Counted from the first letter of the stretch, positions 1-64,000 are shown. The stretch is 64,000 nt of DNA from Raillietiella orientalis (GCA_036172245.1 JAYWIR010000035.1:248001-312000); one strand, 5' to 3'. A program made the numbers and translations. Notes: generated from the letters alone by a model not told the origin.

Positions 1-1756
1 AAAGTTCAGGCACTAGATAAATGGGTCCAATCTGGCCAGCTCGCACCTCTCTTTTCTTGGGTTTGTTGATTATTAAGGGTTGATCCATGTGCATTATTTT
101 TGCATTGTATGTGCTGGCATAGTAAGCACAATAAGTGATTTCTTTATCTCCTTTTAGAAAAGTCATAGTAGGATTTTTGTTCCAATCTATATCATCAATA
201 CGATATGTTCGATTATTGTAAAATGTCATGATGATAGCACCAAGCAAATGCTGAGAACATTTCTCTTTATAGGTTCGTCGATCTTCCTCCATATAGTGGA
301 AGATTATATTAAGCACAGTATCCAAACGAACTACTTTATGGGTTATAGCAGCACACATTAGAATACTATTCTCTTTTTGCTGTATAGCTGTGGAGTACCC
401 AGGAAATAATTTAATCCTATACAAAGGGGAAAATCACTTTCTAATATTTATGAATTTAAATTCTACCTGAATTCTGGAATGTGGTGAACATGTTTATCAT
501 CAAAATAATTTCGTCCAATTAAATTGTACCCAAGATTTGACATGCTTTTGCGCACAAGCAAACCAAAAATCTGCATCATTTGATAATCAAATTTCGATAG
601 TTCATTTGTCAGCTTGACAATAATCTGTACTTTAGAACCATCTGCTCTTTCAGAATATAATTCCATAGGTTCTTTTTCCAATTTATGGGCCATGAACAAC
701 ATGGTACCATCAAAAATGTAGGCAGGGCCTAAAGTTTCCTTATGCACTCCAACCAGTGCTTTGCACTCTCTGGAAGTCTCTATCACAGGATTGAAGCTTA
801 CGTGATACTGGTAGATGTGCCAATTTACACGATTTTGTAATTTAAAAAAATTTGTTTGCAAAACTATAGGATCTCCACCGACACCTAGAACAAATCTTAA
901 TAAATCTTTACTACAATTAGTGATCCAACCTTGCTTGCTATCTGCGCTGGGTTGACGTGTTGCAACCAAATCATTAAAGTCACGCCTGAATCGTGATGTA
1001 CCCCTTCCTACAGATGTTCCAGACCTCATAACATCACCTATGGCACCTACAATTACAGTAAACATTTAATTTTAATGCTATCTAAGTGGACCGAAGTCAT
1101 AGTCGCATCAAAGTTTGCAACACAAAGCCAAAAACATAGTACATTGAAAACATTCATCCCTGTATTCATGAATCTAACTTGCAATCCAGAAATGCTATTG
1201 CACTTTCCAATGCTGCATTTTTACAAGAAAGCAAAACATTGAATGTATCGACATTGATTTATCAAAAACTCAAACTTTACAGATGAAACATGTCCTTTTT
1301 TAAGTAATAGTTCAAGCCGACTGATTTAACATAAGCTTTTCACAAAATGCTCAGCTAATTTAGAAAATTACACGCAATCTTCGCATTTAATATACACTTG
1401 ATAATCTTTAAAAATACTAACAGAGAATTCTGCTTAATAATCAGCAAATTTCAAGTAATGCACACTTCTATACAATAAATTTTGCAAAACTTTCTTAACG
1501 TTTCCAACACTTTGGTTATCCTCAGTTACAGGTGCTAAAGAAACTGAAGCACAGTACCCCTAAACAACTACCATTTTCCGAATTTTGAAAGTTGTAGTTT
1601 CAGAATTTTGAAGCACCTCAGACTTCAGAGAATTACCAAATTCGAACTCGGAACAAGATAAATGCTGACTTAGCATACTCATCTACAAAGCACTCCGAAC
1701 TTACCAAGGTCACGTGGGTGTGATCTTCCAACTCCAGAAGACTCCTCAACTTCCAT
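1..1756 (-). CDS. Piwi/Aubergine-clade Argonaute, N-terminal, linker and PAZ domains (3' part lies outside the window)
   Basis: Exons 1705-1756 (tentative first coding exon, MEVEESSGVGRSHPRDL), 930-1046, 467-884 and 1-416, all GT-AG and in phase. The translation has PIWI-clade hallmarks: SKQGVGGDPIVLQTNFF, IYQYHVSFNP, YIFDGTMLF, LIGRNYFD, LFPGYSTAI, HKVVRLDTVL, and the PAZ motifs TFYNNRTYRIDDIDWNKNP, DQPLII and IYLVPEL. Which paralogue (piwi, aub or Ago3) it is cannot be decided by eye. Confidence 0.93.
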
Positions 1757-2629
1757 CTTTTACAAACAAAGATAGGACAGACTCCAAGGGAGGGCCTAGA
1801 AACTAGTAGAGAACCTTCATCAGAAGCATGGCTCATGGAATTCCCCACAATCACAATCGCTGCGACCCCAGGTTTCAGCTCTGGCCCCCTCCCCCGAAAG
1901 CTTTCTTTCCCCGGGATCACAAGGCACCACCGACGACCCCCACTGCAGAACCACACCACGCACCATCCTCAGCTTGCACATGTTGGCTACCGAATGGAAC
2001 ACGCACAACCCCAAGAGCCGTGGATGCACAGCACTACATTCGAAGCGTCTAGTGCACTCAGCACCGGATATTCAATACTCCGCCAATTCAAAACTCTAAA
2101 TTACCGATGCCAGTATTTCAAAGCTCGTTCTGATTGAATTGTTTATTTCTTTCAGCAGCTGTTACGTTTACCGTGTTGTTCTTTGCTAACACCGAAACCG
2201 CATACACATCGGCAAGGTAAAAAAAAATGTCCAGTTAAAAAGCAAAGTAAATAAATGGTTAAAAGAATGGAAGCGAAAGTAAACTAGGCAGAAGTTGAGC
2301 TTTTCCCTGCGAATTTATACGAAAAATATTCGCAAATCTATTTCTGCTTTAATACATTACATTCTCCTTACATAACAAGACTTAGATTGCATGTAAGTGT
2401 GAGACAAATTATTATCGTTCAATCCAAAGGCAACAGGGAGATTTATTTAATGAATATTTCTAAAAGCGAAAAGAGCAATTCGTAAACGGTAACCTTTCAT
2501 TTAGTTGGATTAAATGGAAACATCATCTCTAAAAGAAAAACATAAGTTACATTTTACTGGGAAAAACTGACAATAAACAGATCACTCGGTAAAGCAAAGC
2601 ATCCTTGTCCAAAAGTAGTCTTTCCTTCT

Positions 2630-3850
2630 CTATATGTTAAAATGATTACTCAAAGCATTTAAAAGAGTGCTACTAAAAAAAAGCTGGAAAATGTGAATTT
2701 GAATACAAATGAAAAACATTTGTTTGAATTTCTTTAGAAATCTGTAAGCAGAATACATATCAAGGAAACATAAACTCGTTTCCAGGGTAAAAGTAACCAA
2801 CGGTTCCTTATGTGTATCATATAGTGAAAAGATCATTAAAGAAAATGCTTTAAAGAAAAGTTCACAATTCTTCCCGCTGGCAAATTCATAATGATAGCAT
2901 TATTAAATTCTCCCTAGGACGAACTGGGAACACTCAGTTTTGGAAAGAAAGGGGCCACAAGGCAGTAATGAAGGCTGTTTTTGATTTCGCCAAGAAATAT
3001 CGTTATTTTCAGTGGTCTCCTTAAATAAAAAATTCTTATTTTCTGTCTTGCTCACTTCGAAGGCACGGAACTATCTTTTTCTTGATGTGAAATTTGTACC
3101 ATGACGAAATTGTTTATCATCAGAATTGATTCGAGTTCAAGAAATCCAGTGGCTATAATGGAAAGCAGCCTTTTCGATTCCATACCTGTTAAATCTTTAA
3201 GCACAAATTGGGCAGAAAATAAATCACACACGAAAGAAGTCTGACAAAAAAGCACGAAGATCAGAAGCTTAATGAATTTCGTCTTTGTGCAAGTGAAATA
3301 AAGAAATAGAATATCTCTGGATATCCGTTCAAGGTTTAGAACTAAATGTTTAATAGTTTATGAGTGCATTCATTCAATTTAATTTTGAACCATTCGATTT
3401 GAAGACTATTCAAAAAGTTGCTAACCGCTCGTTCCACGAAACTAACTCTTTCCCATTTCTAAACTTCTCATTCGTGTAAAAAGAGAAGAAGAAGGAAAGA
3501 AACGCCACACATTTTCACGAGAATACAGAAAATCGATTCGTTTCCTTAGCAATATGTCTGGAATTTTATCCCCGAGCTTCGAGAGTGATTTCTTACTGTG
3601 GAGAAGAGGAAATGCATCTTGCAAATACATCTTTGCAAACGTTACAGGAATTTCTAAAATCCTGAAAGGCGTAAGATGTCAAGGATCGCAACTCAGTTTA
3701 GAAAAGCGTCTAGAGGTCGATTTAGAAGTCTGTTTAGAAACAACAGTTTGTTTTGCTTTTCCTTTTATTGAATGTGTCCACTATCGAGTTTGCAATTGGC
3801 AAGCAGTTCGAGGGCTGGATTGTAAGAACAGTCTATTAAATTAGAGTAGT
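2630..3850 (-). mobile_element. Heavily degenerate hAT (ZMYM1-like) transposase remnant
   Basis: Frameshifted minus-strand fragments appear in hAT motif order: GFLELES (catalytic region), HGTNFTSRK (cf. YDNGxNM), LLPCGP (cf. PCxxH) and SLYDTHKE (cf. LSxTRWE). No intact ORF or termini were seen. Confidence 0.35.
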
Positions 3851-6097
3851 TCACACTGGCTATGCTCTAAATGCATACGGAATCTTTATCCAATAACATA
3901 AATGGATTTCTCTCGATCAAAATTTGACAAGTCAGATATCATAAAATGAATTTTAAATCGTTCTGCTCGATGCGTGAAAATGTGAATTCTTTATTGTGAA
4001 AATTCATCTTACACAGCTAAATTATTCTACAGATTCTCAGAGGAAAGAGAGGAGAAACAATCATTCAATAATTTTTACTGTGTATGTGAAATCAATGGAA
4101 TTACTTATGTCTAGTCTTGGCTTTTTTTAACACTTGATGAGAAAATGGGATTGATAATAAAATACAGATATCTTTTAAACCTTATGAAGGATTAAGAAAA
4201 ATTGCTATATTGAGTTGTTTGTAGTCTTTCTTTTTTTTTTACTTTTAAAATTCTTTACTGAAGAAAGCCACAGCCTATATGAATAGCTTCTTAACAACAG
4301 CCAGAAAATCAAACAGATTCTATATTCTGCACGCCTATTCTTTTTGAATCGGTATCTTATAGGCAGTTACAGATAACCTAGCTTCCTTGTGAAAATAAGA
4401 TTCGTTTTTAGTTTTCATCTCCTTGGATGTAACATGGATAAAACTGAATTTCATGGAAAAATTCTCCATTAGGTACAGTTGCAAATTATTAATTGCATCT
4501 TTTCCAATTATATAACAGGCGTTATTGTCTTGGCCTTTGATATTGCAACGTTGGGTATATAAATCATTTTGCTTACGCCCCCTCTTGGTTTCCATCTTTC
4601 GAATTTCTGAAGATGTACTTCATAAAATAGCATCTATATTTCCAATCAGCACCGTATGTTGGCCTAAACAGAATAGCGTTTTTTTTCTCCTTTCATCCCA
4701 TTCGGTGCCTTCTTCATTCACAATTTAATTTTTTGCTTGCATACTGTAATCCATCCTCTCCGGATCGGAACTGCATCTTCATTACATAACAGTTTGCAGG
4801 CTTGTTTATTAAAGAACGAATGCATACTCTTGGGTTTCTGAATAGCAAAGGCATTTTTCTTTAGTTTTCACAGTGCTAAAATTTATGCATGAATTTCCAA
4901 AGATACTCCGAATTGTCGAATGGGTGATCTCATGTTAAAGTAATTCATGGTTCTCATGCAGAAAAATATGTTCTCATCTGTGCCCTGTCGTTTAGGCAAC
5001 CAATCTCCCGATATGCAAAGCAAAATTCGGCTTGCTTTTTAGCTTGGGACGAAGACACCTCGAAGGGCCGAAGCATTTAGAAAAGAATGCACGGTATTGA
5101 AGAGAAGATCTGCCTTCGAAGTGCTGGAGCAGGACAAGTACTTTATGCCTTTCATCAGCCAAATGCTAGTGATGGAGCTTCGTCTTCACATGTACGGACT
5201 TGACATACATGCGTATTCGATCCGTTCATTAGATAAAATGCACTTTTTTTGTCCTGTGCAGGATATGTCCTAGTAATCATGTTAGCACGGAAATGGATTT
5301 TCCAATGTTATCCTTCGGATCCTTCACTGCTGTACAAATAATGTTGAAGTTACTGAATCCAGATTTATTCCCTTCAACATCGAATGTGCTTTTTGAAAAT
5401 ATTGCTGACATGAAACATTTTGAAACCTGATTGCTGATAATTTTCACAGTCTACCGAAGCAGCAGTGGCTTGGTAGTTGATCGGGAAGGTTTCCTCAAAA
5501 AATCTCATTAGTTCCAGGGAGAACAGCATGATTTGAGCTTTCCCACATACAATCCAAACCCATAGTAGCAGTAAAGTTTACGGCTTTACAACCTACCAGA
5601 ATAGAGAAACATATTTTTATCCGGTCTGAAGTTATTTATTGTTTTTTTCCACTGAAGATTTATTATCCACGACTCGCATGGATACAGAGTTGACCTAGGT
5701 TACATGTATTCTCTTACCCATCATTTATTTTTTTATGCACTGTATACCATGTTTTCTTCCTTAATGTTGTCCAGGGTCTAAATCTATTTCAAGACAACTA
5801 TTTGGTAGCAAGCGCTGAACTCTTCGGACTTATTGCAAAAGCAAAAACGTGCACCTTCGTACAAAAGTTAGAGGCGGATATTTCTTATACAATTCCTCGA
5901 TAAACAGTTAGCCAGGGATGTGTTTCCAAATGGAAATGTTGTACCTGCGTGGTATATCCGCCTCATTTAAGCATTATTAATACATTCTGTTTTCAGTGCA
6001 CGCATATTAAAATGCATAACACCAAGGGGGGGAAAAAAAAAATGGAGTAAGCATAGTAGTAGCATGAACTCTTGAGAAAATGGAAGATTCTTTAGGG

Positions 6098-6363
6098 TAG
6101 CGCTTCCCTCAAACTACGTTCCGCGAAACATTCTGAAAATTAATTTATTTTAAATGCTATCAAGTTTATTTTACTATTTTCATGTTTTGTTTTACATAAT
6201 TAAGATCTGAGAATAAACGTTCGTTTGTTCCTTTGACTCCTATATGTACTTGCTTAATTTATTTGTTATTAGTATCTACCTACCCTATAAAATAACCAAG
6301 GTATTCCGTTAAATTTCAGGATTCGCGAAGTGTTCCGTCATAGGAAAAGTTTGGGGAACCCTG
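6098..6363. mobile_element. Non-autonomous hAT (Buster/Charlie-type) MITE, ~266 bp
   Basis: The left end TAGCGCTTCCCTCAAACT and right end AGTTTGGGGAACCCTG resemble Buster TIRs (CAGnGnTTCCCAAACT). The 8-bp flanks CTTTAGGG (6090-6097) and CGTTAGAG (6364-6371) match at 6 of 8 positions with a central TA, as expected for a Buster TSD. Confidence 0.6.
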
Positions 6364-7653
6364 CGTTAGAGAATACCGTGTAACCCATTGATTAGGAGAA
6401 AACACTTTAGGCTCGGATCGACCTTGTACTTGACTAACCAACAAGGATCTGTACAGATTTCCAGAGCTCAGTGATTTCCCGTGTCAGTTCGTGATCAAGT
6501 CACGTCTGTCGCTTAAAAGATGCACTGCTCGGCGCAGAAATCTGCATTTCCGCGCTCAAGAAAGCAACGCCTCCGCAAGTTTATGTAAACAGCATTCTTG
6601 TTGATGGCAGCTGCATGCATACCATGAGACTATACCACAAGCAACGCGGAACCCGTACGAACACGAAAGCGACTCGACATTGAGCTTCCTTTTCCCCTTG
6701 GAATCCGAAGTCCCTCCCGTCGTTTTCCCGCTCTTCGGGCGTAACGCAGTCGCTTTTGATTCGGCTGCAGGCAAACCGTCCGTTCGACCCCGGCGTGGGT
6801 TTCCTCTTTCTGACGACGCTGTCCGCGGCTGCTGTTTGCTTTGTCTCCAATTTGCTTGCCTTGCGGGCTTCCACGCAGTTGTACAGCTGAATGACCACGA
6901 TAGATGTTTTGCACTGCGTCCAGTTTGGAATCGTTCGGCTGCGTCTTCGTTCGGAGCTGATGGACCGCAAACTGGCTGTGGCTGGCAAATGCCTTCTTGC
7001 ACAGCAGCTCGCTACTCTTCTGTTAACAGGAATGGGAATTCCGTGTTCCACAATTTTTTTTTTGCGCGTTCATCCTTTATGATTCCGTTTTCCCACACGA
7101 TGGTTTTTCTGTGCGCGTTCAGAAAATCAAGCGAGACAAAAAGGGAGAATTCTCAAAGGGGAAGTTTTCCTCGTGTTCTGCCGAAAACCACGAGGAAGCC
7201 ATTCCTTTACGTTCCCCCCCGCCCGAGTCACCCGACTGTCCTTTGACAACTGACCCCAAAGAATGCTCGACAGCCTCTTTTCGGGTCTGCGGGCCCCCGA
7301 ATTGCGTTTCGGAGCTCCGTCCTTCGGCCATGACACCACAGAAGAACCCAAATTACCCACAAATTTCTCTCCTTCCTCAGCTATACGATCCTTTCGAAGT
7401 TTCATTCCATGGCTGCAGCTCACGCACAATCACTTCTGCGTTGGTTTTCCAAGTGCAGGACGATTTGTGCGGTACGCATACGAAACGAGTTTTTTTGTTG
7501 TTTTTGTTTTTTTCCGTTCATTATATCGAACATAGCGTGCAAATGCTCACATTTTGATTTTCGCGAATCGCCCCCCCCCCCCCCCCAAAAAAAAAAAATA
7601 AGTAAATAAATAAATAAAAAGAAAAATCATCAGTAAATTCGGATGGTCCCTCG

Positions 7654-7669
7654 GTGTGTGTGTGTGTGT
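7654..7669. repeat. (GT)n microsatellite
   Basis: gtgtgtgtgtgtgtgt, read directly. Confidence 0.9.
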
Positions 7670-9699
7670 GGAGAGGAATTTTTTTTAATTATTGTTATTC
7701 GTCTGCACTCTGACACACGAAACAGATTACTGCTTGGCAACAAACTCTTCGAATAATTTGAATTCCATTGGTTACGTAAATTCAAATTACATCGGATTGT
7801 AGGTCCGTGTGCACTTTCCTGTGTCCTTTTGGACCTGGAAGGACGGGTACATAGTACTCGTACATTGAACACCTTTCACGTGTGCATGCCGAAATTCCAG
7901 GAACGAAGAGGCCTCGGGAGTGGCGTGTGCAGTATACGTGGCAAGAGATCAGGGAAGAATCAATCTTTGGTGAATTCTAGTCGGTGCCTCGATTGCACAT
8001 ACGTTCGGGATTTCTCATTCTTCGTCGAACATATGTGGAGACAGTGCCACACGTACTGTACATCGTAATACTTCGGAAGGCAAGGTTTCGATCCCCCCTT
8101 CCGATCACTATACTTTAGAGGATTCTTGGTAATGCCATGATTCAGGAAAACAGTCATTCGGTGTGCTATTATGCACTTCGAATTTCAAAAGTAACACAGT
8201 GGTGTGAATTTCATCTTGCACACCACATCAAAACTCTAGAACACGCGAGATATTCCTATTCACACTCAGCAACAGCAATCCATTCCCTTAGATAAGGTAG
8301 CCTTAAGAGATCAGAGGAAAAATAAAAACTCTTTCGTTATTTAGAGCAGAATTCTTGATTCCTGCATATGTAAAAAAAAAAAAAAAAAAATTTGACTACA
8401 CTGTTGAGATTTTGTACCAAACGCGGGAAAACCCAAGTTCATTTGTCGGAAGGTAATTTTCCCTCAGTTTCCTAATTATCTTCCCTTCTGTCTCTTTCCT
8501 CATGATCGAATGCATACTCTGGATGTGGCGAGACATGGACCCCGAACCCTCTAAGCTCACTCAATAGGATGGTTTGAATGGAATTTTCTAGCACGAAAGG
8601 TCATAATCAGCGAGCTTTCGGGGCAAACTCTCAAAAGGTGTCTTATCTTCTTTGTCGCATCCCTTACACGCACATAGTTAACGAACATTATCTTACCAAA
8701 TGTTTATTTACATTTCAGCTTATCTCCATTTCTGAAGCCAACTTGAGAATGCCGAAAATTCTCTTCGTTGGCTCTAGACTAGCACGATTGGCGGTCGGGC
8801 GGCACGCATGATGATAGGTAGTAGAACTTTTTAAGTTGGAAGTAATATTTGGTGCTCCTGAAATTCCTCTCTCACATCCCGGTGTGGCAGCAACGACGGT
8901 CGACAAAACGATGCCGATCGTGTTCGTTTCACGTCTGACTGCCAATTCGGTTCCAATAACCGGTCCTGTATCAATTTCGTATGCTGGAGAGCCTCCAAAA
9001 AGGTGCGAGTGCCATACCATCAAGGTGCATCGTGGTATCCAGCCGAACAGGCTGGCTGGAACCCCGATACCATCGCCGCCCCTTGACTCATTGGGGGAGG
9101 GGAAGGTAGCGACACAGGAAGTTCCAACACAAAGAAATAACCGCGAGCATAATGTTTGCTTCGAAATGAACGTTTCATGTGCTCTGCCAAATTGGTATTT
9201 CCGCTTGCCTTCTTCCGTGGTTCATTCCGCACGACGTGGCTGCGAGGATTCCTTATGTACATTGCAAAACGAAAGATACATAGAATGAATTCATCTCTCT
9301 GATGGTCGGACTGGGGACGACGACGGAAGACAGATAGTTGTCAAATTAATTAATGTACATCGTGATACCATAAATTGCATATTATAAAAACTCTTAAGAG
9401 GTATTCTTCTGGCGATATTTAGGATACGGAAATCGGCCCTGTGGGAAACCTATCGCATTACAGCCACAAAAATCGAGCAGAAAGCGACGCATGAAGGGTT
9501 ACACCCCACGTAAATTCACCACACGTCCACACTTTTAAGTATCCTGCTCCCGTCACTCCCAAACCAGGCTAATCCCACATTCAAAAGTTTCCGAAATCGA
9601 TGTGTTCAGTGATTTTTTGGATCACGGTAATTTTCTTCCTTACTACTACAGCAGCACAGAAAATCACCTGCGAAAGACGGGCTTTATCGAAAATCATTG

Positions 9700-11500
9700 A
9701 TTAGCAAGGAATAGGCAAAGAGGAAGAAGAAGGCCGACAGCAACCTTCAGACAAGCTTAGAAACTGCTTTGGGCAGACTGACTTCATCTGCGCAGTGGCG
9801 TGTGCACGTGTAAATCTATTTGAGAGTTCAGCATAAGAGTCCAACATCTCTTCGCAAAACGGATCATGCTGGGCCGTGGATGGACACGTGACAAGTCGCC
9901 ATAAAAGCAACACCGAACTCTTCAACTCTTGTTCAAAACTGAGGAAAATGCGAAAAGTTCCTCGAAGACTGAATCGATCCCAGGAAACGGCACACAGTCT
10001 CTGATTGAATTTCAAAGTGATGACAGCTAAATTTACTTGATCCAACGAGTACGGCTGTTGGTGCAGTCATCAACCTCCAGTGGACCGCCTTAAACTTAGA
10101 TTTCATTCTGAAACATCAGAGAAACTCCTTGGAGACCTAAGAAGAAGTTCCTCCTTTCACTCATCTGTACAGGCTGCGATAGAGGGGGTGTTTCCTTGCT
10201 TGCGTAAAGACGACATTTTTCTTTAGTGGTGTCTACCACCCAGTGTAAGAAAATTCCGCATGAGACTCATTTCTAAACAGTTTAGATCCTCGGTTGATCT
10301 GAATGGTCCTGCCAAGGCATCCTTCTTTGAGCAAGTGATTTATGCAAGCTAACTTTGCTTCAAAATAGTGTCCGGTCTAAGGGACACTTCACCGTACGTG
10401 TACAGCATTCGCGGAAAGCTGCCATAAAATTCGCCTTTCGAAATACGATACTCCAGCTCATAGTGGGCCTGCAAATATTTGAATGTAAATGTGTACTGAA
10501 CTTCTGTCTGCAATAGCAAAATAGGCTGTGCTTAAGAATTATTCTGCAAAGGAAAATAAATTGTTTAATCATCATCATATCTCCTCAACCCCTAAACATA
10601 ACAGTAAAAATTTTATTCCGTTAGAATTTTAAGATACTCTTCCTACAGGAGGGTCGTCTTTTGAAGTTTTGTAGTAAAAAGAATGGCGTATTGCGAACAT
10701 AGTTCGTTTTTGTCAGATGCGAGTAAAGAACGACTTACATTTATGTTACAACCATGGTTCCACTCATCTGCAAACTTTAGGAATTGAAAGTCAAACAGTG
10801 TTTTACCTGCAATGGTGGTGCCTTATAATTGAAACCTGGCATGACATACCACGATTTTCGTAACAAATTCAATTAACATTAGTGATCTCTCAAACTGTTT
10901 GTGCAAACTCTGTCATTCAGATTTTGATAATTATTTCCATTATTCTCGCTGACTTATTCAATTAGAATTCTCTTCATTTGGTGCTCTAGAAATCCAGGCT
11001 ATCTGCAGTTCGGACGGAAAGCTGCTTAACTTGGATCCAATTTTTGGGTTTTCGCTAATCATGTACTATGTAAATGCACACGACTTATAAATATTACTTA
11101 GATGTATTGTATCTGTTGAGTTTAACAGCAGCTAAGACGACATCACTTAAAACACTGTCTCCTTGTCATATCCATTAATTAAAAGTTTTCTCAGGAGATC
11201 TTGGCATTTCCGAGGGAGAATAGTGTACCGTAAAAACACTAGCCATCAGCTTCTGAAAATCTGAGAGTGGCATCACGGTTTGATACTCGCTTCGCATCTG
11301 TTCTGTAGCTGTCTCCACATCAGTGTGCTCTCCGTAGAAACACATCCCTTTGGGAAAGAACGAATTATACTTCAACTTCCAGCGGCTCCTCAACATGGGT
11401 TAATTGTTTTGGTCAGTGATTGCTATACTGGCTTTTGTACACGAATCAAAATCGGATGTTCTATCCTGTATAGTCAGGACTGGCAATACGCTTCCTTTGT
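9700..11500 (-). mobile_element. Degenerate hAT (ZMYM1-like) transposase remnant
   Basis: ORF 9701-10045 (LLLWRLVTCPSTAQ...RFTRAHATAQMKSVCPKQFLSLSE) resembles the hAT C-terminal dimerisation domain. Weaker motif traces lie upstream on the same strand. Many stops and frameshifts. Confidence 0.4.
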
Positions 11501-11974
11501 TCACTTACATTCCTCTCCTTCGTGATTTCTGGGTCTAGTATGCGTTTATAAAAAGAAGTAATCGATAAAAAGTTTCAGGAACTTAAGAACACTTATTCTT
11601 TGCAGTTGCACATTATTTTTTTTTTTGAGTCTCGCGTAAAGGCAGCTTGGGATCCCATGCACAAAAGCCATGAGATTCTAAAGATTGTGCACCTGATGTG
11701 TTCTCATCAGCCATCTTCCACAGCTATCGAAACTATAGGGGTACCTAATATATTCCGTGTAACCATAAAATGCTATAATTTCCGTTACAGGATGGAGAGA
11801 ATCGCACGTTTCTACTTATTGTATTCGATGCAGCCATTTAAAATATGAACTGCGGCGAAGAGAAGCGAATCCGTGTGTCGAGAGTTCTCAGCAATTATGA
11901 AGTCTGTGAGGCCTAAACCTCAGAAAACTCACTGGTCACTAAATGTTTGGTATAGGTATAGCATGGTTTCTTAA

Positions 11975-12828
11975 CCCTTTGCACTTCACTGGCTCCTCTG
12001 AGGGGACATTCAAAATGGCACCACGGATCGACTGGCGCCGCTGAGGGGACGTGCATTGTGTTGATGCGTTAGAATGATGGACCACAGTTATGCATTCTTT
12101 ACACTGCAGACCAAAAATGTGCAACCCGTTCGTCGGCATGCAAAGTGAGTGAAAGCAAGCGCCGTGATCCTTCACAGCTTCCAGTCACAGATCTCTGCTC
12201 TGCAAGTGATACACAGTGTAAAGCGGCAGCCGTGACTTAAAGTTTGTTTGTTTTCGAACAGGACGTCGACCTTTCCATAAAAGTTGCTCTCTAATTGCCA
12301 TCAGTTTGTTGCAAAGCGATTTGCTGATAAAAAGGAAAGGGGCTGTGTAAATTTCGAATCGAGTGAAAGTCAAGAACTTCATTTATACCCAGTCGATGAC
12401 AATTTAACTGATAGTGCATCTGAAGAAAGTGCGAGTGATGGCGAAATTCTTGTGAACAGGTGACGAAGAATTGGAATGTTTGAGTGAAAACTCTTTCGGA
12501 GAAGGTGATAGAACGGATAGCAAAAGGATTCCAAAAAGGATTGATTTCACAGTATCGCCCAGGGTCACTGGACCACACACAGATTGCATCTAACATTGTG
12601 GAACCAATAGAATGTTTCTAGTTATTTTTCACAGAAGAGCTTGTCAAGAGGATCATCGAAGAAACCAACAGCTCTGCAAAAAGAATCGTTGCAGCGAAAC
12701 ATCTGATGAATGAACATTTATACTTTTGTTTTCTTATCAAAGCAAAGCCATTTCTTTTCAAATTTTTGATTGCGAAGGCATGCAGAAGTTGCCGGTCGGT
12801 CGTGTGTCAAGAAAGTGAGTGCAAAGGG
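11975..12828 (+). mobile_element. Internally deleted piggyBac element (854 bp)
   Basis: TIRs CCCTTTGCACTTCACT and AGTGAGTGCAAAGGG are flanked by TTAA (11971-11974) and TTGA (12829-12832). An internal acidic N-terminal stretch is followed at 12601-12700 by EPIECF*LFFTEELVKRIIEETNSSA, the piggyBac PxxxFxLFFxxxLxxxIVxETNxYA motif. Confidence 0.88.
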
Positions 12829-13370
12829 TTGAAGTAAAAATCAAACCACAGGCCAGTAGAACATTCCACAACAACGAAAAATACTTTCAAAGAGGAGATT
12901 TGGGATAATTGCGAGGAAGGGAAGGCAATTTTCCAAAGACTACCCTTGCGATTATTGTTTGAGACAAAAGGAAGTTGTGTTTAGCAACCACTTTTAATCA
13001 ATTAAAGGAGAGAAGTCGCTTGGCGAAGAACTACATTTCAAAGATATGCTAAAATAATGACTGTACACCTTTCTCGAAGTGGAATGTAATCAATTATGCC
13101 TTTGAAACAAAGTTTTTTGCCATGCACGACAGAAAAAGTACTCGACTGTTAGAAGGAGCAGGATTTATAGAATTAGTACGTTGTTGATCTATAGTGTGAA
13201 TTTGTCTTTTTTTTTTTTTTTAAAAAAAAAAAGTGAAGTCAAATGTAAAAGGCATTCCAAAGTAGGCAGTAAGATTTCTCACGCGTAGTTCAAGCTTCTA
13301 GTTAATTATGGATTTGAGCCTTGTTGCGCGATTGCTTGATGTTTGTTTGTTATACAGTTGGAGAAATCAA

Positions 13371-13387
13371 CACACACACACACACAA
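13371..13387. repeat. (CA)n microsatellite
   Basis: cacacacacacacaca, read directly. Confidence 0.9.
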
Positions 13388-14649
13388 AAGAAATCTCCGA
13401 GCATCTTTTCAACACAAGCGCAGAGTTAAAATTCGAGTGTTTAGGAACACATCGAAGGGGCACCCTGAATTGCACCAAACCAAGTACCGTGTTGCACCAG
13501 CCACCATCCCGAAAAATTACGCACGACTACTGTTTAATTTTTACGAAAAGGGGGAAGGGGTTGAGTTAAACCAAAAGAAAGGTAGTGTACAGTAATTCCT
13601 AACGTAGATTTGGGTCGGCTGCAAAGCCCCCCACCCATCCGGATGCAACACGGTACTTGGTAAGAGCGACAATCCATTCGCGGGAACACTTGGCGCGACG
13701 GAAGAGCGGAAACGCGTTCGCCATGTGTTTCCTTGGTACGAGCAAGAGAACTGAAGATGTCCAAGGTCGGATGTCGGCCAGCTATGCCCTGTACGGCAAC
13801 GGCTCGAAAAGGGGATCAAATTATGATACTCAGTACTCTTCTGTTGGGGAGCTCCGACTATCCGATGACGAGTGGGGCAATAGAAAACGGAAGGTGCTCC
13901 AACTTCAATCTCGAGTTGGAAACGCATACCAAAGATTCAAGAGAAAAGAAGAAAAAATCCCTCTATTCTTGTCATAAAAACCCATGAAATGAATGAAAAT
14001 ATCCACAGATGATGCATATTCACATTCACCAATTACTTTTCGAATGGATGGAATTCAGCTAAAAAAAATGCTAAAACAGTTCAGACGTGGTTATGTGCAA
14101 AGTGTTTTGGAAGCTTGTTTTTTCGTACCCGTTTGGAATTCGGCTGGAAACTTGAGTTCGAAAAGTGAGGTGATGTGAAGAAAATATTATTTTAAAGGTG
14201 CCATATCATCATTAAAATATCCGATCGTCAATACAGCCATAAAAGTATTCCGAACGTAGTCATACATAGCAAAAAGGGTGTACAGAACCTTCTCCTAAAG
14301 TCCATGTATATTTGCATAATGTAAAAAAGGTTACTGGACATTCTGTACGTGACAACAACAAGAGTTGTATGCTGCAATGGAAAAAGTGAATGCCAGCGAA
14401 ATTTGAAACCATATATTTAATATATTTTGCATTCTGCTATCAAAAATATGTTTCGAAATCGGAAATATCTTCACATTTTAGCTGAGGTTTTTGCTGAAGA
14501 GTAAGCTCCGGATTCTAAGGGAGAGACATCCATTAAACATGCAGAAAATTAAATATGAAGAAAACCAACATGTACTAGAAATCTGAACGTTATAACGATG
14601 CAGCCAGCATATTTGTAATGTATGATAAATAACAATCATATAGAAATAA

Positions 14650-17600
14650 TCATCTAAATTGAAACATAATTTCCATTTTGTAAATCAGGTGTAGTGAGTT
14701 TAGCTTATTAAAACTTTTTGTTTTAATAAGCTGCAGCACAAGTAGTTAAAAAATTATGCACATGTCAAAATATTTACCTTGAAGACATTCCACGCAATTA
14801 ATGAATCAGGGATCTTTTCAGCAGGCTGCTTTTGTAATAAACTAAATAAAACACCTAATATAAATGTGACTAAGCATCCTATTGCTGAATACCACATGTA
14901 CGAGATCTTGTACAAATAAAAGTAATCTTCAGAGCTGAAAAGAAATAAATACATGCTAGATCTCAAATGTTTTTTTTTTCCTGGTATTTATTTTGACTAA
15001 TATACAACGAAATGGTATTGGATGATATGATGAAAGTCTTGTTTATATAGGTTATAAATGAAATGTGAACATTAACAGTGAAGACAAAGAACTGCTCTGA
15101 TGACACAATTCATTATTTCTGAAATTTTATGGATTGTTATATTGTTATCTTCATTCTAGAAGTAGATACTTGAATAATTGGGGCAGTATAAGAAATCAAG
15201 GTTTACTATCTGTAAATTCTAGAACTTTTGTACGAAATGTACTGTGTTATTTGTTGTTCCATTCACAATAAATTTTAATCACAATGGGATTTCAAATCAT
15301 TTAAAGGAAATGAAAATCACCTGCAACATGAATACTTACAGAGGATTTCCGAAAGATGTGTAGTTGGCAGTCAGTGAACTGTTTTGGAAACACCCATCTG
15401 TACACTGTGGAGCAGCAGTTGGTTTTGGTTTTGGAGTACCAAACCCCATCCAGAAACATAGGACAAGACCAACAATATATCCAACTAATGCACCCTACAA
15501 GAAAGAAAGTATGCAGTAAAAAATGTATCAAATATAAACACATTCTGAAGTATCTCTTAAGAAGTTTGAATTTTAAGAATCTTAAGAAGTTCATTCAGTC
15601 CTAACATACAGATAAACCAAAGATTAGGGCTGCAAAAATAAACTGGTTGAACAATACTGAAGTGAGACCAAAGCTGTACTTTAGGAATCTTAATGATTAA
15701 TTGCAAGAATTCATCACTTTTCTTATCAGATAGTGTGAATGAAAATACAGACAAAAGATGTAGGGTGCATGAAAAATAATAATTCGTTGAAGTTCTAATA
15801 TTATTCATGAAATTGCAACAAATTCGAAAATTATGTCAGTTTTGTGCTAGCTTTACTTGGTAAAACTTGAGATTTATGCATGCCATGAAAGGTAGGGAAG
15901 CAAAATGTACACTGAGAATTATAGTGAAAGGATCACAAGTTCTGTACTTAATTTAGAAAACTTCTGGTGGGAAGTGACTGACTTCAAAAGCAATTAAGGT
16001 AGTTCTCTAGAACGTCTTGAAATGCTCAAGCATTGATCTGGGAGAAAGGACTGGAGTGAAACAAAATGTAAGGATTCTTGGCATAATTGAGGTTATTGAT
16101 TATACTGAACAATATGTGAAAGATACCTTAAGTCTTTCTTCATTCATGACACAGTTTCATCCAAAACGAGATTCTAGGAATGGTGAAGAGAAGTTCTTAC
16201 ACCCAAGTTTCCATTTACAGTACAGTGAGCAGAAGCAGTTAGCATGATATATGTTCAAGTAGGAATAAAGTAAAAGAATCTGAGTTTCATTTACTCTTAT
16301 GTATATAATGGTATGTTGTGTGGTGAAGAGAACAAGCTCCTATTTATCAAGAGACCAAAATATGAATAACAGTAATAACAAAACATAAATATGAAACAGT
16401 AAACAACTTAAATTGATGCAGTAACATAGATTACCAATTTTGTTGCACGTCTTAAGAACATTCCCAAGGAGAATAATCCAAGCATTGGTCCTCCTACAAC
16501 AGCAAAAACTGTAAGTGCAACTTGTAGCACATTTCCTAACAATTTTGCCACAAAGGCCAAGACAATGGCCAGGATGCTGAATGCACAAACAAGAATTTTA
16601 GAAGCATATGTTTTCTTCTTATCAGTCCATGATTTTGAAAATGCAACCTAAAACAAGAGTTGTTGTAAGTATTTTATCTGATATAAATACTCTTCATAAA
16701 TAATTTAAGCTATGCAGATTAGGGGTTTACAATGATTCTTGAACAATGATTCTCAAGAAAAAATGGGCTTGTCAAATACCAAATAGGCTACTGTACATTA
16801 GGAAGACATTTGTAGATTGTTTATGTTAACTTTTTTCTGATTGAATTTATTGTATGAAATGATTCTGTTTGACTGAACTGTTTATGGAGCCCAGGATAAT
16901 ACAATATGAATTCTTATGACTGGTTTCAAGTTCCAGTTTTATATGTAAAATAGAAATAATTGAACCAAACCATCAAATAGTCTTCTATGCAAACTGCTGC
17001 AAGACAATTTACAGTTGATGAGATGGAGCTCAGAGAACCAGAAAATAGTCCAGAAATAAACAACCCTGGTAATCCAGGAACAGATGACATTGTCTCCATG
17101 ACGAACAGGGGCATAAGCTAAGGAGAAAAACAGTGCATGTTCTTCAATTCTGCAAATTCCAACCATATAAATGTAAAACATCAAACACAAGTATGAAACA
17201 GAAAGTCTGTTGTTACATTTCAAAAATCAAATGAAAAGCTTTATTTGAGGAAGTCTTTATAAATTTAACGACCATTTTATTAATATTTTTCGGGATGACA
17301 ACAGTACAGTACCACAAAAACTGAAAGAATGAACACTAAAGGGAAAATCATGAACAGATGTAGTACATCCAAAAAGTACAAAAACGAAAAAATAAAGACA
17401 TGAGAAAACAATCTTAACTGAATGATGCACCCACCTGATCAGGTTTTTGTATTTGTCCTGTCACTATAGGATCACATTTAGCATAATGTGCGTAGATGAC
17501 TAAACCTGCAAAGCAGGTGCTTAAGCTTAATGTACTAAGTATTGGCCACTGTATCCAGAGAGCTTTTTGAGCATTTTTCACAGTACTGCAAAAACAAGTT

Positions 17601-20418
17601 ATTACCCATGAAAGATTTACAATGATTACCTCACTGTAAGGAGACGTTGAACTTGGGTTTGGCTCACTCCATACAAGGATAAATACAGAAAGATTCCTCC
17701 AATACCTAATGACCACACTGTATGACGAATGGTTGGATCAAAATCAAAGCTAAAAAAAAAAAGGCTTCGTTAATTCGTATTTTTGGTTATTCTATCTGCA
17801 TAAATGCTGTATGACCAAAGATTAATAGTGCTTTATCTAGGAAAATCCTAATAGCTAATGCTACTAATAGATACAATTCTACTGTTTCATATGTATAACA
17901 TGGAATAATTAGGATCTGCTGTGTAATTATGGCACATACTGCTGAACAGAATTCACAAAAATCCCAATTTTCAAGAACTCAAACTATCATTTAGAATATA
18001 CATAAATAATTAATACTGAGTATTCAAATCATGTTTACAACTATCTGGAGAAATACTTGATGTAGAAAAGTCAAAAACAGAAGTATTTCAAAAAAACCCT
18101 AAGGCATATATGGCATTTTTGATTTGCACTTCACACCTACATTTCAAACAATTAGTTCAAACAAATTTATCCATGTAATTACAGACAAATCAGTTTTGCA
18201 AGTTGTGCACAGTAACATACTTCAAGGGCTGGATTCTCTCTCCATCATTTGAAATTCTCCAAATCTTTCCCAATCCACCGATTTCTAAGGAGCCAGCAAT
18301 AATTATGGCCCAAATTGCAGCAAACATGAGAACAGACTGAAATTGCAATTTTTAACCAATGGAACTAAAGGAAATTTTAATTTAGATTAAATTTTTAATC
18401 AATGGAACAAATCGCAATTGCTGTTACTAAAGTAATAAAAAAGATATCAACAATGAAAAATCGACTTATTGGAATGAAAGCTCTTTTATTGCTGTAACAA
18501 AAAATTTGAGAAACTCCGCAAATCACAAATACATAAACCAAAATTAACCTGTTGTTTTACAAATATGATCACAAAAAACTTCAAATCATATTCATGCAAC
18601 TGTTCTCAAAATCACATTTTGCTATTTAAAAATGCTTTGAAATATTTTGTTCATGAAGATTCTGATAAAAAAGGGAACTAAACTGATTTTACTTGAGTTG
18701 AATACAGAGAAACAATAAAGTAAAACTGTTGCCTCTCATATGCAATACTCAAACATTCAAATAGATTAAAATATGCAGTTTACATGTTCATGAAAAAAAT
18801 GCTGAAAGGAATTATGTGAAAAATGAAGATTAGTTTTTGATCAATACTTTGTTTGAAAGCTTTAGCAGATGGTTTACCAAAAAATTCGTATGTTTCCAGA
18901 TGAATTACTTTTTCTCTACTTCAGATTTGAAAATGACTCAAAAGACTACTGCATTTAAGTCACAAGAATTTTAACCACTTGGTTATCACCTCCTATTTTA
19001 AAAAATGTTTGCCCAACAATTTGAAGCTCCACAAAATTGAATAATGCTTTAGAAATATTACTAAAGAATTCATCAATAATTTTCGTATTACTTCAAAACC
19101 AAGTTCAGATGCAGGCACTGTTTCTGATGATTGTCTAACTGTGCATATTAAAGAATCTAGAATAGAAAACCTTAACACGATCCAAAATTTTTCCTGATTT
19201 AATTTTAAATAATTTATAATACACAAGTGTGCTAAAATCAAAGCTTTCTAAGTATGGCATAGTATTCTTACAAAGCTCAGTTTTAATGTAGAATGCTGCT
19301 GAAACATTCATCATTTGGATATCTAATATGCAAAAACCAGAATTCCATTTTACAGCTATCTCTTGTTTACTGATTTGAATCAAGAAGTTCTGATTCATAA
19401 GGACTATGATTACCACAATTGAAGAGCTGTAAGTCACAAGATCACTTAAAAACACAAACTTCATCAATCTGCCATTGCTAAACTATTGCAAGCAAAGAAA
19501 ATCCTAATTATCAAAAAAAAATCAAGTGTGCACTGAAAAGCACTGTGCAACTAATGGAGTAGCCAATGCTGACAGATTTAAGAAGAAATCTGAAATGAAC
19601 TTTTTCTGAATATAATAGATTTAACATAAACACCTCTGACATGTTAAATTAGAAGCAATGTTGAGCATTCAGCAACTTTCAAGTTATTTTAAGTATATTT
19701 CAGTGATTATTTCAGCCCAAATAATATCAACACTGTCTTTCAATACTTACTTGAAACACATCAGTAATAAGCACAGCTTTCATTCCGCCAATTGTAGAAT
19801 AAAATGCACATACTATTCCAATTGATAAGATAGAAAATTCTATGCTAAGACTTGTAACTGCTGCTAATGCTAATGCTGGTGCATAAAGAACTATACCAAC
19901 ATATAATACCATTTGAAGAATATACGTAAAGGAGGCTACATATTTCACTAAACTTCCGAATCGTTTTTCTAAATACTAAAAAATAAGCCAGATTGGTTCT
20001 ATACCCCACTTTTACGATGTTGTATCATAAATACCTGATAAACACTTGTTATATCAAGATTGTAGAAAACTGGTAAATATATATATGCTGCAATTGGTGT
20101 TGCTAATAAATAAGCAATATTTATCAATGCAAAATGTATTCCGTACATATAAATTTCTGCAGACACTCCTAAAAGAGTAATAGCTGACATCAGACTTGCC
20201 ATCAAGGAAAATGCTACTGGTAAAAAATTCATGCTTTGTCCAGCTAACAAGTATTCCTAGAAATTTTCCCATGGAAAATTGTTTACTCAGAAACACTGTA
20301 TACGTACTTGAGAAGTTCTCTGTCTCCCACCAGTCATTCTGTAATAAATACCTATACCTGCAGAAATTATGAGACATAATGAAAATACAACATAATCTGC
20401 TATGCTAAAAAATGCCAT
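14650..20418 (-). CDS. SLC5 sodium:solute symporter, sodium-coupled monocarboxylate/multivitamin transporter-like (SLC5A6/A8/A12 group)
   Basis: Eleven in-phase GT-AG exons: 20308-20418, 20035-20256, 19751-19975, 18221-18336, 17630-17749, 17435-17585, 16971-17117, 16435-16647, 15340-15494, 14778-14934 and 14650-14730 (last exon tentative). Motifs include [106 protein letters not shown] and ISYMWYS. Confidence 0.95.
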
Positions 20419-22905
20419 TATTGTTGCAGTATCAAGCTATGGTATTAAATATGGAGGAACTCTGCACAGGATCCAAACCTTTCAATAATTTCGGCGCTCT
20501 AATCTACAAAAGGGAAAACAATACTTGCAATAATAGGAAAATGCATGAACTCTATAGATGGATGTAATATGGACTCAAATCGCAATAATTACGATAAAAC
20601 ATGGCAAACGCATCAATATTTTATCACTGATATGGTCTTATCATTCGATATAAATTCCCGCAATTGTGCAATTCATGGACTTAAATAATTTATTCCATGA
20701 ACGTTTGAAGTTTACCGCCGTGGTCATGATTAATTTATAAACAGCCTGCAAATGGAAAGTGAACGCTTGAAAACTTTGCTGCTAAGTCTTTCACTAAATA
20801 CTTTATGCATTCATTCATTTTTTCATGGAAAGTTTTCCATTTGAAGTAGAAATTTTCCAAATCACATTTCGAAGGATTAGGACTTAAAGTATGCGAATAT
20901 ACAATAATTTACAAATTAATTTGAGCTCACTACTATATGAAAGAGAGCACTCTATTTCATACACTTCGCATGCACACTTAATTCTTCTTCATAGAAGGAA
21001 ATAAGCAAGAATAATTGTCAGAAAGAGCTAGGTTCTCAATACTAAGTCCACAACCCACAAATCAATACAAAATAAATTTATACAATTGTCTATTTCATGC
21101 TTTAACTGGACTACTTCTTTAAATGGAGGTTTACATGAAACCATATGAGCATGTTATTTGAAAATTTCCTACACTGACATTCAAACACATACACATTTGG
21201 CTTCTTCAGGCACTGTTGAATGTTTCCACAAGCAGCTATGTGAGTAAAATTTTCATGACTTTGACAAATTGACTTCTCAGATACTTCTTGCTGATCTCAG
21301 ATACTTCTAGAACGAACTCAATGAACTCGGGCTTTCATGACCCCATCGACCTCGGGTTTTAATCACCTCATTGACTTCTGACAAGGGCAACGTCTCTTTA
21401 AGGGCGAACGCTGCGCAGGTGATCTATTTGCATACATGATTCTAGGATCACTGAAAATAAAGACCTGAAACCTTGAAAATTCAGGGTTTAGGGCAGACAC
21501 AGTAAGGGCAACAAGCAAGGAGGAAGGGAAAAACACAAAACAAATTGGATCATTGCGATGCCAATCATCAGAAAGTGTGAAAACAATAATTGCATTAGGA
21601 TTTAACATGCTTTTCACCAAACATGCATTAAGAAACACTACGATCATTAATACCGATATTCTTAAAAGTATTCGAAAAATTTATTCGCCTCAAAGAATTT
21701 CTTCTGTAATGGAACCCAAAAGGTTGCCAGAAATCAACTTTTTGTGTACTCATTCATAATTTAAATAGATTTATTATGCTTTTGATAACGATGCTTCCTT
21801 ACAAGGGAGTTGAGACAAAATGCATATGCAAGTGAAACTGCAGATGCTATTATGTAGCAATAAATGCTCCTCGAACATGTAAGAAAGGAAAAAGAGGAAA
21901 AAAGTGGCAGCTTATTTTACCTATTAGTTATCTCACGGTCTTTCAGTTAACCCGATCACACTAATTCCACAACTGAGCCTGCATTAAAATATAACTGCTA
22001 CTGTTCATTCACTGTACGTGAGATATACGCTAAGTTCAATTTTGCTTCTACTATTGCTATTGCCATCGATCCATGAATAAATAACTGGGTGGCCTAGTTC
22101 CAACCTGGTGTCATCAAGCTACTCATCGAGTAGTAACAATATTCCATTTTCTCAGGTGTTGAAACCTAATCAAGTAAAGTGAGTCGAAACAATGACGATG
22201 ATTTGCAAATCAGAAATGAAATAAATGATTTATTTCGATGACAGCCAACCTGTCAACAATTTCCATTCAAATACAATCATTTAGTTATTTTTGAAAGGGA
22301 ACCCTAGTTTAGTGAATTGAAACTCTTAAGCTAACTTATCAATGGAACCAAATAAAACAATGCTTAAATGACGAAATTTACCTAGAGCTTCCAAATCACC
22401 TACTAACTAGGACAAAAAAGCAAGCAACATTTTTTGATTCTGGAACATTCCGGCAATCTCATACCGCTTAATGGATACTTTTTGTGTGTGTTATATCAGT
22501 TTCGCTTACCACTGCTACTGGTATCCATGCATAACATTGGATAATGAGATGATTGGTTTGATGCCTTCGGACCACACATTTTGCTGCTCATCGAGTCACC
22601 CAACGTCTGTTTTCTCAGCTGTTGGGAACCTAAGGACGTAGTCTCAATTTGGTCAACGTTTTCAAGATGAGAGGCAGAAAAAACAAGAAAGATTTTTTTG
22701 ATTAAAAGGATTTATAAACTATGGGTTGAAATACGCCATTGGCAAATAGATTCATTGATCAGAATAGTTGAAAAGAGTAGAAAAACTCACCTGCTGAAGG
22801 CTTTTTAGAGTAATCTATTTAAAATCGAGTTTGCGGTGGAATAATTACTGCTCCCAACAGTGATCATTCCATACAGATAGGTGCATGACAGCTCAACGCT
22901 TATCA

Positions 22906-22913
22906 TATCGATA
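22906..22913. promoter_or_regulatory. DRE-like core promoter motif TATCGATA, possibly at the SLC5 transcription start
   Basis: An exact TATCGATA palindrome lies ~115 bp upstream (on -) of a strong CAG|GTGAGT donor at 22791. That donor could close a non-coding first exon of the SLC5 gene. The linkage is inferred. Confidence 0.3.
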
Positions 22914-25719
22914 TCATAAATGGCACAGAAACTGGCAGTTCTCAACCGAATTCAGGATGTTTTAGTTGCCTATCGCGATTTCCATACTCAATGAAAAGGA
23001 CTTCCTGAATTTCCATTTCTAACAAAAATGGAATTTTTTTCAACAAATAATTCTGAGCCCAATGTTCGAGCCTCTCCCAATTTCTGCTTTCACCAGTGAA
23101 ATGTTCTCTTCAGGGAATACCGTGAATTAAAAACTCTGTAATCATAAAAAGGCTATTTTCGTTGGCACTTCCACGCCAGCACAATAGCTTTATCCAAGTA
23201 ATGTTACTTTCTTGAGAAAGCTGTAGATTTCCTGATCTATTTCTTCTTCTTGGTATTTAATTACGACTAACCAATCGTTTCTCCATAGATGAATTTGCTT
23301 CTTCGAAGGCAAGAAGTTACTTTTATATAAACAAATGAAAATTTCTTATAGAAAATCTTTAACCCGAAGATGAGACTTCGGCGTGCACTTTCTACAAATG
23401 CAACAAATTTCGTCCGGTTCTATTACTGCTTCTATGGATCTCAAAGAATCAAGAATTCTGTCTTTTGTTGTTTCTACGGATAGGATGCATGCATCTTTCA
23501 TGTTGGGAACCGCCCGTCTGGCTTATCTGGAAGATAATTCCGAAAAAGCTCAAAATAAGAACTCATTTTCGCTTCAATGAAATGCGTTTTTAAGGTTCCA
23601 AAAACTATGAACTTTTCATTTTTTTTTTCCGTCTGCCGAACACGTATGTTCCTTCATAAATTCAACGAACAAAGAGGAAAAAACATGTACTTGGATTTAT
23701 TTCTACCTTTCCTTTTGAAACTTCTGAACTCTTATTCGGCATTCTGCATCAAGCTATTCGCAATGAACTACCGTTGCTTTTAGTTACAAAGCAGATTTTC
23801 AATAGGTTTGTAAATGAATTACCAAGAAGAATGTAACGAGAGAAAAAGGGATTCGAGCTCTTTGTTCACTTGGGGAGTGCTCGTGTGGTATTCCAGGTGA
23901 ATCGAGTTCCACATACATTCGAGGGGCAGCACGAAAAGCCTCAACCCCACATTTTTTTTCTTTTTTAAAATGCTTTTGTTGCTTGCGATGCACTCGACGC
24001 AAACTCCGGAAAGTGAATCTGAGCACAGGGTTCCCACTCTAATTGAACGTCCAAAATCATGACTCGAAAAAATGAAGGGGGGACTTCTGAGGGCCGTGCG
24101 GCGGAAAGCGGGGCCAGGGTTAAGCAAGTCTCTGAGAGTTTCAAGCAGCTGGGAAATGCTCACGTGATGTAGAGATCAAAGCAAAATAAGCAGGAGGATG
24201 AAGGATCGAGCAGTGGCGATTATTCCTTCTTTTTTTTTTTTTTCAGAATTGGGATTCTGTTTTAGTTGCGCTTTCCAGTCTACTCTTTCAGCCTTCGCAT
24301 TTACTGACTGGATGAAAAAAACGCAGCAGGAAAATTCAAAAATTGTGATGCGTGGAGATTCCACCGGCAGATTAAGCTACGCGTCACCAACATGTGCGAG
24401 TTTTCCTATGTGGGGACCGCGTTCCCTGCATCTGCAGTGGCTCTCGAGAGCGCCGCTTCCCTATTTTTCCATTTTCACGCGCTACATCGCCAATTGGTAT
24501 CGACCCCGCAATCAAGACTCTCCATTTTTCCTTTCTACCTACTTGTTGGAAAGGGAAGCCTCCCAGCATTCACTCCATGGGAGCGTGCCGTGTTCCTGAC
24601 TGCACTGTGCCCGCTAGTAGTAGCTCCAGAGCAGATAGCTACCGTCTCTTGGAGATCATCAGCTCAGGTGACGATAGATCGGCGGAGTCGAGTTCCACAT
24701 TCCCATGGTTGGCGGGCACTTTACTGAGAAAGGCCTCACGTTTCCCAGAAAAGTAGGGGAGGCGTGGGAGAGGGCAGGTTTCCGGAAGCGAAGATAATGC
24801 TGAAGCACCGGAATCTGGTTTGAGTATTCTTTGCACTTGCGATCCCAACAAATTGAAACGAAGGGAAGAGGCACAATCTTCCGTCCACGTGCTGACGAAT
24901 GGGTACGGATTGGGTGGGGGACGGGCTGCTGCACGATGGATCCTCGGAAACCAAACTGCCCGCAGTCCGATCACTCAACACGCAAAGGATTCATCTCCGC
25001 CTCCTTCCCTTGCGGAGGACTGACGAAAACTAGCTATGTTTCACGTTGGCATTACGAGGTCACCGGAGCCCCAGCGTATGATCTAACGCAGATGCCTCGG
25101 AAAAGCGGACCGTGTGAAGTGATCGAGGGTCGAGGCTATCGGGAGCACCTTCGGTGGGAAGCCCTGCTGCCACCTGTTGAGAGTGCACTCCCTTCGTCAT
25201 CCAGTAGCTGCGCGTTCCGGTGACGCAACGCGCCTTTGGATTCGTGCGAGCACACGCGGCTTGTACGCACGGACTTTCCGCGCATATCGTCGCCGCATGC
25301 ACTCTTGCCATGTGTGAGCGCGCGCGAAACGTGCAGCTCGCGCACGGTAAAAGACGTGCACCGTACGGCGTGCGCGTGCCGGACTCTTCCACGGCACAGC
25401 GAGCGAAAACAATCCCACCACCCCGAACAACATGGGAGAAGAGGAGGGGGCCTTTAATGACTCCACCTGAAGATGTACAGGGGCCGACACGGGCAACTTC
25501 CCTTTCCCCCCCACTTCGTGGAGTTTTCCGACAAACTCCTAATTTGACCCCCTTCTTTATCGAGTCTTCTTCATCCCCTGTCTCTCTTGTTTCCAGGAAG
25601 AAATCCTGAAGGACCGCTCGCACCCTTAGGAGGAGCATCGGAGAGCTCGAAAATACTGCCACATGGGAGGGGGGGTTCACAAGGCTCTTGTAACACCGTC
25701 CACTCTCACCATCCGAAGG

Positions 25720-26210
25720 TGCGTTCCACGTTCACCCCCTAGGGACTACCCTCATTGGTCCGGGAGGGCTTCGAAGGAAGGAGTCCGTTCTTCTCTCACT
25801 CTTGGGAGGGAACCCCAAAGGGAACCTCTCTCTTATTCTCTCCATGCGCTGCATTGCGGTCCTCGCTAACCTGGAGGGACCCCTAGGTTTGCGAGGGCCG
25901 CTCCTGGTTTCTTATCCGGAGGGGGGCCGCAGGGACGCCTCCAATTCTCTCTGAGGGGCGCTCCCCGAAGACGGCTTCCTACCAATGCCGCGCCCGTGGG
26001 CCAACCCGCGTCACTCTGCAGGAAGGGGTGGACTCACAGCCCATGGCGCACCCCCCACCCCCTTCTCGGAGCCGATACTTCGCCGGGCGGGATTCGAACC
26101 CACGACGCTCGATGCCGCGCGCAGCAGCCACACGGCCGCTAATACGGGCCTCGCCCGCAACGGCACAGGAAGAGGAAGCAAGGAACTTCGCTCCTGGGGA
26201 AAAATGACTT
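25720..26210 (-). ncRNA. tRNA-headed, hairpin-rich element, copy 1 (putative Pol III RNA or SINE-like)
   Basis: Minus strand reads GGCCGTGTGG (A-box-like) ... AGCGTCGTGGGTTCGAATCCCGC (B box with an intact T-arm, ~26087-26109), then GC-rich hairpins. It shows blockwise homology to 48050-48645. Confidence 0.55.
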
Positions 26211-27352
26211 ACGTTCTGAATGCAGCTGCTATGAACACCACGACACCGGCACCGTGGGGAGCGAACCTGGACGCCCCCCCTTTCTTGTGACGGACTCTTG
26301 AAGTGGAGATGAGTTTCCCTCGCGCACACCCGATGCCACGCGTTGCATGAAGCGAGCAGGGTAGGGGTTGGGCAGAGGACTGCGGGCAACCGGGATGCAG
26401 CCCGCACGAGCTCAACTGCCACTGGCTGCGCATGTGTTCCTGGAAGAGTCGTCACCATCTGCTGTTCTGCCGAAGCCTCAAGGGGTCGGGGATCCCGAGG
26501 TTCGTCTCGAAGAGGTTCATCTGCCGTCATGTTCCCGGGAGGGGGGTGGAGCCTATCAAGACGCGCACACGTGTTGGTGCACGGAGGAGGAAGAGGGGGG
26601 GGAGAAGCACGCGTGGCCTTGCAGTGCGCCTCCTCGAGGGGGCGCCTCAGGGGTGCCTACTGAAGGGTGAGCATCGTGTAGGAGGAGGAGTTGGTCCGAG
26701 CCATTCCGGCGTCCGGCCGCACTCGGGAAAGCTGTCGTCCCAGACGCGTGCGGGAGCGACTGCGTCCTTCGCCGCAAGCCTCTCTGCCGGAGGGGAGAAT
26801 CGTCCTGAGAAGGGAGACTCCCATGAAATTCCTCTAGGCGATGGGCTGATGGGGGAGGAGGAGGTCGCGAGGTCACACGCTCCCCTTACTAGCCTCGGTT
26901 CTTACTGCCGCCTGTCAGTCTGTCGCCATCTCAGACAGCGGTGCAAACAGCGGTCCGGTGCGTCCCCCCCCCTTTCTTCTTTACAGGATCGGGAAGGAAG
27001 GGGGAGGGGACAGGACAGCAATTCACCCGAGGAGGGAGCGAAATTACGGAACTGGGAGCCGCCACCATCCTCTTCAACTCAGGAGACCTCGCGGGAATGT
27101 CAGGCTGTTCCGGAAAGGGAGGCGGTAGACGACGGCTGTGCTCGTCTGTGCAGGGACGGAGAGAGCTGTCGATCGCGATAGATCCTGGAGGCGGCAGGAT
27201 CGAGCGCTTCCTCTTTTCTCAGGGAAACCTCCCAGGTCGCGAGAGCAGAAGCCGCCGCCACCCCTTACACCATCTTCCTGCCCCTTCCCGATCCGTGCGC
27301 GTGCGCTCACGCCCTCCTGTCTCCCGAATCGCTGGCCGACCGGCGATCCTTC

Positions 27353-28036
27353 TTGACCCCACTGTCCGCGAACGCCCCTGCTGACCGGGACGCTGTGGCG
27401 GCGGGAACGCCAGGTGACCAATGGAGGAGGAATCCTCTCCCTTCCTCGCCCATCCCTTCCCGGTTCCCGGAACTTGGGAGGCAGCAGCTAGCGGGGTGGA
27501 GTCCCGTCCTACCTTCCTCTCGCTGCTTCCGACCGGGGGGACGCCTTTTCAGCTTCCTGAGGAGTGAATCCTCCACGTTTCTCAGGCAGCAACGGCCCGC
27601 CCCCTACGCTCCTGAGGACCTCTGCCGACGAGATGTGGAGCGCCTCGTCAGGGATCACCTCCCGTGCCGCCCGCCCACGCCGCGCCGATCTACTTGCCAG
27701 CCTAGGGGTCATCGCCCTTATAACCTGCCTGTGCTGCCTCGGTCCGCGGTGATCTTGACCGCCGTTATCGGCAAGAGGCGCACGCCATTGCAAGCCCCAC
27801 CGCCGCGGGTGAATGAGGGCACGGGAGGGAGGGCACTTCTGCATCCGGTGAGTGTCGTCGTGCGCTACCGCACTTGGCAGCGGCGTGACGAGGGTGGTCC
27901 TGCTGGCGGGAAAGACTCTTCCACAGGGTTTGCGGGCCTTGGCGCCTTGCCGTCTGCTGGTGGATGGGAAGTCAGGACGGCCCCACTTAGACCTCCGGAT
28001 GAGGGAGAGGGTTCGCCGACTCCGCGAGGGTGGTGA
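27353..28036 (+). CDS. Orphan ORF (227 aa) within the GC island
   Basis: Open frame with G/C-ending codons in its middle part (RLFSFLRSES...EDLCRRDVERLVRDHLP...SAVILTAVIGKRR...SVVVRYRTW). No family was recognised, and it could be a GC artefact. Confidence 0.25.
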   Translation: MTPLSANAPADRDAVAAGTPGDQWRRNPLPSSPIPSRFPELGRQQLAGWSPVLPSSRCFRPGGRLFSFLRSESSTFLRQQRPAPYAPEDLCRRDVERLVRDHLPCRPPTPRRSTCQPRGHRPYNLPVLPRSAVILTAVIGKRRTPLQAPPPRVNEGTGGRALLHPVSVVVRYRTWQRRDEGGPAGGKDSSTGFAGLGALPSAGGWEVRTAPLRPPDEGEGSPTPRGW

Positions 28037-31000
28037 TGGTGGAAAGACCGGAGACCTCCTTCCTACCGGGAATATAGAGCCACGCCACTCTCCCTCTTTC
28101 CCTATCCGCTTGTTTTTCCCTCTCTTGCATGCAGCGGAAGAGCCACCTCGCGGGTCCCGGTAGTGGCGCCGCGATCCTTCGCTTGATGAACATCCCAGAC
28201 GGCCCTGTCCTGGGTGCTCCTCGTTCGCTGCTGCCTCCACTCCCGCCATCTCTTATCTTCTTCACCACTCCTGCTACTCCCACCACCAGAAAAAAAAAAA
28301 AAAGCAAAAGAAAGGGAAGGGCATTCGAATGCATCTGACGAATGGCCAGGGTCCAGGAGAAAGGAGGGGAAGGGAGGATGGAGAAGAGAGTGAGGAGCAG
28401 GAAGGGGGCGAAGAATGAGGGAACGCAAGGGGGGAGAGTCTGGAGGAGGAAGATTGTTAACCTGTATAGGGCAACATGTGCAGCCAGCAGGAAGAGAAAG
28501 AGACGTCCAGCCAGTTCTCCGTGGCGGAGGTTGCCATCGACACGGGTGCAGCGGGAGAGCTGCGCGTACGCGTCGGAGGAGGAGGCGCTTGGATTGGGGG
28601 AAAAAAAAGGTCGAGTTCCTCCTCCCTCGGAACTCCTTCGCAGACGCAAGTGCGCCGCAAACGCGGGAACAGTAGGGAGTGGTGGAAGGAAGGACGGAGA
28701 GAGAGAGAGAGGTTCAGGGAAGCTTTCCCGAGAGGTGGTTCTCGTCCGTGGGTCCTCCTCCGCCAAGTTGGCCGCCAGCGAGTCCTGCCGACGATCCTGG
28801 GGTATTTCTGGTTCCTCCTGGGCAGCGACTTGCTCGCAATGAAATGCACGGCTTTCCCAGTCTCCTCCCTCTTCACGCGCGCGCGCGGGCGCGCACAACG
28901 GAGGGAGCGTGCACTCTCCTACATACACGGGAGGATCACGGAAGCCCTACGTGAGGGGGAAGGAGGAGGAGGAGGAGAAAAACCTACCGGATCACGCTTT
29001 CTACGCTCCCTCATGTCAGCGCCCGCGGTCTACCCTTTCCACCCTCCCCCCACACCTGGCAGTGCAGCGTCGAGGGAGTGCCGCCAGCTTCCTCCATGCC
29101 AGCTCTCTTCCCGCTTCTCCCCCTCCTCTCCTTTTCCCTTCCAATGCTGCAGTCTCCGCAACGGTCTGCTTTTCGGGGAGGGGGGGGGGGAGAGAGGGGA
29201 AGGCGGGTTCCTTCCTGTTTTCGAGACTTCATGCGCGTCGAGTCCGCGCCACGGGAATTTCTCGCGAAAGGGGAAAATCTTAGGGCGAGATGCTTCGGGA
29301 AGAAAGAAACGGACAGCGAGGAAGTGGGATGGAAAGGGGAGGGAAAGGCGAAGGAAAGAGCAGGTGCGTGCATGTGCTCGCTCGGCCGCAACCGGATTCC
29401 CGTGGCTCGCCCGCAGGAAGGGGGGGTTGGGATGGAGGGGAGAGGCAGTTCCTCCGGTCCTGGGACCACCGCGAGGAGGAGGTAGTGCTCCTTCCGGAGG
29501 GAGTAGCTGAGGCCCAGCCAGGGTTTCATGGAACCAGAATGGTCCCGGATAGCGGGTTCCTCGTGCTGACCGCGGCAACCCGCGTCGTTGGTGGAGTCTG
29601 GCTAAACTCGGACCCGCGGCGCGCCCCGGTAAGGTCACGAGGCGACAGGAGGGGAGCAGAAGCTTCGCTGATGCAGCAGCTGTGTGGAGGCTGTGCGGCG
29701 CGCTGTACCAACTCTGCTTCATTTGGACAGATCCTTCTTGGCTTTCTAGCGGGCGCCTGGCTGGGAAGATAAGATGAGCCGGAGTCAACAAGCACTCTGC
29801 ACCAAGGACTCGGCGCCCGCCCCTTCCTTCCTGGGGTGGAAGCGCAGCCTGCCTGGAAACCGTAACCAAAGAAGGAGGAAGAAGGGTATCTGAGCGAACC
29901 TGACGCTGCGGAGCTAGAGGTCACCGTTCTCACCCGAGGCCAGCGGGGGATGAGGGTTGGGAAGCTGAGAAGTGGGGTTCTTTCGGAACGGGGAATGCGA
30001 ACTTCGGTCTTTCCCGGAGCGCCTCAGGATTCCCATTTTTTGGAAGTGGAGCCAGGCGATTCCAGTTTACGAGCGTTCCCATTTGTCGAAAACGGCAGCG
30101 TCCTGCTTTCTCCTTGCTTGCCTTCCTGTCCTCCTCCCTCCTCCTTCCGAACACCTTCCTTTAAATCCCACCCAACCTCTCCTCCTTTGAGAGCTCCTGA
30201 ATCCAATTCACCATCCTTCTGGTGCTGCGTGGCTCCTCTCTCAACCCGTGACTCTTTTCTCATCCTCATTATCTCCTTCCTCATCCCTTGGTCTAGAGAA
30301 GGGAGGAGGAAGACACAACTTCCGTCACCCCTGTTCCCTTGCCTACTCTGCCTACCCCAGCTGCTCCTTCTCCTCTCCACCTCCCTTCCAGACCTCAAAC
30401 CGGGAGGGTGACGACCTTGGAGCCCGAGGGCGCCGCCGCTTCCCGGGTCACCTTGGTGCGTGCGCTGACCGTGCGGCGACCTCAGGAGGTGACCCTAGAG
30501 ACCCTGAATGAGTTCATCTCTAGTTCATTTTCATCAGGAATTCATCCCCAGAGCTGTCGCTAGCAGCGTCCAGCGGTCCCTTCATAGGCGATGAGCAAAG
30601 GTCGGGGCCCGAGGTCCAGCTCCAACCACGAAAACCTGGAATGGCTATCGTCCCTTCATTCCAGGACCGAGACTGAAGGGCTCATTGAAGATAGCAGGCA
30701 GATGCTGAGGGCGCGAAAAGACAAAGTGCAAGGTGTACTGAGGATCTCCTCAGGAAACAGTGATCCCTTTGCAGACGCGTTCGAGGCACCACCTGCAAAG
30801 GAGGACCAGAAAAAGAGCGCCTGCCCCTCACCTCATCCTTCACTACCACTTGTTGCAGGATTCATAGAAGGGTTAATTCCTGAGAGAACTCGGAAATTTC
30901 TTCCTTTCTCCCCTCATCGAGGGTGAGATCTGCTTCCAGTGCTCATGGAAACGGAGGAGGAACTCGAGCATGCGGTATTTGTGTTTCGCCTTGCTCTCCA

Positions 31001-34000
31001 CTCCGCGCAAGAGTCCCTGTATGGTCACCTCCCCCTCAATAGATCCTAGGTGCACCCTGTACGCTCTGTTTCCTCGTCCCTGGCATCTGACTGCTTTCTC
31101 CAGCCAGCCACAGATGGAGCCAACTCCTAGGGTGCAGGAGGATACCAGACAATCTGCATCTGGAAAGGAGACAAAAGGCCTGGTCCCGACACCTGAAAGA
31201 GCATCTTTGCCCATGTTATGCATCGAGAAATGCACCTCTCCAAGTGTCGAATCCTGGCCGGTGAGCAGAAAAGGCAATGCTCCCATGGGAAGCAACCAAT
31301 GTTTCTCAGCGGCTGCTCCCCATAGCTAGCCCAACCAGGCCAAATACCTCCCTGGGATGAAGCAACCTAAGTAAGGTGTGAGCAAGTGAGGTGTGACCTC
31401 ATGGATACACTACAAAAGAACGGATAGGCGGAAGTCCTCTTGGCTCACCTTCTAGGGATGAGTGCACACATTGGGACTACAAATGCAGGAGCACAAGTGT
31501 GCTGTGAGAGGCTTTCTGTGCCAGCATTCGCACTTGTTGCGTCTCAAAGAACAGCAGTTAAAAGTTGTTTCTTTCTGATGCGTTGGTGCAGTTTCGTGGC
31601 CAAATTCACAATTGGAAACTGTGAACCTTTAATGCCAAGGCAGGCCGAAGAATGCATGCACGAAAGAGATGGTGGGAGTCAGTGACACTCAACAGCTGGG
31701 CTGGTTATCTGAACTCGCACCGGTCCCAGAATCTGTTTCCGCTTGGTTCAATCCTTTGCTCCCGGCAATTTCAGGCTCACAAGCGCTGATTCATTTCTGC
31801 GCGCATGAATCCTGGCGCTCGAAAGTTCCTCGAAAGTCTCCTTAAATTGGAAAATTTCAGTCACATGGCGCTCCATTCACTTTCCTGGTGTGCCCAACGA
31901 ATCGCAGATGCAACCCACCACGAATGCGCCGCTCAAGAGGTTCATTGCATCGGACAGCACCTGTGACTTTTAAGAGTATTAAAAAATTCGAAACGGATGG
32001 AATGTGGCCCTTAGCCTGAAAACACCTAGGGATTTTCGCTCAATTTCTTGAGCAGGCATTTGGTTGATAGTAAACACCGGCAAATCATCATCACTTCCTT
32101 CGAAAGTAACCCGTGCGTGGATACCCGTAACCCACGCAGCTTCCGCAAGTTCCTGGAGCGGACACCGAACAACCACGTAACGGAGAAGCTACATCAAATG
32201 AATGGAGGATTTTCAATATCAGCCATTTTTTTTTACTTTGGCAGTTTTTATTTTCATTTTTTTGCGTGTACAGTCGATATTCATACTGCATGATAATGCC
32301 GTTTCTTGATCCCTCAGGTCAATAAATGTTTTTTTGCACTTGAAGGAGTACACGCGAAGAAAAAAAAAGGGGGGGGGGGGAAGAAAGCAGGAAAAAAAGA
32401 AAGGAGCTTTTAAAAAAAACCCTTCTCGGGTTTTTTTTTTTTTCAGAATTTGTTATGTTCAGTTTGGAAAAGAGACATGTTCGAAAGCGGAAAAGAAAGG
32501 GCATGCTCAAGTCAGTGACCGTTATTTGGTGAATTATGGTTTCAACGGCACCAGCGCGTTCGTCAGACACCCTCATCAGAACGCTGAATTCAGCTCAACA
32601 TGGAATGGGACCACGGCAGCGCTGAAAACGAACTCTGAAAATCTTCACGCACATTCACTTCCGCGACAGAAAACCAAAAAGCTCAAAGTCTCAATTTTGT
32701 CTGGAGCTTCGAGGAGAGGGCGTCCGCATACAAAGCTTTTTTTCCCGTGTATGGGAAACACTCGAGATACGGCAAAACTACTTGAAGCTAAATAGTAAAC
32801 ACACTTTCGTAAACTCTTCATTGTACTTGATGCTAGAAAGGTGCGGGGGATCCCCTTGAAATCCTTCTTTGCAGTACGCAAAGTCCAACTTAGGAAACAT
32901 CCTTTCTTTAAACATGCACATAAACTTCGAATTCCGGTTGAGGAGAAACCATGCGGACATACTTTTGTACAGTTTGCTTCGCCCTCTCCATTTGGGGCCA
33001 CTTACATCGGACTATTCTTTGGAAAAAACGATTCCTAGTAGGCCATCAGCTCGAAAAATCTGCAGATCACCGTACACCATTATTTTTTTTATAAATGTCC
33101 ATTCGCGAATGTTTCATGACCTCTACAATTCGACCTTAAGAGCAGTTGGAATCTAGTTCATGGTCATCACTGCCTGCGTAGTGAGATTCCTCCCTTGCAA
33201 ACTTTCAAGAAATATACAAGAATGCTTTGAAGCTCAATCCGAACCAAATCTTCCAAACTGAGATCAAGAAATTCATTTGGCTGTTTAACTGTTCAAATAG
33301 AATCATGGTTCATTTTTTTGGTTATTATTTTTTTTTTTTTTATCATGGTTAATGAGAAGCAATGGGGTCGCTTAGGGAAAATTCGGCAAGTTATGGCACC
33401 AGCAAATTATCTATGCACATGACACGCCGTGATTAAAGGAAATCAGGACAACGAATGCTACTTATAGAAAGAAATAACAAGGACTGGTTACGAGGAACAG
33501 AAGAATACTTCTCACAAACGAATTCGCTCCTGAGGGAAGAAATGAAATACAGTTCACTATTCCATTTCACACGTTCTTCAACTCTGTCATGTCAACCTGT
33601 CCCAAATACTTTCTTTTGCAAGAAAATTTGTACAATCCACTTCCATATCTACCACGTCGATCATTGTGTTTTGCCTTTGGTCAATGGATTCTCCACAAAT
33701 TGGCGTGAATGTTCAACTCACAACTTGGTTTTCTTGATATGATATTGTATCCAATAATCATGTTAGATGAATAAAAATTCCAAATAAACAACCAGGTCTC
33801 AAAACACAATACTCTTACTGGAATTTTGCAAAAGTGAACCAAGAACTGATATACAGTTACTGATGCTTTTTTTCAAAAAAATTGTTGTAAATCTGTTAAA
33901 GCAAAAAACAAAAACAAAAATGGAGTTTTTCCTAGAAAAGTAAACTGTAAAGATCATATGGAAAAGCAAATGAACTGAGATATCATTTACATTTTTAAAG

Positions 34001-34184
34001 CATTCATCAGTATTTATTTTTGCCATCCATTTTCCAGATGAAAGGTTTTCAAGTGCACTCAAGAATGATTTTTTTCAATTGGTAAAAATCGGTGAATAAT
34101 TCAGATGGATTTTACTTTCATGTTTATGCATATAGATGTTAGTTTATTAGAAAACATATTTCCACTGGTAAAAAATTCAGTTAA

Positions 34185-36645
34185 TCACAAAACTGAGGCC
34201 ATGAGCAAATTTTTCATTTCAGGCAATGATGTTTCTGCTTGAGTACCCTCTTCTAAATGAAAGTTTAGAATAAGTATGTATTAAAAATAAAATGAACTAA
34301 CCTTTGTAAATTCTCTCATATGCATCTAGATGATTCGTAGTCACTACATATAAGCATGGAAACTCTATTATCGTTACACCTGCTAGATTCTTTTTAAGTG
34401 ATTGATACAGATCAAGTTCAAAGAACCTTAAATCAACAGATAAGAAACCAATTAATTTTCACACTTACTTATTATGTCCTTTGCTGCAACCTTCAGCCAA
34501 TAACAAGACATGACAATTAGTGAGGCCAGCAACTAGGTAGCTCCGAACAGAGGTGTTGATGTTGGGGTCCAACTCAAAATCAATATGTCTTGTCAAGGCA
34601 TCTGTGAGAATGGTGTTTTCTGAAAGTCTGAAATATGATATAATTGCAACCTATAATTCTCGCAATTTCATGGAAAAAATGGCAAGAGATACACAGTGTG
34701 AACTAACTACCTAACTATTCAGATAAACTAGCATAAATCAACATAGAATCATTAAAATCACGAAGATTATTATTAAATTAAATGTTGTTTAAAATTAAAA
34801 CACCTAATTTACAAAAATAACATTCTCGTAAAAAATATATATAAAGTGTTCTCAAGATGCTGATACCATTAAAATATTGTTTACCTCATAGAGGTTCTAC
34901 ACAGCAAACATGCTTTCAGCATAACGAGTTACCTTAACTTTTGGTCAGTAATATGACCAAAAATTAAGGTAACTCATTATGACACATTGTGTGCATGATT
35001 CAAATATGATCACTGTATTAACATGAGGAAGCAAATGCATTAAAATATGGATATTTTCAATCATAATTTTCCAAGGGAAACAAAAATTATGGTGAATAAA
35101 GTTTACCTGAAGTTGAGATTTTAAACTAGAAGCAATAACCAGAATTTTTCACTGGAACTTTCAAAAGTTCTCATACTTCATTCTGACATTAGTCTTATGA
35201 ATTGATATTAGATTCACTTTTCTACTTACAGCAAAAAAACTGGGGAGTTAACTTTCCTCCAAGAAAATACTGCTAACATGCATTTGACAATCACATCAGT
35301 TTTAAACATGTAGGCTACATTTTATACATACGTTTCATTTATTCACACAGATTCCGGACTAATATTCTGACATTATTCTTTTGTTGGAATCACGTAAAGT
35401 CTTATGAGTTTTCTCCAAATATTAAGTGAATGTGCCACAATTGGCATATTTCCCCTTTCCATGAAAAAGTTTTAAAAGAGACTTCACAAATTTCTTTACT
35501 ATAAGAAAGTATTAAGTTCAATTCAACTGAAAGATTTACTGTATTTGAAAGACTTTTTCGTCTTTGCTTTCGTGATAACGAAATTTTTCAGTTCATTTCT
35601 ATATATGATTTTCAGCTGATGCGGCAAGTGTGGACCGACAAGGGGCCAACGATGGATATTAACAATTATGTAACTAATTATAATGCTGTCATTAAAAAGT
35701 ATTTCCACATAATTGTTAATCATTTGCACAAATAAGTGGTTTGTTTACATTCAACTACTTTATCCAGTGACATATCTATGTACTTGCAATTGGAATTACA
35801 AACTAAATTTTTGGAACTATTCAATTCTATATTCCAATACCTCTCATCAATCACAGTACAATCTGCTTCAACTAGACGCCATTCAATTCTCCACTCAAGG
35901 ACATCATTTTTCCATGACAAGAACGTTGTATTGGATTTATGGCGAAAAAAGTGATACGGCAAGTAATACAGCAATGTCCCTCTTTTCTTGGCTGCATTTT
36001 TGAGTTTACACAAGTGCTGAAATTGAAATTTAAAAAGAATGAAATAAAACATACCTATTTAATAAAAATGTGGGAAAATATACTCCAAAAATAAACACTT
36101 TAGATGAAGACGTGCAATTTGTGTGAAATTTCAAATTACTCACAAAGGGTAGATCTTTATAACATTTTGAAAATTTCTGTGTGTTTTTATGTGCCCTTTC
36201 TACGCTTTCACCGATTTCTTCCAACAGTCCGTAATCTAAAAATTTATTACCAATTAAGAAAAAATAAAAATAATGAAATTCAAACTGGGTTATAAATTTC
36301 AGTTTTAGGAACATAAATTGATTCTTAATTCATGGTCGTACAAAGCATTCACCCTTATAGTGCTTACCTACGTTAAAGTAAACACTAAACAAATTTTCAT
36401 AATATACCATAATAAAATTACTGTTTTCTAAAGAAAGATACAATTATATTACCATGATATAAATTTGTATATGAAAAATTTCGTAATGGCACATACTTTG
36501 TTCTGTCTCGACGCCCGTCACAACGATAAGTTTCTTTATGTTTTCTAACACATGCCACACAGCAAGTTTTTATACCACAACCTGGACAACAGTACTTTGA
36601 TGCAGACTGAAGACAAATCTGACAAGAGTTTCCTGCTATCATCAT
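34185..36645 (-). CDS. ZNHIT6: Box C/D snoRNA protein 1 (zf-HIT domain protein), ~270 aa
   Basis: Exons 36453-36645, 36144-36235, 35841-36016, 34469-34627, 34302-34426 and 34185-34252 are all GT-AG and in phase. The zf-HIT is CQIC...KYCCPGC.IKTCCVACVRKHK...C.GRRDRTKYV, followed by DYGLLEE, LKNAAKKRG, RHKSNTT, WRIEW and SLKKNLAGVTIIEFP. Confidence 0.93.
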
Positions 36646-37193
36646 GAAAACAAAACAGACTAATGTAGTGCTCAGCAGTTTCACACCACTTCGTACAACC
36701 TCGGCTCCCAGACACTTCTGCGCACAAGAGACCGCACCTCTGTCCAAAATGAAACTGCCAAGTATAGAAGTTACAAATCCCGAGTGACATTTAGGAATTT
36801 TGAACACTGGTTTGTTAGTTTCAAATTGCTCCATGCAAACGAACAATTACATTTATTTTTAATATGAAGTGAATTTAATTGTAATTCAATTAAGTATTGT
36901 TTTTTACTTTTTTTTTTTTCTGAGATGGCCAACTGAACAATCACTTATAATTTCAAATTAGGAATCTGGTTGTAACAACATAGCACGATTGCTGATGTAA
37001 TAGCATGCAAACTACATACAAATATATCCAATAACTGTTTCACTATTTCATCTATAGTATTAAACCTTAAAGTTTAATGAAAAATAAAAAGTGAAAGTTA
37101 CAGTCATCTATAGAGCCAGAAAATTGCATTTTTTAGAATCCTTAAGAAGCTGTGAACGCATGTGTTCCATTACATTAAGAAGTACTCTGCAAG

Positions 37194-37278
37194 TCTTTTG
37201 TTGCACAGTAGTCACATAAACACAGTATTTATGTGACTACTCTGCAACAAAAGAGTAGTCACATAAATACTGTGTTTA
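37194..37278. repeat. Overlapping inverted repeats (A-A'-A arrangement)
   Basis: 37194-37220 pairs with 37228-37254 (26/27). 37217-37243 pairs with 37252-37278 (27/27). Confidence 0.9.
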
Positions 37279-39331
37279 CTCTATAGCAAAGTATTTATGT
37301 ACAGTACATAGATATTTTGCCAAGAAATCACAAATAAGCACATAGTATTTATGTACTAATTTTGTCACAAAATATCTACTTACTGTAAAAAAATAATTTT
37401 CAAAATCAATGGTACATACACGGACCAATAATGTAAATCTGAGCTATGTGGAACAGATTCTTTTCCATTTAACAGAGGATAGTCATTAAGTGCCAATTCC
37501 TTGATTAGGCATCTTTTCATTTAAAAATCGATAGACTTTTCATTCGATGCAAGCTTTCAAAGATACCAATTAATAACGCCTTCACTTTCAACTGTGTCAA
37601 CTATAATTCACAAAAACTCCAGAACTTTGCATAGAATTGTTATTACATCATATATTTTCCTCTGTATTTGAAAAAATGAGCCTTGCAGGTGATATGGCAA
37701 ATGATTTTTGGCTGAATGCATCTTCTTTTGGATTGCATGAAAAACAGAATAGGATTGTAACTAAACTTTTTAATATTGGTTATGATATTGCATAACCAAT
37801 ATTGATACCATTATTAAGAGAAAAACTAACTAAAAAATTGAACGACCTCAAGAGAATAAGAGTACAAAAAAGTGCAGTATATCTTTAATATCTAACTGCA
37901 CTCTTATCGAAATATAAGAGCTCTAAAAACTCGAAGCTGTTTTTCTGGAGTTTGCAGCGCAATTATCTGGTATTTAAAAAGTTTTCAGCTTTGAATTTAG
38001 TGGTTCTTTGACTTTTGTTATTTATCTGTGTTTGCACTTCATAACGTTGAGTGTTGTGAACGCTGCATAATAATTCTGATTCAATATTCCTTGTGGAACA
38101 GAAGATGTTAAGGCCATGTCTTAGCAATCATAACATTTTAGGATATTCTGTTGTGATTGCTGAGGTTGGACAATGTAAAAGACATCCATTTTAGATTCCT
38201 TTAAATTTCGATGTCGATGATGTAGCGATAGAAACAATGATTGTAATTGCAGCACTATGGCTCCGCCTATCAAATCTGTCTCACTTTAAATTAATTCACT
38301 AGATTTCTCTAACTGGTCTAGTAAATTTGAGCATTGTCTTGTTTGAGTTTCGTGGATCATTTGAATGCATTCAACGCAACCTAATCAAAGCAAGAAAAAA
38401 TCATTCAGTTTTCTTTAAAAGTAGATGTTTGGAAAAATTGATTAATATTTGAGTGAGCTCGTTTAAGTCCGAGAAGTTTTACGAGACCTCTTCGGTTTTG
38501 CATAGCGATAAGAAAATGTTAATAATTCTTTTGAAACTGAAACGAATTGAATCATTGCTTTCTAAGTATACTTTAGATGTTTCAAAATTGATTTTTGTTT
38601 GCTAAAGTCTTTTAAACTTTTTTCATTTACACTTAGAATATGTGTCTATGAATTGCAGAATATGAAAGCTTGAATATCGAATTGAACTCCAGAATATCAC
38701 GAAAACATTCAGAAATGTGATTGAAAATGTAAGAAGGAAATTAAAAATGGAAAATGGCAAGCGATGCCAATTGTTTCGAAATGAACTTTCGAAGGAAACG
38801 TGTTTGCCATGCAGGAATTTATTGTAAACTACAAGATACTGAATCGTTAGCTAATGCTGTCTGGAAGTACTGTACTCCGGCCGGAATTGCCAAAGGATTT
38901 TTACTTTTTCCGAAGTTTTAGAATTTTCGGAGCTCTTTACTGAAGTGAGCATTAGCCAGCATATAATACTGTTTGACTGCTTGTAATCAGAAGGTGGATC
39001 ACCTTTTTTATACTGTGGTGTCATTTTGTCTGGTGTAATAACTGAAAATATCTGATCGAAAGTTTGCATTTATAATATAAAAGAATATGTAGTGCCTGTT
39101 CGGTAGATCTGTTTTTGAATCCTGAAAACCATGTATAGTGCGCGTTGTCGATGCAGCAAGAGTAAGTATATATTGTATGGGTTAACGCTGATGATCGCAA
39201 AAATTAGTGACAGCGGTGATAATCCGAAGTGCCCTGTGTTTGAAGTGAATACACAGTAATGATTTTGTGTAGGCATCAGTTTTCCTTGTTCTCGATATAC
39301 ATTTATGAAAAATAAACAAACAAATTAAAAC

Positions 39332-39895
39332 ATGGAATCCTCGAATTCTTGTGGTATCATAACTGAAGCAGAATTTAACAGAGACATTAAAGAGTTTTTC
39401 CAAATTGCACAAAGGCTCAATGATTCCTGGCAATTGCATAACAAAGATGCACTCATGTATCTGTCAAATAGTTGGTTGTCTCATTTAATAAACCATGTAC
39501 CCAAACTGGACCAGTGTGATTCTGATGTGAAGGATTTGGCCACAAACTCCATGGTCAGATTTAATTGTTTCGTTTTTTATAGTTTTGCTTACTGTGTTCC
39601 ACTTTTGTATTTTTGTGCCTCCAACATATCAGGTTCACTGTTGTCTTTGGAAGAATCAATAGATTTAGAAACATGCGAATGGAAGATTAGTCAACAGGAA
39701 CATCCCCTTTTACCACGCCCTTTTTACGTTTTTCATGCATGTGACACTTCTGAAGTCATGAAACAATTACTGAGCACTGTTAACAAAAAGTGTAATTACA
39801 TAATTCCATGGCTCAGTGTTTATGGTCCTTCAATAAATTTACGTCTTTCTACAGATTATGCTAAAGTACATTTTCTTAGTCATGCTGATTCATAA
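39332..39895 (+). CDS. ATG10: Ubiquitin-like-conjugating enzyme ATG10 (187 aa, intronless CDS)
   Basis: ITEAEFN...LNDSWQL, YSFAYCVPLLYF...GSLLSLEE, ISQQEHPLLPRPFYVFHACDT (catalytic Cys) and NYIIPWLSVYGP.INL. A probable 5'UTR intron lies at 39162-39272. Confidence 0.92.
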   Translation: MESSNSCGIITEAEFNRDIKEFFQIAQRLNDSWQLHNKDALMYLSNSWLSHLINHVPKLDQCDSDVKDLATNSMVRFNCFVFYSFAYCVPLLYFCASNISGSLLSLEESIDLETCEWKISQQEHPLLPRPFYVFHACDTSEVMKQLLSTVNKKCNYIIPWLSVYGPSINLRLSTDYAKVHFLSHADS

Positions 39896-40047
39896 GTGCG
39901 AATCTAGAAAAAAATTAAAAATCTCAACCTATTTTAAGAGGTTTTGTTTGGTCATCAGCTTGCAAAAACAGTGGGTTTAAACAGACCTTATGATGGAGTA
40001 GATCAAAAAGATAGAAAAAAAAATTACACATAATTAAGCAGTGATAT

Positions 40048-43000
40048 TTAATATGTAAATTTTTCATTTGCGAACTTTAAGGCTTGTTGTTTGATTTCTT
40101 CCACATGAGAAGTGCAAAACTCTTCAGATTCCTGATTTATAGTACCAAATACACAATTTTGTCCTGAGTCATCCATTTCTTTACAGTATACTTTGTATCC
40201 TGAATTTGCTTTTTGCACCCATTCTTTTGCGGAAATGCTGTTTGTCTGATATTTGAAGAAATAATCGAAACAAGATTATTTGTGCACACATACCTTTGGA
40301 ACAGTGCAGCAACCTTTGATTCTACCTTCTGTACTAAGAAGAATTATTAAACTTGGTTTTTCACAACAGAATCGAATAACTTTATTCAATAACTTGCTAA
40401 TGCCAGCTTCTTTGTGCTTTTCTTCAATTACATAAATGAAATATGAATCACTGGTATTTTGATAAGCAAACTTTACCTAAAAAGAATAGCAACAACGTAA
40501 ATAAATAAACTATATTACCTTGTCCAAACTCTTTCTTCTAATAACAACATTAAAAAGTGGTTTCAGCTTTTCTAATTCCACTTTAATTTTCATTTTTGCT
40601 GTGAGTGGTAACAGGTTCTTAGTAAGGGCTTCAGTTATATTAATCATCATTTCTTCACTTTGCTGGACTATATCAAGATCCAGTATTTCATTTCTTTGTG
40701 ACTGCTTATGTAGTGGAATTATTAACTGCCTCAGTTTATTGAACTGTTGGGTTAAACAAGTGCCATTTCTTTCAGCTGATAATGCTTTTTCTTTTGAGAC
40801 TCCAGTGATGCTTCGTATACTACGGTATGTCATTTCTGATGGAGCACGTATATCTGTAATGCAGATGTGATCAAGATCTGCAGTATTTAGTAGATGTGTT
40901 CCACAGCATAGTTCTTGTGACAAGAATTCTACAGTTTCATGCTGTATGAGACCACTTTGTGGTTCTTGGCCACTAAAAGATATTACAGTGACTTCATCAG
41001 GATAAGTTGCAGTTGGGAGAAAACTGATATGTGGCATAGCCAATGCATCTTCCAAGGTGGTAGTTACTCTATTCAAATGTGCTTCTGTTGAAATCATAGA
41101 TGCCAGAATGCTCTCCACACTTTCTAGATCCTTCAAAGAAAGTGTTCCTGCATATGACTGGAAATTCAACTGAAAATAATCGGGATTTGCTTGGGAAGAT
41201 TGGAAATGAACAGTTTTTAAAACTTTTTTCAACGCACAGCACAACAAATGAACTGCTGTATGGTTGGCCATACAATTCAAGCGTCTTTTTTCATCTAAAT
41301 ATAAGTGAGCTTCCTGGTTTATTTTTATGTTTCCAGTGATAACCAATCCAAAGTGACAAACATGGCCATTCAGCATTTGTGTGTCATTTACTTGAAAGGT
41401 TCCTGATTCAGTAAAGACAGTTCCTTGATCAGGAGCTTGACCACCTGCTTCAAAATAAAAACTGGAGTCAGTAAGTATTAGAATTGCTGACTGTCCTTCA
41501 GTAGCTGATTCTTTTTCTATCCCATTGATCAGAATCATTTGAACAGATGCTAAGATTGGAGAAAACGTATACTTCTTTTCGGAATCACGGAAATACATAT
41601 GTTGGGCTTGTGTGTTAGTATAAGGAATCTTTTTTTCATGTAATAGTTTTGTTATATGATCTGAAATTCCGTGTTCATGCAATGTTTTTTGGAATCCTTT
41701 TCTTTCTTTTCGCTTTTTTTCATGCTGCAACTTAAGACATTCTTCCCACTGAATCTTCAAATTCCATGCAGCACAAATACGTTCCAGAACATTGTTTGGT
41801 ATGCAATAACGATCTAGAATATTAAAGGCAACATCTCCTGGTAGTTCTTGGGGGTGTAGTTGAAGGACATGACAGAATTCTCTGTATCGTGGTAACACAG
41901 CTGGGAGTTCATAGGGAAGAAAGAATTTTAACTCTTTACGTTCCGATTCTGTTAGCTGTTCTTTTAATTGGTACCCTTTTTGGCTAATGAGATCAAAACA
42001 ACTGGTTTCATGTCGTAAAACGTCTTTTACTACATCTAGTTTCGCAACTATTTCGGGATAAACATCTTTGTAAATACATGCAACTTGTTCAGATAATGAA
42101 GGGAGCAAGTAATTAAAGCAATTTAATTTTTCCTGGCTTAGCCATATTGCTCTTCTTATGACATTCCGCAATTTACTGCATCTGATAAAACGTGAATAAC
42201 CAAATATTTAATTACTGTTAAATCGTACTTTTCATCTGGAAACATTCCATCTGCAATTGCTACTGTTGCCATTTTGGAATATTCTGCTATCATTCTTATG
42301 GTTGTATTCACACCATGGGGATCATCAGCACCAAACACACTTTGATAAGAATCAATTCCAGTGAACTATTTTTGGAAAGAAAACAAAAAACAAAAATTAG
42401 TGTACATTTTAATCAAGCAATTTGTCAGCATTAGGTGCAAGTTAGAAATGCATATGCAAAACCGTATTGCATAGTCCAACATGCTATTCAGTATCCATTA
42501 TTACTATAATTACAAAAATTGATTATCAATTACTTTTGGAAGGATTTTCATATTCTTACGAATTTGCTTTTGTATATAAGACCTCCAAATAGGGGAATAG
42601 TAAGTCATTTGAAAATGAAATCAGTGCGAAATGTATCATATAAAATTAAGCCTTTCATTGTGGAAAACAACTGTATTGTAAGAATTTTTTTGCTAGAAAT
42701 TACATTAATCATATAAAATTAATTAGTGCAAAGTATTTTTCTTTTATTGAACAAAACTGATGATCTTACTTCACATATAGCATGTAGTAAAGGTTGGAAT
42801 AAATCAGTATCATATGAAGTTTTCTTTTTTTGCATAATAGTTGTAAGTCGTTCTAATCCCATTCCGGTATCAAGATGTGACATAGGCAATTTACTGAGAC
42901 TACCATCCTCTTCTCTATGTATACATATCAAGTAGACTGAGTACATGGAAAACATCTTAAATGGTTTTCAAGAAAACTTTAGATATAGATTCTCAATAAT

Positions 43001-44074
43001 GAAAAGAGCATATACACATTCTTTTCTCTTATTTCAATGTATTGGCAGAAATTAAAAACTGTCATATCTATAAGAAACAGTTATAAGTGCAACTGAGATA
43101 GTTGAAATGAACAAAACTAAGCAACAGAAATGAACAGGATTTTGAAGTTAGATGCAATTGATCAATCACATGAGTTACCTATTGAATTCCATAAACACTA
43201 AATTCCATAACTCAATGAAACCACTATCACTGTGATTGAGATTGTAGGAATTACAATCAGGCTTGGAATCTTTGATACAGTAATGAATTTCTGTGCAAGG
43301 ACCACACGGACCAATAGATCCCAATTCCCAAAAATTACTGTCAAATCCACAAGCAAATATGTGATCAGCTGGCACCCTGAAACAAAAAGCAAATGCAACC
43401 ATCTGGATTTATTAATTAGTTGCCATTAATAATTCATGTACATCATAATTCATGTACTGTAGAAGCAAATAGTTTTTCAACAAAACTAGAACCATAATAA
43501 CTGATATAACAAAAAGGCAAAAATCGAAAAATATGTGAACACGAATCTTACCCAACTTCTTTCCATGCTTCAAAACATTCCCAATCAGTTGGAATTTCTT
43601 TGGAGCCACCAAAATAAGTAACATACAATTTTTTAACATCTAGTCCATAAACTTCAGTTAAAAGTCTCCAAGAATTTTCACAAACTTGTTTTTTAGAATA
43701 GCTTCCAAAAGACCAGTTACCAAGCATTTCAAAAAAAGCATGATGATGACTGTCAGTTCCGATTACATCAAGATCATTATGTTTGCCTCCAACTCTGATA
43801 CATTTTTGAAAATTAACAACTTTTGAGAATTCTGGTGGCTTGTTTCCAAGAATAATAGACTTAAACTGAAAATTAATTAATTTTCCCCTAAGCACATTTT
43901 ATTGACTCTTTTCACCTGGTTCATTCCAGCATTTATAAAGGCTAAGCTAGGATCATGAAAGGGAATCACTGAAGATGATTTTACATATACATGGCCCTCA
44001 TTTTTGAAAAAATCTACAAATTGTTTTCTTATAATTGCAGAGTGCAATTTTCTTTTAAAATATACATTTCTCAT
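40048..44074 (-). CDS. AARS2: Alanyl-tRNA synthetase, mitochondrial type, ~998 aa
   Basis: Exons 43916-44074, 43552-43865, 43179-43376, 42770-42914, 42229-42365, 40519-42181, 40294-40476 and 40048-40245 total 2997 nt, all in phase. Motifs: [68 protein letters not shown] and FYFEAGGQ. The editing motifs HTAVH and ELCCGTH are intact. A short basic N-terminus and a divergent C-terminus favour the mitochondrial paralogue. Confidence 0.93.
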
Positions 44075-46689
44075 TATTTAATTTTCACCAGATCGAAGGT
44101 ATATACTTTGTTCTCAATCACTGAAATCAAATTTTTTTTTGAACTGAGCAGCACATCCCACATGAGTCCCACAAAATTTTTGATGGCTACATGTGTTATG
44201 GAAACATATGCACTACAAGAATATTGCAATTGCATTTTCATAATGCTACTGCCTTATGTTCATGTCAATAGTAGTTAAAAGTAGGCCTGTCAAAAGAGGC
44301 CTACTTTTTCCAGCCTTAGAACTGAAATGAAACATTGCTCAAAGGCTAAGTGACAAAGCTGTACAGCATCTGCAAGTCTAGAATACCACAAAAAATCATC
44401 CTGTTCTCCAAATTATGCCATTAACTAATGACAATTTATGATTATAATTTTATATTCAAAATACAAAAATACAAGAAAAAGTTGGTTCTTGAACCACTGC
44501 AAAAGTAATTTCAGAATACTTCACCATGAAGCAATTTCTAGAATGAATAGGTTCAATTGCTTGCAAACAGAAAATGCAAGTTCAGAGATGCACATCAACA
44601 TGCTAATTTTGTTTGTGTTCTTAGGTACTGCTGTTATATTTTCATTCCCATCCTTTAGAAAATGAATGTCTCTTACACTTGCTGGTCAACCATAATATTC
44701 ATAACAAATATTTGAAAATGTAAACCACTGACCATAACAAGAAACTTAGCAAACCTAATTTGAAATGAATGACAATAATAGACTAATACAATAAGAATAC
44801 TAAAACTATACAGGATGGGAAGTGGGCTTCAACAAAACATGCTACTAATTTCTGGAGCTATACACCTATACATATTAATTATGCATTAAAAGTCTTAGTA
44901 TTAAGACAATTATGACGTTCTTTTGAAGTGTTTAAAGTGGAATTAACAAATATTAAGTCACTCGGATTGTTTTATAAGACTTGAGAAATATCATTAGAAA
45001 CACGAACAAATTCAGAACACATTATGTAAATTACACGATAGCAGTCTTATGTATGAATTGTTTAACAACAGACCAATCTGTATTCATTGACTTTCTGAAG
45101 AATCATATGGGTAACAAAGAAAGGGATTTCTCGATACATTACGAATATGTATAATTACTTGTGATCTTTGTAAAGTGAAATAATGTGTGATGTAATAGAT
45201 TTGCTAAAAGACACATCTGAAGTTTTAAATGCGTCCAAATTTTCTAATATTTGCTTCTTTCGAACGAACATTCCCACGTGTAACACTAACAAAGCCCTCA
45301 CGTGAAATCAAGAAATCATGATTACCGTATTCTGTACGAATCAGCAAGTTCGAAAAAGGAATGTAACGGGAAAATTCATGTGTCTATGAAACACAATATA
45401 TTCCCTAGTAAGCAGAAATACAGAAAAGTAAAACACAAACTTTGTATCATGTAAAAAAATATCACGAATCAATGTGTTTAGGAACACACTTGAAGTGCAC
45501 AAATGCATTTATCGTAAGAGTTGGCTGCTTATAGCACTTATTAAGTTTCTTGATATTTCTTGATATTTTCAAAATACATTTCGTCATTCAAATTCATCAT
45601 TTGTGCTCATATGATTGCTATTAAGTCTTGATTACAACATATTTAAGATGATTAGTGCGTGTTTCTTTTTCCGAGTTTCATAATCATAGTTAGTGGAAAT
45701 GTAGAAGGTTTTCTGTTTTTCCTGAAGTATTGTTATCGACTCAAAGAAATTCTGACTCATTCATTGTAATATATTATGGGGATCTTCTTTCTTTTACTGA
45801 TTTGAAACTCAAAACAGGCTGCTTATCTGTTTGTTTATTGTTTGAGATATTGGTGAGAATTCTTCTTGGGTCCTGAGGAAAGAAAAAAATCATTTCCGAC
45901 TGAGGATTCGTAAACTCTAATTTAAACCATGCATTTATATCGAATAATGAATTCACTGACATTGTAAAGTGTTGTGTCAGATCAGATTAAATCATCGGAA
46001 TTCAATTCCAATTTTTTACATTATTCTGTTATTATATTATGTGAATATGTTTGACGACTGTTTCATATAAAAGAAGACTTTCCAAAATGCTATGAATGCA
46101 TCAAAATACGCCATATGTGGAGAATATACGCCACAGTTCTATTCACATTTGTGAATCAATACACTTGCATGCAAACATGAAAAATCAGTTTATTTTTTGT
46201 TCAAAATAATGATTGCAATATTCAGAATTGTCCGTTCCTCATTGCCCAGAATTATGAATTTATTTTTCACTTTTCATTCGCTTTTCCTAGGGTTCTTAAT
46301 CTCTAAATTTAGTATGAAAATTCACTTTTTCTCAATCTTTATAACATGATATTATGAAAGATAAAAATGGAGCGTTTTCCTTTTTGATGTCATGTAAACA
46401 GACAATATTTTTTACTTTAGTTCTATGCCTGAATTTCTGTTCATCTTTTATTTTCTCAATGCAGCTAGTATTGTTCGAAATAAATAAATATCCCTGGAAA
46501 TATGAGCGTGAGTATGAGTATGGGTATGTAAGGCAGGAAGAAAAGACTTCAAAACAGTTTCGTATCTCTTTTTTAAATCAACTAGGCACAAACAGGGTTT
46601 TTTGGGAAAAGAAGAAATACTTTTAATTCTTCATTATAAACCAAAAGTTAAGGAAAATCATTTGAAGTAGCATATTCTGAATTCATTTT

Positions 46690-47530
46690 TAGCCTTGCGA
46701 CCATAGCTTATGATGACGGAATTGAGCATGATGTCTTTTGAAGACCATCCCCAGTTGATGAGGAATCGCCTCGTTGCCCCTCCGAAACCGTACCAGAATT
46801 TCTTAGTCCGCTGCTTGCTCTGTCAAGAAGAAAAACTACCTTTCCATTCAAATGAGCAGATTACTCCAACGAAACCATCTTACTACTCGCCGCCACGATA
46901 CTGAGGAAAATGTTTCTTGCCATATCACTTGATGTATGGATCAGGGCAGGTAGGTAGCTTGAATACAGTCAATAAGTCTCTTATTGCAATATAAGACCAA
47001 GGACTCCACAGAACATTGTTCCGTACGGTCATAAGTTGAATGATGCCTGCGTGAGAGGGAGCATCCCGAAGTTTCTCTCTACCAGGCCATCCAGTCGTTG
47101 CCAAGGCTGCCTTTCGTTTCGGTCCCAAGCTTAGGGTTATAAATGGGTTTATAAATGTGTCGGTTGCATCCAATTTTTACCAGGAAACTAGTTGCGAATC
47201 CAAAATCCTAATCTTGCATTCCATTACCTCCTCCTTTTAGGAATCAGAACGTATGGCGTGATTGCTTTTTAAGATCCTCATCGCCCGCACGTATCCTCAT
47301 CGTCTACTGCCGGCTCCATCACGCTACCGATGTGGAACAAAGCTAAACGAGGAGTTGAAGTATCCAAACGATATGTGTCACCTGATCACCCGTTCAGAGC
47401 TAGCAGCTGAGTGATCTCCGAAAAGATATCCGGAGCATTCTGTAAAGTAGGAGAATCAAAGACTAGGGCTACAAGATCCTCGGCATACGCGGGTACCTTC
47501 GTCCCAGGGTGTTTCCTCCGACCTTCTATA
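46690..47530 (-). mobile_element. Degenerate Ty3/Gypsy pol fragment (RNase H to integrase)
   Basis: Collinear traces: RLDTSTPRLALFHIG (cf. DASxxGLG), TTGWPGREK...MTVRNNVLW, MARNIF and LNGKVVFLLDRAS. Many stops and frameshifts. Confidence 0.45.
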
Positions 47531-48049
47531 GAGGAGCTCAACCAACAAAAGTAATAATGAAAACGATAAATAGAGATAGTGAAATCATCATTCACTAGTA
47601 CTAGATGATGGGTGACACAACAACCTCAAAAACAATATGAAGCATTTTTTCAAAGTAAGCAAACAAACATGTTTACTCGATAAGCTGCAAAACTTAGGGA
47701 TAAACTTTCAAACAAGTTACTTAAAGACCGAAGATGTCTCAGAGTCATTGAAATTAACAAAGGAAATTTCGAATTTTGGAAGCTCAGTGCAAAGAAGAGA
47801 AGTCGGAAATAAGCACTACTAGTAATTAATATGTCCGTCGAGAACTTATTTCTGTATGCACTGAAATGTGTTAAATTCGGAAAAAGGAGAGAGAGGGCAT
47901 GCGTCGAGGAGTTGACTGCTACGCTTTACAGAACTTGCATTGGTCGGGTTTTTATAAACTTTTCTTCTCACCAAGATTCAGCGCTCCTTCACCTGAAAAT
48001 GAATAATGTGAATCATGTAAGGTGAGACCATGTAAGGTGATTGTGCAAA

Positions 48050-48645
48050 CGCCATTTTTCCCGCGTCGGAGGCCGTGTGGTTACGGTGGTCTCCGCGCGT
48101 GCCACCAGCAAGCGTCGTGGGTTCGAGCTCCTTCCGCAAGATGGCGCTGGTAGGCCTGCATTCATCCGGGTGCGGCACTGGTAGCGGTTGAAACAGGATA
48201 CCCCCCGATGAGGGCCGGGACAAATGGGAGTCGACCTCCAGGTCCTTCCAAGGATCAAGGAGTGGGGAGTCCCCCCCCCCCGATTGTGAAGGAGCGTACC
48301 CTCCATTCCGGGGAGACTTTCCGCGTCGTACTGATGTACCGCCTCTCCAGAGAGTGTAGAGAGGCGAGCCGATCCCTTCGGGGAAGATGCGTCCTTCTGA
48401 ATTTCGGAAGCGTCCCTTCGAGGATCTTTTCGGAGGAGTAATAACAGGAGCAGATCCCTTGCGGGGGATCCGTTCCTGTTTTTCCCTTCGGAGACAACCA
48501 GAGTGAAGGTGATCTCAATTTCCGGGGACCCTCCCCAGGCGTGAGAGGAGCGGATTCCGAGTCCTTCCTGTATTCATAGGGCGGACCCTTCCGAGGTATC
48601 CCCTATCTTGAAGAATTACCCGCTCTCGGGTGGCGTGGAACCGTA
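48050..48645 (+). ncRNA. tRNA-headed, hairpin-array element, copy 2 (putative Pol III RNA or SINE-like)
   Basis: GGCCGTGTGG at 48071 and AGCGTCGTGGGTTCGAGCTCC at 48111-48131 are followed by about a dozen consecutive hairpins at 48300-48631. These include TCCC-TTCG-GGGA and a ~16 bp stem (48443-48480) that ends in a T5 run. Confidence 0.6.
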
Positions 48646-50355
48646 TCGAAGAACTGCAGAGACAGAAAAGAAGGATTTCCATCGTCAAGCAAATTTACTA
48701 GAGTTTTGCAGGTTCAAAAGTAAATTGAGAAGCATTTCGAGACAGCTTACGAAAATCACCTTTCTTCCGATTACGACTTGCACTTTTTGAATTATATGCC
48801 TTTTATTCGTACTTTGGACTCGAAATATCAACATACGCATGCTTATGAAAACACTGGATGCAAAAAAAGAGGCAATTTTACCGATGGTAAGGTCTCTTTA
48901 GGGTCCTGCAACCTGGAAGAGGAAGTCGGTGAGTGCTATCCACGAAGTGCTCTTCGTGGATTCCTGTCTCTCCCGGCCCTCCACGTAGAGTGCAACAGAG
49001 TTCCATAATGGTACAGCAGCTGATCAATTATTATGGTTTAAAGGGTTCAGATTCTCGGAAAGCAAATCTCGATTCTTTTCTAAATGAGATTTTTAACAAC
49101 AGATTTGATTTGGGTATTTTGTAAAAACAAAATACAAATCTCAGCGAGAAATGTGCAAAATATTTTAACGTTCATTTTCAAAGTAACTAATAACACTGTT
49201 ATTGCGAATGCAGGAATATGAAGGAATGTATTCTTCTCATTGTAAATGATCTATGATGCTGTATTTAAAAACAAAAAAGAAAACAAAAAAACCCCCCATA
49301 AAATATGTGATTGCAATCCTCAAAGCTGGAAGTTTCGTCATTTAAGATTTTTGAATCGTACCCAAATATAAAAACAAAATTCTATGAAGTATCTATAAGG
49401 TCAATAACAGTTATGCAAGGATGGATTGTTAACTATTAATTATTTAATGATCTTGATTCCCAAACATAAAGGTTTCATTGCAGCGAAGAATTTACGAATA
49501 AACATTCGACAGATTTGAAATTTCAAACTGTACAGTGGAAGAATACTTACATATACAGGTATTCGCCCCCCCCCCCCTTCCCCTCCCGGTTTTCGGGCTT
49601 CTGGTGGAAGTCCGAATCCGTCTATGACAAACCGACATAGAGCTGTGGCTGCAGAGAAGGAAGAGGAAAAGAGAAAGAGAGGAAAAGCGAGGTCACAGTG
49701 CTTAGAAAAGGTTCTCTCTGGAGGGAATTCGGTGATGCTTCCTCAGAGTAGAAACAAATACAATTAAACTGCCTCGAGGGAAAGGAAAACCCATGTGCCC
49801 TGACGCTGATGACAGTCAAAATGCAGGTTCAGCATTTGTTTCATTTTTGGTTGGTGGAAAACTGCGGAATGTCGAGACGACGAGAGAAACTCTTCCGTGA
49901 ATGTAACTTTCCTTGGTTGGAGACATTCCCGTTTTAAAAACAAAAGCAAAGCAAACACCACTGATTAGAGAATTATGAATTTCGTGCTGGACATTATGGA
50001 CGCGCGTTTATATATCTATAAATGAGAAGTGAGAAGAGAGGGTTGTTTCAGAGTAAAAAAAAAAAAAAAAAAAAAAAAGGATTTGTACAAACTAGCACAC
50101 TACTTTGGCATCACCTTTATTAAATAGTTAGTTTTGGGATGAAAAATGGAAATTTTAAAGTTATATTCAATGAGAAAAAGCAAAAAAATAAATAAATAAA
50201 AAGACCTGATCTGAATCGATCTTAAAGGTATAGGAGCAATCAGAGATAGGAGAAGCGTGAATGGAAGTGGAAATCGAGGGAGGTGAGATTCTTTTTTTTT
50301 TCTATTAAGGGCCAGTAGGCGACTTCATGGGGAGATCGCTTCTATTGACCTAGGC

Positions 50356-50384
50356 CAGCGTTTCCCAAACTGTGTTCCGCGGAA
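50356..50384 (+). mobile_element. Solo hAT (Buster/Charlie-type) terminal sequence
   Basis: CAGCGTTTCCCAAACTGTGTTCCGCGGAA, preceded by CCTAGGC. It resembles the left end of the 6098-6363 MITE. No partner TIR was found. Confidence 0.55.
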
Positions 50385-53009
50385 AGTCAATAAGCTTCAC
50401 CTGAACCTCAGTAAGCCTTCTTCAGGGCTAGCTGCTTGGGTTCCTTTTCCCCTTGCTTCTTAGATTCCTGGTCCTCCTCGCTTTTCTCCTTCGCTTTCTA
50501 TCTTTCTTCCTGGTTTCTCTTCTTGTTCCGTTCATCTTCCAGTTTCTTGAATAGCTTCCTTGCTTCCTTGATAGCTTTTTCCTCTCCCTTTCTGAGTTCT
50601 TTGCTCTCCTTCTCTTCGGGAGTGAGCTTTCTTTTGAAGAACAAGGTGGCTTCTGCGTGCTTGCTGGAACTTTTCCCAGCAGTCAGGGAGTTGTCAGCAA
50701 CAGGTTCCGGTCCGGTCTCCCTGATCCCCGCTTCCTCCACTCCATTCACCTCACGCTTGCCTTTCTTCGAAGAGAACCAATGCCACCTTTTCGACTTTGG
50801 TTCCCTCCCGGAAGGCTCAGTGCTTGCCGGCGGCCACTCGTTCCCTGAAAAATTGTCAAAATCAATCTATTTTAAATTCCTCGCCAGGTCAAAACATGCT
50901 TGCATCTCAGGACCGCCTCACTTTGCGTGTCAGCAGCTTTCCAATGTTGTGCCTCATATCGGAAGGGTTTGTAATTCGAAGACCCCAAAACATCGAAGTA
51001 CGTTGTCAAGAACGTGACTTCACTATGTACACGCCAGTTTATCTTCCTATTTGTTTGGTTTCGCATAATTAAAATTCGAGGATAAATTGTTTTCTTGACT
51101 CTTGCATTTTCTTGCTTCATTTCTTTTTTGTTGACATCTACCAACCCTATAAAATGACAAAGGTATTCCACCCAGATTTCAAGATCTGCAAAGTCGTCCT
51201 AGGAAAGGTTTGGGAAACGCTGGCCCAGGATGATGATGGAAATCCTTTTTCGGTTTTATTTCTCTGCTTTCCCTTCCAGTGGGTTCTTTCCCTTCTTCTT
51301 AAAAGGCTATATTTTAGGAAGCGAAGAAAAGAGTGCCAAGAGGTAAATTTGTTGCAAGTGTTGTTCAGATCCTCTGATAGGAACTTTTGTTTTCGTCTTC
51401 AACGAGGAACCACCTGCTCTTGAGTTGTTGCTTGTTGTTGTGTGTGTTTTCGATCTCATCAAACGGTACGAAGTTTCGTGAATGCGGAATTTTTTTTTTA
51501 ATAGGACGAGGTGATGTCCCTTTTTTTATGCTGGACTTATGAATAAGCAAGCTGCTTACACATACGTGTTTCTCTACTAGATCACGTTCCTTCTTCGTTT
51601 CGGGATCAAGCTGGGAAACTGACCGCATTATTCAGGTTACTCTCGACACATCCATTGCGTTTTTTCTCTCATGCATGCAATCTGAATTATGAGAAAAAAT
51701 AGGTCAATCGATATTTGCAGTGATCCCTTTTGATTTCTGGTCACTTACTCCATCATCAAATCAATGGGAACCACTAAAGTGGCTTATGTTTCCATTCACT
51801 TCATCGTCACTGAATAGATCGGTCTCTCTTTTCTTGTTAAGGTTTATTTAGACAGCGCAACACATTCGAACCGGAAGTGAATTTCTCAGCAGGCAAAGTG
51901 ATGTGTGTCATCATCAGCAAAGGTCACGAACGCTCACTTTTGTGGCGCGAATCCCGGAATCTTCGAATCACGTATTCAGCTGTTTCAGTCACCCCTAAAA
52001 GTCTATTTAGATGAAAATAAGAGTCATTGGTGCGCTTTGGATCTAATCGGAAGCTTTTCCTACAAGTGTGCCGAAAACGATTTTCCTTCCTAAACTCGTG
52101 GAGTCGTTTGCATGCCAGTCTTGTTCCCCCCCATTAGTTTTCGATGAGGACGGGATGGTACTTCCTGTGTTTGTGATTTTTGAGACGGTTGTCGTTGAAA
52201 CAGAGGCTGCTTTCAGTACTGAAATCTCCCCGAATATGCTGATGAGAACATTTCCCGTGATGACATAGTGTTGATCTAAGATGCAAAAGTGGCGTTCGCC
52301 TCATAAACGAGATGGATGTAGCAATTATCCTGCATGCTAAAAAGCAAAAGTATACAGAAACGAATCTCAGTTTGCGTAGATGTCTTTCTGCTGTGTCCAC
52401 TAAAATGTCCCTTTGATGCGAACCGTCTTTGGAAAATGCTTGGAAATAACAAATTCAATGCTTGAAACGGACTAATGAGTCATCAGATGTGCCGTTGAGT
52501 TCCTATAGAATTTAAACCAAGGTTTTTAGATGATTCATAACTGAGATAAAATACGTAGTTTTTATCTCATCAAAAATTTTCATCTTCTTATTTCCATTTT
52601 GAATACGAGATTATCGTGTGCTGTCTATAAAGATCATTAGCGTTCAGAACATCTCCGCGAGTGGTAAAAACAAATGTATAGAAAATATGAGGTAACCGAA
52701 ATATATGGCGCATTTATTCGAATGGAAATTTGTTCGTTTTTCAAGGATATTTTGCTTTCCCCAGTCCGACTCGCAGTGGGGTGGATTTTATTCTTTCCTT
52801 TTACAAATCCAAAAGGTAACCGTTCAACAAGTCTATCGAAACCCTACACTCTTTTTCGGCAGAATCTGGAATATCCATCAGACCATGGTAGTTTTGCCCC
52901 TTTCTGAGGAGTAGGTGGTTGGGGTGGGAGTTGAAGTGGGTGGGAGGGAAGCGATGAGGAGAAAGGGGGAAGGAGGGAATTCCTTCTTCCAGCGTATGGT
53001 ATTCAGCCC

Positions 53010-53470
53010 TTGCACCGACTTGTTGCTCTGCTTCCCGTATTCTTAGAATGCACTGTAAACCCGGGAATCCATGCTGTCACCCCACTGCAGTTTCGAATCG
53101 CTATTTCCTTACGGAGGGGTTCCATTAGGATTTGGCTAGCTGGAACCTGCACACCGCTTCGAAGCTTTGTCCTCCGAATGAGGATGCTCGAATGAAAAAG
53201 ACCAGAATGATCCCTGGGGCTAGACAATGGAAAAACTCTCTCTCCTTGGAGGGTCTCAAGTTCCGACCGCTCTTGCAGGTCCATTGCTTGTTTGACCACT
53301 CTCCAGTCATCGGAGAGGGTTCTGCAAGTGTATATGTGGGGTGGGCCTCCTAGTCTCCCGCATGCAGGGCTGTTTACGTAGTCCGGGTTTCCGGACCGAC
53401 GTCGAATCCTTGTGTACCGCACAGGATCCCCTGTGATGCAGCATCAGGAGACAGACTTGGCTCTCTGATG
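53010..53470 (-). mobile_element. Degenerate Gypsy integrase core and C-terminus
   Basis: In order: FDVGPE (cf. SDNGPQF), TSNGPARAVGT (cf. SNGxAERAVxT), PASQILM (cf. SPAELLM) and RNCSGVTAWIPG (cf. RNYxxGxKWxPG). Confidence 0.6.
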
Positions 53471-54169
53471 GCAGTTGGGATCTCCAAAAAAACAGCCACT
53501 ATGGTCCGCAGATATTTTGAATGGAAATTTTTGGATAATCGTGAAAACATCAAATCCAAACCACTTAAGTCACTTGAAGATCCTCGATACGAAACACTTG
53601 AAGATGGGAAGAAAAAAAAAAAAGCAGTGAGATTATAAGTCTTATAATGCATTCTACTGCAATAAATTTTTATGACTTAGTTAAAAAATCACAATTACTT
53701 ATTACCGGAATTCATTTTTCGTAATGAAAAATCTAGGACTTTAGAAAATCTGGAGATGGTGCACACATGCCATCTTTCGGTAAACAGTTCTTTATCATCT
53801 TGGCTTGTACCTAGGCCATTGCCACTTGTAAACAATGTTGCTGAGTTGTGATGTTGCAATGCATCTTAAGGTCTCTTTACTCACACGAGTCTTTTTACTC
53901 ACACGCACCGGTATTAGTGTGTTTAAATGTCCAATGCTGTCCCACAGTGATGCTCACAAGATGAAGAGACGATTTCGGATTGCATCAGCACTTTGCTTCC
54001 ATTTTTCCATTAAGCCGTTGGCTGTTTCGAAAGAAAAGAAAAAAAAAAAACTTTCATTCTAAAGACTGTTGTCTCCAGCAGCTGTCGCTGACGGCAACGA
54101 AAGCATCCGGGAAGAAGAAATGTTCTTCATTTTCCAAACCAATTTTTTTTTTTGGTCGTTGAAGAGTAG

Positions 54170-54800
54170 AGTTACCAAATCCTGAAGAGACATTGGTGCA
54201 TTATGATTTGCCGCAGGAATCAATGTCTGTCATTCCAATCCGTTAGGAACGATCACAGTCTTCCCATGCAACCCAGATTTTGCTTTTGCCTGGAGTTTTT
54301 TTGGTCATCTTTTGAAACTCCTGCACACCTGACGTATGTTGATAAGCTTTTTGGAAGCAGAAAATTGCTGGCCAAAAAGAATTGTGCAATAGTTGGAAGC
54401 ATCCGTTGCCAGGGGGATTCAATCAAAGGGAAACACAGGCAGGCCACTCTTAGTGCGAAGTAGAATGGTGCGATCGTATGAATGCAAACCGAACCGAAAC
54501 TCGGTCGGCCTGGGAAGCTAAGGTCTTTAGGTTCCCGTTAGAGTTTTAGTTTAGATAAGAAGAACAGGAGATTGCTCAAATTACGGGAGATAATACCATT
54601 GCTTTAACGGAGTCCTTGAAAAATCGCAGCAGAGATGGAACAGAAAATGCTCACCATGGATGGCGGACAAACAACCTCAAACAAGATGAGCGAAGTGTGG
54701 AAGCGCACTTTGCCAGGTTGTTATAGCAACTTCGAGGGGAAAAGTGTTCCAGAAGGAATAACCCACTATCGGAAGAGCACTTGGATTTGATTAATTAGAA
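54170..54800 (+). mobile_element. Possible degenerate Gypsy pol fragment
   Basis: TLVHYDLP, QKEL/AIVG and NKMSEVWKRTLPG resemble RNase H and integrase Zn-finger motifs. Weak. Confidence 0.3.
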
Positions 54801-54994
54801 AACGAACCGCTCGGGAACCACTCAGCTGACATTCGAAGGAATTGGATGATAATAATCTGTTTTTGATCAACGGAGAGCATTTGGAGAGGCTGAGAACGAT
54901 GCGGAAGAATGTGGTAATGTGCAAATGGGAATGAGAAGACATGTTTCAGGCTATAGAAGTTGTGGAACAAAAAAAAAAAAAGAATTGTAGGTGC

Positions 54995-55125
54995 GGATCC
55001 AAAGCTCGATCGAAGACATGCAAGTTTGGCGAGATATCGATGAGGCATTCTGCGTCTACAAACGTCTGTATGAAGATTTGAAGGAAAGCAAAAGACTCAG
55101 AGTCTACGTTGATGAAATATTTCGA
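54995..55125 (+). mobile_element. Tigger/pogo-like transposase C-terminal remnant
   Basis: DPKLDR/MQVWRDIDEAFCVYKRLYEDLK, with one frameshift, resembles the Tigger tail DPNxERSxxVxRxxxxxxxCYxxxYxEKK. Confidence 0.4.
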
Positions 55126-56499
55126 GAGTCAATACTTTTGTCGGTTTGCAAGATCGCCCTCGTGGGTAACATGTGGGATTTGTTTTGCCTTTGTTTTGCT
55201 CTACACAGCTACCCTGCCACTTTATTAATTGTAAATTTGGATTTTCAAGCAGACTCTTTTTCGTTTTTTATTGTAACATTTCGTTAAGTAGCACATAAAA
55301 TTCATCTTTAAAATTTTTCGTCTCCTGTTTCGGTAGCCAATGGCACATTTTGCATATAGTTATGTGTTCGGATGGTGCGACAGTTTCGTGGAACGAAGTG
55401 TCCACACGAATCGCGACCTGACCGTAGTTTTCGTGCTCACAATGCATTCTCGTACGGTATAACTCCTCGGTCAGGTCGGTGTTCTGTATTCTGAGAATTT
55501 TCGGTTACTTCGAATAAATATTTTGACTATTCTGTGAGAACAAATAAAGGATTTCTTCAGACGGTCGGGCCATTAACAACTGTAGTCAACTTTAATTGCA
55601 TCTTCACGGTGATGACCTTCGAGTGCTAATGCATTCGAATACATAGGCTTTTATGGTCTTTGGACAGTTGTTATTCGCATTTTTTTTTTTTTATCTTACA
55701 ATACATGTTGATGGGGGATTCCCACTTTCTTTTCAGTGTGGTACTCCCCTACATTAAATCTTCGGGAGGCTGTAATTAGCTGGTCCTCCATTACTTGGAA
55801 GAACTTCGGCACATGATTCTATGATGCAGTCTGTATTCAGTCACTGGGAACACGAATGCTCACTGTTCTGTGTGCTCTGGAGGCAGCAAAAACCCATCTG
55901 ATCTGAAATACGGAATCCAAAAATTAGACCTCACGTTTAATTTCAAACTCTTTGAATCTGGTGATTTTGATGCAGAATACTTCTGTGCTCACTCTTACTT
56001 TTACAGCTGAAATTAGTCTGCAAAGGGAAACCTTCCACAATCTTTGATATTTTGTTTTTCCACTTCATCAGATGAGGGTGAGCACACTTCGAAATTAGTG
56101 ACGCTAGATTAGCATCATTTTACAGATCGCCTATCGCATCTCGATGCCTTTCTGCTACCGCCTCTTCCAGTTCTTCTGTGACTTTCATTTTCTTTGATGG
56201 GTCTCCAAACAGGCTTATCTGGCAGTAGGCTTCGCAGTAGAATTAAGAATCGAAAAGATTCTTAACCAGGTTTCAAACAGGTTTAGGAATTTCTTTCCGA
56301 TTTTAAAAAATACTCTAGGAGAAGAAATTTTTCTATAGCTGAATTGGAGCAAATTTTCAAATATTTGAAATGCACAGTATTCTAAAATTCAGCATTTCGT
56401 GGCTCAAATTCCTCAGAAGAAAGAACTCATTTACGAATCCATTGGCTTGTTTGCGTGAGTCTGTCGTTTTTTCCTGATTTCTTATGTACATTCTTTTCG

Positions 56500-58050
56500 A
56501 AAGTCAATTTAAGGATCTTTCTCCATGTCTTGATGAATGAAAACTAGTTCCAAGGCTTGGAGAAATGCTACATTGGTGCCCATCACACCAGAGTATTTTT
56601 GATTACATTGGATGGGATAATTTAGAAAAGACTGGAAATGAAAACATAGTTTCCACTTTGAATCGTTTCCCATGGTCAACCTAGTTCAAGTTCATTGAAA
56701 AGCAGAGCTCAGCTCCTGTAGCCTGCGACCATAACACCGTGTGATCTTCTGGTTCGAATACCCTTTTGCTTTTGTAGTCCATCAAGAATTCTCGAAATAC
56801 AAGGAAGAGAAAGAACATATTCGTGGATGTGGAATGATTTCCGTTCTTTGTCCCTGTGGATTTCTTTTATGATGTTTCTTTTATTTACCTCCTGTCTTCA
56901 TGTTTCCCAAGCTGCTCTTCCGGATTTTGAGGTTGTTGTTCGTTGGTTCCCTAGCGTCATCTACAGAAGCAAAGATGATTCTCACAAATTACGACAAGTT
57001 TCCATTCTCCCCCCGTTGTGACAGTTTCTAAGTCGTGTTCCAAAAATGTGTTCTCTCTGTTCTGGAACTGCTATCTATCCCGATGTATTGTTTCTCCTCT
57101 ATCTGGTAGTTCCCGAGATTCGAATCTTACTCGTTGAGTCAAGTTACACAGAGGTACATCCGTGTTGAGACTGACCAGGACTGACGAAATTATAAGCTAG
57201 AAATTATAACTATTTATGACTTTTCATGCTTCGTATAAGCAGCTTTCCAGCGCGTCTCCCTGATTGGTAATCTCATGTATGTTTCGTAATGCCTGTTAAA
57301 AGATAAGCAAAAGTGCCATCATGGAGCAACCATGGGACATCAGGAACTGATACTGGCTAGCTTTCTTATCGAGTCCACAGCACTAGAAGAGGCAGTGAGT
57401 TGAGGCTCTAACTTTGTTGAGTTCGATTAATGAGGACTACCTCCAGTGAAAAAAACGCACGAATCATCCTCAAATGAGTGCATTTCCGATTCTGACTCCT
57501 TGTGGGTCGTTCTTATTCGTTTGGCTTCCTGCAACCCTATGAGCACACTTGAGGTACTTGCTCAGGAAGAACCTCAAGTGGGACATCTCAGCAGGCAACC
57601 AGGATACAGAGAGAGCTAAGATTCCTTAAAACAAACAGCACACCATAACAGTAAATTGCCGTTTCCACTGAAACGTTGGGGATGAACTTTACGTTTTGCA
57701 GAGTACGGGTTTCTGGGAATTTTTCTTCGGTCTTAACCCGCAACACGGATGAGGTCCCCTGGAAAGAAAGATTTAGATTTCACCATGACCTGGGAGGGTC
57801 CTTTCGTTTCTGCCAGGCTACATATCAGTGATGTCGGTCCTGAGACTCGATACTTGCCGAAGCAGCGTTCAGCTCAAGAGGGCATTGAGATATGAGCCGA
57901 TGCAGGAGAAGGGTTTACAAGCGTCCAGCCAGAACGCGATGCAGCTCTACTCTTGGGTCTCTCGCTTACTCGACCAAACAACAAACAAGCAGGAAACGCA
58001 TTTCCTTCCTCTGAAGACATCCATGATAACGACAACAAGAAGAAGCTGTC
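56500..58050. mobile_element. Two degenerate Gypsy integrase fragments in opposite orientation (~56500-56800 -, ~57250-58050 +)
   Basis: Minus strand: GLQKQK..TVLWS and PWETIQSGNYVF. Plus strand: IMEQPWDI/GTD and FGFLQP. Highly eroded. Confidence 0.35.
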
Positions 58051-58219
58051 TTGTTGTTTAGTAGACAAATGCGTTTCGGAATTCCTTTTTAACATTTTGC
58101 ACTTTTTGTTTTAACAGTCACCCTATTTAGATGTCTTCAGGTGAACCTTCAGGTGAACAGCTGAACCTTCAGACTCGGACGCGAAAACGATACATTCTCA
58201 CCTTCTCCCTCCTAAAAAG

Positions 58220-58700
58220 TTCGTGACCCTTCTCCTGTTCTGGGAAGAGTTCTATTGGAGCAAATTTTGGATCGATTGCTTCGGTATTCCGAGGATATTC
58301 ACTAATTCATAACGTGATAGTTCATAACCTTGGATCTTTCATGCACATCTTAACCTTGGATCTTTCATGCACATCTGGTGTGCTGCCATACCGAATACTG
58401 GGAATCCAGAAGGGTTTCTGGTGATTACTCTGCACTGATGACTGCAAGCTCATCATGCTGGAATCATCAACCCGTGTTCATCATGTTTTGCTGCTGTTCA
58501 TGACTCATATGCAATCTGAGTTGAAGAAAAGTCATGCTTGATGGAGTCACGTATCTTGTGCATGTGGGCGCATGGCTATTTCTTTGCAGGAGAACTACCT
58601 TGGTCCATTTCGTGCTTTGACTGATCTGACTATTTGGAAAGTGATTGAATTTACTACGAAAGAGAAGGAACTTTAAAAGGCAGATTCCATCATTCACTGA
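58220..58700 (+). mobile_element. Degenerate non-LTR (CR1/Jockey-like) reverse transcriptase fragment
   Basis: PVLGRVLLEQILDRLL (cf. SGVPQGSVLGP), LCTDDCKLI (cf. LFADDCKL) and LVHVG occur in the expected order. Confidence 0.45.
58325..58376. repeat. Perfect 26-bp tandem duplication
   Basis: TAACCTTGGATCTTTCATGCACATCT x2. Confidence 0.95.
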
Positions 58701-58749
58701 ATCGGACGATACTTGCAAGCATTCCTGCAAGAGAACTCCCGAGAGGATG

Positions 58750-59650
58750 CCCTTTCTTGAAACGGAAATGTTCCATTAGCATGGCTCCTTGCCAAGGTGA
58801 GCCGACTCACAATCTTGCGATTTTTTCCGAGATCGAACCACCCCTGAGATCGAACCAATGCGGTAAAGGACATCTGAAGGCAGGCAATACTTTGCAGACA
58901 CAACGACGACTCTATTTGTGCTGCCATGATCGGTGTTAGTGCAACTCTGTGAACGTCCAATAGTGGTTTTGAAGTCAAACTCATACACTAACTCCCAGAT
59001 ATCCTATCTTAATCCGCAACTTAGTTAAGGACGTGTTCACCATCCTCGAAAACCAAAGCGCACCTTCTTTAGCAATTTCCATGCTTGCAATAAGTGACGC
59101 AAATTCATCACAAGATGTAGGCAGGACGGACGCTCCTCACCTTGGAAATTTCGCAAACACGAAGCAAAATCCTATTATCTCAGATCATCTAGATTCATCT
59201 TGCGCCTGTGCTTGATCTTGAGAAATCAAAAAGTGTTACTGCGTTTTTATCAGTCCGAGCCAGCGCAGTGAAAAATACGTTGCTAGGCGCCGGGAGTGTC
59301 GGAGAAGTCGTCAATGGTCGGATTGAATTGTTCCTCACGTACAGCGGTTCGACGCATATGGGTTTTCGGGATCATCTTTCTTCCGTTGTACCTTTTTCTA
59401 ACTCTAGTGTGGTGAATGCAATACTTCCGTATCGGAGAGCATCTTTCATAGCTCCAAGGAGTCAAGAAGGAATAGAATACTTTTTTTCAAGCACATCCGA
59501 GTGCAATCTTCGTCCTGCACTCCATTGCCCTCATTGAAATTCTTCTGTCTCTGGAACGAACCACCATCTTAAAAATCCACGAACGTACTGTGGTGAAGGT
59601 ACTTGAACGTTCCAAGCACACTGAACCTTCAACTCTACAGTCCCTGTTTC
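58750..59650 (-). mobile_element. Degenerate Gypsy RT-RNase H fragment
   Basis: In order: eroded RT end, GEERP, EIAKEGAL (cf. IEKEALA), LTSKPLLDV...PIMAA (cf. TDHKPLL...PxxAA) and VSRL. Confidence 0.55.
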
Positions 59651-62159
59651 GGATGCAGGATGACGAGATCATTGGTGGACGATAATTAATGGAAAACCTG
59701 TCCTTAAACCCAAACTGTTGGGACCAGTGGGCTCTTGAGAAGGGGAAAGTAATTCACCCAATGGGAATAAGAATTGGATTTCCTTCTTTTCATCCTGAGG
59801 CACATTTTCGGGATCATGTTAGAAAGGAAAAGAGGATATGGAATGTTGTCATCTTTGCGAAAAGGGCCAGCATTGGGATTTTGTGCATTCAAATTAAGTT
59901 AACTCGAAATGAATCGAAAATCTCATTCTAAAAAAAAAGATAAATTACATTTGCCTTAGCGCTTGAGAATATATATATATATAATTATTTTTGATATATA
60001 TCTACAATTATTATAACTTATGTGCAGTTGTTATGCCTCAGTATCCACAACTATTTACATGCAATTATTTTTCAAGAATTTGCGCATACATTTTGATTTT
60101 GGCTCGTAAAATGTTTATGCAAATTCAAACACCATGGGAATTTCATTGAAATCGTAATGACAGTTTCCACCCAGAATGTTCCTCGGAGGTGGACGAGGCG
60201 GTCTCTGAAACAGATTGCTTTCGTGCCACTTGTTAAACAAAAGGAAGGTAACTTTACAAATTTTCATCCATAATTCGAGCAACAGGATGCAAAAGAGGAG
60301 AATGTTTCCCAGGTCGCCGAAAATGGGGTCTTCAGAGAACTTTTTAAGCGAGTTCTTTTCCCTTGGAGGAGCACTTGCAGCTGAAACGGACTGGGGGCAA
60401 GTGAAACCCAGTTTCGGGTTATCACCTGCGCAAATCATTTCTTCTCAGTCGAGTTGGGTTGGGTTGCCTGTCTGATTTCCACCCGGGTTTCGCCGGGGCG
60501 TTTATTATAAAAAAAAAAAACTTCAACACGTGCTGTGGCTGGACCAGTGCTCCAGCCACTCCCGAAGAAACACAGAGCCTGCCGGGTCACCGGTTTGCAG
60601 ACCGGTACGGTCCACCAAGGCAGGGCTCCTGTTCGACAACCCAATGGAAGAAACCGGAAACTTCTTGAAGATGATGCGTCTTAAACTCGATTATTTTTTT
60701 TTTCTTTTCTTCCTGCGCAGCTTTGTATCTTCCCGATTTCCCGTTTGTGGTCGACAAAAGATGAGCTAGAACTCTTCTAATTAACACATTTTTTTTTTAC
60801 CGGGAGCCGATAATTAGGCTTTCCGATGCCAACGCCTATTGACTGATGGCCGATTTTTAGGCTCTTCGGTTGCCGAGGTCTACCCGTCAGAAAGATCTGT
60901 TAAATTTTCAGTAAAGCATTCATATTTTACTCTGACTTGTACGTAACTGTACAATGATCCCTCCATTTCTCTACAGATTTAAAAAATTTTGACCGTTTAC
61001 AATGGATGTTTGTAAACATCTTAATGTTCCGTTACACGAGGGCAATGGTTATGAGCTCTGTCACACTTTAAGGAAATATTAAAAAAAAATTGTCAGCAAT
61101 TTTGCTTATTGTATGTTATAATTCAATGTCATATAACATATGTATGACATTATGTATGACGATATTATTAAGCTTTACAATAGGCACGTACGCCCCCGCG
61201 AGGTAGCTCAAACCGAGCCGGTACTGGAGACTCATCAGGCCCAACCGAGTCGGTTGTTATTGAGTGGCGACAGCAGAACATGAGCCGTGGACAGAATATC
61301 AAGCAGTGCAAACCAAGATGGAATTTCTCCGAAGGACCGCCTGTCCAAATTATAGTCTTCCTCATTCAATTTATAAAGTGGCGTACTTAGTTGACTTCCA
61401 TGGAAGCAACAGGTGTACAGAAAGTAGAATAAATGGGGGCAAAATCACCTAGGACTATAGGTCCAAGGGTATATTTGTTCATGATCTGCTACCTGAGATC
61501 TATCTTACAAAAACGGTGGCTTTTCAAGACATCTAACTGTCATCAACTGTTATAACCTTCATGACGACCGGAGACTAACAGCAAAGAGGTGGTTAGCTGT
61601 TGTCTAGTTTTCCTTTCTGACAGGTCGACTGCTGCTTCGCGTGACTTGCATTTCCAGAAGGCACGATAGGAGCAAAAGATGGAATTCTAGATGGAAAAGA
61701 GCTCTCCCTGCTTTCCTGCTATTTGCTTCGATGCTGTTCATACCATCAGCAATCCCGTCACCGCTTCTTTTTTTTTTTTTTTCAATCTCATGTGAAAGAA
61801 AGCAGGGTCTGAATCGCTGTTAGGGCAGTCGAAGATTCAGAATTTATCCAATTTGTAGTGCCACCAGTAACAAAAAACTATTTATTTATTTATTTTTTTC
61901 TGACCTCTGCAAAACCTGAAACTTGCCTTGGTTTTGAGACATGGAATTTGACTCATGGGAAGCTAGAAGAAGGTGCTTCAAGTTTTCAACGTTTTGCCTT
62001 AAGAGTACGAGGCATCCAAGAAACAAGGGGTATGAGAACGACTGAAAGAATTGAAAAGAAAGAAAAACATTGCCCTTTAAATCATATAATAATCACTTCG
62101 ACTGCCTAGGGCAGCCTAGTCACTTTAAGTAACATGAATGATGAGTAGTAAGCATGAAT

Positions 62160-63800
62160 GAAAGAATGCCATGGGTAAAATCTCTGTTGTTGCTTGCTGG
62201 AGACCTGTAATGAATTTGCAAGCCTCAACTGTCATGCAGAACCACTCTGTGGTCCGATATGAAAAAAGAAATTCAAGATAAAGAACGATTAAAAAAAATT
62301 ATTGCATATTTGAGGCCTTTATCAGAGTATTGCAGTGTTTCGATGGTCTGCCATAGAGATTCGGAGACTTCCGGATCGCGCAGTCATCGAGACCTTTTCG
62401 CAATTGTCCGAAAACTTCTTGGAATCCTTCTTGAAGATTTCAAAAAATGATGAGTAGTTGGTTTCATATACCGTCCCAATCTCTTTGCTTCTCCCCTATA
62501 ATTGTTCCACGTTTATGAATGCAATTTTTTAACGAAGGAAACTCATTTCCAATTTTTTTTTTTTCATTCGGTTTCCTTCGAGCCCTTTGCCAGCACTGAC
62601 AGCTAGAGTTGGATACTTAACTAACAGTTGGACCCTTGAAATCAGGAGGCATTCGTGTAACGTAGAAAAAGAAAAATACCAATAAAAAAAAGAAATTAGT
62701 TATTCTCAATTTTAAATTAAAAGAGCTGCTATTCGTTGTACATAAGGCTATGGCTCGCAGCGCATCCCTTGAATGGACATGCAGCCCGTTGCCACAAATA
62801 AGTGGTCTGTCTGATAATGTTCTGCGGAAGAATGCCATTTTCTGTGTTTGAGTTCAATGACGTGTCTGTTCATGACGTAATCATCCGAGATCCTGAGTAC
62901 CGTCATAAACACTTGGCATACATGGGAAACAGACTAATCAGGTCAAACCTGAGTGTGGAGAACTGGAGGCCAGCTCAGTTTTCTGTCTTCGCTGAAGAAC
63001 CCTGAAGCCTGAAGACACCTCAAGCGGTTGTGTCGCGGGTGCCTCAGGATTTTTTTCTTTCCTTGATTTGCCTTTTCCTCGATTCTAACAAGATTTGTCA
63101 GAGGCGCGATTATTATCTGATTTTCACGAGTTATTTATTCTCATCTATAAAGTGGAAAATCCATCTAACCGTCCAGCGATCGGATTTGATTTAATTCCGT
63201 CACAAATTCTTTCGTATCAGCTGCAAGTCAATTTACGGCCGTATGAACTCAGATTTCAATAAATAAATGCAACAGATGTAAATTCGCTAAAAATTCCAAA
63301 GTTCCAAAATAAGCAATTACTACGTATTTCTAAAGGGGGGGGGGGAGGGAAGAGCATATTTAGAATTATGTATAATTAATAAGTTCTGAATGAAATCAGT
63401 ATTCTTGTGAGAACATCAAGCCTTGCTGGTTGACTTTCTGACCTTTGGAGAATCTGTGAAATAGATTGGTTATCACGAAACTGCGAACCTACGTGATTCA
63501 GTTCACCATAGAACGAGATCCCGAATGATGGATGTATCTGCCATCCTAGCATCGTTGCACGCTCATAGATGAAGATTCAGCTCACCAACTCTCCTTCACT
63601 TGGTGTTCGACAACACTGATGCCATGCTTGTCATGCGAAACACTAGGAAAACTTCACAGAAGATCCGTCGTTCGAACTCTAGCTGCTTCCGGGATCTCAA
63701 TGCGTTCATCATCGTTCATCATTTGTGCGTCGGGAATGGACTTCGAGAAGAGTTTGCTAGATGAAGCTTCCCAAATTCTTGAACGAGTGCCACACATTGT
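62160..63800. mobile_element. Cluster of degenerate Gypsy integrase fragments (~62160-62450 +, ~62740-62990 -, ~63420-63800 -)
   Basis: RTTLWSDMKKEIQD; IELK..GI/PQNI/SD..NGLH; DDERIEIPEAARVRTTDLL (cf. RIVIPxxxRxxILxxLH). Confidence 0.45.
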
Positions 63801-64000
63801 TTTTCAAGGCCAATATTGCAAGTTTGGGTTGCATATTTTTTACTTTTTTTTCCTGGTGAGATGTGAAGTAAGCAAGACTTTTCCTCGAGGTGCTCAACAG
63901 AGCTTAACCAGAACAGAGAGCAAGAGCAGGTTTAGATGCGTAAGGGCAGCTGATTGGTAGACGGAGGCAGGATATTTGAGATTCTGATTTGCATTTCCGC

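Follow-up and report, generated by a model that had tools for sequence, protein, structure and literature searches.

Two GC-rich, non-coding stretches in a 64,000-nucleotide window of Raillietiella orientalis DNA (GCA_036172245.1, JAYWIR010000035.1:248001-312000) are homologous to each other. Copies A and B, as they are called here, are 22 kb apart, inverted and non-tandem, and each is shorter than 1 kb (Table 1). Copy A contains a tRNA-like remnant and lies within a GC island that is bracketed by a 20-bp direct repeat, and copy B is a sharply bordered patch in AT-rich DNA. The reading that we favor, with a confidence that is about even, is that A and B belong to a GC-rich, non-coding interspersed repeat, either as old copies that have diverged or as subfamily variants, and that this repeat includes a tRNA-related segment in a decayed state. 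Its length would be ~0.5-0.6 kb, and it would be SINE-like or else unclassified and non-autonomous. Copy B would have inserted on its own into AT-rich intergenic DNA, at a site ~4 kb upstream of the gene for alanyl-tRNA synthetase (AlaRS), and copy A, in the opposite orientation, would lie inside an 8.18-kb unit that was probably itself inserted with a 20-bp target-site duplication. We infer that the repeat was mobile and was retroposed by a LINE enzyme; the blocks shared by the copies would be inherited sequence, as opposed to functionally constrained RNA. The sequence-only reading of the copy A interval had put forward a candidate new Pol III RNA or SINE-like family. The SINE-like half of that proposal is the one we retain, at the same even confidence, while an RNA gene is not demonstrated and appears quite unlikely.

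Table 1. Positions of the copies, their shared blocks and segments, and other features of the window
Feature	Position	Strand	Details
PIWI-clade protein exons	PAZ 2-433, Piwi_N 466-1065	minus	Pfam on open frames
Sodium:solute symporter	16411-20256	minus	Pfam on open frames
Left 20-nt direct repeat TTTTTTTTTTTTTCAGAATT	24231..24250	plus	perfect; candidate target-site duplication
GC island	24251..32430		8,180 bp, core 60-66% GC, non-coding; contains copy A
Right 20-nt direct repeat TTTTTTTTTTTTTCAGAATT	32431..32450	plus	exactly 8,200 nt from left repeat
BCD1/zf-HIT protein	35723-36846	minus	Pfam on open frames
Atg3/10-like protein	39329-39892	plus	Pfam on open frames
AlaRS	40513-44077	minus	Pfam on open frames
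Copy A	25715..26212	minus	~498 nt, 63% GC, inside GC island; from blocks, nhmmer, anchored alignment
Copy B	48047..48650	plus	~604 nt, 59% GC, solitary in AT-rich DNA; from blocks, nhmmer
Block CATTTTTCCC	A 26206-26197 / B 48053-48062
Block GGCCGTGTGG	A 26137-26128 / B 48071-48080
Block AGCGTCGTGGGTTCGA	A 26109-26094 / B 48111-48126
16/18 block	A 25996-25979 / B 48167-48184
CGCC..CAGAGAG..GAGGCG hairpin	A 25960-25936 / B 48340-48366
CAGGAGC block	A 25906-25900 / B 48445-48451
GGGG..CCCTCCC..GTGAGAG..CGGA.TCC block	A 25816-25780 / B 48524-48558
Block CGTGGAAC	A 25730-25723 / B 48634-48641
Segment 1	A 26094..26114 / B 48106-48126	minus (A)	19/21 identical; contains exact 16-mer
Segment 2	A 25979..26026 / B 48130-48184	minus (A)	39/47 identical
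Segment 3	A 25928..25970 / B 48376-48420	minus (A)	34/40 identical
Segment 4	A 25773..25843 / B 48490-48567	minus (A)	54/70 identical
Degenerate tRNA-like cloverleaf, copy A	26079..26160	minus	82 nt, long variable arm; ARAGORN 'Ser(gct)' at lowered threshold
Perfect B box GGTTCGAATCC, copy A	26090..26100	minus	T arm of tRNA-like piece
B-box-like GGTTCGAGCTC, copy B	48120..48130	plus	one mismatch; T stem not complementary
T runs, copy B	TTTT 48427, TTTTT 48479 (48427..48483)	plus	proposed sense strand; potential Pol III stops before segment 4
Strongest hairpin, copy A	25855..25904	minus	-30.8 kcal/mol in 60-nt window, just after CAGGAGC block
Strongest hairpin, copy B	48430..48489	plus	-30.8 kcal/mol, matching position, unrelated stem; nhmmer self-antisense match

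Homology between copies A and B

The eight shared blocks listed by the sequence-only reading are all where it had placed them, and once A is reverse-complemented they follow one another as they do in B. Plain blastn of A against B returns the exact 16-mer only, and global MAFFT alignments of the two are unstable and mutually inconsistent, so the significance of the resemblance was tested in several ways. With A as the query, nhmmer matches B at 48064-48434 (E 9.6e-5) and at 48376-48576 (E 1e-4); with B as the query, it matches A at 25970-25775 (E 0.0031). No third copy is found in the window by nhmmer, the remaining matches being self-antisense hairpins. Across both strands of the window A and B are reciprocal best non-self matches, with a score of 38.5 compared with 29.25 and 27.0 for the next ones. 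Under composition-aware scoring, the body without the head reaches 51.2, while the control maxima are 38.5 for 80 island windows (both strands) and 36.6 for 240 unrelated GC-rich prokaryotic and metagenomic loci that were fetched because they share the 16-mer. The A-B pair ranks first in 6332 such comparisons (mean 21.2, sd 4.2), at ~7 sd. Head and body each exceed all within-window controls under three of four scoring schemes; under the strictest scheme (2/-3/-6/-1) the head still tops all controls, and the observed body score is reached by 7 of 168 control windows when these are compared with the body of A.

Some of the statistics are weaker, as their own controls reveal. Permissive Smith-Waterman scoring gives 178 for A-B versus 107 +/- 10.8 for 200 dinucleotide shuffles, all of them below 178, but another island pair scores 130.5-157.5, which makes this a weak statistic. 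The exact-block chain is weak as well: A-B scores 37 and the maxima in 152 and 138 island controls are 19-20, but unrelated GC-rich prokaryotic loci sharing the 16-mer reach 35. The 16-mer is itself not diagnostic, since it alone has at least 120 matches in each of two collections, and among the 240 fetched loci it falls inside a predicted tRNA at 51 (mostly Pro-UGG) and outside one at 189. These are the observations from which a chance resemblance would be argued, with GC-rich, hairpin-rich, low-complexity sequence and a common T-arm-like 16-mer combining to mimic homology. The 16-mer loci also reach 34.75 by Smith-Waterman compared with 38.5 for A-B, another island pair equals A-B under permissive gaps, and by our own arithmetic ~1 random 16-mer repeat is expected per 64 kb. 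Chance does not, however, account well for an nhmmer match that is composition-corrected and significant in both directions (E ~1e-4; 0.0031 for the B query alone), for a body score above the maximum of every control, for the first rank at ~7 sd, for the reciprocal-best relationship across the whole window, or for the advantage of head and body in three of the four schemes. Chance is already disfavored on these grounds, and we consider it highly improbable; the two loci do align significantly, and the resemblance reported by the sequence-only reading is real. None of the fetched 16-mer loci is like the element beyond chance, and a two-block pattern has zero matches in metagenome, viral and prokaryote collections.

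When strict gap costs are applied, the homology splits into four colinear segments that total ~180 nt at 77-90% identity, with CATTTTTCCC and GGCCGTGTGG upstream of them and CGTGGAAC at the end. In an anchored alignment of the whole unit, 275 of the 344 shared columns are identical, and the copies are set apart by eight indels of at least 10 nt, which add 110 nt to A and 199 nt to B, and by 31 smaller indels. Copies of other repeat families differ by large indels just as commonly. The gapped alignment contains 39 indels alongside 69 substitutions, with a transition/transversion count of 30/39, so parts of it may not be homologous, and this counts against the repeat reading. The middle of the alignment is ambiguous. 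Indeed, the CGCC..GAGGCG hairpin that had been described as shared is present in both copies, but the one in A (25960-25936) aligns better with B 48389-48412 than with B 48340-48366.

The limits of the homology in B coincide with abrupt steps in base composition, GC rising from 0.36 to 0.68 at 48050 and falling from 0.56 to 0.38 at 48650; the flanks of A remain GC-rich. No homology was found beyond the unit into the flanks, either window-wide or by strict local comparison. The CpG observed/expected (o/e) ratio of the copies is 0.83-0.94, and B, at 59% GC and a ratio of 0.94, stands with sharp edges within DNA of 31-38% GC. The CpG ratios resemble those of the unmethylated parts of the window, as opposed to 0.22-0.35 in gene bodies, and they favor an account in which non-mobile GC-rich DNA was duplicated at the DNA level, with no RNA intermediate and no element family. 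Ectopic repair or segmental copying could have produced the duplicate, or the 8.18-kb insertion could have captured a fragment; the source could be, for example, foreign DNA or a CpG-rich regulatory region free of methylation. The account is helped by the lack of a tail, a target-site duplication and terminal repeats at B, by the location of CATTTTTCCC upstream, so that Pol III, if it initiated at the tRNA-like piece, would leave this block out of the transcript, and by the position of both GC-rich regions, ~4 kb upstream of minus-strand genes (symporter and AlaRS). However, abrupt borders that are also the ends of the homology are more in keeping with a defined unit that was inserted than with segmental copying at random, the two orientations relative to the neighboring genes differ, many large indels separate the copies, and flanking homology past the unit is missing. 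We judge a DNA-level copy to be possible but unlikely.

Copies A and B are both non-coding. A tblastx comparison of the island with the B region gave nothing better than E 0.045, and none of 72 island ORFs reaches the Pfam cutoff. The long frames of the island have GC1, GC2 and GC3 about equal, unlike real exons. No homologue was found for the ORF over the head of copy A. The ORF over copy B was rejected as a protein, its four matches being spurious repeat-protein hits that sum weak tandem Ig/fn3/cadherin-type repeats of ~23 bits each. Across the window, Pfam detects no reverse-transcriptase or other transposon domain. A full-text literature search with strings from the element returned only an E. 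coli tRNA T arm and nothing relevant.

The tRNA-related segment and RNA folding

ARAGORN predicts no tRNA in the window at its default threshold. At a threshold of 95% or 90%, the cloverleaf in copy A, c[26079,26160], is the sole match in 64 kb, while at 80% there are 37 noise matches, including a copy B cloverleaf in a different register. Rfam yields no matches in the window at the gathering score. When E values up to 10 are admitted, tRNA-Sec is matched over 26082-26149 at 14.2 bits (E 8.2; gathering score 47), and the remainder is hairpin-type noise. The tRNA-like piece is present in copy A in a decayed form, and in B only in part. In A, 37 nt separate the block CATTTTTCCC from the ARAGORN cloverleaf that follows it, and in B the block immediately precedes the tRNA-like part. 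The head would therefore not form the 5' end of the shared sequence unless this 10-mer is a chance match, to which we assign a probability of ~0.01. The description of the element as tRNA-headed therefore holds in part, in that A has a tRNA-like cloverleaf but B is degraded and without a default tRNA call, and the head is perhaps not at the 5' end.

The Pol III signals are similarly uneven. With the B-box consensus taken as GGTTCGANNCC, the window has 15 matches within one mismatch, and the only one with zero mismatches is that at 26090-26100 on the minus strand. The A box, TRGCNNAGTGG, has seven matches within one mismatch in the window, none of them in A or B, and GGCCGTGTGG differs from it at two positions. 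Of the A and B boxes cited in the sequence-only reading, the B box survives, being perfect in A and one mismatch away in B, but the A box fails in both copies. The T runs at 48427 (TTTT) and 48479 (TTTTT) lie inside B ahead of the last conserved blocks, which Pol III would therefore not reach; the sense strand of copy A contains no T4 or T5 run. The earlier remark that no A-rich tail or target-site duplication is visible was correct. Copy B has no A-rich or simple-repeat tail, no direct repeat of at least 6 nt spans its borders, and none that is convincing occurs within ~2 kb on either side. Around copy A there are 6-mer direct repeats only, one of which falls within a conserved block.

The perfect B box of copy A and its tRNA-like fold would also fit if the copies were paralogous genes, or a gene and a pseudocopy, of a structured non-coding RNA of ~0.5-0.6 kb. 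In that scenario transcription would depend on a Pol III B-box-type internal promoter or on another polymerase, possibly from the opposite strand, and the hairpin insertions would be tolerated expansions. In AT-rich genomes, structural RNA genes stand out as GC-rich patches, and copy B, with its sharp borders, resembles one. The predicted folding is also in part favorable. Relative to shuffles, z is -2.50 for the B sense (plus) strand, -3.94 for B antisense (minus) and -2.69 for A antisense (plus), all outside the range of -1.25 to +1.55 spanned by 14 control folds from the island; in B, both strands are thus more stable than the island controls, and in A the plus strand alone is. When the 344 shared columns are folded as a consensus, z against column shuffles is -2.2 for the sense strand of the tRNA-like piece and -1.4 for the antisense strand. 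The strongest hairpin occurs at a matching place in both copies, with different stems. In the island, 17 of 1408 windows fold at -30 kcal/mol or below, and by a rough estimate of our own the matching placement of both hairpins would arise by coincidence with a probability of ~0.05. Rfam shows only miRNA-like sub-threshold matches at the strongest hairpin of copy A.

The proposed sense strand of A, however, has a z of -0.01, and the antisense of the tRNA-like orientation is the more stable strand in both copies, so that the better-folding strand is the one without a tRNA-like promoter. If any strand is special, the folding models would point to this one. Compensatory pairs number 6 (sense) and 7 (antisense), versus 4.5 and 4.6 in 40 column shuffles each, although two sequences have little power and cannot carry a covariation test. 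The longest identical run is 16 (P 0.22), three runs are at least 10 (P 0.59) and six are at least 8 (P 0.71) if mismatches are spread evenly; since mismatches evenly spread at ~80% identity give such run lengths, no block-wise constraint is needed to explain the blocks. The suggestion that RNA structure has been under selection is consequently not upheld, with A sense at the level of its shuffles, compensatory pairs at the shuffled expectation, and run lengths that fit even mismatches. No Rfam family reaches the gathering score, nothing but noise is added when E is relaxed to 10, T4 and T5 runs interrupt the B sense strand, and the A box is poor. Taken with the points in its favor, a structured RNA gene is in our judgment quite unlikely. 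A narrower version, to which we give slightly less credence still, would have B as a free-standing gene and A as its copy in the 8-kb element, for an undescribed animal ncRNA of ~0.5-0.6 kb. Such an RNA may combine the conserved segments with a tRNA-like module, serving as promoter or as an RNase P/Z processing signal, and with a large hairpin kept in position but not in sequence, and it may be transcribed antisense to the tRNA-like piece, from what is the better-folding strand of both copies.

The GC island and its neighborhood

The window is nuclear DNA of an animal. The best PDB matches of the PAZ exon are Piwi-like 1 and Siwi, indicating a metazoan PIWI-clade protein, and that of the AlaRS exon is cytoplasmic AlaRS. 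A protein search with AlaRS gave two proteins at 24-25% identity, and a protein atlas pointed to no useful taxon. The CpG o/e ratio is 0.22-0.35 in the symporter and AlaRS gene bodies and ~0.8-1.0 in the rest of the window, a mosaic that we take to be the invertebrate gene-body methylation pattern. tRNA-derived SINEs are common in animal genomes with mosaic CpG depletion. Background GC is 30-45%, and two segments are outliers, 24342-31408 (7067 nt, 60%) and 48006-48657 (652 nt, 58%). A role for copy B as the AlaRS promoter was considered and rejected, as ~4 kb separates it from coding exon 1 (43880-44077).

Copy A is embedded in the first of these GC-rich segments, as the sequence-only reading had noted. 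The TTTTTTTTTTTTTCAGAATT repeats bracket the island, and among 29 A/T runs of at least 10 they are the sole pair with a common 7-nt flank; we estimate the chance of such a repeat pair at ~0.025, a figure in which the position at the island edges is not counted. The likeliest account, judged from this arrangement, is that the island is one 8.18-kb insertion with a long target-site duplication. Long target-site duplications are made by LINE-type enzymes. No poly(A) adjoins the 20-nt repeat at either island end, and the 8,180 bp contain no LTRs, terminal inverted repeats, tandem arrays (Tandem Repeats Finder) or protein domains. An LTR element, a terminal inverted repeat element and a Helitron were each rejected because no matching ends were found. 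Copy A is located 1.46-1.96 kb inside the left edge of the island, so B is not simply a 5'-truncated island copy. The 20-nt repeat around the island does suggest that this locus has received insertions of GC-rich non-coding DNA.

Relation to known elements and significance

Several observations speak for the interspersed repeat that we favor. The homology is colinear and reciprocal-best, B ends at steps in GC as expected of a discrete insert, and the tRNA-like cloverleaf and perfect B box of copy A are both unique in the window. The copies also fall inside the SINE length range of 75-662 nt given in the SINEBase article (PMC3531059). Other observations speak against it. Two copies are known, both from the window; B has neither a tail nor a duplication, no partner element is in view, the tRNA-like part is probably not 5', the A box is poor, and T runs occur inside B. 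The GC content, CpG and sharp edges that B has kept are odd for an old neutral relic. Finally, the hairpins at matching positions count against it, as does the better-than-control folding of B on both strands and of A on the plus strand.

SINEBase describes SINEs as shorter than 1 kb and interspersed, present in at least 100 copies and matching a tRNA at 60% identity or more across a minimum of 60 nt (PMC3531059). We compared the copies with 73 prokaryotic tRNAs, taken from loci chosen for the 16-mer, and the best identities are 42/55 for A and 44/60 for B. The level of 60% over 60 nt is reached by 2 of the 73 tRNAs with A and by 3 with B, yet also by 10 of 40 random island segments. SINEBase size, interspersion and a B box are found here and the A box, tail and duplications are not, so we use the term SINE-like and stop short of classing the element as a SINE. 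Like tRNA-derived SINEs, A and B are short, non-coding, interspersed and GC-rich, with a tRNA-related segment that includes a B box. They also share a body of unknown origin, internal insertions and deletions, and a length within 75-662 nt, the range in PMC3531059. Unlike such SINEs, they have a tRNA-like part that is probably not 5' and a poor A box, B lacks a tail and target-site duplication and contains internal T4/T5 runs, and no partner LINE is in view.

Other systems offer more partial parallels. The hominid SVA is a composite non-coding retrotransposon, and the island resembles it in being GC-rich and non-coding, with a 20-bp flanking direct repeat and a SINE-like piece in one orientation; it differs in having no poly(A) at the repeat, no VNTR (Tandem Repeats Finder), and several times the size of SVA. 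The MALAT1 mascRNA is a tRNA-like processing module of a long non-coding RNA. Here, too, a tRNA-like fold is found ~6.2 kb into a GC-rich non-coding island (minus strand), but the cloverleaf is sub-threshold and copy B has no long GC-rich unit upstream. A MALAT1-type triple-helix context was looked for and rejected, as there is no A-rich tract and there are no paired U-rich motifs upstream of the tRNA-like piece. The adenovirus VA RNA and the vault RNA, which are of the Pol III type-2 class, have an internal B-box-like motif, as do A and B. These RNAs are ~90-160 nt long, whereas the A/B unit is 500-600 nt, has T runs inside B, and matches no Rfam family.

If A and B do represent a repeat family, the consequence would be largely one of routine annotation, namely a GC-rich SINE-like or unclassified element to be added to the repeat library of an AT-rich invertebrate, and the sharp GC-rich patches of this genome would be explained. 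It is noteworthy that the high GC, the CpG content and the sharp borders of B persist despite its distance from A. If the island is indeed what its flanking repeat suggests, an 8.18-kb non-coding stretch of 60-66% GC inserted as one piece would be an unusual mobile or transferred unit.

Direct repeat and junctions of the GC island

The entire GC island, the non-coding stretch that holds the GC-rich repeat copy A, lies between the two units of a perfect direct repeat of 20 nt. This repeat is a candidate target-site duplication, which would mark the island as a GC-rich non-coding insertion of 8,180 bp. Both junctions of this candidate insertion are locally palindromic, and the ends of the insert therefore mirror the adjoining flank. 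The mirrored ends might be a trace of junction formation, or they might have arisen by chance.

Positions and properties of repeats, palindromes and other features in the window
Feature	Position (strand)	Properties
Direct repeat, perfect, 20 nt	24231–24250 and 32431–32450	T13 then CAGAATT; spacing exactly 8,200 nt
Left junction palindrome	24244–24259	CAGAAT-TGGG-ATTCTG
Right junction palindrome	32412–32443	A8-CCC-TTCTC-GGG, then T run
Most stable 60-nt fold of the island	25245–25304 (−)	−38.8 kcal/mol
Second-best match to copy A	27150–27950 (−)	score 29.25, versus 38.5 for copy B
AT-rich direct repeat, 83 nt	6225–6307 and 51087–51169	78% identity; 45 kb between
Nested inverted repeats, near-perfect	37194–37278	arms 27–30 nt, 93–100% complementary, separated by 1–8 nt
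AlaRS C-terminal exon	40513–42207 (−)	565 residues

Other repeats and folds

After copy B, the diverged and inverted copy, the next match to copy A in the window also lies within the GC island and has the same orientation as copy A. The identity is ∼60%, spotty and without long blocks, and the likeness may reflect an older internal duplication or merely common composition. The most stable 60-nt fold of the island is found ∼400 nt downstream of copy A, within a CG-rich stretch of GCGCGCG-type sequence. Elsewhere, the AT-rich direct repeat appears to represent another dispersed repeat family, and the nested inverted repeats occur in AT-rich intergenic DNA.

Neighboring genes and the CpG mosaic

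In a word-indexed search, the C-terminal exon of the alanyl-tRNA synthetase (AlaRS) gene matched only two database proteins, at 24–25% identity. Either this half of the protein is unusually divergent, or other candidates displaced the eukaryotic AlaRS sequences from the list. Within the bodies of the AlaRS and sodium:solute symporter genes (40000–44000 and 16000–20000, respectively), the observed/expected CpG ratio is 0.22–0.35; intergenic DNA and the two GC-rich regions (the island and the copy B patch) have ratios of ∼0.8–1.0. A mosaic CpG pattern of this kind is typical of invertebrate gene-body methylation.
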